Origin: Paraphysomonas bandaiensis
Lineage: Eukaryota; Protista; Chrysophyceae
Length of the DNA: 61,895 nucleotides
Assembly: GCA_965644295.1 (NCBI GenBank)
Contig: CBFFRP010000037.1
Span: 1-61,895 of the forward strand
Reading direction: 5' to 3'
This document shows positions 1 through 61,895 of the stretch, one piece after another. A program made the translations under genes and the position numbers. Position 1 is the stretch's first letter. The number at the start of each line of letters is the position of its first letter. Below the pieces are notes generated by a model. It was not told the DNA's origin and searched no databases. It was given only the letters and a program-made list of their open reading frames with translations.

Positions 1-345
1 TCATTAGGGTCAAGCAAGGGATGAGTACTGGGGCTCTCCTGACTGGTAGTAGGTAGTAGGTAGGGGTTGTCCAGGAGGGAGGCCTCGGTAGCCTACTGGG
101 TGATGTCAAGAAGCTCACGGAAGAATACATTACAGCATCCTCTGGGTCATTAGGGTCAAGCAAGGGATGAGTACTGGGGCTCTCCTGACTGGTAGTAGGT
201 AGTAGGTAGGGGTTGTCCAGGAGGGAGGCCTCGGTAGCCTACTGGGTGATGTCAAGAAGCTCACGGAAGAATACATTACAGCATCCTCTGGGTCATTAGG
301 GTCAAGCAAGGGATGAGTACTGGGGCTCTCCTGACTGGTAGTAGG
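1..345. repeat. 146-bp tandem repeat, about 2.4 copies visible, running off the window start
   Basis: TCATTAGGGTCAAGCAAGGG recurs at 1, 147 and 293 with identical intervening sequence. Confidence 0.95.
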
Positions 346-377
346 CAGTGGGCAGAACAATATATGCCAACTAATAT

Positions 378-455
378 GCGGCTCACGTTAGTTTCCCGGA
401 TAAATATCTCCGGTACATATCCACCAAAACACCACAAAAAGAGTGCGAGTCTGAC
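378..455 (-). ncRNA. Degenerate HDV-like ribozyme core (copy 1), head of a non-LTR element family
   Basis: Minus strand reads CTCGC-ACT-CTTTTTGT-GGT-GTTTTGG..P4 hairpin (CCGGA...TCCGG)..AACTAAC-GTGAG; homologous to 19391-19467 and 21004-21052. Confidence 0.45.
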
Positions 456-620
456 TTTGTTGAAGGGGGATAAATATAATATATTGTGTAAGAAATTACT
501 CCCTCTCTGCACTTAAAATGTAGTGGCAGAACTTAATTTTAAAGCAAAAATTCTCATCCAAATAATGTCCCACAATATCAAAGAGATATTTGTCACAAGA
601 ACCGATACTTAGTCACGACA

Positions 621-622
<2 letters not shown>

Positions 623-658
<36 letters not shown>
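623..658. repeat. (TA)n microsatellite
   Basis: Uninterrupted TA dinucleotide run. Confidence 0.95.
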
Positions 659-662
<4 letters not shown>

Positions 663-993
663 GACACAACCGTCCTAGCCAAGCCCGATGGAGTATAATA
701 TTACAAGTTCAGAAATTAGAATCAGATTTACACAAAGTAAACTAATTAGCAAAATTGTATCTGCAAATATAGACAAGCACACCCACTTGAGATACCTTCT
801 ACAATATCAGTCGACGCTGATTCACAATTACAACCGTACTAACAATACTAGAAATACTTACTTCAAGTACATATGCAGATACATTTCCATACGTCAGCTA
901 CAAACTATGATTCAAAAGTAGAGTAACCCTTGCAGGATATGCATCAAATCCTAAACACGTAGAACAAGAATGAGTTCTTAGTATTGACTCGTT

Positions 994-3735
994 TTAGTTT
1001 TTAGATCGAATCGCCCTCTCCAGATTATTTTTCATCGTCACATAATGGGGGTGGTACTGACCTCCTTCACTTTCTAAAGCACGTAGTGCACCACTAAAAA
1101 GCTCTATAGCTGCATCCAATCTACCTAAGTCTTGTTCAACTAGTCCTGCATTATGCAAAAGTGCAGCAGGTGCAGTACCCTTACTGAATAGAGCCATGGC
1201 TTTTGAGAAGGACGCCCCAGCTCCCTTAATATCACCAACTGCTCGGTACATCGATCCAAGGTTAACCAAAATTTCATAGCGGTTGGGGTCAGCTGCGATG
1301 CCTTGCAAGAATGCCTCCTCGGCTTCAACTGCTCTTTCTGCACGCCAGAGAGCCAATCCCAACTGGTTGCATGCTGATGATTCATCGATCATATCCTGGG
1401 CAGGAGCCCCTTCCCCGGCCATATCCTTCAACCTACGATTGTCAAGAATAGCGCGACGAAGAAGGTTGATCGCCAGACCCGGATCACTGCCTTTCTCAAT
1501 GTCTACATTCGCGCGAGTAAAAAGCATGCCCGGTGGTGTCCAACCTAGTTCAAACGCTCGATCAAGGTTCTCCCCAGCCTTTTCTAATAGCATACCAGTA
1601 GCATCCCCCCACGCTACCCCATTCCCTCTACCTTCTTTATCCAAAAAGGCAGAATGAGGCGAAAGATTTTGAAGCGATCGATACCAGCTGTACATAGCAC
1701 TTCCCATATAGCCATATGCCATCGCAGAAGAGTAGTTGCTAAGATAAACGGCCTGTTGGAACCGATAGATGCTCCTAACACCAATAGCACAACTGAAACA
1801 ACATTTCATATAACGTCAACAATCAGTACCTTGAATACATATGCTGTCTCGTACTTGCTAAACCTGAGTTTATGTAAGCCGACACTTGTTGAGGGTATAC
1901 TCCAATTGCTCTGCAAATATAATCATGTTACACAAACCCTGGCAAAAGATGCAAGCGCACTTCCAATAAAAAACAGCGTTAACGTTTTAATACCTTTCCG
2001 ACATCTCCAAGGCAACGTCCGCTCTACCTATGCTCAGTTGCAACATCCCATGATTGTTGAGAGCTTTCACACTCGTCGGGCACACGTCAAGTGCACTGCT
2101 ATATAGACTCACTTCCGACCGCCAGTCAATATTCCTACTAACTACGCGATAGCTCATAACGCTTAATACCGGTAAAAAAAAGAGCATCATAGCACGACTC
2201 CAGCTCACACTCGAGGAAGATGTCAGAGTTGTGTCAGGTCGCGCACATTGTTCTGAGTTTGCTTCATCATCTGACTTCGCCACGTCGGTGACAATGCCAA
2301 TCCAACGCACAGCTTTCACGTATATATTATTATATCCAGCTCCAGCGAGCCTCTTCCATATCCACTGCAAGTCATTCGACATCAATTCCCCAAGGAGTAG
2401 TGAAAATCCGATGCTGGGAACAAAAAGTAAACGCTCAGCAAGTAGTGTACCCACAGGAAACAGTATATTTAGAGCGGGAATGAGAGGTACAATCGTGAGA
2501 CACAGAAAAAGAACAGCTTGCCTGCGACAATAGCGCACTGAACTAAAAAGAAACCATCCAATGAGCAAGTAAGTAGTTAGTGGTAACAGGTTACAGGGGG
2601 CAAGTAAAGACATCACTTCAGGAAGACATGCGTAACCGTAGTCGAAGCAGAGGTGCGGAGTAAGAGGATTCACGAGCTTTAAGGCGTACAAGAAGTGACT
2701 TTGAGCATAAGAGAGTACTCTAGACTTAAAATCCGGTAACAAAGATACATTGTTTTCCATAACTGTCCACTCATACATTTGAGTTTCGCCATGAAGCTGG
2801 GACCGAAATACGAGCGTGCATACTACACAAGCAATGCATACCGCCGATCGAACAGCTGGTCCTAGAATATATGGAGGAGAGGCGTACGGGAACCAGGAGC
2901 GAACAATTTCCAGCATTTTTGCTAATACGTTACGACAATACGCCCAACATCTCCCATTGAACGATGCTACTGTGCTACTTCTACTGTCCTTCGAATGATA
3001 TAGCCGAGTTGTCCTCAGTTGAATCCACTGTGCCGTCTCATGGCATTTGGTTGACACAGACTTCTCTGAGCTAGATTGCATATAGACGCTTTGATATAAC
3101 AACTCCAATACTACAAGAATCCCAAAAGTTGTTAAGCCAACTTCTTTCGATAGTGTAGCAGCTAGAGCAAAAGCGACAGATATGAGCCAGCAAAACCAAC
3201 CCCATAGTGCACGATCAAGCCGAGGTGAGTGCATACACGGAAGTGCATCTGAGTAAAGAATAAGACAGAAGAGCGTAAACATTCCACACAAGGAATCTGC
3301 TCTACCAACAAGACTGGCAACTGCTTCTACGTGAACTGGATGCGCACAAAAATAAAGTGAGGCCAATATGCTTCCTTCTTTTGTAATCCACCTCCGAGCC
3401 AACAAGTAAAACGATATTACACAAATGGAGTAAATAACCACATTTCCTAAGTGATAACCAAATGGATTAATACCATGTATCGAATAATTTAGTCGAAATG
3501 TAAGAGTCGTAACTGGTCGGTAGCTTTTGTGACTTCGCACAGCGGTGATATCCTGCCCCCAGAAATCATGAGTGAACACATCTGTCATTGATCCCGAGCC
3601 ATGAACATCAGGATTACTGACAATCGCTGCTCTGTCGTCCCACACATATCCAGCAGAATATGTATTATTGTATAACACACAGGCGAAGACAAGGAGGATC
3701 GCAGGGAAGATATCCACCCTCATGACACACCCCAC
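994..3735 (-). CDS. TMTC-family protein O-mannosyltransferase (transmembrane + DUF1736 + TPR), spliced with introns around 1810-1990
   Basis: Family motifs WDD..AI..NPDV, DFWG, SHKSYRP, HPVHVEAVASLVGRAD, SKEVG, CFDY and VGTLLAERLLFVPS in ORF 1987-3735; TPR-like repeats in ORF 994-1809. Confidence 0.9.
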
Positions 3736-3977
3736 CTATAACTATACACCGCTATGCTATCAGATAATAGGTATCGTATATACGGCACTCAGTGAATGCT
3801 CGCAGTCATTATAAATGATAACCACAATCAAACTTCTGTGAAACAACCACCACAACGCACCTCATATATATATATGTGTATATATTCCATAGACACAGCA
3901 TGAGGTAGCGGTACTACAGCCCTGTATAGCAGCACTCATGTTTATGTCATGTACTGTACTGTATTTCAAGGTATACT

Positions 3978-4144
3978 CTGGGGGTGGTTGTGCATATCGA
4001 TTTCATCGATTTTATTTCATCGAAAAATCATCGTTTTTTCAGTGAAAAGTGAAAAAAAGTGACTTTTTAATGAAAAAACGATGATTTTTCGATGAAATAA
4101 ACGATGAACAAATCGATGAAATCGATATGCACAACCACCCCCTG
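3978..4144. mobile_element. Palindromic MITE, probably Tc1/mariner type
   Basis: ~35-bp TIR GGGGGTGGTTGTGCATATCGATTTCATCGATTT and its reverse complement; inner arms also inverted; right end CCCCCTG|TA. Confidence 0.8.
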
Positions 4145-4273
4145 TATAGTATTTGATTTTGAACAGAAGCAGTATTCCGGTATGTATTCAGCCGTAGGAT
4201 GGTGGTGCTATGAGGTCCAGGCAGCTATTTGTATTAAAAGAGGGACGGGACGATGCTCATCAACTGAACCCCG

Positions 4274-5743
4274 ATGATACCAACTAGATCAACGAGCCTT
4301 CTATCTCGAGGGAAACCTCAGCCAAGAAAGTTCGCTCCTAACATTAGCACAGCCGCTCGTCCTTCTCGCCCCGCAGACAGAGACGCTGACGGGGACAAGA
4401 GTACAAGAGAGGAGGCCTCGTCGAGTGGGGCACCCGTTACACAAGAACTTACACAGGTGGGTTAATTAGGGCTCGCTTTGCGTGATGAGATGTTTAGCAG
4501 CAGGAGCCGCAGGATAAGGCGCCTCGTCAGACTTCTTTGCGTAAAGCTCCAATCTCAAGTTCAGCGAACGCAACTAACACTGTTGCTGAAGCAACATCAG
4601 CTCCGAATCAATCGTCCAGTCCGCCAATAACTTCTGAAACACGTACTGTCTCAGCTCCCAAACCCTCCAATGGTGTTTTCGCATCGCGTTCAGTGGCACC
4701 GACCACAAAACGCGTCGAGGCTACACCTGCACCGCCTCAACTAGGTCTTGTACATGTCCCTCCTGCGGTTGCGGGGGGTACTATGCGGAACAGGAACAGG
4801 GCCATGGTGAGAGTTATACCCTCTGCAATGAAACAGCGCGCCATGCACGCGGTGAGTGCACGTTTGCATGTCGCTCTCTCTCTCAACACTATTTTTAGGT
4901 GGTTTGTATGCTAAAGCAGCACGAAACCCCCACCTCAGCTGCATTTTGGCAGAGTACTGTGCGTGATCTTCCTCCAGCACCTGGAAGTAATAAGGGTCTG
5001 AAGAGGAAACATCGCGGAGAGGGGACGCCCACGGGAGCATATGGAGGCTCAATACCTCTTTGGTCACCAAGTGCACAGGAGTCAGGAAAGGGGGGTAAGA
5101 GATTTAGAGATGCTTTACTTCTTCCTTCGCACACACAACAGCGAGGGCAATCCTATACTTACGTTACTGCGTATGTGAAAAGAAAAAAACATGTGAGATT
5201 TTTAATAGCTTCCACTTTTATTACGTGAAAGTTTTTGTTAAGGGCCTGGGACTTCGCCTCAAAGATGTTGGAGGGCATGCTGTCGTTGTGGGATTCAATG
5301 ATGAGTATCTTGCCGCACAGGAGGCGAGTGGGGCGGGCAATGCTGCGGACATATGTATCGGTGATATCATCGTTGCGGTCGAGAATCTAGATACCAGTAA
5401 TCCTGCAAACTGTCCTTTTGAGAGGGTTGTGGCACACCTTTCAAATGCGGGAGAATCACGTGTAGAGCCATTGTCAGTATCACACCCTAATCATGTCTTG
5501 TCTAGTACTTGTATTTGGGACTCAGACCCACTCAATTTAAATCACAGAACATCTAGTCTCGCAAAGTATAATGATACTGTTTGCATTCGACTCGCGCGAC
5601 CATCAGATGGTGATACGATTCCTTATATGAGCAATGGAGTACGTAAACTTACCGTACAGTCTGAAATATGCGAAGGAGGAGGTGAAATTAGAAACAATTC
5701 TGAAAAATGTGATAAGGTGTATATTGAAACTCATGAAATATAA
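4274..5743 (+). CDS. Hypothetical spliced protein, Ser/Pro/Ala-rich N-terminus and C-terminal PDZ-like domain
   Basis: Consecutive + strand ORFs separated by GT..AG gaps; last ORF has KGLGLRL..VVVGF..ICIGDIIVAVE, matching PDZ GLGF and GDxI patterns. Exon boundaries are uncertain. Confidence 0.5.
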
Positions 5744-5799
5744 CCGCGTACTTATTGTGTATCAAATTATTAAGACTTACCCAGAGTACAAAATCCTTT

Positions 5800-6200
5800 A
5801 TTATTTGAAAGTACTTGCCTTTTTTCGAATTCGTAATATATTGAATGTTTTTCGTGGTAATAAGCACGTAGGCTGCTTGTGTATTGCTGCGAGCACCACA
5901 TTGTGCAACCGTGCACCGTTTCGACGGTATATTTAGTTTGAGGGTCTTCCTTCTGTTAGCACCTCAGTGACGGTGGTCGTGTTAGTGCAGGATAGTTGCT
6001 GACTGGAGGTCTAAGTTGAAGTAGAAGCTGTCGTCTGTATGGAATGACCGAATGCGGTTGAGCTGGAGCTCGAAGTATGGGTGGATGTCGTGGGGTGGGT
6101 GCAATCAAAGTAAGTTTGTAGGGTGTAATTGGTGAAACCCGTACAGGAAAGGGTAATTTAGTTTCAAAATAAGTAAATTTACTTACTAATATCTAATATA
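5800..6200 (-). mobile_element. Old diverged LINE 3' end
   Basis: TTGAAAGT near 5805 and GCTGCTTGTGTATTGCTGCGAGCACC..GTGCAACC near 5872 resemble the conserved LINE tail GCTGCTTGTGCGTCGCCGCAAGCACCAAGGTGCAACC. Confidence 0.45.
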
Positions 6201-6207
6201 TGCATAT

Positions 6208-7004
6208 CAGGGCTAGGAAACAATATATTGCAATACTATTGTTAGATAGCGTTCCATCAATAGTATTGATGGAGATTTTAAACAGGCTCAACAATACAAT
6301 TACAATATATTGCAATATATTGTCAATGTATTGCAATATATTAGTATGAGTAATCAGTAAGTAAACACATCCGTAGATTTCATTTTTAGTGTTAGTCATT
6401 AAGATCACATGACAACCAAACCAACTACTGCTTATAGCTAATAAATATCCACCTAGTTCTCATCCTCTGAGCCATCAGCGGTGACGTCAACATCACCATA
6501 TCATCCACAAAGTTTATTGAAATATGCTAGTATTCGGCCACAACTGTCGAATTGCTTTCAGAAACAACAACATATTAAGTAGGATGGATACTTTAGCGCA
6601 ACACTGATATAATATGTTTAGCTGCGCTGAACAGACGCTCCCATGTATTGGAAGTACATACCAGGGACTGGTAACCGTTAATGACTCGTGGATCTGTACG
6701 TTTCTTAATTTTTTGAGCTGGCTGAAGATTTTTAGTCGCATAGTCAACATCATCTTCATCATCCTCTGTAAAGTTGTAATCAATTTCTCGGTTATTTATA
6801 TCCATTTTGCACCCTACAGTTGAGAATCTTCTCTTATATGACTATCATAATATTGATTGCAATATATTGCAATATATTGTTAGATATTTTAACAGAAACA
6901 ATATTGATGGGATTTTTGGCCGGTCGACCAATCAATATATTTTACAATATATTGCAATATATTGTACAATGTATTGCAATTCAATATATTGTTTCCTAGC
7001 CCTG
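6208..7004 (-). mobile_element. Non-autonomous hAT transposon
   Basis: TIR CAGGGCTAGGAAACAATATATTG at both ends, 8-bp TSD ATGCATAT (6200-6207 and 7005-7012), repeated CAATATATTG subterminal motifs, and a remnant of the hAT C-terminal dimerisation region (TSNTWERLFSAAK..MLLFLK..LW). Confidence 0.9.
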
Positions 7005-7320
7005 ATGCATATAATACTTTAGGATTTGGGTTAGGCTGGTCAACATAGATAATCAGAAGTACAAGGAAACAGATGTTACCTGAATATTATGTAAAGATGT
7101 AAAGTGTGTAGATTAATAATTAAATAAGTATACATATCATTCTAGGGAGAGTGAAGTTTGCAAAGATTACGGTTGTGGTTTACGCCTAGAGCAAAAGGTT
7201 AGAATCAGTGAAATATCACTTCTAACAGAAAGTATCAAGCATAGCCTCCTCAGTTCTAATGACAACTACGGAATTCTGTAAAAATATGCAGAGGGTGATT
7301 AAACTAAATTATATATATAT

Positions 7321-7400
7321 TGAAAGTCTTATTATTTAGCAGTAGGCGTTAAAAACCTGCACCAATATAGTGGCTAGTTGAATGTTAGACATACTAGTTA
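7321..7400 (-). mobile_element. Short LINE/SINE 3'-tail fragment
   Basis: TGAAAGTCTTATTATTTAGCAGTAGGCGTTAAAAAC..GGCTAGTTGAATG matches the family tail; flanks are TA-rich. Confidence 0.75.
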
Positions 7401-8118
7401 TATATTAAATATATAAATGGATATAGCATTTAGAGAGATTAGTATCAGAGTATGTCTTACGTCTTCTATGCGTAGAGCTCTAACATAACAAATGCTATGT
7501 AAATTACGGCTATAGTAGTGTTTAAGGGTATAAATATAATATTATCTCACAATGTTGTCGCGTAGGGCGAGATAAATAAGAGATTTGTAGTAGCATAACA
7601 AATATGGACATGATAAAAATTTAAATCCCAAGGAAATAATATCTCATATTTTAGTTACCTACTTGAACTACTTTTTCTTCGTTTTCTCATCTCGTTGGGA
7701 CTACCTCATTGTGTCATTCAGACATCAGACAGTATAAAGATAACAAATAATGAAGTGATATATAGTCACTACTATCAATTTCACCGCCTATAAACTTTCA
7801 TTCACTCTCAGTTAACATAGAGGAAAATATACACGTATACGATTTGGACACCCAACGAACGTAGACCAACTACAGTTTACCTACAGCCCACCGAATACTG
7901 CACACAGAGGGTGAAAAGGTAAAAATTAATTTCTAAAAGCTATGTCAATAAAAAATTTATTTTGCGTGTCAATACATCCCTGTTAGTGAGTGAAGCAAGA
8001 AAACGGTACCTCTTCTCAGTCACATGTTAGACAATCAAATTCAAAGAACGAAGCGAGTATATGCATGGGAATACTCAGTTCTACCGGAAATCGCGCACAA
8101 AAACCTGGCATAATCCAT

Positions 8119-10348
8119 CTATTCGGCATATACACCTGTGTCACGGTTAAAAGCACTGATTTTGATGGGGGTTTTACGCAGCAAAGACAATCGGGCAGCA
8201 GAAGCCAATACAGCGGCGTTCCACCCTGCTTCTATCCCCACAGATGGAGGGGACTGGGTGCGTACTCCATCAACAAACGACAGTAACTCCGCCCGAAACG
8301 CTTCTCTGTATCTTTCCGAGTAAGACTGTATTGGGGTATCCATTGCGCGCACGGAGTATGTATCAGACACACGACACGTAGTGCGATACATGTTGTCGCA
8401 TTGAATCATGCATCTAGATCCCAATACTTCAACTCTGTGGTCATATCCATACGGGCATTGGCGGCAATTATCTATAACCACCACTATACCGTGTTGGAAG
8501 CGAATCATAACCATTGATATATCCACATCCCCAGTATCTCCTGCATTGGAATCGAGTCTACACGAGCCATATGCTGTAACCTCTAAAGCCGGAGCTTGCG
8601 TCAGAAATAGAGCTAGGTCGAAGTCATGTAAGGAGAGGTCGTGGTAAAAACCCCCCGTGGTGCCAACAAGACTGGAGGCGGGGCGCCCCGGCTCACGGCT
8701 TGTGATATGCATATGCAATATATCACCTACTTCACCATTCTCAATGCGGCGTCGAATGCGCAGTATGGATGGGTCAAATCGCCTGTGAAAACCTACCATA
8801 CAGTGCCCCATGGTCTCATGTATTACACTCCGTACTTGTACAATCTCATGTAGTACTGGTGATACAGTTTTCTCTACAAACACATATTTCCCCCCTTGTA
8901 ATGCCATCATGATCTGTTCAGCATGCTGGTCAGGAGGCGAACATATTATCACCGCATCTACCAGGGGGCTTTTTACCATCAATCTCCAATCCGTTATGTA
9001 AGCAGGAATATTGTAGTCAATACAAGTCTTACGAGCCGCCTCTTGATCAGAGTCAGCAACGACAACAACTCGTACCGCTCGTATCGTAGTTGCATTCTCT
9101 AGATGGCTCTGAGTCATGGAAGAGAGTCCAATTATTCCAATTCGAAGAAGGGTGAGTGCGGCGGGGTTTTGTGGCAGAGGTGTGGGGGGGTTGATGGATA
9201 CCGACTCAAATAGCCCCTCTCCATTCTCTGAGCCGGACCCCGCGGGGGTGTATGACACAGTCCCAATACTAGGTACCATATTTCCGCTGTGAGCAGTCTT
9301 AAATGCAGCACTTGCTGCTGATAGAGTGGACGGAGCGCATTTATCGGACACAGTATAGCTAGCGCCACAGGCACCTTTTCCACAATCAGAAAAAGTATCG
9401 ATATCTACAGCAATGGCACTTTTGAATCGCTTGGCAGTCTTATCATTACTGGTTATCACAGATGTCACAGGTAACATGTCGGAATCTAATCCAGAAGCAG
9501 TTTGGGCGGTATCAGATCCGCCAGAGAGAGAGTGATAAGAGTCGGTGGATCTTCTCCTTCTTCTGGACTTGGTATCAGTGTCTCCTCCTTCGCTGCTTGA
9601 GCCTTCCTCCATTCCCAACCCATGCAACTCCGTGCTCTGAGCAGTCTCTATTGGAAGTGTTGCTGAACCAACCATAGTATACGGTGGTACAAACGTGCAG
9701 TCAAGAACACTTTCTCTGTAAGTTGGGTTCCAAGCCAACGGATATGTCAAGACAAAATCACGGTCATTCAACTTGGTGACGATGCGCGCCGTGTACCAGG
9801 ATGTAAAAATTGGGTTCCAAAAGTCTATCATATCCCCTGGCCCTTGCTTCACTCGCCATTCCTCGAGAATCACCTGGGCCTCTTTAAGTGCCTCAGGACA
9901 GCGTGTTGTAATTACCGACTCCTGCACTGCATTACATAACATACGGGAGATTAGTTGGATATCTTTCCGCTGTACAGCTTGTCGAAATAATCGTTCAAAA
10001 ATATGAGCGTCGTTAGATAACTCCGAGTCCACTGTAACCAATGAGCCTGTATGCATAACACTAGGCCCCCGCGCCCCCCACATCATATCACCTGTGCCCG
10101 GCTTTGTCAGGTCTCTTACAGCGCCAACACTGTCAGTTCCTTCACTACTCTCATCATGATGCTCACTCTTCAGAACTCTGTCTCCAGTGATGGTGTTCAG
10201 GAGAGTTGAATGATCAGTGCTGCGGCCTACATAACGACCATAAATAACACAATCACATACACAGCAACTATCTCACCACTCATCATGCAGATGTACTCTT
10301 GAATCCTCAACAGAAAAACACATCACATGGTTGTGCGGACAGCGACAT
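8119..10348 (-). CDS. Gfo/Idh/MocA (inositol-2-dehydrogenase-like) oxidoreductase with a long N-terminal extension containing a Tudor/Agenet-like segment
   Basis: C-terminal half has RIGIIG, DAVIICSP..H, GKYVFVEK, VGFHRRFDP, DLSLHDFD and YGYDHRVEVLG. The ORF stays open to ~10226, with a probable intron at 10227-10276 and an inferred ATG near 10348. Confidence 0.8.
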
Positions 10349-10467
10349 ACAAGCAGTCTAATTTCTACATATACCACACTCGCACAGCATATGGGCACAG
10401 TACCACATTGGTATAGATACTGCTGTACCACTCTCCTCCAGCATCAGACAGGAGTACCAGCACACAG

Positions 10468-10754
10468 CGCAGAGAAAAATACGGTACTCGGTCGAATGTT
10501 ACGGATGTTACAAATCAATAAACGGACGGAATACCCCCGTTGCTTTCACACAGTCTACACTACAGGTAGTCAAAGCAAGGTTCTCTTTACAGTTACTACA
10601 GAACTTCTCAGTAAGAGGAAATTATGCCTCTATTCTACAGCCGTACACTACACACTGCATAATATAACACCATACACCTCTATGTGCCCTATGCATATCT
10701 TATACAGTCACTTCAAGTACTAAACTGAAAAGAACATCCTCTCATTCCTCTACG
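10468..10754 (-). repeat. 3' LTR of the Copia element
   Basis: Direct repeat of 15166-15452 (offset 4698), with terminal inverted repeat CGTAGAG...CTCTGCG on the minus strand. Confidence 0.95.
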
Positions 10755-10770
10755 CACCCCTGTGATGTGT

Positions 10771-13700
10771 CTACTCGTTCCCAACGATCAGACATATCAA
10801 ATGACGAAACAATTTTCCTTGTAGGGGTTTAGTCAGCACATCAGCCAACATCTCTCCTGTAGGTAAGTACTGAAGCTTCACGTCTCCCCTATCATGGTGT
10901 TCTTCGACTAAAGCCTGCCTTACTCGTAGATATTTCGATCGGTATTTGCCTCCTCCTTTCGTTACGAGACTGAGATTCGACAAGTTGTCCTGATAAATAA
11001 CAGGTGGGTCAAGCGCATAGCCCTGCCCACACACAAACTCATGTAATCTCATTGCATTAGACATCATATCAGATAGGCCGACCAGCTCGGATTCGGTCGA
11101 GTCTTTCGTCACGATTCGTTGCTTAGTCGATCGGCATAGTACTGTGGCCCCTCCAAGCTGTACAACTACGCCTGTATGCCCTTTTCCGTCTTCGTGGGTG
11201 GCGAACGAAGCGTCGATGAAGCTTCTTACCCGCAGCTGTTCTCCAATCTTCAGCTGCAGATCTTGATCCCTTGTGTGCGCAAGGTATTTCAGCACTCGAT
11301 CCAACTTCTGCTGATCTCCGATTGTCGGACCCTTCACTCTTGTTGTGAGGTACGCTATACTGAGCAGGATGTCTGGTCTAACTCTTATCGATAGATATAG
11401 CAATTTGGCCACCACTGAATGGAAATTGGCAGCCTCCTTCCTCCCCAATTTCTGTCCTGCGCCCTCTGTGAACAGTGATGATGTCGCTGGAGATGCTGCT
11501 CTGCCAGTGACCGCTGCCTCCTCCAGCACTCCGTCTAGGTAAGCCCTCATTGACACCACTGCCCTGTCATCTATCATGCTCACATGCATACCTAAATACG
11601 ACATGTCTTTGTCATCACAGTATTTTACCTCACCATATTGTTTCTTTAGTTGTTCCACCAACCACTCGGTGTCACGCTTGTCTTGTGATAGCACTAGCAG
11701 ATCGTCCACGTGTAGTGTTATAGTGCACTGCTTGCCGTTGACAGTCCTATTGAGAACACACTGATCCACCGGGTTAGCCACGAAACCAATGCTCTCCAGG
11801 TAAGCTCTTATCGTGTTGTACCAGAGCTTGGCGCTCTGCACGCATCCATATAACGCTTTGTCTAGGCGCACCAATATTTTGCCTCTTTCATCAACATACG
11901 GCTGGATTGTGGGGTCTAGTTTTCTGAGTATTGTGGCCAACATCGGCTCCAATTCCATTATTACCTCTTCGCCTGACATCTCCGCATTGAGGTATGCACC
12001 ACCTATATCAATTGTCGATACATGTCTCCCCTCTCTCGCTGCTATTGCTAGGCATGCAAATACTGACTGTATGTCCACAGTGGGTGACGACGTGTCTGGG
12101 TACAGTTTCCGGTCCTGCTGCGCCCCGTTCGCAACCAGCCTCGCCTTGATTTTCTCGAACCTTCCGAGTCCGTCGTATTTCGTCTTCAAGAACATCAGCG
12201 ATCGAATTGTTCGTTTGAGTTGAGTCTTTGACAGGTCACTCCGGTGTACTGGAACTATTGCCTTTTTTTCGTGTAGCAGCTGCTTCAGCTCCCGTACTAT
12301 CGCCAGGTAGGCTTCTTTGCCGTGTTCCTTTAAGCCTTTGGTTACGCTTGTGTGATAGGCTCGATACATTACGGGCTTTCTTCTTGTGCCTGCCGCTATC
12401 CTTGCTCCTGCTGATGGTGATGATAGTACTTCGCTTGTATTGTGTGTCATCCCTGTAGTTTCCACCCCTGTAATTTCCGGATCGTCGGTGTCGTTGGGTG
12501 TTGCAGCGCCCGGCTCCTGTTCGCTCGGCCCATCAGCCCTGTCGCCATCATCGTCGACTAGTTCCGTGATTTTTGTTCTCTCTCTCTCTTCTGTGTGGCC
12601 GTGCCCTTCGTCTGTGTCAATGGCTGTCATCTGCCCCTCCTCGTGAGGCTCCTTCGGCTTATCGATCTTGTCATTCTCAGCTGGTGGCGTGGTATCCTCG
12701 ATCTCTCGACTCTCATTCTCACTGGTCGTGACAGGTGAGTGTGACTTGTTGTGCAATGACGATATTCTATTCACGGCGTCTATTACTATTTGCGTGGTCA
12801 CCATCTTCACCCAGTTGGTCCTACTCACATATTTATTTGTTTTAAGGTTTAAAAATATCCAACTCCCGTTTGCGTTGCCGGATGGGTACAGCGCGATACA
12901 TGGTTCTGTTCTGGCCTGCTCCGCGTTATTGCTCTTGACCTTCGGGTCATAACATTCTACGTAGTCCCCGAAAGCCAGTGACAGTTCCTTTTTATAATTG
13001 GGTTTCCGACCAGTCAATGCCACTCGCGGTGCTACAGTTGTGCCATTGGTGGATGGCCTCCTCAAGTTCATGCGGCTGTTGGCGTATCTCACCAGGTCTC
13101 TGACGTTGGCATCTGGTAGGTTCCATGGTAGCCCTGAATGTACACTGCGTATTGTCTCTTTGAGTCGCCTAATCTTCGCGTCGATCTTGTCCAGGTGATC
13201 TCCAGCCCCTGCCACGTCAATCTCCATCCCTGTGATCTTGCCTCTCAGGGCCTTGAATCCCGGCTGAGGGTCCAGGTAGGTAACTGTCGGTATGTACCCG
13301 TAGCTTCTTAACAGGTTTACTTGTTCCTGTAGGGCCAATCCCAACTGATCCGTTGTTTCGTTTTCGAGTGAAGTAACGATGGTTAGTCCCAATGGTTCCG
13401 CTAGTGTGAGCATGAACGATTGCTGTCTCACACTGAAGATGTCTGTGTACAGCCTTTGCTCCTTCTGCTGTTCTGCCTTCAGTTCCGGATCCGCGTATTG
13501 CCGGCTGACTTTCTTATTCGTCTGCTTGCCTCTCACCGCTTCGAACGGTCTCCCATATATGTCAAAAGCTCTTCTGATATCACTCGGGGTAAGTCGCACC
13601 CCTGTAACGTTTCCGTCGCTCACTAGCTGCACAGCATCTCTCTCCGAGTCGAAGCCCGAGTTTCGGATCAGGTCTCGTGCTTCTCGCGCTCTCGCGACTT

Positions 13701-15153
13701 CTACTTTCGAATATTGGGCTTCGCGCTCCGCTACAGTCGTTACGTTGACTTTGGCCGTCGCCCAGTCGCGCATGTCGGCCACATACATCTTGTTCTTTCG
13801 ATAGAAAGTCAAATCACTGTCAGGTAAGTGGACAGTGAAAGACTCTCCCTGCCTATATGTCACTTCATATATGTCTTCTACGTCCGCCTGACATAGTACG
13901 CTTGCCCTTAGCTCATCTGCTGTCTTACAGGTGAAGAATTGGTCTAGCTCGCCTACATTCGGTAGTTCCAGTGCGTGTCCCGATAATCCCGCCACGGTGC
14001 ATCCTCTGGACGCCGGTCTTACATTGTTCAGTAGTCTTGGGTGTACTACCGAGACATCCGCCTGATTGTCGAGTAATACTTCGTACCATTGGAATGGCTC
14101 GCTTCCTGACGTGAAGGCGTTCAACATTGTTGTCGTGCAGTGCTTGTTTTCTGATTCTTGGCTACTGTCTGGGCATTCGTTCATTCTGTGGCCTGGCTCA
14201 CCGCAGCCCCAACATATGAGCTGCCTTTTTTTCTGACCACGTTTGCTGTTGTGCGACTTCGTGTCGTTCCCTTGTTGCTGCTCTGGTGTATCATCGCTAT
14301 CTGCTGATTTCTTGCCTTTGTCAGACTTCGATTTGCTCACGAATGCGGATCCGCCGCCTGCTCTCGTTGCTCTCTTCGGCGTTAGATATTTTGATGCTTT
14401 AGTATATATTTCATTCACATGCGTAGGTGCTGTTTGCGTTCCCATTGTTAGATCGTTGAGATAGCTAGTTTTGAACTCGCCATATCTCGTGTCGTCCAGC
14501 CCTTCGAAGAAATCCATCGCGATGTCCTCTTCATTCATTTCCGCGTTGTTCATGTCTTTGTAGGCTTCTAATAGATGATCAAACCTCTCCTTATAAGTAA
14601 CTATACTCTCATATGCTCCCTGTTTAGCGTCTTTGTACCTTTTCCTCGCTTCTGCTCGTACCACTGTACTTACGCTGGAGTTAGTAGATACTTTGTGGGT
14701 TTGTTTGATAGCCAGCCATAGTAGTAGAGGATCCTTAGTCCTGTTCATGAGCTCGTATTCATCTAATAGCTTGACTGCATCCATTGATTCGTGGCTCAGA
14801 TGGTCTACCATGAATGAGTAGAATGCCGATCTATCGTTCCGCATCTTGTCTATTAATCTCCCTCTGGTCTTGGTCTTGTCCTTCATCAAGTCGAGGTTGA
14901 CTCCATAGGGGTCATCTTCCAAATCAAAATCCTCTGGGTTTATCGCATCGGGCTCATAATATTTGTCCAGCTCTACTAGGCGTGCAAGATCACCGTACTT
15001 TTGCATGCCCACCACTACAAGCCTCTGTTTGAATGTGGCGAAGTTCGAGTTGGCACCATATCTTAAAGTCGGTACATGTTCTGGTCTATCGGTGCTCGGT
15101 TTCTTGCCGAATCTTGCAAATCTTGTTGGCTTGTCGTTCGTTGTCTTCTTCAT
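10771..15153 (-). CDS. Copia Gag-Pol polyprotein, 1460 aa (Gag-PR-IN-RT-RNase H)
   Basis: Zinc knuckle CWGCGEPGHRMNEC, protease LLDNQA, integrase before RT, RT motifs KARLVANG, DIGGAYL, KALYG and HVDD, RNase H motifs DASFA, ELVG, YQDN and ADVLTK. Confidence 0.95.
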   Translation of the reverse strand: MKKTTNDKPTRFARFGKKPSTDRPEHVPTLRYGANSNFATFKQRLVVVGMQKYGDLARLVELDKYYEPDAINPEDFDLEDDPYGVNLDLMKDKTKTRGRLIDKMRNDRSAFYSFMVDHLSHESMDAVKLLDEYELMNRTKDPLLLWLAIKQTHKVSTNSSVSTVVRAEARKRYKDAKQGAYESIVTYKERFDHLLEAYKDMNNAEMNEEDIAMDFFEGLDDTRYGEFKTSYLNDLTMGTQTAPTHVNEIYTKASKYLTPKRATRAGGGSAFVSKSKSDKGKKSADSDDTPEQQQGNDTKSHNSKRGQKKRQLICWGCGEPGHRMNECPDSSQESENKHCTTTMLNAFTSGSEPFQWYEVLLDNQADVSVVHPRLLNNVRPASRGCTVAGLSGHALELPNVGELDQFFTCKTADELRASVLCQADVEDIYEVTYRQGESFTVHLPDSDLTFYRKNKMYVADMRDWATAKVNVTTVAEREAQYSKVEVARAREARDLIRNSGFDSERDAVQLVSDGNVTGVRLTPSDIRRAFDIYGRPFEAVRGKQTNKKVSRQYADPELKAEQQKEQRLYTDIFSVRQQSFMLTLAEPLGLTIVTSLENETTDQLGLALQEQVNLLRSYGYIPTVTYLDPQPGFKALRGKITGMEIDVAGAGDHLDKIDAKIRRLKETIRSVHSGLPWNLPDANVRDLVRYANSRMNLRRPSTNGTTVAPRVALTGRKPNYKKELSLAFGDYVECYDPKVKSNNAEQARTEPCIALYPSGNANGSWIFLNLKTNKYVSRTNWVKMVTTQIVIDAVNRISSLHNKSHSPVTTSENESREIEDTTPPAENDKIDKPKEPHEEGQMTAIDTDEGHGHTEERERTKITELVDDDGDRADGPSEQEPGAATPNDTDDPEITGVETTGMTHNTSEVLSSPSAGARIAAGTRRKPVMYRAYHTSVTKGLKEHGKEAYLAIVRELKQLLHEKKAIVPVHRSDLSKTQLKRTIRSLMFLKTKYDGLGRFEKIKARLVANGAQQDRKLYPDTSSPTVDIQSVFACLAIAAREGRHVSTIDIGGAYLNAEMSGEEVIMELEPMLATILRKLDPTIQPYVDERGKILVRLDKALYGCVQSAKLWYNTIRAYLESIGFVANPVDQCVLNRTVNGKQCTITLHVDDLLVLSQDKRDTEWLVEQLKKQYGEVKYCDDKDMSYLGMHVSMIDDRAVVSMRAYLDGVLEEAAVTGRAASPATSSLFTEGAGQKLGRKEAANFHSVVAKLLYLSIRVRPDILLSIAYLTTRVKGPTIGDQQKLDRVLKYLAHTRDQDLQLKIGEQLRVRSFIDASFATHEDGKGHTGVVVQLGGATVLCRSTKQRIVTKDSTESELVGLSDMMSNAMRLHEFVCGQGYALDPPVIYQDNLSNLSLVTKGGGKYRSKYLRVRQALVEEHHDRGDVKLQYLPTGEMLADVLTKPLQGKLFRHLICLIVGNE

Positions 15154-15165
15154 AATTTCCTCTTA
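15151..15165 (-). promoter_or_regulatory. Non-tRNA primer-binding site complementary to the element's own LTR
   Basis: Minus-strand TAAGAGGAAATTATG directly abuts the 5' LTR; 15151-15166 is the perfect reverse complement of 15309-15324. No TGG tRNA-type PBS is present. Confidence 0.75.
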
Positions 15166-15452
15166 CGCAGAGAAAAATACGGTACTCGGTCGAATGTTAC
15201 GGATGTTACAAATCAATAAACGGACGGAATACCCCCGTTGCTTTCACACAGTCTACACTACAGGTAGTCAAAGCAAGGTTCTCTTTACAGTTACTACAGA
15301 ACTTCTCAGTAAGAGGAAATTATGCCTCTATTCTACAGCCGTACACTACACACTGCATAATATAACACCATACACCTCTATGTGCCCTATGCATATCTTA
15401 TACAGTCACTTCAAGTACTAAACTGAAAAGAACATCCTCTCATTCCTCTACG
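15166..15452 (-). repeat. 5' LTR of the Copia element
   Basis: Direct repeat of 10468-10754. Confidence 0.95.
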
Positions 15453-15494
15453 CACAGAAACCTCCAGACCTGTACTTCTACTATAGTACATACA

Positions 15495-16051
15495 GTGTGT
15501 GTATGTATGTATGTATGTATGTATGTATGTATGTATGTATGTATGTATGTATGTATGTATGTATGTATGTATGTATGTATGTATGTATGTATGTATGTAT
15601 GTAGGTATGTATGTATGTATGTATGTATGTATGTATGTATGTATGTATGTATGTATGTATGTATGTATGTATGTATGTATGTATGTATGTATGTATGTAT
15701 GTATGTATGTATGTATGTATGTATGTATGTATGTATGTATGTATGTATGTATGTATGTATGTATGTATGTATGTATGTATGTATGTATGTATGTATGTAT
15801 GTATGTATGTATGTATGTATGTATGTATGTATGTATGTATGTATGTATGTATGTATGTATGTATGTATGTATGTATGTATGTATGTATGTATGTATGTAT
15901 GTATGTATGTATGTATGTATGTATGTATGTATGTATGTATGTATGTATGTGTGTATGTATGTATGTATGTATGTATGTATGTATGTATGTGTGTATGTAT
16001 GTATGTATGTATGTATGTATGTATGTATATGTATGTATGTATGTATGTATG

Positions 16052-16083
<32 letters not shown>

Positions 16084-16306
16084 TGTATGTATGTATGTAT
16101 GTATGTATGTATGTATGTATGTATGTATGTATGTATGTATGTATGTATGTATGTATGTATGTATGTATGTATGTATGTATGTATGTATGTATGTATGTAT
16201 GTATGTATGTATGTATGTATGTATGTATGTATGTATGTATGTATGTATGTATGTATGTATGTATGTATGTATGTATGTATGTATGTATGTATGTATGTAT
16301 GTATGT
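15495..16306. repeat. (GTAT)n microsatellite, about 0.8 kb
   Basis: About 200 GTAT units with few interruptions. Confidence 0.98.
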
Positions 16307-16338
16307 GCGAAAGATGTGCACGGCAGTAATACAGCTAA

Positions 16339-17572
<1,234 letters not shown>

Positions 17573-17932
17573 CAGAAGACTGCGTAGATTCTAGCTGTAC
17601 CCTTGTTTCCTCGCAGTGAAGTAGCTCAGTGTATGTCCTATGAAGCTGTGGATGGTAGAAACCCGCAATTTTAAGAGGCTGATGACAGATACGCTTAGGT
17701 GTGAAGGATGGAGCTTGCTAGTTGATTAGTGCCTATTTTCTATGATTTCTATGAACTGACGTGATGTAGCGATATAAATCATCACAATATGGTACATTAC
17801 TGGCTGTCTGCCTTAGTATTATCATAAAAATTATAATAATAACTGCTTGTATTATTCAGTTTTGGAAACATTACGTTTTGTTGCAGTATGGTGCCTAGAG
17901 AAAGTACTAAAACTATTATTGGACTGGTTTTA

Positions 17933-18953
17933 ATATTTTTGAAAGTCTTTTTTATTTAGCAATAGGCGTTAAAAACTCGCTCCGATATAGTGGCTAGTTG
18001 AATGCTAGATCTGCTAGTTAGACCTCTACCCATAACTAATCAGCACAAATTCTATTATCCTACTATTTAGGCGCTACAGAAGCTGCTTGTGCGTCGCCGC
18101 AAGCACCAAGGTTCTTAGTGTTGTTTGTGAGTTTCGCCCTGCTCGTGTGTCTTAGGACTCACTGGCGCGTGTTGTCCGGGGGTCTCCCCTTGGGATAAGG
18201 TTCCGCCAGGCTCTGGGGTACAGGGTTCTGTATTAAGGTCCTGAGTGTACCGAGCACTAGATGTGTGTGCTGAGAGGTTGATGGTGTGGTGGAATGTGGC
18301 GGTGTCGCCATGCACCGTCTGGGCGTCAGGCATAGGTGGAGTTGCCGGAGACGGCGTCGCCGCTGTCTAGGTCCTGATGGTTTCATACGGTCCGGTGCTA
18401 TGGTCCTATGAGTATGGTTGGTAGGGTTCATATGTGCGGTGGGCGGTGTTCCAGTCTCGGTTCGTCTGTGGATTCCTAGTAATCTTAGCACCCTTGGGCG
18501 TTTCTGTGTTTTGGACGCGGTCGCGGTAGTAGCCTTGGGGAACCTTTCTGTAGGGTAACGTCTCTTCTACTTCGATCTTGGAGCATTAGCTTTGCTGCAG
18601 CGAAAAGCGGTAGAAGCAATCTGATGACCGCTGATTCGATGCTGCGCAGTCCTTGGGATGTCAGTGACTCATGGATGTGATCTCCAAAACCCGTCTCGAG
18701 TTGTGCAGTTGTGATGGTACCCGTCTAGAATCTCCCCACCTGTGGAACGGAAGGATTCCAGGCCCTGCTGGAGAGTCGCTGGAGTACAGTGGTGGTCCAT
18801 TGGGGTAGTACCAGAATTCTCAGTTCTTCTTGAAGCTCGTTTTTGTGACTGTGAAATGCAGACTCTCCCTTATCTGCGTTATGGCGTCATTTGTACAGGC
18901 TAGACACATATGCTTGCGTGAGTCTAGTCTAAATCCGCAGTCAGAACATGCGG
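17933..18953 (-). mobile_element. 5'-truncated LINE copy (about 1 kb) with a 21-bp TSD
   Basis: Closely matches the reverse complement of ~29159-30170; ACTATTATTGGACTGGTTTTA is duplicated at 17912-17932 and 18954-18974. Confidence 0.92.
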
Positions 18954-18974
18954 ACTATTATTGGACTGGTTTTA

Positions 18975-19720
18975 TTATTATTGAAAGTCGTATTATTAGC
19001 AATAGGCGTTAAAAACCTGCACCAACTTTTAGTAGCTAGATGAATGCTAGAGACTAACTAGTTAGACCTCTACCTGACAGTGTAACTGTCAGTACACACT
19101 ACACACTTTCTTTATCCTACTATTTAACGCTACGGAAGCTGCTTGTGCGTCGCCGCAAACACCAAGATGCGACCATTTCCGCTCTGAGTTCTTGAGGTGA
19201 ACATCCCGGATGCTTGACTTCAGCAGGCAGCCCAATACCCCGGTTACCCTTGAGGTGGGCCCATTCCCGGATGCCTGTTTATTCGTCAGGACTCAAAGAC
19301 GTCTACACAAGTGACATTTATTGGTGTGCCTTGTGTACCACACAAGCATTCGGCTATGAGTGGGCAGAAGAATATCTGCTGACTATGTTTGCGGCTCACG
19401 TTAGTTTACCAGAGAGAATCTCTCCGGTACTTATCCCCAGAACACCACGAATAGGTGCGAGTCCGACTTTGTAGAGGGCTGGGTTTAATACAACAGTATT
19501 GTTGAACATATATAAGCCGGGACTTATCTGTTCGACCAGTTTGAACTTGCAATAGATTATATATATAATGTATATATAGTAAAATCGTAAAAACTACTCA
19601 TAACTCATACCAAATGTTTTTGAATTGTAAACATTAAACACTAACACAATATATATAACTCATCAGGGTATTATACTACTGAAATTATATCTAACAATGC
19701 ATGTCTTGTCCCAGCCAGCG
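18975..19720 (-). mobile_element. Non-autonomous SINE/SIDE-like element: HDV-like ribozyme head, conserved body and LINE-type 3' tail
   Basis: Tail homologous to the LINE tail (18975-19185); body shared with 20850-20905; head shared with 350-470. The 5' limit is uncertain (19490-19720). Confidence 0.7.
19391..19467 (-). ncRNA. HDV-like ribozyme core (copy 2, best preserved)
   Basis: P2 CGG.CTCGC/GTGAG.CCG, P3 ACC/GGT around L3 TATTCGT, P4 hairpin ACCGGAGAGA..TCTCTCTGGT, J4/2 CTAA. Confidence 0.55.
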
Positions 19721-20639
19721 CACCGAGTGACTGTAGCTTTTTTATCTTTGATTTTAACCTGATCTTCATGAACTGTTTTCATAAGAATTATGAATTATAT
19801 CCTTCAATCAAAACTTATTGATCCTATTATTGAATAAATGTGTGCTCGTTGCTTCCTACAACTCCTCACATTTCTCGTCAATAAAATTCAATGAATTATT
19901 ATATATATGACTACTTAATTAGCAAAGCTACAAGAAGTAACTTTTTCTAGAATAAAAGACTTGTGTCTTATTATCGAAAATTCATAATTGCTAATACGAT
20001 TTCCCAACCTTAAGGGATAAGGGATAGCTGTCAATATACAAATATACTAATCTTCTTATAACGCTATTGACTAAAAAGACACCTACTAATCATCAATGTA
20101 TAAGAAAAGATACATTACTATTATATTATATAGACTAGTTCAAGTGCAACACATACACAAGAGCATACGCAATACTTGTGTACAAAAGTGATGATCTAAA
20201 CTTTTATTACACTCAAAGTTCAATATTACACTCAAAGACTAAGTAAAACGTGTGACGCATAACCGTTTTGCTGGATAACTTACTAGTTCATATATATATG
20301 CATTAGCATGATGGATTTAAAGCCTGGAAATATCCAGTCTTGTTCACCTTATACTTCTATATATATATAGAACGATGTTATAATATTGGTATAGGCCTTC
20401 TTCTTAGAAGTAACTGGCCTTAAAAATATTTATTTCACTCTTGATCAATCAAAATTGTCATAAATAAAACTTTCTCGCACTACATAATTCACTATTGAAT
20501 GTACTAAATAGATTACTTTGACGACTGTCAATATAATATAATATAATATCATAAATACATGCGATCTTATTCAGTAAATATAATAATATCTCATTCTCCT
20601 AAAAGACATGATTCATGGCAGTGATAACAATAATAATAA

Positions 20640-21070
20640 TAGTAGTAGTGAATGTTTTAATATTAGCAATAGGCGTTAAAGAGCCAGAACTAATTTAGCA
20701 TTGCAATTTAACTAGATCTAGTAGTGCGCTTAACTCTGATATCCTACAATTTAACGCTACGAAGCTGCTTGTGCTTCACCAAGGTGCAACCACTTACGCC
20801 CTGAGAAGTTGATATACCTGACATTTGCCAACTTCAGAATTTTTGAATCCTTCAGCAGATGAATACCCCGGATACCCTTTGGATTGGCCCATTCCCGGAT
20901 GCCAAGTGACGTCCATGCAAGTGACACTATAATTAATATCTCTTATGCCACACAGGCATTCGACTATGAGTCGGCAGAACAATATCTGCTCACTATATAA
21001 TATGTGGCTCACGTCAGTTTCTCAGAAGGCCACGAAAATGTGTAAGTGCGACTTTGTGGAGGGGATTCAT
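20640..21070 (-). mobile_element. Second, more diverged copy of the ribozyme-headed SINE-like element
   Basis: TAGCAATAGGCGTTAAAG tail, CACCAAGGTGCAACCACTT, body AATACCCCGG..GGCCCATTCCCGGATGCC and head GGCTCACGTCAG..GACTTTGT, with an internal deletion in the head. Confidence 0.7.
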
Positions 21071-22258
21071 GGTATTTCATTGTAATATTCGTGTAATACT
21101 GACGCTCACTACTGTATTCTCTATCCAACGGATATACTTCAAAGCCATTAAAACACATATTTTGATTCCGAAGTAGCCAAAATAAACTCCAATCAGCTCA
21201 AAGTCTTCTTATTTCGTACAAGTTTCTTCTTTTAATGTTCACAATGAACAAGTAGTGCTGTCATTGTGTTTACTGTGAAAACGTTGACTCAATGCACTGA
21301 CAGCTGCTATGCAGGTTTAGAAGAGAGTGGTATTGAAGTATCATCATTGTTCCTTCTCCATTCCCGCGGTGTGGCCATAGGCCACAGTGTAGGCTCGCTG
21401 TCGTACCAACATATAACACCAAGATTTTGCAGTCACGTACACGCCCTCATCCCTCCACCATTTCGGCTGACCATATGGATTCTGTTAGAGCTACGTAACT
21501 GCCTCATCTGTGTTTGCCTTCAAATTTAACGCGGGACTTATGTATTATGTATGCATTATATGCATTATACATGACTTATGTAGCTCGAGTAGATTTAACA
21601 AGGCCATGTTCACCTTCCCATCCCCTGACAAAGATTGCGCGGAACTTCTTGTGAGCATGCATGACTCAGTGTAGGCCTAGCGTGGTATAGGCTGAGCCCC
21701 CTCCTTCCCTAAAATGCACGGGGTTTCTTAATTCTTTTAAGCGTGCATGGACTACGCACTATGCAAGTAGTGCAGATCTAGCTGGAGCTTGCTCGCCACC
21801 ACACACAAAACAGACACCAGGATTTTAATTAATATTTAGGCATTGCTTAGAATAATCATCACTACCACTATATTAGGGCGCGCCCTCAGTAGGGGTAGTT
21901 CCATTTCAAAAATATATTCTGCACAAGCATAAGTATGCACAATGGATATTATATGTTAGAATATAACGATAATTATAGAACCCAATACTTGCAACACAGT
22001 CGAGAATGTACACATCCAGTAAAATGCATAGGGTATTAACAAATTGATAACATCACTAATATTCTTATCTCGTTTTAGACTTTGACGTTGACTTTAACCT
22101 CGGTAGACTTCCATCTATAAGATAGTTACAAATCAGAAACAGCACAACACTAACAAGAAACAAAATACATATCCAAACACAAATTACATACGTGCTGAAA
22201 TATCACAAAATAATCCATGAAATATCAAACAAGCGAGCCATAGGGTGCAAGAAATATA

Positions 22259-22859
22259 TTATTTACCAAGATTAGATGTTTTGCCTCTCGTCTGGTGAAA
22301 AGTTGTGTCCGGTCCAACCCCAAATCCTCTGGCCTGTACGAGCGTGCTTGTGGCCATTGCACGGCTTAATTTCGCATCATCTACCCTTCGTGTATGAACA
22401 ATGCTTTGAGTAGAGCCCATTATCTTATAAACAAGCATCATGTGTATACATAAATAATTAAGAAATATTCGCTTACAGATTTTTCCTCCGCAACACAAGA
22501 CTCCAGTGTCTTGATAACTAACTCTCTTTTTTCTTTCGTTTCAGCAAGATGTTTGCATAAAGCGTCATATCTGTTCAACGTGGTTCCATTATCACAGAAC
22601 ACTTCATCAAGCATCATCAGCACCTGCGCCGAATACTTTGAATCTGACTTTCCACATGAGCTAACTCCTTGCTATCCGCCTCAACTTGCTCCGTACAGCT
22701 CTTTCGTTTAGCAAGAGATCTTTGCGCCGTTTTATCGAGCTCCGTAATTTGATTTTTGGCATGTGCGGCTGGGTCTCGAACTGTGGTCTCTGACTGCAGC
22801 TGCACAAGAGTCTTCCTCTTGGGGGCGCCCTTCTTTGTCTTCTTACTATCTTGGCTCAT
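22259..22859 (-). CDS. Hypothetical small coiled-coil protein, three exons
   Basis: Three ORF segments join through GT-AG introns into a Lys/Glu/Gln-rich helical protein (..QSIRRR|YDALCK..AEEKS|IMGST..). No family recognised. Confidence 0.6.
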
Positions 22860-23172
22860 AGTATCGTGTTACACACCTCTACAATATGATAATCTGTGTC
22901 TTCTACTACACAGTGATATCTTGGAGGTGGTGTGTGTGTTAAGGGAGCTAGTTAGTCATATGGCTCACCTGTACGTGCTAAAAAGAAACGTCTACTGACA
23001 AAAATACGCACTACATAAACACACACATACAGGTAGAGTACAGTACTGTATTACGGATATACAGCAGTATGTATGCAGGTGGGTGACGGATGTAGTGTAC
23101 GGTGCGAACCGGATGTCTCATCAGCAGTGATATCTTCTTCAGTTTTCTGTGTTGTATTTCACGACTACACAC

Positions 23173-25397
23173 ATGAAACAAGACAGACAGACAGACGAGG
23201 GCTCAGCGGTGAAGCAGGAGACACGCTGTACACAGTTGGTGGTGTCGCATAGCCCTAACGATCGTATGCGCAAACTTGCAAGTACATCTTCTCCTCATAA
23301 GGTGAAAGAGCGGAGTGATGCCTCGCTCCCTTCCTCCTCACTGTCATCAGGAGCAGCGTACAGGGCGAGGAGGCAGACAGCGGCTGTTACTAACAGATCC
23401 GCTCTACTCCGGCGATCCAAGTCAGACACACAGAAGGTATGCACTCCTGTGAGTGTGGAGTGTTGTGACAGTGGTGATGTAGCAGAGGAGAGAGACATAC
23501 CCTCTTCGAGTGAGCTGTAAGGAGGGTCAGGGCCGGCCTCTTGCTGACGATACCTCACAAGTGGAACTGGGCAAGCGCTACGGGAACATGGTAACTACTG
23601 CACGAATTTACATGGACGCCTTGAATCATTGTACTATATTTCAACCATGCTGATACTCCCACAGGCAATGAGTGCGGTACTTCTTCAGAAAATGGTGGAT
23701 GAAATCGAACAGCGCTATATGCGAAATATCACACGTACAGTTGGGGCTGCTTGTACTCATCTTCTGTACGTATGTGACGGTGACGTTGTCTGGAACACCG
23801 GAGGGACATGGTGTAGAACTGGAGTTGATGTGGGGCTAGTCGGATTTTGCGCGAGGACTGGAGACACTGTGAATGTTGGCGATGTTAATTGTGATGACAG
23901 ATTTGATCCGTAAGTATGCATACTTTTATCATGCGTTTGCCTGTATTGATGATGTGAAAATTTTTGTTATGTTCATGTTTCACCCGACCTCATTGTGAAC
24001 TCATATTATAGCTATCGGGAAGTGGGCAATCTGCTCTAGCTTGTTCTCAAATCATATGCCTGAAACTTGACTTGAATCTGACGCTATATTGCAGGCGCAC
24101 TGATTGTGTGGAGGGTATGGATACAAGGAGTATACTCTGTTTTCCACTGCGCGCTAACAAGGGGACAGGGCCGCTAATAGGTGTTATTCGGTTGGTCAAT
24201 AAGCAGGGCCGCGACCCTGAATTCGACACTGGTGATGAGGCACTCATACAAGCGCTCATCAGCAATTCAACGGCCAAGTATGAAGCTGTGCGTAGTGCAC
24301 TGAGTAAAATCAATTATAAGATATGTGCGGTTGCGAAACCCATATTACCCACAGATGCAGCACCCAAGCGGGTTCGTGACATTCATGACGAACCGGTTTC
24401 CCCAGTTTCTAATAGCGCAAATTCCGTCACTCTTGCCCCAATATATCCACCATCACCAAACTCAGCTACTGGGCGGTCATCATTTGATTTTCCTGACTGC
24501 GACAGCGGACGCGGTTCTCCCAGCTTCCCCACTCCTGGACGCCTCCAGAGCAACAGCTATGGCAAACGCCCGTCGGTGCAAACCACAACTCAGTCACCTT
24601 TGTCCCAATCGCACTCCTCATCTCCTGTAGTAGGGTCTCCTCTCCCGGATTATTCTTTCGCTGGGTCTCCTAAGGCGAATTCACCTTTATCGGGAATAGT
24701 CGAGTCGATTACATCCCCAGGGCAACCGAACTCCATCGCCGCTCAACGTCTGAAAAATGCGCAAATCCATGCCACACTGAAGACCCAACTAGACTCAGAT
24801 TTGGTCGCTGAAACCGACGTGGGCATTGTGGGAGAAAGGTTAGAAGCTGAGGGTGTCTGTAAAGGGAGCTCTCCAGAAGAACTTCCGAAAATTTTCGACG
24901 CTGGTAATGAGGGCAGTGACTCGCCTAGGAATCTGACGGACGTGGATTTGTTACCTCGTTCTCCATCATGCCGTCCCAGTATTGCCCGGGCATTTTCCTT
25001 CGAGGCTAAAACGAAAACAACTTTCGAGAGTGGTAATAACCAATCGTCGAGCAGTAAACGAGAAAAGATGCGATCCTATGAGCAGCTTCTCAACTACAAC
25101 CGCAAACAGAGGCAGCGGCGTTGTGCAATGGCTCAGACTGAACTGAATAACTCAAACATGGTCCTCCGCTCTGTGAGTGCAGACTTTTATGATGCAGATG
25201 ATACCTTAGAGGACTGCGAGGCAACTCTGCCTTCTAGACGGGTAACAATCAGTGAAAGCTTGAGACTCAAAGGAAGTCAGGACGAGGAGGACAAAGCCAA
25301 GCGTGGGATAATCATTCGACGGGCAACTTATAATGGCTCCTCAGAAAATGCCGACCGTGACGCACACGGTGATTGCATTGATTTCACTGACTTGTGA
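23173..25397 (+). CDS. GAF-domain protein with a long Ser/Pro-rich tail, spliced
   Basis: GLVGFCARTGDTVNVGDV..DDRFDP|..TRSILCFPL..LIGVIRLVNKQ..F...DE is a typical GAF signature. The start and first exons are uncertain. Confidence 0.75.
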
Positions 25398-26259
25398 TAT
25401 CTCCTCTTTTTACCACTTGCGATTTTAGTTCGTTTCGTGATGACATGATGAACTTGAATATTCCCGAAGGTGGAACGGCAAGTCTGTGCAATACATCGTA
25501 GATGTCCACATTATTTATGTTACTTTTTATTATTGTGGCGCAACATCAGTTAGCTACTCTTTACTCATCAGGTTGGTGTATGTTATTATTCATCAGGTTG
25601 GTGGACGTCATTATTTTGTGATAGTAATATACAATGTTTACTATATAGAGCAGAGGTAAAGTGTAGATTACATGCATCGTAATGTTTGTTGTCTGTCACA
25701 TGTTCTTGCTGATATCCTGGCTTTGTGTGAGCAGGAAGTAAACTATAAAACATAAATATAAATTTGTTCACATGATATTTCTGATTTTATTTATGGAATT
25801 TTTCTCACTGTAGCCTACACTGAGGTGCACGATGTTATTTTTCTCCACACAGAGCAACCGTCATCATCTACACACGCTAAGAGCTTATTGGTGAAAGACT
25901 ATAATATCCATAGGATTATCTCACAGAGTAATTCATTTAATTAATTAGCGATAGGAGCGACAAATTGGCACCAGAAGTCATTGCACGAGTGTTATTTGAG
26001 AAAGTAAATTATGATAATAACAACGAAGAGGCTGCAATAGAGATTTGTCCTGCAGGAAAGGGGCTCCACATTTTCCGTGATTGATCGCTACTTGCTTCTA
26101 ATCATATGCGATCATTTGAGTTTGGTTCCGATGTGTTAAAAGTCTAATTGTAAGACTATCCACTTATATACAGAGTATATACATGTATATTATGCCCTGC
26201 ATTATAAAAATAAGTGTTGTACAATTACAGAAGTAAGGTTAACACCAGCTTGACTTCCA

Positions 26260-26865
26260 CGACGTTTGCACATTGATTGACGAACCCTTCATAATGCACC
26301 CGATTGTTGAGCGTCATCTGGGCGACGGTGCTGCTATTATTCATAACGCTGCTTTCGAAAAGGCAGTCGTGAAGATTCAATGTGGCAACGAAGCCGTAAC
26401 TCGGACGGCAAAGGATCAAACTAAAATATATTTGTTCGATGAGGAAGAAGAAGATTATGACGGTGCGAGTCTAGCTCCGAATGACGACGCAGCGCAACGT
26501 TTGTTTGATGGTAGCAGGCAGCGGAAGCGAGCAAGACTTAACCAGCAAACTCGTTACGGATGAAACACTTGCATAGCACAACCAATAAGGTTGAGAGGTT
26601 GTTCAGTAGAGCTACGATTGTTATGACGGGTTTGCTCAAGAGCTTTACTCCTCAACATTTAGTGCTAATTATGTTTTTACGCATAAATCGTTGCCTCTAG
26701 AATGAAATGACAGTTGAGGTAGCTATATTCGCAGCTAGTGTATTTTAGTACTAAATAATTGCAATTAATTGCAATAGTTGAAATTGAGACAGCAAGTAAT
26801 AATTGCAATTATAATTGACTACAACCTGCGTCAATTAATTGACAATTAATTGATACGCAGCTCTG
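26260..26865 (+). mobile_element. hAT transposase 3' remnant with right terminus
   Basis: IIHNAAFEKAVVKIQ and TNKVERLFSRA..MFLRINR (hAT C-terminal motif), CAATTAATTG subterminal repeats, end GCTCTG followed by ATATGCAT. Confidence 0.7.
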
Positions 26866-26921
26866 ATATGCATACTTTGAGCGTGGCTTTCTTGACCTGC
26901 TTTTTGCTTGATCATTCTTAC

Positions 26922-27110
26922 TGAAAGTCTTTTTATTTAGCAATAGGCGTTAAAAACTCGTTCCGATACAGCGGCTAGTTGAATGCTAGATCTACTAGTT
27001 AGACCTCTACCCATAACTAATCAGCACAAATTCTATTATCCTACTATTTAGCGCTACAGAAGCTGCTTGTGCGTCGCCGCAAGCACCAAGGTGCAACCAC
27101 TTCCGTTCTT
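26922..27110 (-). mobile_element. LINE 3'-tail fragment, about 190 bp
   Basis: Near-identical to the reverse complement of ~29980-30170. Confidence 0.9.
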
Positions 27111-27964
27111 ATATCTCTCTCACATATATAAGCATTTCGTTTTCGGAGTGTTCACCTTTAGATATAGATATTGAATGTCTGATTATTAAGAAGCGCAAGC
27201 TTGAGCGTCACCGCGACCAACCTAACAACTCGCGCGACACTAAGCATAACATGACTCTCATCTATAGTTACTATTGCATGAACCGACAAGTGCTTAACTA
27301 TACAACACGATGTAGTTAGCTACATGGGCATACGACGAGTTGCGTGTTTAAGCCGGATCATACGCTCCTGCCTAATCTACTTGTCCTATAACACAAAACA
27401 CAAACAACTAGCGGTCGGTGTCTTCGGCATAATATGTCTTCTGTATATGCGGCAGATCTTTAGGGCCCTCTTCAAGGTGGTGTTCACAGCAGCAGGTAGT
27501 CTGGAGGGGAGAGTAGAGTAGCTCTAGCGCCGGGTCCTCCCACTGTCACGAAGCAGTCTCACTGGTGCAATTTTGCACATTGACGCTTAATACAGACATC
27601 TACCAAAATCTGTTACAAATACAAGCTGACTCCAATAATGTCTTCCATTATTGTGTGCACTCGTCCAGCACATGCATCCACCTTGCACTCTTCTCCCGAG
27701 TGACTTATACACTACTAGTAAGAAACCGTGCACCTTCCCCGCTCGGATGAAAACCTACTGAGCAAGAATAACATAAAAGCACCACAAATGTACCTGACAC
27801 TGCTTGTGGAGAACTATTATACAATAATATCTCAATGACCTGGGTCAGGAGAAACCAAGACTAGGCAGTAGACGTGTGAGGAGACATGACAGGTCTGATC
27901 ACATCATTGCCATTGCCTTGCATCCATGAGGAAAGTTTGACGCATTACATCGGTCATTGGCCAC

Positions 27965-28115
27965 ACAGAGAGCGAAAGTTGTTGCACCTTGGTGCTTGCG
28001 GTGATTTTGTATTGCTATTAGTACGATATCAAAGTTAAGTGCTATATAGTTAGTTAAATAAGTTTCGACTCTTACACGCCTATTGCTTGCCAATAATCAG
28101 ACATATTCATTAGTA
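27965..28115 (+). mobile_element. Diverged LINE/SINE 3' tail; upstream 27250-27965 may be decayed LINE body
   Basis: GTTGCACCTTGGTGCTTGCGG and ACGCCTATTGCT motifs, resembling the tail variant at 20650-20800. Confidence 0.6.
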
Positions 28116-28452
28116 CTTCACAAAATTCTTCCTTACACATGTTTCAAACTGCAGTGACGCATGATCCCCATAATGTCTTTCTTCTGAACCGCAATTTTTC
28201 CTCCACAGTCATATATATTTACAACAATCTCAATGTTGGCCACAGTCAAGTTCACTGCACCGCACTCATCAAATTGTGGAAGTAATTTCCAGTTTGACCT
28301 ATACCTTCCGCTACCATAATGGTAAGTTTTACTAGATGCTTAGTCTGTAGCCTATTGGATATTGAATGCAAAATGGGATTTTACATGTAAAAACTCTATA
28401 AAATGACGAGAACGACGGTAGCTCGATTACTTATTATATAATAATATATATC

Positions 28453-30170
28453 TTATACTGTCTGCGCGACTCCCATCACACATACCGATACACACGGACT
28501 GTAAGGCCGTCTGCATACGCACACACGAAGCACTTTCCACCAGACGTCGGGCACTGGGGCATCGTGCCAAAGGTGTACTGCTCGAAAGCATTGCAGCAAA
28601 CAACGATTGTATACAAGGACAGTAGCATGGGTCCGATCATACCCCGAACGACGTACCTCTGATGAGTCTGAATGGACAGATGAAGACAAAGGAATTTACA
28701 TTGCCGACGCAGTAGCAGGAGAGGACTGGCTTGAGGTAGATAGACTACTCGGACGACAAAATTACACTGTGTCTGTAACACAGAAGTGGACCAAGCCATT
28801 GAGAGAATACTCACCGAGGGTTTATGGCACTGGCGTCTAACTGGGGAACGACGACCGTATCGCACTAGCCCCCTGCTCACGGATTTCCAATCCCTCCGTA
28901 ATCAACGGACGCTGGAGGCCTACACAGCTCTCCGAGACCAACGCTACGGTCACAATCCTGACCGGGCTCCTGGATACTGGAAAGACAGCGGAGCACTACT
29001 TCCGCGCAAACTGGCGCAAGCAGATGGTGGACTATCAAAGGACAAAGTGAGTTCCCACCTGCGCCAGCGAGTACTCAATGCAGCACTGACATGGGACAAA
29101 TCCTTCAGCATAGGAAGAAACCGGGCGAAAACCAAACACGGACTCGACATGGCTAAAGCCGCATGTTCTGACTGCGGATTTAGACTAGACTCACTCAAGC
29201 ATATGTGTCTAGACTGTACAAACGACAACATAACGCAGATAAGGGAGTCTGCATTTCACAGCTACAAAAACGCGCTTCAAGAAGAAATGAGAAATCCGGA
29301 ACTACCCCAATGGACCACCACTGTACTCCAGCGACTCTCCAGCAGGGCCTGGAACCCTTCCGTGCCACAGGTGGAGAGATTCTGGACGGGTACCATCACA
29401 ACTACACAGCTTGAAATGGTTTTTGGAGATCACATCCATGAGTCACTGACATCCCAAGGACTGCGCAGCATCGAATCAGCAATCATCAAATTACTTCTAC
29501 CGCTTTTCGCTGCAGCAAAGCTAATGCTCCAAGATCGAAGTAGAAGATACGTTACCCTACAGAAAGGTCCCCCAAGGCTACTACCGCGGCCGCGTCCAAA
29601 ACACAGACAGAAATGGAAACTCCCAAGGGTGCTAAGATTACTAGGAATCCACAGACGAACCGAGACTGGAACACCGCCCACCGCACATATGAACCCTACC
29701 AACCATACACAAAGGACCATAGCACCGGACCGTATGAAACCATCAGGACCTAGACAACGGCGACGACGTCTCCGGCAACTCCACCTATGCCCAACGCCCA
29801 GACGGTGCATGGCGACACCGCCACATTCCACCACACCATCAACCTCTCAGTACACACATCTAGTGCTCGGTACACTCAGGACCTTAATACAGAACCCTGT
29901 ACCCCAGAGCCTGGGGGAACCTTATCCCAAGGGGAGACCCCCGGACAACACACGAGCAGGGCGAACTCACACACAACATCAAGAACGGAAGTGGTTGCAC
30001 CTTGGTGCTTGCGGCAACGCACAAGTAGCTTCTGTAGCGCTAAATAGTAGGATAATAGAATTTGTGCTGATTAGTTATGGGTAGAGGTCTAACTAGTAGA
30101 ACTAGCATTCAACTAGCCACTGTATCGGAACGAGTTTTTAACGCCTATTGCTAAATAAAAAGACCTTCAA
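28453..30170 (+). mobile_element. 5'-truncated non-LTR retrotransposon with RNase H and CCHC zinc motif, frameshifted
   Basis: RNase H motifs IHTDCK and WVRSYPE..GIYIADAVA, CSDC-x8-H-x4-C zinc motif, and a conserved 3' tail ending CGCCTATTGCTAAATAAAAAGACCTTCAATA. Confidence 0.85.
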
Positions 30171-30396
30171 TATAACTAGCTATATCTTCAACTAAACAAC
30201 TAGTTAGAGTGTTGTATAGTACTTCTAAAGTTGTACTAATAGTATCTAGTTAGTTTAGGTACTATATGTATCTCTGCATGCAACCGTACTCATGTAATAA
30301 TCAGACTTTCATATAATATATGTATCATAAGAAGTTGTAAATCAAAATAAATAGCGAGAAAAATTGAAGCTAATTGAACTGACTAATAGTTACTTT

Positions 30397-31424
30397 TTAT
30401 TCCAAGTAGTCGTCATTATCACCTTGCCACACATCAACCTCATCGTCTCCCTTTACAACTAAATCATCAACTTCTACATCAGTATCATCCTCTTCATACT
30501 CAGCTAAGTGTATAACATGAGAATACACACCCTTCTCACGATATCTAAATTCTTGTTCTAACTCACGACATCTAATTCGGGCATGGACCAACTTGTCCAT
30601 TACTCTCCCACATTTGACGTTCAGATATTCTACACTCAATGCGCTTATTACATTCCAAACGACGCTTAAGGTAAATGCGACGCTTATTTGTGATACTTGC
30701 ACTTTCACGACGAAGGCACAGCGTACGTATTTTTCCAAACGGAAACCCATTTTGGTCATTAGCTGATAATGTGTAACCTCAAGGTTGTGGACATCCTTAA
30801 ACCACTTCTGTATATCCAGCAACTCTACTGCTCTACCTTCCTCACTTCTGATACGCCAAACCTTATGTAACTTAGAAGATTAATAGCCTTGAAGGGATTC
30901 ATTACCTCTGCTCGTATAGGACCTGTCCAATCTGAGTTAATGTATTTCATGCGCCCCGGATATATTGATTCATAGCTGCTATGAGGAAGTGTAGTACCCA
31001 TGTTATCAACCCATTCTTTCCATAGGCTGTATAGCGTACTAACGCCAATACCTAAATAGTCGCTAGCGCGATTCATGACGTCAGTAATACTTCTCAATTG
31101 ATGGCCGTTATAGAAGTCATGACGCATGCACCAAATTAACCTCAAATACATGCTTTAATCATCCATATACAGAGAAGTACCACTGCAGCGACTACAGGGA
31201 CATATAAATTCCAATGGGCCCGCCTTTGGCTCAGATGGAGTGAAGTTAGGGGCAGCATAGCGATGGGGTCTGCTAGGGGTCTTAACGGCAATCTCGGAGG
31301 CAATTTCAGGGTTTAAATCACATAAACGAATGCTTCGACACCCCTCCTGGAATATTTTGGCCTTATTCTTTGATCCTGGGGGTCTACTATGCTTAATTCG
31401 AGGTGTAGTGGTCTCATTTACCAC
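30397..31424 (-). pseudogene. Tc1/IS630-like transposase remnant (HTH region and acidic tail, DDE core absent), unit 1
   Basis: HTH-like RASDYLGIGVSTLYSLWKEW; a 44-nt intron at 30862-30905 restores the frame to ..LLDIQKWF..LMTKMGF; in-frame TAA at 31155-31157; no DDE motifs. Confidence 0.55.
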
Positions 31425-32035
31425 TATGTCTCCATCAGCCTCAGAGTGATCTTGAAGGGACTTCTTTCACATAATAATTTTTTCCTCGACATCTAGGAGC
31501 CCCTGAGAGTAGCGGAGGGTATGGTCAGGTAGCCGAGAGCGTGCTCTACGATGTTATGCTATTTGGGGTCGTATGGCTTCAAGCTGAATATACAGTGTAT
31601 TCTGCAGGTGGGAAGATCGTCCTCGAGTTCCCTCCTCCAAAAAAAAACAACATTTTTGATTTTTGAGTGCCCATATCTCACGACACAGACATCGTCACCA
31701 TAAAGTCATAACGAAATGTTCAGCATTAAATGGACTATTTCGTGTTAAAATCACAGTATTTCGATTACTGAAACGAAAAAGTTATGGAATTAAATATAAA
31801 AGACACTTTTTCATGATTTTTTTCATGATTTTTGGCCTTTCTCTTCAGCGAATTGTCATCACTCGTAATACCAGGGTAAAACCCTGTTTGTTTATGTGTC
31901 TATGTTTATTCTTTTCTCTTTTAGCCACTCGTAGGCTAATAATTAATATTATTTTGGTTTTATCCACAGCCGAAGCTAGCATCATATGTCGTCAAAAACC
32001 GAGGCATTCGTGCTTTGAAAAGTTTTCCCTCGAAA

Positions 32036-33325
32036 ATGAGCAACCTTTTGACCATTTTATTGATGTTCGTATATATGCTACATCCATACTTCAAAGTGAA
32101 TGGATTTTCGAAACATCTGAAATGGATGGCAGAGCTTTCTCCCGAAGGAACGGTGGTCGCGAGAGGGTCGAGAAACGTTGTTTTCTTGAGTAATTCGTCC
32201 AATTATGTTGTACGGGTGTCAGTATCTTCTCCAAATCTGGAGAAAGCTATAGAGGTAAATATTACGAATTTGTGGGAAGGGATTGGATTGTCCTGTGTAA
32301 ATGTCAATGACTCATTCTGCACTTTATTACAACGTCTGTCCAGCGATGTCGTTGTATTGGACTTCAGTAATAACATTGGCATCTGGGTATATCCGTCTCA
32401 TGAGGCTGAAAACGAGCACGAGCAAGCTTGGAAATATTCCTCCACCCCCGGGCTGGCTTTAGCGACGCCGCCGTCGCCTCTGAACTACGATTATGTATTG
32501 AATACAGAACTGATTATTGGTAACGACCGATTTCCCTTGACATGTCACATTGAGTTCGCAGCAAAGTATATGGGACATATTCAGGACAAACAGCATTGGA
32601 TCGAAACGGACTTCTTGAGTCTAATTCATGATATCTTCTATGATCAGAGCCGGATGTTGAATTCCTTTAACACATACCACACTGACTGCCACCCTTTGAA
32701 TATTTTGTATATCACTGATATTCATAACGTAACACATTTCGTTTGGAACGACTTTGGATATTCAAATGGAAGCAGGTCGATGGGTTCTGAGGACATGTCG
32801 ACACGCCTCCATCCCCAGTACTTGGTGAGTATAGAAAATGTGCTGGACACTCTGATATTTCAGGCGAATCGAAACGAGTATAAAAACATAATCAAAGCTA
32901 TGGAATATATCAAGCTTTCTCATACTAAACGAAGTGGCACGTCTCCGTCGATTTATTTCAGTGAAATGCTGAGTATTATTCAGAATACAGTCTTGCAATT
33001 TGATAGCGCCACCTTAAATGCTTTCTTCAAAGAGGGCCCACGGGGATTCTTCATCCCCTATGTGAATAGGGAGCTCAATCGATTGCGCGAGGAAAACGAA
33101 GCGCAAAATCAGAAAATCGAAGCGCAAAATCAGATAATCGAAGCGCAAAATCAGATAATCGAAGCGCAAAATCAGAAAATCGATCGCCTGACTGAGGACA
33201 TCCGTTTCCTGCATGCGGGAATGGAAACGATGAAAAAAATATTAATTGAACAAGCGTTTTCGAGGAAGGATGTTGCCGAAGAAGATCCTGTACCTGGCAC
33301 TGACGCTTTCGCGCACGAACTGTAG
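32036..33325 (+). CDS. Signal-peptide atypical protein-kinase-like protein with 4 EAQNQxI heptads (unit 1)
   Basis: Hydrophobic leader LLTILLMFVYML..VNG, G-loop-like VVARGSRNVVF, catalytic-loop-like HTDCHPLNIL, DFG, coiled-coil tail. Confidence 0.7.
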   Translation: MSNLLTILLMFVYMLHPYFKVNGFSKHLKWMAELSPEGTVVARGSRNVVFLSNSSNYVVRVSVSSPNLEKAIEVNITNLWEGIGLSCVNVNDSFCTLLQRLSSDVVVLDFSNNIGIWVYPSHEAENEHEQAWKYSSTPGLALATPPSPLNYDYVLNTELIIGNDRFPLTCHIEFAAKYMGHIQDKQHWIETDFLSLIHDIFYDQSRMLNSFNTYHTDCHPLNILYITDIHNVTHFVWNDFGYSNGSRSMGSEDMSTRLHPQYLVSIENVLDTLIFQANRNEYKNIIKAMEYIKLSHTKRSGTSPSIYFSEMLSIIQNTVLQFDSATLNAFFKEGPRGFFIPYVNRELNRLREENEAQNQKIEAQNQIIEAQNQIIEAQNQKIDRLTEDIRFLHAGMETMKKILIEQAFSRKDVAEEDPVPGTDAFAHEL

Positions 33326-34290
33326 ATGCAGCCGGTGATGACGAAAGTGTATAATATGTACCTACAATTGCTTCACTTACAACCCCTGCTAGAACTATCC
33401 TTGATGTTGTGCGTACACATACGACGCCATTGGCTAGCTTCCTTCCCCATTGATGTGATGGCATATTCACTGATTGGTATACTTTGTCGCGGATGAGAAA
33501 GATGAGCATGTTATGAATGATGCAGTTTTGTAGTTTTATAGCTAATTTATCATATTATGACTATTGCAGTAGTTAGAGTAAGTAGTTATGAGGATTTATG
33601 ATTGAAGATACATAGATGGAAGAGAGCAGTTATGTCTGAGATAGGCCGAGTTGCGATACGGAGTGAGCAAACATGAGTGCAATCTGTGTTTTTGGGATAT
33701 ATTCTGGTAATGAGCGTGATATGAATTGTTGTGAGCATGATATGATATTAATTATTAGTGGATATATTATGAGGGTTATTTATTTGGCCATTCTAGTCAG
33801 TCAATGGCAATTCATAATGATATTTGGTTATTTATTTATTGATTATATTTATTTGCTATTTATTTTTATTTGACTGAAAACCCTCAAATATTCACAAAAG
33901 TGTTATGCTTAATAAGGTGCTGCTTCTGTAGCGCTAAATAGTAGGATAATAGAATTTGTGCTGATTAGTTATGGGTAGAGGTCTAACTAGTAGAACTAGC
34001 ATTCAACTAGCCACTGTATCGGAACGAGTTTTTAACGCCTATTGCTAAATAAAAAGACCTTCAATATAACTAGCTATATCTTCAACTAAACAACTAGTTA
34101 GAGTGTTGTATAGTACTTCAAAAGTTGTACTAATAGTATCTAGTTAGTTTAGGTACTATATGTATCTCTGCATGCAACCGTACTCATGTAATAATCAGAC
34201 TTTCATATACTATATGTATCATAAGAAGTTGTAAATCAAAATAAATAGCGTGAAAAATTGAAGCTAATTGAACTGACTAATAGTTACTTT

Positions 34291-35387
34291 TTATTCCAAG
34301 TAGTCGTCATTATCACCTTGCCACACATCAACCTCATCGTCTCCCTTTACAACTAAATCATCAACTTCCACATCAGTATCATCCTCTTCATACTCAGCTA
34401 AGTGTATAACATGAGAATACACACCCTTCTCACGATATCTAAATTCTTGTTCTAACTCACGACATCTAATTCGGGCATGGACCAACTTGTCCATTACTCT
34501 CCCACATTTGACGTTCAGATATTCTACACTCAATGCGCTTATTACATTCCAAACGACGCTTAAGGTAAATGCGACGCTTATTTGTGATACTTGCACTTTC
34601 ACGACGAAGGCACAGCGTACGTATTTTTCCAAACGGAAACCCATTTTGGTCATTAGCTGATAATGTGTAACCTCAAGGTTGTGGACATCCTTAAACCACT
34701 TCTGTATATCCAGCAACTCTACTGCTCTACCTTCCTCACTTCTGATACGCCAAACCTTATGTAACTTAGAAGATTAATAGCCTTGAAGGGATTCATTACC
34801 TCTGCTCGTATAGGACCTGTCCAATCTGAGTTAATGTATTTCATGCGCCCCGGATATATTGATTCATAGCTGCTATGAGGAAGTGTAGTACCCATGTTAT
34901 CAACCCATTCTTTCCATAGGCTGTATAGCGTACTAACGCCAATACCTAAATAGTCGCTAGCGCGATTCATGACGTCAGTAATACTTCTCAATTGATGGCC
35001 GTTATAGAAGTCATGACGCATGCACCAAATTAACCTCAAATACATGCTTTAATCATCCATATACAGAGAAGTACCACTGCAGCGACTACAGGGACATATA
35101 AATTCCAATGGGCCCGCCTTTGGCTCAGATGGAGTGAAGTTAGGGGCAGCATAGCGATGGGGTCTGCTAGGGGTCTTAACGGCAATCTCGGAGGCAATTT
35201 CAGGGTTTAAATCACATAAACGAATGCTTCGACACCCCTCCTGGAATATTTTGGCCTTATTCTTTGATCCTGGGGGTCTACTATGCTTAATTCGAGGTGT
35301 AGTGGTCTCATTTACCACTATGTCTCCATCAGCCTCAGAGTGATCTTGAAGGGACTCTCTTCCGCATAATAATTTTTTCCTCGACAT
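34291..35387 (-). pseudogene. Tc1/IS630-like transposase remnant, unit 2
   Basis: Copy of 30397-31424. Confidence 0.55.
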
Positions 35388-35930
35388 CTAGGAGCCCCTG
35401 AGAGTAGCGGAGGGTATGGTCAGGTAGCCGAGAGCGTGCTCTACGATGTTATGCTATTTGGGGTCGTATGGCTTCAAGCTGAATATACAGTGTATTCTGC
35501 AGGTGGGAAGATCGTCCTCGAGTTCCCTCCTCCAAAAAAAAACAACATTTTTGATTTTTGAGTGCCCATATCTCACGACACAGACATCGTCACCATAAAG
35601 TCATAACGAAATGTTCAGCATTAAATGGACTATTTCGTGTTAAAATCACAGTATTTCGATTACTGAAACGAAAAAGTTATGGAATTAAATATAAAAGACA
35701 CTTTTTCATGATTTTTTTCATGATTTTTGGCCTTTCTCTTCAGCGAATTGTCATCACTCGTAATACCAGGGTAAAACCCTGTTTGTTTATGTGTCTATGT
35801 TTATTCTTTTCTCTTTTAGCCACTCGTAGGCTAATAATTAATATTATTTTGGTTTTATCCACAGCCGAAGCTAGCATCATATGTCGTCAAAAACCGAGGC
35901 ATTCGTGCTTTGAAAAGTTTTCCCTCGAAA

Positions 35931-37220
35931 ATGAGCAACCTTTTGACCATTTTATTGATGTTCGTATATATGCTACATCCATACTTCAAAGTGAATGGAT
36001 TTTCGAAACATCTGAAATGGATGGCAGAGCTTTCTCCCGAAGGAACGGTGGTCGCGAGAGGGTCGAGAAACGTTGTTTTCTTGAGTAATTCGTCCAATTA
36101 TGTTGTACGGGTGTCAGTATCTTCTCCAAATCTGGAGAAAGCTATAGAGGTAAATATTACGAATTTGTGGGAAGGGATTGGATTGTCCTGTGTAAATGTC
36201 AATGACTCATTCTGCACTTTATTACAACGTCTGTCCAGCGATGTCGTTGTATTGGACTTCAGTAATAACATTGGCATCTGGGTATATCCGTCTCATGAGG
36301 CTGAAAACGAGCACGAGCAAGCTTGGAAATATTCCTCCACCCCCGGGCTGGCTTTAGCGACGCCGCCGTCGCCTCTGAACTACGATTATGTATTGAATAC
36401 AGAACTGATTATTGGTAACGACCGATTTCCCTTGACATGTCACATTGAGTTCGCAGCAAAGTATATGGGACATATTCAGGACAAACAGCATTGGATCGAA
36501 ACGGACTTCTTGAGTCTAATTCATGATATCTTCTATGATCAGAGCCGGATGTTGAATTCCTTTAACACATACCACACTGACTGCCACCCTTTGAATATTT
36601 TGTATATCACTGATATTCATAACGTAACACATTTCGTTTGGAACGACTTTGGATATTCAAATGGAAGCAGGTCGATGGGTTCTGAGGACATGTCGACACG
36701 CCTCCATCCCCAGTACTTGGTGAGTATAGAAAATGTGCTGGACACTCTGATATTTCAGGCGAATCGAAACGAGTATAAAAACATAATCAAAGCTATGGAA
36801 TATATCAAGCTTTCTCATACTAAACGAAGTGGCACGTCTCCGTCGATTTATTTCAGTGAAATGCTGAGTATTATTCAGAATACAGTCTTGCAATTTGATA
36901 GCGCCACCTTAAATGCTTTCTTCAAAGAGGGCCCACGGGGATTCTTCATCCCCTATGTGAATAGGGAGCTCAATCGATTGCGCGAGGAAAACGAAGCGCA
37001 AAATCAGAAAATCGAAGCGCAAAATCAGATAATCGAAGCGCAAAATCAGATAATCGAAGCGCAAAATCAGAAAATCGATCGCCTGACTGAGGACATCCGT
37101 TTCCTGCATGCGGGAATGGAAACGATGAAAAAAATATTAATTGAACAAGCGTTTTCGAGGAAGGATGTTGCCGAAGAAGATCCTGTACCTGGCACTGACG
37201 CTTTCGCGCACGAACTGTAG
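35931..37220 (+). CDS. Kinase-like protein, unit 2 (4 heptads)
   Basis: Translation identical to unit 1. Confidence 0.7.
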   Translation: MSNLLTILLMFVYMLHPYFKVNGFSKHLKWMAELSPEGTVVARGSRNVVFLSNSSNYVVRVSVSSPNLEKAIEVNITNLWEGIGLSCVNVNDSFCTLLQRLSSDVVVLDFSNNIGIWVYPSHEAENEHEQAWKYSSTPGLALATPPSPLNYDYVLNTELIIGNDRFPLTCHIEFAAKYMGHIQDKQHWIETDFLSLIHDIFYDQSRMLNSFNTYHTDCHPLNILYITDIHNVTHFVWNDFGYSNGSRSMGSEDMSTRLHPQYLVSIENVLDTLIFQANRNEYKNIIKAMEYIKLSHTKRSGTSPSIYFSEMLSIIQNTVLQFDSATLNAFFKEGPRGFFIPYVNRELNRLREENEAQNQKIEAQNQIIEAQNQIIEAQNQKIDRLTEDIRFLHAGMETMKKILIEQAFSRKDVAEEDPVPGTDAFAHEL

Positions 37221-38185
37221 ATGCAGCCGGTGATGACGAAAGTGTATAATATGTACCTACAATTGCTTCACTTACAACCCCTGCTAGAACTATCCTTGAT
37301 GTTGTGCGTACACATACGACGCCATTGGCTAGCTTCCTTCCCCATTGATGTGATGGCATATTCACTGATTGGTATACTTTGTCGCGGATGAGAAAGATGA
37401 GCATGTTATGAATGATGCAGTTTTGTAGTTTTATAGCTAATTTATCATATTATGACTATTGCAGTAGTTAGAGTAAGTAGTTATGAGGATTTATGATCGA
37501 AGATACATAGATGGAAGAGAGCAGTTATGTCTGAGATAGGCCGAGTTGCGATACGGAGTGAGCAAACATGAGTGCAATCTGTGTTTTTGGGATATATTCT
37601 GGTAATGAGCGTGATATGAATTGTTGTGAGCATGATATGATATTAATTATTAGTGGATATATTATGAGGGTTATTTATTTGGCCATTCTAGTCAGTCAAT
37701 GGCAATTCATAATGATATTTGGTTATTTATTTATTGATTATATTTATTTGCTATTTATTTTTATTTGACTGAAAACCCTCAAATATTCACAAAAGTGTTA
37801 TGCTTAATAAGGTGCTGCTTCTGTAGCGCTAAATAGTAGGATAATAGAATTTGTGCTGATTAGTTATGGGTAGAGGTCTAACTAGTAGAACTAGCATTCA
37901 ACTAGCCACTGTATCGGAACGAGTTTTTAACGCCTATTGCTAAATAAAAAGACCTTCAATATAACTAGCTATATCTTCAACTAAACAACTAGTTAGAGTG
38001 TTGTATAGTACTTCAAAAGTTGTACTAATAGTATCTAGTTAGTTTAGGTACTATATGTATCTCTGCATGCAACCGTACTCATGTAATAATCAGACTTTCA
38101 TATACTATATGTATCATAAGAAGTTGTAAATCAAAATAAATAGCGTGAAAAATTGAAGCTAATTGAACTGACTAATAGTTACTTT

Positions 38186-39213
38186 TTATTCCAAGTAGTC
38201 GTCATTATCACCTTGCCACACATCAACCTCATCGTCTCCCTTTACAACTAAATCATCAACTTCTACATCAGTATCATCCTCTTCATACTCAGCTAAGTGT
38301 ATAACATGAGAATACACACCCTTCTCACGATATCTAAATTCTTGTTCTAACTCACGACATCTAATTCGGGCATGGACCAACTTGTCCATTACTCTCCCAC
38401 ATTTGACGTTCAGATATTCTACACTCAATGCGCTTATTACATTCCAAACGACGCTTAAGGTAAATGCGACGCTTATTTGTGATACTTGCACTTTCACGAC
38501 GAAGGCACAGCGTACGTATTTTTCCAAACGGAAACCCATTTTGGTCATTAGCTGATAATGTGTAACCTCAAGGTTGTGGACATCCTTAAACCACTTCTGT
38601 ATATCCAGCAACTCTACTGCTCTACCTTCCTCACTTCTGATACGCCAAACCTTATGTAACTTAGAAGATTAATAGCCTTGAAGGGATTCATTACCTCTGC
38701 TCGTATAGGACCTGTCCAATCTGAGTTAATGTATTTCATGCGCCCCGGATATATTGATTCATAGCTGCTATGAGGAAGTGTAGTACCCATGTTATCAACC
38801 CATTCTTTCCATAGGCTGTATAGCGTACTAACGCCAATACCTAAATAGTCGCTAGCGCGATTCATGACGTCAGTAATACTTCTCAATTGATGGCCGTTAT
38901 AGAAGTCATGACGCATGCACCAAATTAACCTCAAATACATGCTTTAATCATCCATATACAGAGAAGTACCACTGCAGCGACTACAGGGACATATAAATTC
39001 CAATGGGCCCGCCTTTGGCTCAGATGGAGTGAAGTTAGGGGCAGCATAGCGATGGGGTCTGCTAGGGGTCTTAACGGCAATCTCGGAGGCAATTTCAGGG
39101 TTTAAATCACATAAACGAATGCTTCGACACCCCTCCTGGAATATTTTGGCCTTATTCTTTGATCCTGGGGGTCTACTATGCTTAATTCGAGGTGTAGTGG
39201 TCTCATTTACCAC
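38186..39213 (-). pseudogene. Tc1/IS630-like transposase remnant, unit 3
   Basis: Copy of 30397-31424. Confidence 0.55.
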
Positions 39214-39824
39214 TATGTCTCCATCAGCCTCAGAGTGATCTTGAAGGGACTTCTTTCACATAATAATTTTTTCCTCGACATCTAGGAGCCCCTGAGAGTA
39301 GCGGAGGGTATGGTCAGGTAGCCGAGAGCGTGCTCTACGATGTTATGCTATTTGGGGTCGTATGGCTTCAAGCTGAATATACAGTGTATTCTGCAGGTGG
39401 GAAGATCGTCCTCGAGTTCCCTCCTCCAAAAAAAAACAACATTTTTGATTTTTGAGTGCCCATATCTCACGACACAGACATCGTCACCATAAAGTCATAA
39501 CGAAATGTTCAGCATTAAATGGACTATTTCGTGTTAAAATCACAGTATTTCGATTACTGAAACGAAAAAGTTATGGAATTAAATATAAAAGACACTTTTT
39601 CATGATTTTTTTCATGATTTTTGGCCTTTCTCTTCAGCGAATTGTCATCACTCGTAATACCAGGGTAAAACCCTGTTTGTTTATGTGTCTATGTTTATTC
39701 TTTTCTCTTTTAGCCACTCGTAGGCTAATAATTAATATTATTTTGGTTTTATCCACAGCCGAAGCTAGCATCATATGTCGTCAAAAACCGAGGCATTCGT
39801 GCTTTGAAAAGTTTTCCCTCGAAA

Positions 39825-41135
39825 ATGAGCAACCTTTTGACCATTTTATTGATGTTCGTATATATGCTACATCCATACTTCAAAGTGAATGGATTTTCGA
39901 AACATCTGAAATGGATGGCAGAGCTTTCTCCCGAAGGAACGGTGGTCGCGAGAGGGTCGAGAAACGTTGTTTTCTTGAGTAATTCGTCCAATTATGTTGT
40001 ACGGGTGTCAGTATCTTCTCCAAATCTGGAGAAAGCTATAGAGGTAAATATTACGAATTTGTGGGAAGGGATTGGATTGTCCTGTGTAAATGTCAATGAC
40101 TCATTCTGCACTTTATTACAACGTCTGTCCAGCGATGTCGTTGTATTGGACTTCAGTAATAACATTGGCATCTGGGTATATCCGTCTCATGAGGCTGAAA
40201 ACGAGCACGAGCAAGCTTGGAAATATTCCTCCACCCCCGGGCTGGCTTTAGCGACGCCGCCGTCGCCTCTGAACTACGATTATGTATTGAATACAGAACT
40301 GATTATTGGTAACGACCGATTTCCCTTGACATGTCACATTGAGTTCGCAGCAAAGTATATGGGACATATTCAGGACAAACAGCATTGGATCGAAACGGAC
40401 TTCTTGAGTCTAATTCATGATATCTTCTATGATCAGAGCCGGATGTTGAATTCCTTTAACACATACCACACTGACTGCCACCCTTTGAATATTTTGTATA
40501 TCACTGATATTCATAACGTAACACATTTCGTTTGGAACGACTTTGGATATTCAAATGGAAGCAGGTCGATGGGTTCTGAGGACATGTCGACACGCCTCCA
40601 TCCCCAGTACTTGGTGAGTATAGAAAATGTGCTGGACACTCTGATATTTCAGGCGAATCGAAACGAGTATAAAAACATAATCAAAGCTATGGAATATATC
40701 AAGCTTTCTCATACTAAACGAAGTGGCACGTCTCCGTCGATTTATTTCAGTGAAATGCTGAGTATTATTCAGAATACAGTCTTGCAATTTGATAGCGCCA
40801 CCTTAAATGCTTTCTTCAAAGAGGGCCCACGGGGATTCTTCATCCCCTATGTGAATAGGGAGCTCAATCGATTGCGCGAGGAAAACGAAGCGCAAAATCA
40901 GAAAATCGAAGCGCAAAATCAGATAATCGAAGCGCAAAATCAGAAAATCGAAGCGCAAAATCAGATAATCGAAGCGCAAAATCAGAAAATCGATCGCCTG
41001 ACTGAGGACATCCGTTTCCTGCATGCGGGAATGGAAACGATGAAAAAAATATTAATTGAACAAGCGTTTTCGAGGAAGGATGTTGCCGAAGAAGATCCTG
41101 TACCTGGCACTGACGCTTTCGCGCACGAACTGTAG
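39825..41135 (+). CDS. Kinase-like protein, unit 3 (5 heptads)
   Basis: As unit 1 plus one 21-bp repeat. Confidence 0.7.
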   Translation: MSNLLTILLMFVYMLHPYFKVNGFSKHLKWMAELSPEGTVVARGSRNVVFLSNSSNYVVRVSVSSPNLEKAIEVNITNLWEGIGLSCVNVNDSFCTLLQRLSSDVVVLDFSNNIGIWVYPSHEAENEHEQAWKYSSTPGLALATPPSPLNYDYVLNTELIIGNDRFPLTCHIEFAAKYMGHIQDKQHWIETDFLSLIHDIFYDQSRMLNSFNTYHTDCHPLNILYITDIHNVTHFVWNDFGYSNGSRSMGSEDMSTRLHPQYLVSIENVLDTLIFQANRNEYKNIIKAMEYIKLSHTKRSGTSPSIYFSEMLSIIQNTVLQFDSATLNAFFKEGPRGFFIPYVNRELNRLREENEAQNQKIEAQNQIIEAQNQKIEAQNQIIEAQNQKIDRLTEDIRFLHAGMETMKKILIEQAFSRKDVAEEDPVPGTDAFAHEL

Positions 41136-42100
41136 ATGCAGCCGGTGATGACGAAAGTGTATAATATGTACCTACAATTGCTTCACTTACAACCCCTGCT
41201 AGAACTATCCTTGATGTTGTGCGTACACATACGACGCCATTGGCTAGCTTCCTTCCCCATTGATGTGATGGCATATTCACTGATTGGTATACTTTGTCGC
41301 GGATGAGAAAGATGAGCATGTTATGAATGATGCAGTTTTGTAGTTTTATAGCTAATTTATCATATTATGACTATTGCAGTAGTTAGAGTAAGTAGTTATG
41401 AGGATTTATGATTGAAGATACATAGATGGAAGAGAGCAGTTATGTCTGAGATAGGCCGAGTTGCGATACGGAGTGAGCAAACATGAGTGCAATCTGTGTT
41501 TTTGGGATATATTCTGGTAATGAGCGTGATATGAATTGTTGTGAGCATGATATGATATTAATTATTAGTGGATATATTATGAGGGTTATTTATTTGGCCA
41601 TTCTAGTCAGTCAATGGCAATTCATAATGATATTTGGTTATTTATTTATTGATTATATTTATTTGCTATTTATTTTTATTTGACTGAAAACCCTCAAATA
41701 TTCACAAAAGTGTTATGCTTAATAAGGTGCTGCTTCTGTAGCGCTAAATAGTAGGATAATAGAATTTGTGCTGATTAGTTATGGGTAGAGGTCTAACTAG
41801 TAGAACTAGCATTCAACTAGCCACTGTATCGGAACGAGTTTTTAACGCCTATTGCTAAATAAAAAGACCTTCAATATAACTAGCTATATCTTCAACTAAA
41901 CAACTAGTTAGAGTGTTGTATAGTACTTCAAAAGTTGTACTAATAGTATCTAGTTAGTTTAGGTACTATATGTATCTCTGCATGCAACCGTACTCATGTA
42001 ATAATCAGACTTTCATATACTATATGTATCATAAGAAGTTGTAAATCAAAATAAATAGCGTGAAAAATTGAAGCTAATTGAACTGACTAATAGTTACTTT

Positions 42101-43128
42101 TTATTCCAAGTAGTCGTCATTATCACCTTGCCACACATCAACCTCATCGTCTCCCTTTACAACTAAATCATCAACTTCTACATCAGTATCATCCTCTTCA
42201 TACTCAGCTAAGTGTATAACATGAGAATACACACCCTTCTCACGATATCTAAATTCTTGTTCTAACTCACGACATCTAATTCGGGCATGGACCAACTTGT
42301 CCATTACTCTCCCACATTTGACGTTCAGATATTCTACACTCAATGCGCTTATTACATTCCAAACGACGCTTAAGGTAAATGCGACGCTTATTTGTGATAC
42401 TTGCACTTTCACGACGAAGGCACAGCGTACGTATTTTTCCAAACGGAAACCCATTTTGGTCATTAGCTGATAATGTGTAACCTCAAGGTTGTGGACATCC
42501 TTAAACCACTTCTGTATATCCAGCAACTCTACTGCTCTACCTTCCTCACTTCTGATACGCCAAACCTTATGTAACTTAGAAGATTAATAGCCTTGAAGGG
42601 ATTCATTACCTCTGCTCGTATAGGACCTGTCCAATCTGAGTTAATGTATTTCATGCGCCCCGGATATATTGATTCATAGCTGCTATGAGGAAGTGTAGTA
42701 CCCATGTTATCAACCCATTCTTTCCATAGGCTGTATAGCGTACTAACGCCAATACCTAAATAGTCGCTAGCGCGATTCATGACGTCAGTAATACTTCTCA
42801 ATTGATGGCCGTTATAGAAGTCATGACGCATGCACCAAATTAACCTCAAATACATGCTTTAATCATCCATATACAGAGAAGTACCACTGCAGCGACTACA
42901 GGGACATATAAATTCCAATGGGCCCGCCTTTGGCTCAGATGGAGTGAAGTTAGGGGCAGCATAGCGATGGGGTCTGCTAGGGGTCTTAACGGCAATCTCG
43001 GAGGCAATTTCAGGGTTTAAATCACATAAACGAATGCTTCGACACCCCTCCTGGAATATTTTGGCCTTATTCTTTGATCCTGGGGGTCTACTATGCTTAA
43101 TTCGAGGTGTAGTGGTCTCATTTACCAC
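42101..43128 (-). pseudogene. Tc1/IS630-like transposase remnant, unit 4
   Basis: Copy of 30397-31424. Confidence 0.55.
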
Positions 43129-43739
43129 TATGTCTCCATCAGCCTCAGAGTGATCTTGAAGGGACTTCTTTCACATAATAATTTTTTCCTCGACATCTAG
43201 GAGCCCCTGAGAGTAGCGGAGGGTATGGTCAGGTAGCCGAGAGCGTGCTCTACGATGTTATGCTATTTGGGGTCGTATGGCTTCAAGCTGAATATACAGT
43301 GTATTCTGCAGGTGGGAAGATCGTCCTCGAGTTCCCTCCTCCAAAAAAAAACAACATTTTTGATTTTTGAGTGCCCATATCTCACGACACAGACATCGTC
43401 ACCATAAAGTCATAACGAAATGTTCAGCATTAAATGGACTATTTCGTGTTAAAATCACAGTATTTCGATTACTGAAACGAAAAAGTTATGGAATTAAATA
43501 TAAAAGACACTTTTTCATGATTTTTTTCAGGATTTTTGGCCTTTCTCTTCAGCGAATTGTCATCACTCGTAATACCAGGGTAAAACCCTGTTTGTTTATG
43601 TGTCTATGTTTATTCTTTTCTCTTTTAGCCACTCGTAGGCTAATAATTAATATTATTTTGGTTTTATCCACAGCCGAAGCTAGCATCATATGTCGTCAAA
43701 AACCGAGGCATTCGTGCTTTGAAAAGTTTTCCCTCGAAA

Positions 43740-44969
43740 ATGAGCAACCTTTTGACCATTTTATTGATGTTCGTATATATGCTACATCCATACTTCAAAG
43801 TGAATGGATTTTCGAAACATCTGAAATGGATGGCAGAGCTTTCTCCCGAAGGAACGGTGGTCGCGAGAGGGTCGAGAAACGTTGTTTTCTTGAGTAATTC
43901 GTCCAATTATGTTGTACGGGTGTCAGTATCTTCTCCAAATCTGGAGAAAGCTATAGAGGTAAATATTACGAATTTGTGGGAAGGGATTGGATTGTCCTGT
44001 GTAAATGTCAATGACTCATTCTGCACTTTATTACAACGTCTGTCCAGCGATGTCGTTGTATTGGACTTCAGTAATAACATTGGCATCTGGGTATATCCGT
44101 CTCATGAGGCTGAAAACGAGCACGAGCAAGCTTGGAAATATTCCTCCACCCCCGGGCTGGCTTTAGCGACGCCGCCGTCGCCTCTGAACTACGATTATGT
44201 ATTGAATACAGAACTGATTATTGGTAACGACCGATTTCCCTTGACATGTCACATTGAGTTCGCAGCAAAGTATATGGGACATATTCAGGACAAACAGCAT
44301 TGGATCGAAACGGACTTCTTGAGTCTAATTCATGATATCTTCTATGATCAGAGCCGGATGTTGAATTCCTTTAACACATACCACACTGACTGCCACCCTT
44401 TGAATATTTTGTATATCACTGATATTCATAACGTAACACATTTCGTTTGGAACGACTTTGGATATTCAAATGGAAGCAGGTCGATGGGTTCTGAGGACAT
44501 GTCGACACGCCTCCATCCCCAGTACTTGGTGAGTATAGAAAATGTGCTGGACACTCTGATATTTCAGGCGAATCGAAACGAGTATAAAAACATAATCAAA
44601 GCTATGGAATATATCAAGCTTTCTCATACTAAACGAAGTGGCACGTCTCCGTCGATTTATTTCAGTGAAATGCTGAGTATTATTCAGAATACAGTCTTGC
44701 AATTTGATAGCGCCACCTTAAATGCTTTCTTCAAAGAGGGCCCACGGGGATTCTTCATCCCCTATGTGAATAGGGAGCTCAATCGATTGCGCGAGGAAAA
44801 CGAAGCGCAAAATCAGAAAATCGAAGCGCAAAATCAGATAATCGAAGCGCAAAATCAGAAAATCGAAGCGCAAAATCAGATAATCGAAGCGCAAAATCAG
44901 AAAATCGATCGCCTGACTGAGGACATCCGTTTCCTGCATGCGGGAATGGAAACGATGAAAAAATATTAA
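43740..44969 (+). CDS. Kinase-like protein, unit 4 (5 heptads), C-terminus shortened by a 1-bp deletion in an A-run
   Basis: A7 becomes A6 near 44958, giving ..MKKY*; this could be a sequencing homopolymer error. Confidence 0.6.
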   Translation: MSNLLTILLMFVYMLHPYFKVNGFSKHLKWMAELSPEGTVVARGSRNVVFLSNSSNYVVRVSVSSPNLEKAIEVNITNLWEGIGLSCVNVNDSFCTLLQRLSSDVVVLDFSNNIGIWVYPSHEAENEHEQAWKYSSTPGLALATPPSPLNYDYVLNTELIIGNDRFPLTCHIEFAAKYMGHIQDKQHWIETDFLSLIHDIFYDQSRMLNSFNTYHTDCHPLNILYITDIHNVTHFVWNDFGYSNGSRSMGSEDMSTRLHPQYLVSIENVLDTLIFQANRNEYKNIIKAMEYIKLSHTKRSGTSPSIYFSEMLSIIQNTVLQFDSATLNAFFKEGPRGFFIPYVNRELNRLREENEAQNQKIEAQNQIIEAQNQKIEAQNQIIEAQNQKIDRLTEDIRFLHAGMETMKKY

Positions 44970-46013
44970 TTGAACAAGCGTTTTCGAGGAAGGATGTTGC
45001 CGAAGAAGATCCTGTACCTGGCACTGACGCTTTCGCGCACGAACTGTAGATGCAGCCGGTGATGACGAAAGTGTATAATATGTACCTACAATTGCTTCAC
45101 TTACAACCCTGCTAGAACTATCCTTGATGTTGTGCGTACACATACGACGCCATTGGCTAGCTTCCTTCCCCATTGATGTGATGGCATATTCACTGATTGG
45201 TATACTTTGTCGCGGATGAGAAAGATGAGCATGTTATGAATGATGCAGTTTTGTAGTTTTATAGCTAATTTATCATATTATGACTATTGCAGTAGTTAGA
45301 GTAAGTAGTTATGAGGATTTATGATCGAAGATACATAGATGGAAGAGAGCAGTTATGTCTGAGATAGGCCGAGTTGCGATACGGAGTGAGCAAACATGAG
45401 TGCAATCTGTGTTTTTGGGATATATTCTGGTAATGAGCGTGATATGAATTGTTGTGAGCATGATATGATATTAATTATTAGTGGATATATTATGAGGGTT
45501 ATTTATTTGGCCATTCTAGTCAGTCAATGGCAATTCATAATGATATTTGGTTATTTATTTATTGATTATATTTATTTGCTATTTATTTTTATTTGACTGA
45601 AAACCCTCAAATATTCACAAAAGTGTTATGCTTAATAAGGTGCTGCTTCTGTAGCGCTAAATAGTAGGATAATAGAATTTGTGCTGATTAGTTATGGGTA
45701 GAGGTCTAACTAGTAGAACTAGCATTCAACTAGCCACTGTATCGGAACGATTTTTTAACGCCTATTGCTAAATAAAAAGACCTTCAATATAACTAGCTAT
45801 ATCTTCAACTAAACAACTAGTTAGAGTGTTGTATAGTACTTCAAAAGTTGTACTAATAGTATCTAGTTAGTTTAGGTACTATATGTATCTCTGCATGCAA
45901 CCGTACTCATGTAATAATCAGACTTTCATATACTATATGTATCATAAGAAGTTGTAAATCAAAATAAATAGCGTGAAAAATTGAAGCTAATTGAACTGAC
46001 TAATAGTTACTTT

Positions 46014-47089
46014 TTATTCCAAGTAGTCGTCATTATCACCTTGCCACACATCAACCTCATCGTCTCCCTTTACAACTAAATCATCAACTTCTACATCAGT
46101 ATCATCCTCTTCATACTCAGCTAAGTGTATAACATGAGAATACACACCCTTCTCACGATATCTAAATTCTTGTTCTAACTCACGACATCTAATTCGGGCA
46201 TGGACCAACTTGTCCATTACTCTCCCACATTTGACGTTCAGATATTCTACACTCAATGCGCTTATTACATTCCAAACGACGCTTAAGGTAAATGCGACGC
46301 TTATTTGTGATACTTGCACTTTCACGACGAAGGCACAGCGTACGTATTTTTCCAAACGGAAACCCATTTTGGTCATTAGCTGATAATGTGTAACCTCAAG
46401 GTTGTGGACATCCTTAAACCACTTCTGTATATCCAGCAACTCTACTGCTCTACCTTCCTCACTTCTGATACGCCAAACCTTATGTAACTTAGAAGATTAA
46501 TAGCCTTGAAGGGATTCATTACCTCTGCTCGTATAGGACCTGTCCAATCTGAGTTAATGTATTTCATGCGCCCCGGATATATTGATTCATAGCTGCTATG
46601 AGGAAGTGTAGTACCCATGTTATCAACCCATTCTTTCCATAGGCTGTATAGCGTACTAACGCCAATACCTAAATAGTCGCTAGCGCGATTCATGACGTCA
46701 GTAATACTTCTCAATTGATGGCCGTTATAGAAGTCATGACGCATGCACCAAATTAACCTCAAATACATGCTTTAATCATCCATATACAGAGAAGTACCAC
46801 TGCAGCGACTACAGGGACATATAAATTCCAATGGGCCCGCCTTTGGCTCAGATGGAGTGAAGTTAGGGGCAGCATAGCGATGGGGTCTGCTAGGGGTCTT
46901 AACGGCAATCTCGGAGGCAATTTCAGGGTTTAAATCACATAAACGAATGCTTCGACACCCCTCCTGGAATATTTTGGCCTTATTCTTTGATCCTGGGGGT
47001 CTACTATGCTTAATTCGAGGTGTAGTGGTCTCATTTACCACTATGTCTCCATCAGCCTCAGAGTGATCTTGAAGGGATCTCTTCCGCAT
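46014..47089 (-). pseudogene. Tc1/IS630-like transposase remnant, unit 5
   Basis: Copy of 30397-31424. Confidence 0.55.
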
Positions 47090-47652
47090 AATTATTTTTT
47101 CCTCGACATCTAGGAGCCCCTGAGAGTAGCGGAGGGTATGGTCAGGTAGCCGAGAGCGTGCTCTACGATGTTATGCTATTTGGGGTCGTATGGCTTCAAG
47201 CTGAATATACAGTGTATTCTGCAGGTGGGAAGATCGTCCTCGAGTTCCCTCCTCCAAAAAAAAACAACATTTTTGATTTTTGAGTGCCCATATCTCACGA
47301 CACAGACATCGTCACCATAAAGTCATAACGAAATGTTCAGCATTAAATGGACTATTTCGTGTTAAAATCACAGTATTTCGATTACTGAAACGAAAAAGTT
47401 ATGGAATTAAATATAAAAGACACTTTTTCATGATTTTTTTCATGATTTTTGGCCTTTCTCTTCAGCGAATTGTCATCACTCGTAATACCAGGGTAAAACC
47501 CTGTTTGTTTATGTGTCTATGTTTATTCTTTTCTCTTTTAGCCACTCGTAGGCTAATAATTAATATTATTTTGGTTTTATCCACAGCCGAAGCTAGCATC
47601 ATATGTCGTCAAAAACCGAGGCATTCGTGCTTTGAAAAGTTTTCCCTCGAAA

Positions 47653-49026
47653 ATGAGCAACCTTTTGACCATTTTATTGATGTTCGTATATATGCTACAT
47701 CCATACTTCAAAGTGAATGGATTTTCGAAACATCTGAAATGGATGGCAGAGCTTTCTCCCGAAGGAACGGTGGTCGCGAGAGGGTCGAGAAACGTTGTTT
47801 TCTTGAGTAATTCGTCCAATTATGTTGTACGGGTGTCAGTATCTTCTCCAAATCTGGAGAAAGCTATAGAGGTAAATATTACGAATTTGTGGGAAGGGAT
47901 TGGATTGTCCTGTGTAAATGTCAATGACTCATTCTGCACTTTATTACAACGTCTGTCCAGCGATGTCGTTGTATTGGACTTCAGTAATAACATTGGCATC
48001 TGGGTATATCCGTCTCATGAGGCTGAAAACGAGCACGAGCAAGCTTGGAAATATTCCTCCACCCCCGGGCTGGCTTTAGCGACGCCGCCGTCGCCTCTGA
48101 ACTACGATTATGTATTGAATACAGAACTGATTATTGGTAACGACCGATTTCCCTTGACATGTCACATTGAGTTCGCAGCAAAGTATATGGGACATATTCA
48201 GGACAAACAGCATTGGATCGAAACGGACTTCTTGAGTCTAATTCATGATATCTTCTATGATCAGAGCCGGATGTTGAATTCCTTTAACACATACCACACT
48301 GACTGCCACCCTTTGAATATTTTGTATATCACTGATATTCATAACGTAACACATTTCGTTTGGAACGACTTTGGATATTCAAATGGAAGCAGGTCGATGG
48401 GTTCTGAGGACATGTCGACACGCCTCCATCCCCAGTACTTGGTGAGTATAGAAAATGTGCTGGACACTCTGATATTTCAGGCGAATCGAAACGAGTATAA
48501 AAACATAATCAAAGCTATGGAATATATCAAGCTTTCTCATACTAAACGAAATGGCACGTCTCCGTCGATTTATTTCAGTGAAATGCTGAGTATTATTCAG
48601 AATACAGTCTTGCAATTTGATAGCGCCACCTTAAATGCTTTCTTCAAAGAGGGCCCACGGGGATTCTTCATCCCCTATGTGAATAGGGAGCTCAATCGAT
48701 TGCGCGAGGAAAACGAAGCGCAAAATCAGAAAATCGAAGCGCAAAATCAGAATATCGAAGCGCAAAATCAGAATATCGAAGCGCAAAATCAGATAATCGA
48801 AGCGCAGAATCTGAAAATCGAAGCGCAGAATCAGAAAATCGAAGCGCAAAATCAGATAATCGAAGCGCAAAATCAGAAAATCGATCGCCTGACTGAGGAC
48901 ATCCGTTTCCTGCATGCGGGAATGGAAACGATGAAAAAAATATTAATTGAGCAAGCGTTTTCGAGGAAGGATGTTGCCGAAGAAGATCCTGTACCTGGCA
49001 CTGACGCTTTCGCGCACGAACTGTAG
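47653..49026 (+). CDS. Kinase-like protein, unit 5 (8 heptads, most diverged)
   Basis: 28 aa longer than unit 1, with variant heptads EAQNQNI and EAQNLKI and an S-to-N substitution. Confidence 0.7.
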   Translation: MSNLLTILLMFVYMLHPYFKVNGFSKHLKWMAELSPEGTVVARGSRNVVFLSNSSNYVVRVSVSSPNLEKAIEVNITNLWEGIGLSCVNVNDSFCTLLQRLSSDVVVLDFSNNIGIWVYPSHEAENEHEQAWKYSSTPGLALATPPSPLNYDYVLNTELIIGNDRFPLTCHIEFAAKYMGHIQDKQHWIETDFLSLIHDIFYDQSRMLNSFNTYHTDCHPLNILYITDIHNVTHFVWNDFGYSNGSRSMGSEDMSTRLHPQYLVSIENVLDTLIFQANRNEYKNIIKAMEYIKLSHTKRNGTSPSIYFSEMLSIIQNTVLQFDSATLNAFFKEGPRGFFIPYVNRELNRLREENEAQNQKIEAQNQNIEAQNQNIEAQNQIIEAQNLKIEAQNQKIEAQNQIIEAQNQKIDRLTEDIRFLHAGMETMKKILIEQAFSRKDVAEEDPVPGTDAFAHEL

Positions 49027-50129
49027 ATGCTGCCGGTGATGACGAAAGTGTATAATATGTACCTACAATTGCTTCACTTACAACCCCTGCTAGAACTATC
49101 CTTGATGTTGTGCGTACACATACGACGCCATTGGCTAGCTTCCTTCCCCATTGATGTGATGGCATATTCACTGATTGGTATACTTTGTCGCGGATGAGAA
49201 AGATGAGCATGTTATGAATGATGCAGTTTTGTAGTTTTATAGCTAATTTATCATATTATGACTATTGCAGTAGTTAGAGTAAGTAGTTATGAGGATTTTT
49301 ATGATCGAAGATACATAGATGGAAGAGAGCAGTTATGTCTGAGATAGGCCGAGTTGCGATACGGAGTGAGCAAACATGAGTGCAATCTGTGTTTTTGGGA
49401 TATATTCTGGTAATGAGCGTGATATGAATTGTTGTGAGCATGATATGATATTAATTTTTAGTGGATATATTATGAGGGTTATTTATATGGCCATTCTAGT
49501 CAGCCAATGGCAATTCATAATGATATTTGGTTATTTATTTATTGATTATATTTATTTGCTATTTATTTTTATTTGACTGAAAACCCTCAAATATTCACAA
49601 AAGTGTTATGCTTAATAAGGTGCTGCTGTCAACATGTGTACTGAACGGTTGATAAACAAACCAACATTTGTTTTTATCTCTTGTTTGATTAATTCACTGT
49701 TTCTATCTGGTTGATCTGGTAGATAGTGATTTTTATCCTTGACTGTTTCCTATTTTGGCAGTAATATCATTAATTGTATTGCTTCCTAAACTGGTTAAAC
49801 TGGTTGCTATTGTCATCTGAGCAATAGTTTTCTAAATCGTGGTTTAATTGAGGTAGTTAACTCGGGAAGCTCAGGAAGTCATCTGTACCGGTACAGAGCA
49901 GTTAACATCCATCGTTCGAAGCGTTGTTATTAATTATTTATTTAGAATTATTGCATTCAATTAAATTATACCTAAAAAGATGTCAAGGTCTGACTTGCTT
50001 CGCTCTCAGCAACAATCCAAGTCGCCACACAACAACAGGGGCTGTGACGAAGCACAGGCAGACCTGAAGGTTGACAATTCGGGTCAACCAACCGTGGATC
50101 AGTTGAGAATTGGCAGCGGGATCTATTTT

Positions 50130-50285
50130 TCGACCTAGTCAATTTGGTGGAATTTCCTAGTCACACCAAAATTGGTGTAAAAACCTAGTCAAAAGGTTGA
50201 AAAACCTAGTCATTAAATAATTAGATTTTTAACTTTACAATTACTAGGTTGACTAGGTGGAATAGGGTATTCACCTAGTCAAACG
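50130..50285. repeat. Cluster of ACCTAGTC(A) motifs in both orientations, likely transposon subterminal repeats
   Basis: About six copies upstream of the IS630/Tc1 transposase. Confidence 0.55.
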
Positions 50286-50653
50286 TGGGAGCATACTCTA
50301 GCAAATATTGCATGCATGCAATATGCAATGTGCATCATATATTTCAGCATCGTATCTTAGGATGGACAAATATCTCATCAGGGACATCAGAGAACCGACG
50401 CTGCCATCGAAACCCTTTCTCGCTCTTGTATACCAGCACCAACATAATACAAAATGGGGTTATTTTGGAGGTGTGGTCGAAAGAAGTCTTTTTTTTGAAA
50501 GAAGTGTGAAATCATGCGAGTGCTGATGATGAACTAGCAAGACTGATTCATGAACTGCAACAAGTTTTAACACACATATCACCATATTACACTACAAACC
50601 AAAGCATATTATGAGAACATTTTGTTATGTATGTATACTAGTGTGTTATTACT

Positions 50654-51433
50654 ATGACCTGGGGTAAAGAAATCAGGGAAAGAGCAATCCAGCTGCTGAT
50701 TGAGCGGGGATTGACTGAAAGTAATTTGAGATTAATATCAGAAACACTAGGCCCTTCAGTCAACAGCCTTCGTAATTGGTGGTTTTTGATACGTGAACAT
50801 GGTTTGCTTGGTCCAAAGCGAGTTCGCACAACACTAAACCGAAAAATGAGAGATGAAGACCTTATTTTTGCGAGGATTTGTATCGAAACGGAGCCCACCC
50901 TGTTCATGAGAGAAGTAGCCGAGTTGATTTACATGGAAAATGGTTATATTTATGAAACCTGGGAAGTTAGAGATAGTCTTGCTCGTATTGGTTACAGCTC
51001 CAAAGCTATTTCGGTAATGGCTAGAGAACGTAACGAAGGTTTGCGGGATCTATGGTGAGAACATGTCACTGGAGAATTAACTGTGTCAGCACGAGAGTAT
51101 GTGTTTGTTGATGAGTCACATATTAGTGCGCAGGAGGCAAAGCGACGTCGTGGCTGGAGCCAAGCAGGCGAACGAGCATGGGTGAGAAGTACATTAGGGG
51201 ATCGTGTATCGTGCTCTGCAGTGACATCTATGGCTATGTACGGGGTGTTGTCAGTGTCTGTTTTTGATATTGTGGATGGAGACCTATTTCTTTTTGCGCT
51301 GGAGACAGACATTCTTCCCTTGATGAATAGAGCAGACGATCCCTACTCCACCGAACCGGTACCGATGAGCATATTGGTGATGGATAATGCTGCAACTCAT
51401 CTCAAAGCAGCTGTGGTGGCATTATGTTTGGCT
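50654..51433 (+). pseudogene. IS630/Tc1-family (DDE_3-like) transposase, interrupted
   Basis: N-terminal HTH, FVDES and VMDNAATH catalytic motifs, in-frame TGA at 51056-51058, and truncation at 51433 by a Copia LTR before the third catalytic residue. Confidence 0.85.
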
Positions 51434-51718
51434 TGTTGGAATACGTATGGTTCTCTAAGATAGTACTGTAGAATACGTTAAATACAATGTGAAAAACAGT
51501 AATACGTAGTCAATAGTCAAAGGTGCTATATAGCTATAACTGTGAAACTGAAGTATTATATCATGACGATTCAAGATACGGAAGTTGAGCAGTGGTTGAC
51601 ATGAACGAAATAATTTATCATGTTGTTGACATGTGTTACATGACAACACACAAATTGTGTATACAATCATAATAAAGTAATCTATCTAGTTTGACTAACT
51701 TAAACTTCTCTTACAACG
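51434..51718 (+). repeat. Probable 5' LTR of the second Copia element
   Basis: Starts TGTTG where transposase homology breaks off, ends CAACG, contains a TATA-like motif and AATAAA, and precedes gag. The partner LTR is not in the window. Confidence 0.6.
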
Positions 51719-51753
51719 ATCTTAATCATCTGAAAATGGTCATTATAGTCAAT

Positions 51754-54700
51754 ATGGTAGCGAATGCGGAGGAGAGAAGGAGGATAGAGCTGATGTTCCA
51801 TGGTTCGACGAGAGCAACGTTGAACAATGGATCGAAGACTTTGAGACGTTCCTTATGAGAAAGGAGCAGAGTGAGGTGGCTCTAGAAAGGCCACCAGAGG
51901 AAGAGGATTTCGGAATTCAACCCCTGAATAGTCTTGAGACCAAGTCCTACAAAGAAGCGGTGGACAAGTATTGGAAGGCGAATGCAATTGCTTACTCATA
52001 CTGCAGAGAGGCGGTGAAGCGATCTCCGAAGGCGCTGCAGAAGTTTCATCTGAAGCACAAGGAGTTCAAGGCAGCTGAAGGAAGAGTTAATAAGTTCAGC
52101 GCCAGAGAGATGGTTAGCACTCTTAAATCGTGTTTTGAAGGGGGAACACAAAACAAGATTAGTGCTCTGCTTGCTCAGTTTGGATCATTCGAGATGAAGC
52201 CAGGGGAGACCGCGAAAGAGTATGTACTGCGTTTTGAGCTGCTTCTTCGTGAACTTCAGGCGCATAACCAAACGGTAACGGAAGAATCAAAAATTAGTAG
52301 GCTGAAGGAGGGAATTATCAGTGATGAATATGACGGTTTGAATTATGCCCTGTATTTAATGCCCGATGATGTACCATATGAATTGCTATCCAAACGTATC
52401 GAACAGTTCGACGACACCAAGTATGGGAGGAAAATCATAGAGAAGAAGCGAAAGAGCACGGAGGAGCTGAATCATATTGAAAAGCCTCGAAAGAAAGAGA
52501 GAGTATCTACAAAGAGGAAGTGCACTTATTGCTCGAAGAAAGGTATAATACACAATCATAATACAGAACAATGTAGGAAGAAAAAGGGGAAAACGAAGGG
52601 ACAAAGACCGGGCAGTAAGGAATATACAGGATGCAGAGAGTATGCAAATCCAAAAACCATCGCGCGAACGAATGTCCCCGAAATTCGACTGGAAAGACCA
52701 AGAAACCCCAGAAATCTGGGAAGGTTTTCACATTCGAGAATATCCGCAGAGGAGGAACCGAGTCTGACTCGGAGTCCGAAGCGAATATGCTTTATGACTG
52801 CGCTGTTGATATATATGATAAAAGTGACACATGTTGTATGATTGGTACTGCTGAACACTATACATACATAGATACATGCTGTTCATCATCAATGTTCTTA
52901 ATGAATGATGTGACCATGCTTGACACTCATATGAATACATCAAAGGTGATAAACGGATCTAAGAAGGGATCAGAGATTCATATCACAAGTGTGGGTTCCC
53001 GTGGAGCATGGAGAGACATAGAAATTTCAGATCAGATCAATCGATGCCTGTGCTCCGGACGTAAGCTGAACGAAATGGGCTATCGATTCACGGTGTGGTA
53101 TGGGATCCAAATTTATGACTGTAATACCGGTGAGCTGGTACTGGAGGGACCCATGAAGAATGGAATGACTGCAGTTCCAACTCAGCAGCTGTTGGAGCTT
53201 CCAGATGTGTCTACACCGAGTAATTGTGAAGTAAATCTTAGCGATAGGACTGGTGAGGACGAGCTGGAACTGCTGCATAGGAGAATGGGCCATTTCAACA
53301 AAGGGGCTCTAACGGAGGCACATAGAAGGATGTTGTTCACTGGCTCAAATCTGCAGAGGAAGCACCTATCGAAGACTGCATTAAAAAAATCTTGTCTCTG
53401 TAGCATATGTGCCAGATCAAAGATTACGAGAGTTTCGTTTCACACAAAGGAGGATACGGATGTCAAGCCGGACATATCGGCTGATGTGCAAGTATTTCTG
53501 AATACTCCCGCTCGAGGTGATGAGCGCTACGTGATCAAACTAACTCATCACCCGAGTAGGATGTTCTGGGTAAAAGGCGTAAACCAGCGTACTAAAGAAG
53601 AAGTGATTCAGTTTTTTAGAGAGGTGTTCGAAGGAGAGATTAGGCAATATAAGCTGAGAGTGGACCACTACCACGCTGATGGAGCTGGAGAACTCATAAA
53701 TCAAGAACTTAGGAGCTATTTGAGATCACAAGGCTGCTACAAACATACTTGGTCTTCAACAGATAGTCCGGAAATGAATGCAGTAGAGGAGCGAAAATTC
53801 AGGACTGCATCAGAGATGGCGTTGGCGATGTTGTTGCAGTCAGGCCTACCGGTTCCATTCTGGTTAGACGCGTATCATGCTGCTCGCTATACACTGATCA
53901 GACTCCCTACAAGGACGGACAGAGGATACATGTCCCCATATGAGTATGTCACGGGTCAGCCACCCAGTTTGAAATATTTTAGAGTATGGGGGTGCAAAAC
54001 TTATATATTGACACCTAAGGCGGACAGGCGAAAGGACTGGGACGATAAATCAAAGATTGGATACCTAGTGGGATATTCGGAAGATAAAGTTGGATACCAG
54101 GTGTATCTCCCAGCAACCGATAAGGTAATTACGTGTGTACACATACTCACAGATGAGAGTATACCTTCCCGCACCGAAGAATATTACGCAGAAATCGACG
54201 CTCTCCGAGTACGAACAGCACCTAGACCAAAGACGGTGAATGATTATCAGCATCTCGTGAAGACTTTTCACATAGACGATGAAGACGGGCTGTTGTACAA
54301 GACCACCAGAGTGGTAGAAAGAAAGGGTGTCATTGTTGGTTATCGGTCACTTGTAACTGCGGGGAGAACCCACATTGAGCAGAAGGTACCCATACATATA
54401 GAAGATGTTCAGGTAATGACAAGGAATACGCCTGGATACACGGGATATACGGGAACGAGGGACGCCTCTAGTACCACTGATGGACGGAGTACGTCCACTA
54501 TCCCAGCGCCTGAGAGCCATCAGGAGCAGCTAGTTAACCATGGTATTATTCAGGGAGCACCTGATGAAGATATGACTCAAGGAGTACTTGATGAAGATGC
54601 AGCTCAGGGAGTACCTGAATATACTGATACTATAAATTCTAACAGTACTAATACCCTACAGAGAGTATCTAAAAGGGATGCAGAGAAACGTAAGCGTTTA

Positions 54701-54980
54701 CGGAGGAGGCTAGCTAATGCTTCAGTGTTAGGAGAAATTAACATGATAGAGGTAATGGATGCCGATGTAAATGTCATGGATTCAGAGGAGAGTACTGAGA
54801 ATAAACACGTCCATGAACCGAACAGTTTTCTAGAGGCGGAGAGGTCCCCTCAAGCGGACGAATGGAGAACAGCCAGACGAATAGAGAAGAAAGCTCTTTT
54901 ACGAAGAGGCGTTTTGAAGATAGTACGTCGACCATCTGGGGTCAAATTAATCAGATGTAAGTATGTTCACAAACTCAAGC
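51754..54980 (+). mobile_element. Second Ty1/copia gag-pol, frameshifted and truncated at the start of RT
   Basis: Gag with two zinc knuckles, protease YIDTCCS, integrase HRRMGH..CSIC, HADGAGE and EERK, VWGC, and RT start EPNSF..EW..CKYV followed by an abrupt break. Confidence 0.9.
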
Positions 54981-55329
54981 GTGACATACTTGTAAACAAC
55001 TCAGGTCTTGCAACCTAAGATCACTGAAAAGATATGTGAAATGGTTGTTTATCGAAACAACAAAACAGAATGCTTATTTAACTTATCACAGCCAGATATA
55101 CAAGCTCCCAAGTATCTCGCAACCTTAAGCTCCCAAAAGGTAGATCAATTAACTTAGCTATGATTAGTTAGATAAAAAAGTGAGAAGACAGATTCCTAGT
55201 CTAAGACCCCCATAGTACACATGCCAAGCAAACAACCAGCACCGTTCAATAAATATGACCATACATGCAGTACACTGAATACAGTTCATGTCCCATGTCC
55301 ATTGTACCCAAAATGCGAACTGAAATAAG

Positions 55330-55570
55330 CCTAGAAAACGTCCTCACAGAAAACCGCCAGTTTACTGGTCCCGAAAAAACCAAAATCCCCGATTTCGGGA
55401 CCGAAAACCCCAAAACCACCGGTTTTGGAATCTTACAGTAAAATCTCCGATTTCTGAGCTACAAAGACCCCAAAACAACCAATTCCCGAGTCTTGCAAGA
55501 AATCACCAATTATAGAGTCCCAAAAAAACAGAAAACACTAGTTTTCGAGTCACTAAAAATTCGCCAGCTC
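55330..55570. repeat. Degenerate ~30-bp tandem repeats in an unclassified insertion (54981-55755)
   Basis: Recurrent AAAA(C/T)C..C(G/A)ATTT..G.GTC-like units. Confidence 0.4.
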
Positions 55571-55755
55571 ATTTCATGATAAACTCAATCTCATTCCAAA
55601 CGTTAAATGCATTAACACATCATATCGATTTCGATTAACATTCCCAACGAAAGTTACACCTTCATATCTGTATCATATATCACCCATACCGTCCTCTCGC
55701 CATATGCCTAAGGCCCCTTTCCAATTTGTGCACCTTCCGGAGAAAATTGATGGAG

Positions 55756-56099
55756 TGTGATAACAGCAAATAGTCGTATAGCTGAGTCCAACGAGCTACT
55801 TAAATCGCTATAACACCGACACCGACTACCATATGAATATAGGTGTATACCAGTGAGTAGAAATCCATTGCTCAAAACCGAAATTGTGTGCTCGAGGGCA
55901 AGTCCTAGTACTCTTCTTCCTCACAGTTCTCTCATAATATAATAATAAACATTTACTACATTCGTTTCCTATATTAAACCAGCTACATGCCTTAAATGAA
56001 TATCATAGTTGTATTGGAGTTATATTAGTCAGTGTCATTATCATAATATTATATCATTAAACATGAGACAAGGGTGTTATAAAAGCCCACGGCTTTACA
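55756..56099 (-). repeat. 3' LTR of the Gypsy element (TG...CA)
   Basis: Minus strand TGTAAAG...TATCACA preceded by the purine tract GGAGGGGGGAGAAAGGG (56103-56119). Confidence 0.7.
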
Positions 56100-56130
56100 T
56101 TACCCTTTCTCCCCCCTCCGGATGCCGTAG

Positions 56131-59095
56131 CTACTCCTGAATAATTTTGGGATAAGCCGCAGCCAGCGACGCATCAACCAAAATCATGCGAGTAGGGTCA
56201 AAATCCTTCTGGGATCCCCAACAGTAAACCAAATAGTTGTCGAACGCATAGTTGGCACCGTTAAGGTTAAATTGAGCGCTAATCTTATGTCTAGAATTCT
56301 TATGATACCAATGGGTATACGTAAATTCCATGACATACGAAGCTGTTGCAAAATCTGGTAAACCCAGACTCTCGTACCACAGGTCACCGTAGAACCTGAG
56401 ATCAACATAAACAACATCTCCAACCGATACTGTTGTGATGTTCTCCTTCCTCATTGAAGAGATAAAACGCTTCGCCGTAAACGAGTCATACGCAAGATGC
56501 CGCAAGTAAGGCCTAGCCTCGCAGAAATCATAATATGCTTCACACTGAATATCCGGTGTCCATGGGATGTCCAGGATATCGCCGTCTGCATACTTCACCT
56601 TGAAAACCATCGTAGATTTGGTGCGTGAATCACCCGTATATGAAAGAATCTCCTCCACCTTAAATTGCTCATGGTCCCGCATCGCCGCTTCCATAGCTGA
56701 TTCCTTATCCCCGAAAAATGGCTCAAGATCAGAGACAGAATATTCCCGAATTCCCCCGGTAAGAAGATTACGAATTTGAACATCATTCTTGTATTGTCGT
56801 ACCACTTCGAACGGACCCTTCATTCTCGAGGATAGTTTCGGATGTGGTTTAGCACCAGCGTCGAACATAACAAAATCGCCTGGACAATACTGGTTCTGTT
56901 TGGCAGGATCCAAACCCGCTTCCGCTCGTTTCTCGACTAGAGACTTCTGGTAATCTGCTGATACCTGACGGACTAGAGCTAAGTAATCGTTCAACCTTTT
57001 CAATAGCTGATGAGACGGATCACTGTCTCTCCCTTGGGCGGCCAGAAGATTCTTATAAATGGAATCCTGGGACCCAAACGTCAGTTCGAATGCAGAATAC
57101 CCCGTCTCACTACTCTCGTGGGTATTCAGAATGAACATGATAGAAGCAAGTAACAGTTCGTCCTCCAAAACAGCATCAGCTTCAATTCTCTTATCAAAAC
57201 AAATAGCCCGGATGTGACGAACCACTTCCTTAATAATACGCTCACATCCGTTGACATGCCTGTTGGCGATACTAAAGACATGACGAAGTCCTGACAACTT
57301 AACCAGTTCTGCGAAAAGTTCTGATTTGAGATCAGGACCCATATCTGATATAATCATATCCGTGAGCCCGTATGTACACCAGCACCTCCACACTGCTGTA
57401 GCCAAATTGATAGCTGTCATTCCTCTCACCGCATATAGGTACACCAATTTCGTAAACAAATTAACCATGACCACAATATGCGTGTAACCAGATTTAGAAA
57501 CAGGTGTAATAGCAACCGCGTCAATTCCCAGTGCACTCCTTGAATGAGGCGGTTTTAAATGTCTAGTGATAGGAATCAATCGCTGCTTCAGCTCTCTCCT
57601 ATTCTTCTGACAGTTGATACATTCGTCCACGAAGTCTGCAACCACCTTGAAAGGCACGCCGTGTCCCGGAAATTGCCTACTACACAGACGTTTCCACGTC
57701 TCTTTCGCACCCCAGTGTCCTGCTTGCGCGTTGTGAACCTCTTTGATAGCCTGGTAATAATCTATCCTCTGTACCTCCGTAGGCGGCGCGATCTCTTGAA
57801 CGTCGTCCTCAAAATCGTCTTTTTCAAAGATGTTATGCAGTGTCACGAAGTTCACTTCATCTGAGTCGAAATCGTCACTTTCGTCCACAAATCCGGACAA
57901 ATACAGCAATCTTGACAAGCAATCCGCAACCACATATTGTTCTTCCCTGGGATATGACGAATCAAAAAGTCAAAATCCTGCAAATAAATTCTCCATCGAA
58001 TTATCTTCGCAACTTCTGATGCCTCCATCCACACAAGGTTGTTGTGGTCCGTCTCGATTGTAAATTTCTTTCCTCTCAGATAAAACGAAAATTTCTTGAC
58101 TGAATAGAATATACCAAAACCCTCCTTCTCAATAGTACACCACTTCAAGGCTTGCTCTGACAATTTCTTGGAACAGATAGCAATAGTTTGCTGTTGAATC
58201 GGACTAGACCCAGTTCCCTCAACAGTCTGGAAAAGAATGCCTGCCACTCCATAGTCACTGGCATCTGTCCTAAGTGTCCACTCAAGATCATAATTCGGAT
58301 AAAACAAAGCACAAGACTGTTGCAAACCACTCTTATATTTTTCAAACTCTTGCCTATAATCATGCTGCCATGTCGTTTCTTCCCAATTAAAACTACTCTT
58401 AGTCATATCCGTAAGATGTTTAACCAAATCTGAGTAATTCTGAACAAATGGAGCAAAGAATACTCCCATACCCAACAAGGATCTAATCTTCTTACATCTA
58501 TTTCCATTCTCTGGAAAAGGAATATTCAATAAAGCCTCTTTCCTATCGTCCGTGAGCTCGAAACTATTGTGCCTTACCAAATAGCCAAAAAACTTGATCT
58601 CCCTAAATCCTAACCAGGTCTTTGCAAATTTCAACACAACTCCATGTTTAATGCATCTATCCAGGAAAATCTCCAGCTTCTTATACGCATCATCAAAATC
58701 ATGTGCCAATAACAGAACATTATCAAATATACACAGCGCCCATTCCAGATCTCCAAACAATTTGACTACCGCTTCTTGCAACACACTAATCCCTGGAGAC
58801 ACTCCCTCCGGAAGGAATAAAGGCTGAAATTGGCCCCACGGTGTTTGAACTGACAATTTTTCAGATGTGTTCTCATGCAACCTGATCTGATGGAACGCAT
58901 TCGTGAGGTCAATGTCCATAAATATCTTATAGCCAATAATACGATCCAACTCATGTCTTACATTAGGAACTGTATAGTGTGGACTTGGAATGTACTTGTT
59001 GATTTGCACGTAATCCCCACAAATCCTAATAAAAGGTTTCGTGGCTTTTGGCGCGATCACCAAACAAGAAGCCCATGGCGACCTACTAGAAGTCT
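56131..59095 (-). mobile_element. Ty3/gypsy pol (RT-RNase H-IN-chromo-like), 5'-truncated, one frameshift near 57935
   Basis: RT motifs DLTNAFHQ, PEG and IFDN; RNase H motifs TDAS, EKE and TDH; integrase H..H..C..C, D-D-E and GPF; chromo-like FKVEEIL..FKVKY..W. Confidence 0.92.
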
Positions 59096-59292
59096 GTGGC
59101 ATGACCAAACCTGGTCAACTGGTTTGACCAGGTATTTAGTGTATGTAACAGTGTGTAACTAGAGTTTATGAAGTGATTGTTTATGGTTCAGAGTGGCAAT
59201 AGATAGCTTTAAGTGTGTTATTTGACTTATTATAGTTATCATATTATAGAGAACATTATATAGTTGTATACTAGAGCTTTAAGCAGTAACAA

Positions 59293-60935
59293 CTAAATCT
59301 TACCATTACCGAATACTGCATACTTGTACAGTAACAACTCCTCCTCTGTCTCTTGTGCACGCTGAATACGATGTAAGTCCTGGCGCATGTTATGCATGGC
59401 CAGAAGGCGTGCATTGATATCAGCAAGGCCAATACTAGAGGGGGGAGGCATGAACGAGGGGGGAGGTGGTGTCGCAGCAGCAGGAGTCGTACTTGCGGAA
59501 GGATGTTGGTAAACACCAGAAGTACTTTCATTTGAAGAAGGCGACGGGACATTAACAGCAGGAGTATTCACAGGATATGAAGTTGGCAGAGGAATATTTG
59601 GTGCAGTAGTAGTAGCTTGTTGCTTGATCTGTTCCTTGGCTGCCGCCAATTGTTCTATCAGTGACTGCTTACTGATGAAATTTCCCTTTTTCTTGCTTTT
59701 CATGGTTTCCTTCACCTCTGGTTCTTCATCCGCCTCCTCCTCTTCCTCAGTGTCGACCCTTACTATGACTTCTTTTTTCAAGACTTTCTTGCTTGTCTGG
59801 ATAATATATTTATTATTAAATATACATATATTCTTATGTATATAATATGTAAGGATAATAATAATATGATATACATTATACATATATAAAATATTATATA
59901 ATAGTTTAAAATTCATGCAATACAATGTCTCACCTTTTTCGTAGTAGTAGGAGTCTTCCTTTTCTTCTTTCTGGCCATAGTAGGCTTTGCCTCTTCACTG
60001 ACGCGTGACTGGGCCATACGAGGTCGACGCTTTCGCTTGCTGACCTCAATTATTCCAGATGCAGCAGTTTGCCCGTCACTCATCGGATCAAACGTGGAAA
60101 TCCAGTTCCCTAGCTCGTCTTTATTTCTCTTATCTGGACCAACTACGCGTAATTTCTCTTTTATCCAAGCAGCCAATACCTTCTTCATATGATCAGTATC
60201 TACTTCCGTATCGTAGTCGAAATTAAAAGAATTTATCTTTGTAACACCAGTCCAAAGCTCAACACCATTCTCCTCACTCCATACCAGGATGTCATACCTG
60301 GGCTTTGAACATTTTGTTCGAAGGTATGAGAGAACTACAAACTTCTTGTCATTCTTACTTTGATGGCGCACCCAACACATTGACAAATTCAGATGCCGCA
60401 AGTTCGAATTGAAATGAGCAGCTACAGCCAAGTAGTCGACCATAAGAGGCACGACAGCCATTACTTCAGGATTTATAAACAGTCGAACTACATTCCCAGT
60501 ATCACTCGCAAATTTCTTTCTAGCATAACAGTGAGAACCATTTGAGTGAGTTATACTGAATGAAATTTCTTTTGAAAGGAAGTACTCCAAATAATCATTA
60601 GATTTATGGCCAGGCTCACCCTTGGAGTCACCCATCTCGACATTCTCTTCATTACACTCCTCCGCTATGTCATCGAGGTCCTCCTTCGTCTCCTCAGTGG
60701 GCTCATGCTCAAATAAATCCTTGTAGCCGTCTGCATTGCAAGGACCGCATATTGAATCAGATACACCCTTATCTCGATTACTGTAATGATTAGAGCACAC
60801 TGAACATGTCAATTGCCGTTCATCCAACTCAATATCGGACTGGCTACTATTGAATTCACCACTGTTGAGGTATGAGTCATCGATGTTGTCTGTCATGTTT
60901 AAAGTATAGAATGAATGGGATTGAAAATCATACAC
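59293..60935 (-). CDS. Hypothetical two-exon protein (CxxC..CxxC, acidic tracts, basic NLS-like runs, Pro-rich tail), possibly transposon-encoded
   Basis: A 340-aa ORF joins the next exon through an AT-rich GTGAG..CCAG intron (~59798-59933). No family recognised. Confidence 0.55.
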
Positions 60936-61317
60936 AACACAACAAAAATAACTTCAACTCGATTTTTTTTCAGTATTTTCCCTGCAGTTCCTCCATCGCA
61001 CTCATATTTCGAAAGATTTTTTGTTGATGTTTGAATTTGCGGTAGGAATTCCTACTTCACAGTATACATACATACATATTATACTGTATATTTCTATATG
61101 TTACAATGAAATGACATCTTCACTATTATTTAAAACCAGAGCACAGTCTACCCATCAGTTTAAAAAGAGATGGGCGGTAGAATAATATTTCTTCATTCGC
61201 TATATGTATTGCAATAGAGTGATGGAGGTGGGGTTCTTGTTACACGTGAATGTATATGCTGTCGTAAATATATATATCTATGTTGTTATGCTTGTTGTCA
61301 AAAGAGTTCAATATTCG

Positions 61318-61895
61318 TCCGGGCTAGAGTTGCGACGGCAATTCGCTAGTGACGTGAGACTCTTTTCCTGTTATTGATCAGCTCAATAGTCACCCGGGCT
61401 AGAGTTGCGCGCCGTCAATTCGCTAGTGTGTGTGAGAGTTTTATTAAAACTCAATAGTCACCCGGGCTAGAGTTGCACGTCATCAATTCGCTAGTGTGTG
61501 TGAGAGTTTTATTAAAACTCAATAGTCACCCGGGCTAGAGTTGTGCGCCATCAATTCGCTAGTGTGTGTGAGAGTTTTTGATCAGCTCAATAGTCACCCG
61601 GGCTAGAGTTGCGCGCCGTCAATTCGCTAGTGTGTGTGAGAGTTATTAACTCAATAGTCACCCGGGCTAGAGTTGCACGTCATCAATTCGCTAGTGTGTG
61701 TGAGAGTTTTATTAAAACTCAATATAGTCACCCGGGCTAGAGTTGTGCGCCATCAATTCGCTAGTGTGTGTGAGAGTTTTTGATCAGCTCAATAGTCACC
61801 CGGGCTAGAGTTGCGCGCCGTCAATTCGCTAGTGTGTGTGAGAGTTTTATTAAAACTCAATAGTCACCCGGGCTAGAGTTGCACGTCATCAATTC
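61318..61895. repeat. 68-bp tandem repeat with three-unit higher-order structure, running off the window end
   Basis: CCCGGGCTAGAGTTG at 61393, 61461, 61529, 61597, 61661, 61731, 61799 and 61867; variants cycle A-B-C. Confidence 0.95.

Follow-up and report, generated by a model that had tools for sequence, protein, structure and literature searches.

How does a retrotransposon start reverse transcription when nothing after its 5' LTR resembles a tRNA-type primer-binding site (PBS)? The question is raised by an element on the minus strand of the window, by which we mean the whole 61,895-nt stretch of Paraphysomonas bandaiensis DNA that was analysed. An earlier note, made from the letters of this DNA, had described the element as an intact Ty1/copia retrotransposon with identical LTRs and an open reading frame (ORF), and had proposed that it is primed by the 5' end of its own RNA.

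The element is an LTR retrotransposon of 4985 bp with a 100% identical LTR pair and a perfect 5-bp target duplication, CTGTG, on either side (Table 1). A repeat search returned a 290-nt repeat, and since a second insertion of the same family (L090/L091) places the start of the LTR at CGTAGAG, the LTR length was set at 287 bp. The LTR termini are CG...CG and not the canonical TG..CA, and they carry the terminal inverted repeat CGTAGAG/CTCTGCG. Within the polyprotein, Pfam recognized an RVT_2 reverse transcriptase (RT) at aa 983-1218 (E = 1e-26) and a zf-CCHC knuckle at aa 314-328. The Pfam rve family gave no match over the integrase region, and a PDB sequence-profile search returned gag, nucleocapsid and Ty3 matches only. 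Structure prediction modelled residues 470-800 as a retroviral-type integrase fold (pLDDT 90), which Foldseek matched with probability 1.0 to the PFV, MVV, HIV and RSV integrases. In an alignment of the window polyprotein and 38 relatives (A1), residues D362, D571, D628 and D1150-D1151 are among those that are invariant, D1150 and D1151 being the YVDD-type residues. The integrase fold lies upstream of RT, as the order gag-PR-INT-RT-RH has it; by its RT type, domain order, LTRs and target duplication the element is a Ty1/copia-type (Pseudoviridae) LTR retrotransposon, and the earlier description of it as intact holds. It was probably inserted recently and is probably still mobile. The ...CACAGGGGTG motif of the putative polypurine tract is kept in the relatives L001-L004.

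Table 1. Features of the element and their positions in the window.
Feature	Position	Strand	Basis or remark
Target site duplication CTGTG, copy 5' of the element	15453..15457	-	same letters as 10467..10463
5' LTR, 287 bp	15166..15452	-	repeat search; LTR edge set by L090/L091
U3 and R-U5 (putative split)	U3 ~15452..15325; R-U5 ~15324..15166	-	conditional on transcription starting at the primer sequence
TATA-like box TATATTAT, 33-40 nt upstream of the proposed transcription start site	15357..15364	-	sequence; weak evidence
LTR-internal CATAATTTCCTCTTAC, proposed first 15-16 nt of the transcript and self-primer	15309..15324	-	perfect complement of 15166..15151
Primer-binding site (predicted) TAAGAGGAAATTATG, adjoins the 5' LTR; last 3 nt are the ORF start codon	15151..15165	-	complementarity and co-variation
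gag-PR-INT-RT-RH ORF, single, 1460 aa, stop codon included	10771..15153	-	ORF list and domains
Probable polypurine tract ACACATCACAGGGGTG, between stop codon and 3' LTR	10755..10770	-	position; putative function
3' LTR, 287 bp, with second copy of the primer sequence at 10626..10611	10468..10754	-	repeat and sequence search
Target site duplication CTGTG, copy 3' of the element	10463..10467	-	same letters as 15457..15453

What follows the 5' LTR is complementary to the LTR itself. Read on the minus strand, all 16 nt of GTAAGAGGAAATTATG (15166..15151) can pair with CATAATTTCCTCTTAC (15324..15309), its exact reverse complement. The last base of the LTR, G (15166), belongs to this match, and the site downstream of the LTR is therefore 15 nt long. 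The partner sequence lies in the LTR, 142 nt upstream of the site; the site itself, TAAGAGGAAATTATG, is not palindromic, and the ATG of the ORF (15153..15151) falls inside it. By chance, a perfect 16-mer complement would be expected in a 287-nt LTR about 6e-8 times (~272/4^16), and three matches with at most two mismatches were observed versus a mean of 0.05 in 100 shuffles of the whole window. By a published definition (PMC6317226), self-priming calls for a site that starts 0-5 bp after the LTR and has a complement of at least 10 bp within the 5' LTR; the window element has 16 nt, all perfect, counted from the LTR's last base. A TGG-type site was found neither in the window nor in the relatives described below. 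The perfect match, the 15-nt length of the downstream site and the lack of a TGG after the LTR had all been reported in the earlier note, and each was borne out. A second Copia fragment lies elsewhere in the window (51.8-55 kb) and has no comparable inverted match.

The complementarity is retained while its sequence changes. In near relatives, with protein identities of 75, 68 and 59%, 14-16 pairs remain perfect, and three compensatory double changes fall within L003 and L004. The window pair is GTAAGAGGAAATTATG / CATAATTTCCTCTTAC, that of L003 (68% aa identity) is GTAAGAGAAAATTATG / CATAATTTTCTCTTAC and that of L004 (59% aa identity) is GTGATAGAAAATTATG / CATAATTTTCTATCAC. The pairing had also been said to continue past an internal loop. 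Indeed, the minimum-free-energy fold has GAGAA (15307..15303) paired with TTCTC (15174..15170) beyond a 1x3 internal loop, and the extension is kept in L002; however, it is missing from L003 and L004 and is therefore probably not functional.

The co-variation of PBS and LTR, which the earlier note had suggested looking for among relatives, extends well beyond these. We surveyed 42 loci with an intact ORF, the window element included, the relatives having 26-77% aa identity. In 25 of the 42, a stretch between U5 and the ATG is joined to another 46-200 nt upstream by a perfect block of 12 nt or more (median 15, range 12-17 nt). From locus to locus the block sequences are unrelated. Only 0.9% of 1722 pairs reached 12 nt in a swapped-locus control; in random ORF zones the longest block had a median of 7 nt. 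Eight of the 17 loci lacking a block of this length have 10-11 nt, and among the remainder are several contigs that cover the LTR incompletely. Block carriers are spread over the whole RT-RH tree (built on the last 500 residues), deepest branches included. The blocks are Watson-Crick paired and end sharply: 49 of 50 block borders are plain mismatches and one is a G.U. Their position at the end of U5 is fixed. True LTR ends are known in two loci, the window and L004 (L049, L072 and L010 being tandem or collapsed assemblies); in both, the first base of the block is the last of the LTR. In most relatives a U5-end motif, ...AAC or ...TAC(A), stands directly before the block.

Among the 120 best protein matches listed, none came from NCBI or UniRef, and one relative (38% identity) is from a Chaetoceros transcriptome. 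Contigs are collapsed in most of the close relatives, with the primer sequence at one end and the PBS at the other; the two ends were joined across LTR and leader only, without building a consensus or a mended element, and pairs were counted by script. The Logan contigs L086 and L087 come from a collapsed DNA assembly, of which each is a circular permutation.

Where transcription might start is indicated by the LTR copy of the block. Of 25 such copies, 18 open with an initiator-like TCA (background 5%, p = 3e-18) and 23 with CA; the window copy likewise has CA at its 5' border. The initiator of stramenopiles and metazoans is YCA(+1)YT (PMC3599244), and the TCA or CA at the border of the LTR copy resembles it, which fits a transcription start site (TSS) at this position. 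The box that had been noted about 35 nt upstream of the internal copy is present, as TATATTAT at 33-40 nt, and counts as weak evidence because this TATA-like sequence is not kept in distant relatives. The sole transcript fragment of the family, L088 (MMETSP), is internal to the element, and no poly(A) tail was present on any of the contigs retrieved. Two contigs, L002 and L089, have TTACTGAG, which is part of the primer sequence, as their first letters. We considered this common start as an RNA end and rejected it; both contigs are from the same metagenome assembly, and the start is therefore best read as an assembly break.

A tRNA scan of the window detected none, the same scan of 20 longer loci detected a single tRNA-Ala (in L063), and no Rfam family matched anywhere in the window. 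As for initiator tRNA-Met, we take the start-codon sequence TTATG to be the only part that resembles its anticodon loop.

In our judgement these observations are best explained by Tf1-type self-priming of the window element with its own RNA, and we hold this to be quite probable. The anatomy, the complementarity with its co-variation across a deep clade, its sharp Watson-Crick-only borders and its place at the U5 end were observed directly; the TSS, cleavage by RNase H and which RNA serves as primer are inferred. Transcription would begin in the 5' LTR at about 15324/15323, at the CA of CATAAT..., and the first 15-16 nt of the RNA would fold back over an R-U5 of about 142 nt. The RNA 5' end would then pair perfectly with the site adjoining the LTR (15166/15165..15151), the element's RNase H would nick the RNA at the end of the duplex, and the freed 3'-OH of a predicted 15-16-nt primer RNA, CAUAAUUUCCUCUUA(C), would be extended into U5. 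Plus-strand strong-stop synthesis would copy the attached primer, so that the PBS would be rewritten from the primer in every cycle and the two sequences would stay Watson-Crick complementary while drifting. The co-variation between PBS and LTR is what self-priming predicts. The sharp block ends are likewise consistent with a site copied from a primer, of which they are to be expected, and would be unusual for a merely thermodynamic stem. A primer of DNA synthesis, whatever its source, must anneal exactly at the LTR end.

Other readings of the complementarity differ in where the primer comes from. It might be supplied by the 3' LTR copy or in trans by a second packaged RNA, for example if the TSS lay downstream and the sequence belonged to U3. 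The 3' LTR carries its own copy of the 16-mer (10626..10611), the TATA-like box is unconserved and the TSS is placed by deduction, all of which would suit such an arrangement. Yet in 18 (TCA) to 23 (CA) of 25 loci the initiator-like motif coincides exactly with the block's 5' border, which would go unexplained in a sequence internal to U3, and nothing would define the sharp 5' border of an internal block. Moreover, a block at the RNA start needs one cut, whereas an internal block needs a precisely placed cut. We regard priming from the 3' copy or in trans as unlikely. The duplex might instead be an RNA structure with another role, such as hiding the AUG so as to switch between translation and packaging, signalling dimerisation or packaging, or cyclising the RNA as Ty1 CYC5/CYC3 do, with the primer coming from elsewhere. 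The AUG does lie within the duplex in the window sublineage, and the leader folds more stably than shuffled versions of it (z = -2.67); in most relatives, however, the block excludes the AUG and sits 1-55 nt upstream of it. Selected RNA stems would not usually form sharp-ended, Watson-Crick-only blocks. On the primer-binding side the block's 5' border always falls at the end of U5, and in the window nothing else lies between LTR end and ORF to which a primer could bind. A role of this kind in place of priming seems to us quite unlikely.

Most Copia elements take their primer from a host tRNA, whether whole, half or a fragment (PMC6317226); were that so here, the LTR complementarity would be incidental. 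Against this, no TGG follows the LTR, and many of the relatives' sites are very A+T-rich (e.g., ATAAATTAAAAATTAT). Moreover, the site is almost wholly different from one relative to the next and yet in each matches that element's LTR, which a conserved host tRNA cannot explain. We therefore consider a tRNA-derived primer very improbable and retain self-priming from the element's own RNA 5' end as the preferred reading.

To our knowledge, experimental proof of self-priming is confined to Tf1, and in Copia elements it has been predicted only, in one plant lineage. A literature search linking self-priming with diatom or protist elements found no report for the clade of the window element. Since Tf1 self-primes and a prediction exists for that one plant Copia lineage, self-priming here is a well-supported new example and not a new principle. 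The earlier note had held that Copia elements are described as primed by tRNAs or half-tRNAs; this was mistaken, as self-priming had already been proposed for the rice elements Houba and Osr-1 of the TAR lineage and predicted for 89% of 203 TAR elements (PMC6317226).

We tentatively extend the proposal, though with rather less than even confidence, to a deep Copia clade of chrysophytes, diatoms and other aquatic protists. Its members would be self-primed by a 12-17-nt primer starting at the initiator, a habit either gained independently of Tf1/sushi and TAR or kept from a self-priming LTR-retrotransposon ancestor, and in one sublineage the start codon would have been absorbed into the site. 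If so, priming and translation of a given RNA would be mutually exclusive in that sublineage. The clade would add to TAR a second Copia example that is phylogenetically broad, environmentally abundant and unusually clean in its co-variation. Which of tRNA priming and self-priming is the older in LTR retroelements has been raised as a question (PMC3601003), and the result for this clade bears on it. The prediction can be put directly to the test in Paraphysomonas, which is culturable, has publicly available transcriptomes and harbours a copy of the element that is both young and transcribed. Annotation pipelines that demand a tRNA-type PBS will miss or misjudge such elements in protist genomes.

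Among known systems, the closest in mechanism are Tf1 and the sushi Ty3/gypsy chromoviruses. As in these, the PBS lies directly after the 5' LTR and can pair with a stretch of that LTR which is proposed as the transcript start. As in Tf1, the RNA would fold back over R-U5. Tf1 lacks complementarity to a tRNA; in the window clade no TGG was found and the sites are hypervariable. Unlike Tf1, the window element belongs to Copia, having an RVT_2 reverse transcriptase and its domains in the order PR-INT-RT-RH, and in its sublineage the start codon lies inside the site. The duplex of its clade, at 12-17 nt, is longer than the 11 nt of Tf1. The Tf1 mechanism has been shown by experiment, whereas that of the window element is inferred.

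With TAR the element shares the Copia superfamily, a mostly single gag-pol ORF, a 5-bp target duplication and a complement that satisfies the same self-priming definition. TAR hosts are land plants, whereas the window clade occurs in a chrysophyte and other aquatic protists, and its integrase is too divergent for Pfam rve, which suggests a lineage distant from TAR. The fungal GalEa elements have a Conserved Hairpin Site in place of a PBS, and a complement in the LTR was sought by the authors and none found (PMC5445492). They resemble the window element as Copia elements that lack a tRNA-type site and have a conserved structure at the primer-binding position. However, the GalEa site is a local palindrome or hairpin, whereas the sites of the window clade pair with the LTR 46-200 nt upstream; the hallmarks of GalEa (a 9-bp palindrome that takes in the LTR's final base, a local hairpin, and an LTR lacking any complement) are not those of the window site. 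CoDiI and CoDiII are divergent Copia lineages of marine stramenopiles that also occur in ocean metagenomes; these elements are 5.2-8.1 kb long, mostly with TG/CA termini, and their priming is not described (PMC2806351). The window element has one relative (38% identity) from a Chaetoceros transcriptome, and differs from this description of CoDi in its 4985-bp length, its CG..CG termini and its host Paraphysomonas, which is a chrysophyte and not a diatom; 'CoDi-like', as the earlier note had it, is a putative label. Finally, Drosophila copia, yeast Ty5 and the plant elements Osser and Bianca use half-tRNA priming, with conserved sites that match the anticodon stem-loop of tRNA-Met or tRNA-Ile (PMC6317226). 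The window clade would be like them in leaving the 3' end of a full tRNA unused and is unlike them in that its sites are hypervariable, each following its own LTR.

The LTR retrotransposon spans 4985 bp at 15452..10468 on the minus strand of the window, where a repeat search returned a direct repeat of 290 nt at 100% identity. Two ocean metagenome contigs (L090/L091) carry a second insertion of the family, in which the flank ...ACTCGTAT lies directly 5' of CGTAGAGG. Because this flank meets the element at CGTAGAG, the LTR must start there, and it follows that the LTR is 287 bp long and that a 5-bp target duplication is visible. The terminal inverted repeat of the LTR is CGTAGAG/CTCTGCG, giving CG...CG termini (15452/15166 and 10754/10468) versus the canonical TG...CA; LTRs end in ...CTACG in the close relatives L002 and L004 and in ...AACA in more distant ones. 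Both the identical LTRs and the open reading frame claimed in the earlier note are borne out, the frame beginning 12 nt past the 5' LTR and stopping 16 nt short of the 3' LTR. The insertion adjoins an 811-bp (TGTA)n microsatellite (window 15496-16306, ~204 copies, 98% matches) that begins ~40 nt past the 5' target duplication.

Features of the element in the window
Feature	Position	Strand	Remarks
5' LTR	15452..15166	-	287 bp
3' LTR	10754..10468	-	287 bp, identical to 5' LTR
Target duplication CTGTG	15457..15453 + 10467..10463	-	perfect, 5 bp; sequence match
Single open frame	15153..10771	-	1460 aa; ORF listing; between LTRs

Elsewhere in the window, a 3.9-kb unit is present in five tandem copies (~30028-49600, spacing 3894-3980 nt, 99-100% identical). 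Every copy contains a variable 21-nt minisatellite (GAAAATCGAAGCGCAAAATCA) and an ORF, 416-464 aa long, that Pfam does not match; these units account for the window's periodic GC skew. A second, different Copia-type fragment (51855-55018, plus strand) has the gag_pre-integrase and SH3_retrovirus Pfam domains, both missing from the main element, and shows neither an LTR pair nor an inverted match upstream of its ORF. A Ty3/gypsy-type pol (56131-59108, minus strand, perhaps to 60935) carries RVT_1, RT_RNaseH, integrase H2C2 and rve in overlapping ORFs, and no LTRs were found for it. A 146-nt tandem repeat (2.4 copies, 99%, 1-349) occupies the left end of the window, and a 68-nt satellite (7.6 copies, 61382-61895) runs past the right end.

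In the polyprotein of the main element, Pfam identifies a CCHC knuckle at aa 314-328 and a Copia-type RVT_2 reverse transcriptase at aa 983-1218 (E = 1e-26), with no rve match in the region between them. We modelled aa 470-800 with AlphaFold from 39 aligned sequences (the window's and those of 38 relatives); the model has a mean pLDDT of 90 and matches the PFV, MVV, HIV and RSV integrases with a Foldseek probability of 1.0. Taken together, the positions of the knuckle, the modelled integrase fold and RVT_2 give the order gag-PR-INT-RT-RH, which is that of Copia. The presumed protease active site is LLDNQAD across the clade (aa ~358-366; window ~14082-14056, minus strand), with D362 identical in 39/39 aligned polyproteins; the usual retropepsin motif is D-T/S-G-A.

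The 16-nt perfect complement reported in the earlier note, between the primer-binding site directly after the 5' LTR and the LTR interior, is confirmed at 15166..15151 and 15324..15309. The first 15 nt past the 5' LTR, TAAGAGGAAATTATG (15165..15151, minus strand), together with the LTR's last G form the exact reverse complement of CATAATTTCCTCTTAC within the LTR. The chance expectation of a perfect 16-mer complement inside a 287-nt LTR is ~6e-8, and with up to 2 mismatches allowed we observed three matches against 0.05 in the shuffled window. No TGG follows this 5' LTR, and the ATG of the ORF is the final triplet of the site. In the leader's minimum-free-energy fold (z = -2.67) the 16-bp helix closes the structure, and beyond a 1x3 loop GAGAA pairs with UUCUC. 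This pairing extension is also present in L002 but gone from L003 and L004, and the TATA-like box TATATTAT, found 33-40 nt upstream of the LTR copy in the window, is absent from distant relatives; neither carries much weight.

A protein search revealed many relatives of the polyprotein in marine and freshwater metagenomes and Logan assemblies, none of the best 120 listed matches coming from NCBI or UniRef. Comparison of the window with its near relatives shows three positions altered in both strands of the duplex, with pairing still perfect.

Primer-binding sites and their complements in the LTR of the window element and three near relatives
Locus	Protein identity to window	Site	LTR copy
Window	reference	GTAAGAGGAAATTATG	CATAATTTCCTCTTAC
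L002	75%	GTAAGAGGAAATTA	TAATTTCCTCTTAC
L003	68%	GTAAGAGAAAATTATG	CATAATTTTCTCTTAC
L004	59%	GTGATAGAAAATTATG	CATAATTTTCTATCAC

Searching JGI metagenome contigs with the 39-polyprotein profile yielded 80 further loci at 26-46% identity. For block analysis we used 42 loci, namely the window's element and 41 distinct relatives whose intact ORF is 1300 aa or longer; at each, the two contig ends were joined across the collapsed LTR, and the block was defined as the longest stretch of the pre-ATG zone with a perfect inverted match in the LTR. Blocks of at least 12 nt occur in 25 of the 42 (median 15, maximum 17 nt) and blocks of 10-11 nt in 8 more, and their sequences are unrelated from locus to locus (for example GTCTTAATTAAAAG, ATAATTATCGATTAGTG, ACTTACAGGAAATTAT and ATATTAGGATCAAGT). 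Random 80-nt ORF zones set against the same LTRs gave a median longest match of 7 nt, and when zones were set against the LTRs of other loci, 0.9% of the 1722 pairs reached 12 nt or more, among them some pairs of close relatives. The covarying complementarity that the earlier note had proposed looking for in relatives is thus present, both in the double changes and across the larger set. Since the trait is found in all major branches of the RT-RH tree, the deepest included, the self-complementary block is ancestral to the sampled clade. Among the other relatives, L063 has a block of only 9 nt, none clear, and a tRNA-Ala gene (5767-5839, minus strand) 24 nt past the stop codon of the polyprotein. 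In contigs L049, L072 and L010 the site, ATG and ORF recur after the 3' LTR; the explanation is either a tandem LTR-internal-LTR-internal array or circular collapse of the assembly.

True LTR ends are available for the window and L004 alone, and in both the LTR's final base is where the block begins. A conserved U5-end motif, ...AAC or ...TAC(A), directly precedes the block in most relatives; this motif corresponds to the canonical LTR end ...CA, and AC stands at the block border in 14 of 25 loci (background 10%). As the LTR end is by definition the position of the primer's 3' end, the primer must anneal exactly to the block. Blocks consist wholly of Watson-Crick pairs and stop sharply: a plain mismatch marks 49 of the 50 borders and a G.U pair the remaining one, and two mismatches run in succession on the loop side in 24 of 25 loci. 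A stem under selection for stability alone is expected to show G.U pairs and ragged ends; sharp, Watson-Crick-only blocks are what would result if every round of replication copied the site afresh from its primer. The Tf1 self-primer reportedly rewrites its site likewise, judging by the title of reference 61 in PMC6317226. Of the 25 loci, 18 have an LTR copy that opens with TCA (background 5%, p = 3e-18) and 23 have one that opens with CA; local sequences there, such as TCACTTTT, TCATTATT and TCATAATT, resemble initiator motifs (YCA(+1)YTYY in stramenopile oomycetes and YYA(+1)NWYY in mammals; PMC3599244). From these initiator-like openings, the probable transcription start is block base 1 or 2, the position that self-priming requires.

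Judged from sequence, Tf1-type self-priming is the best-supported reading of the window element, and the demonstrated anatomy, co-variation, position at the LTR end and sharp borders, together with an initiator-like start, all lend good support to the mechanism suggested in the earlier note. The RNA would start at ~15324/15323, and its first 15-16 nt, the putative primer, would fold back over the ~142-nt R-U5 to pair with the site that follows the LTR; RNase H would then nick at the duplex end and the 3'-OH would be extended into U5. A host tRNA or tRNA fragment is a highly improbable primer, as it cannot account for sites that are different in each relative yet match their own LTR. That the block is a structural or regulatory stem and priming depends on something else is quite unlikely: the window has no further sequence between LTR and ORF to which another primer might bind, and most relatives have their AUG outside the block. 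A further reading, in which the primer acts in trans or from the 3' LTR copy, we consider unlikely.

Besides its identical LTRs and perfect target duplication, the element has an intact ORF with conserved catalytic residues (alignment of 39 polyproteins). Several ocean metagenomes contain copies 99% identical to the element, of which one (L090/L091) sits at another insertion site, and a transcript fragment of the family (L088; 98.4-99.4% nucleotide identity) is found in the MMETSP-derived JGI sample 3300017004, where the neighbouring host gene is represented by a transcript too. The family is both transcribed and recently mobile. The L088 contig opens with T10 and is without 99 nt and 76 nt present in the window copy (13829-13927 and 13118-13193); as both gaps are flanked by short direct repeats (CACCTG/TACCTG; CACC/TACC+AG) and lack GT-AG ends, template-switch deletions or assembly errors seem a likelier origin than splicing.

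An MMETSP transcript protein matches the oxidoreductase ORF flanking the element (8119-10086) at 100% identity, and a protein of MMETSP1103, annotated to the genus Paraphysomonas (Chrysophyceae), matches the two ORFs of a TMTC-like gene (994-1809 and 1987-3735) at 98-99%. These matches identify the host as a Paraphysomonas-like heterotrophic chrysophyte, neither a diatom nor human. A Chaetoceros (diatom) transcriptome yields one relative at 38% identity, so the clade spans at least chrysophytes and diatoms; lake metagenomes yield many others.

The earlier note took Copia elements to be primed only by tRNAs or half-tRNAs, a premise that is wrong: self-priming was proposed before for the rice families Houba and Osr-1 and predicted in 89% of 203 elements of the plant TAR lineage, using an LTR complement of at least 10 bp beginning 0-5 bp past the LTR (Neumann et al. 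2019, PMC6317226). Self-priming in Copia is therefore not new in itself. Priming is not discussed in the founding diatom CoDi paper (PMC2806351), and full-text searches of an open-access library found no report of self-priming in protist Copia elements. Fungal GalEa Copia elements differ in architecture from the window's, having a local hairpin and neither a primer-binding site nor an LTR complement (PMC5445492). Two local peculiarities of the window element are the start codon within the site and the CG..CG LTR termini. The main value of the system lies in the strong, broad co-variation evidence and in a culturable host for testing; with self-priming already predicted in Copia, what is new here is a broad self-complementary Copia clade.
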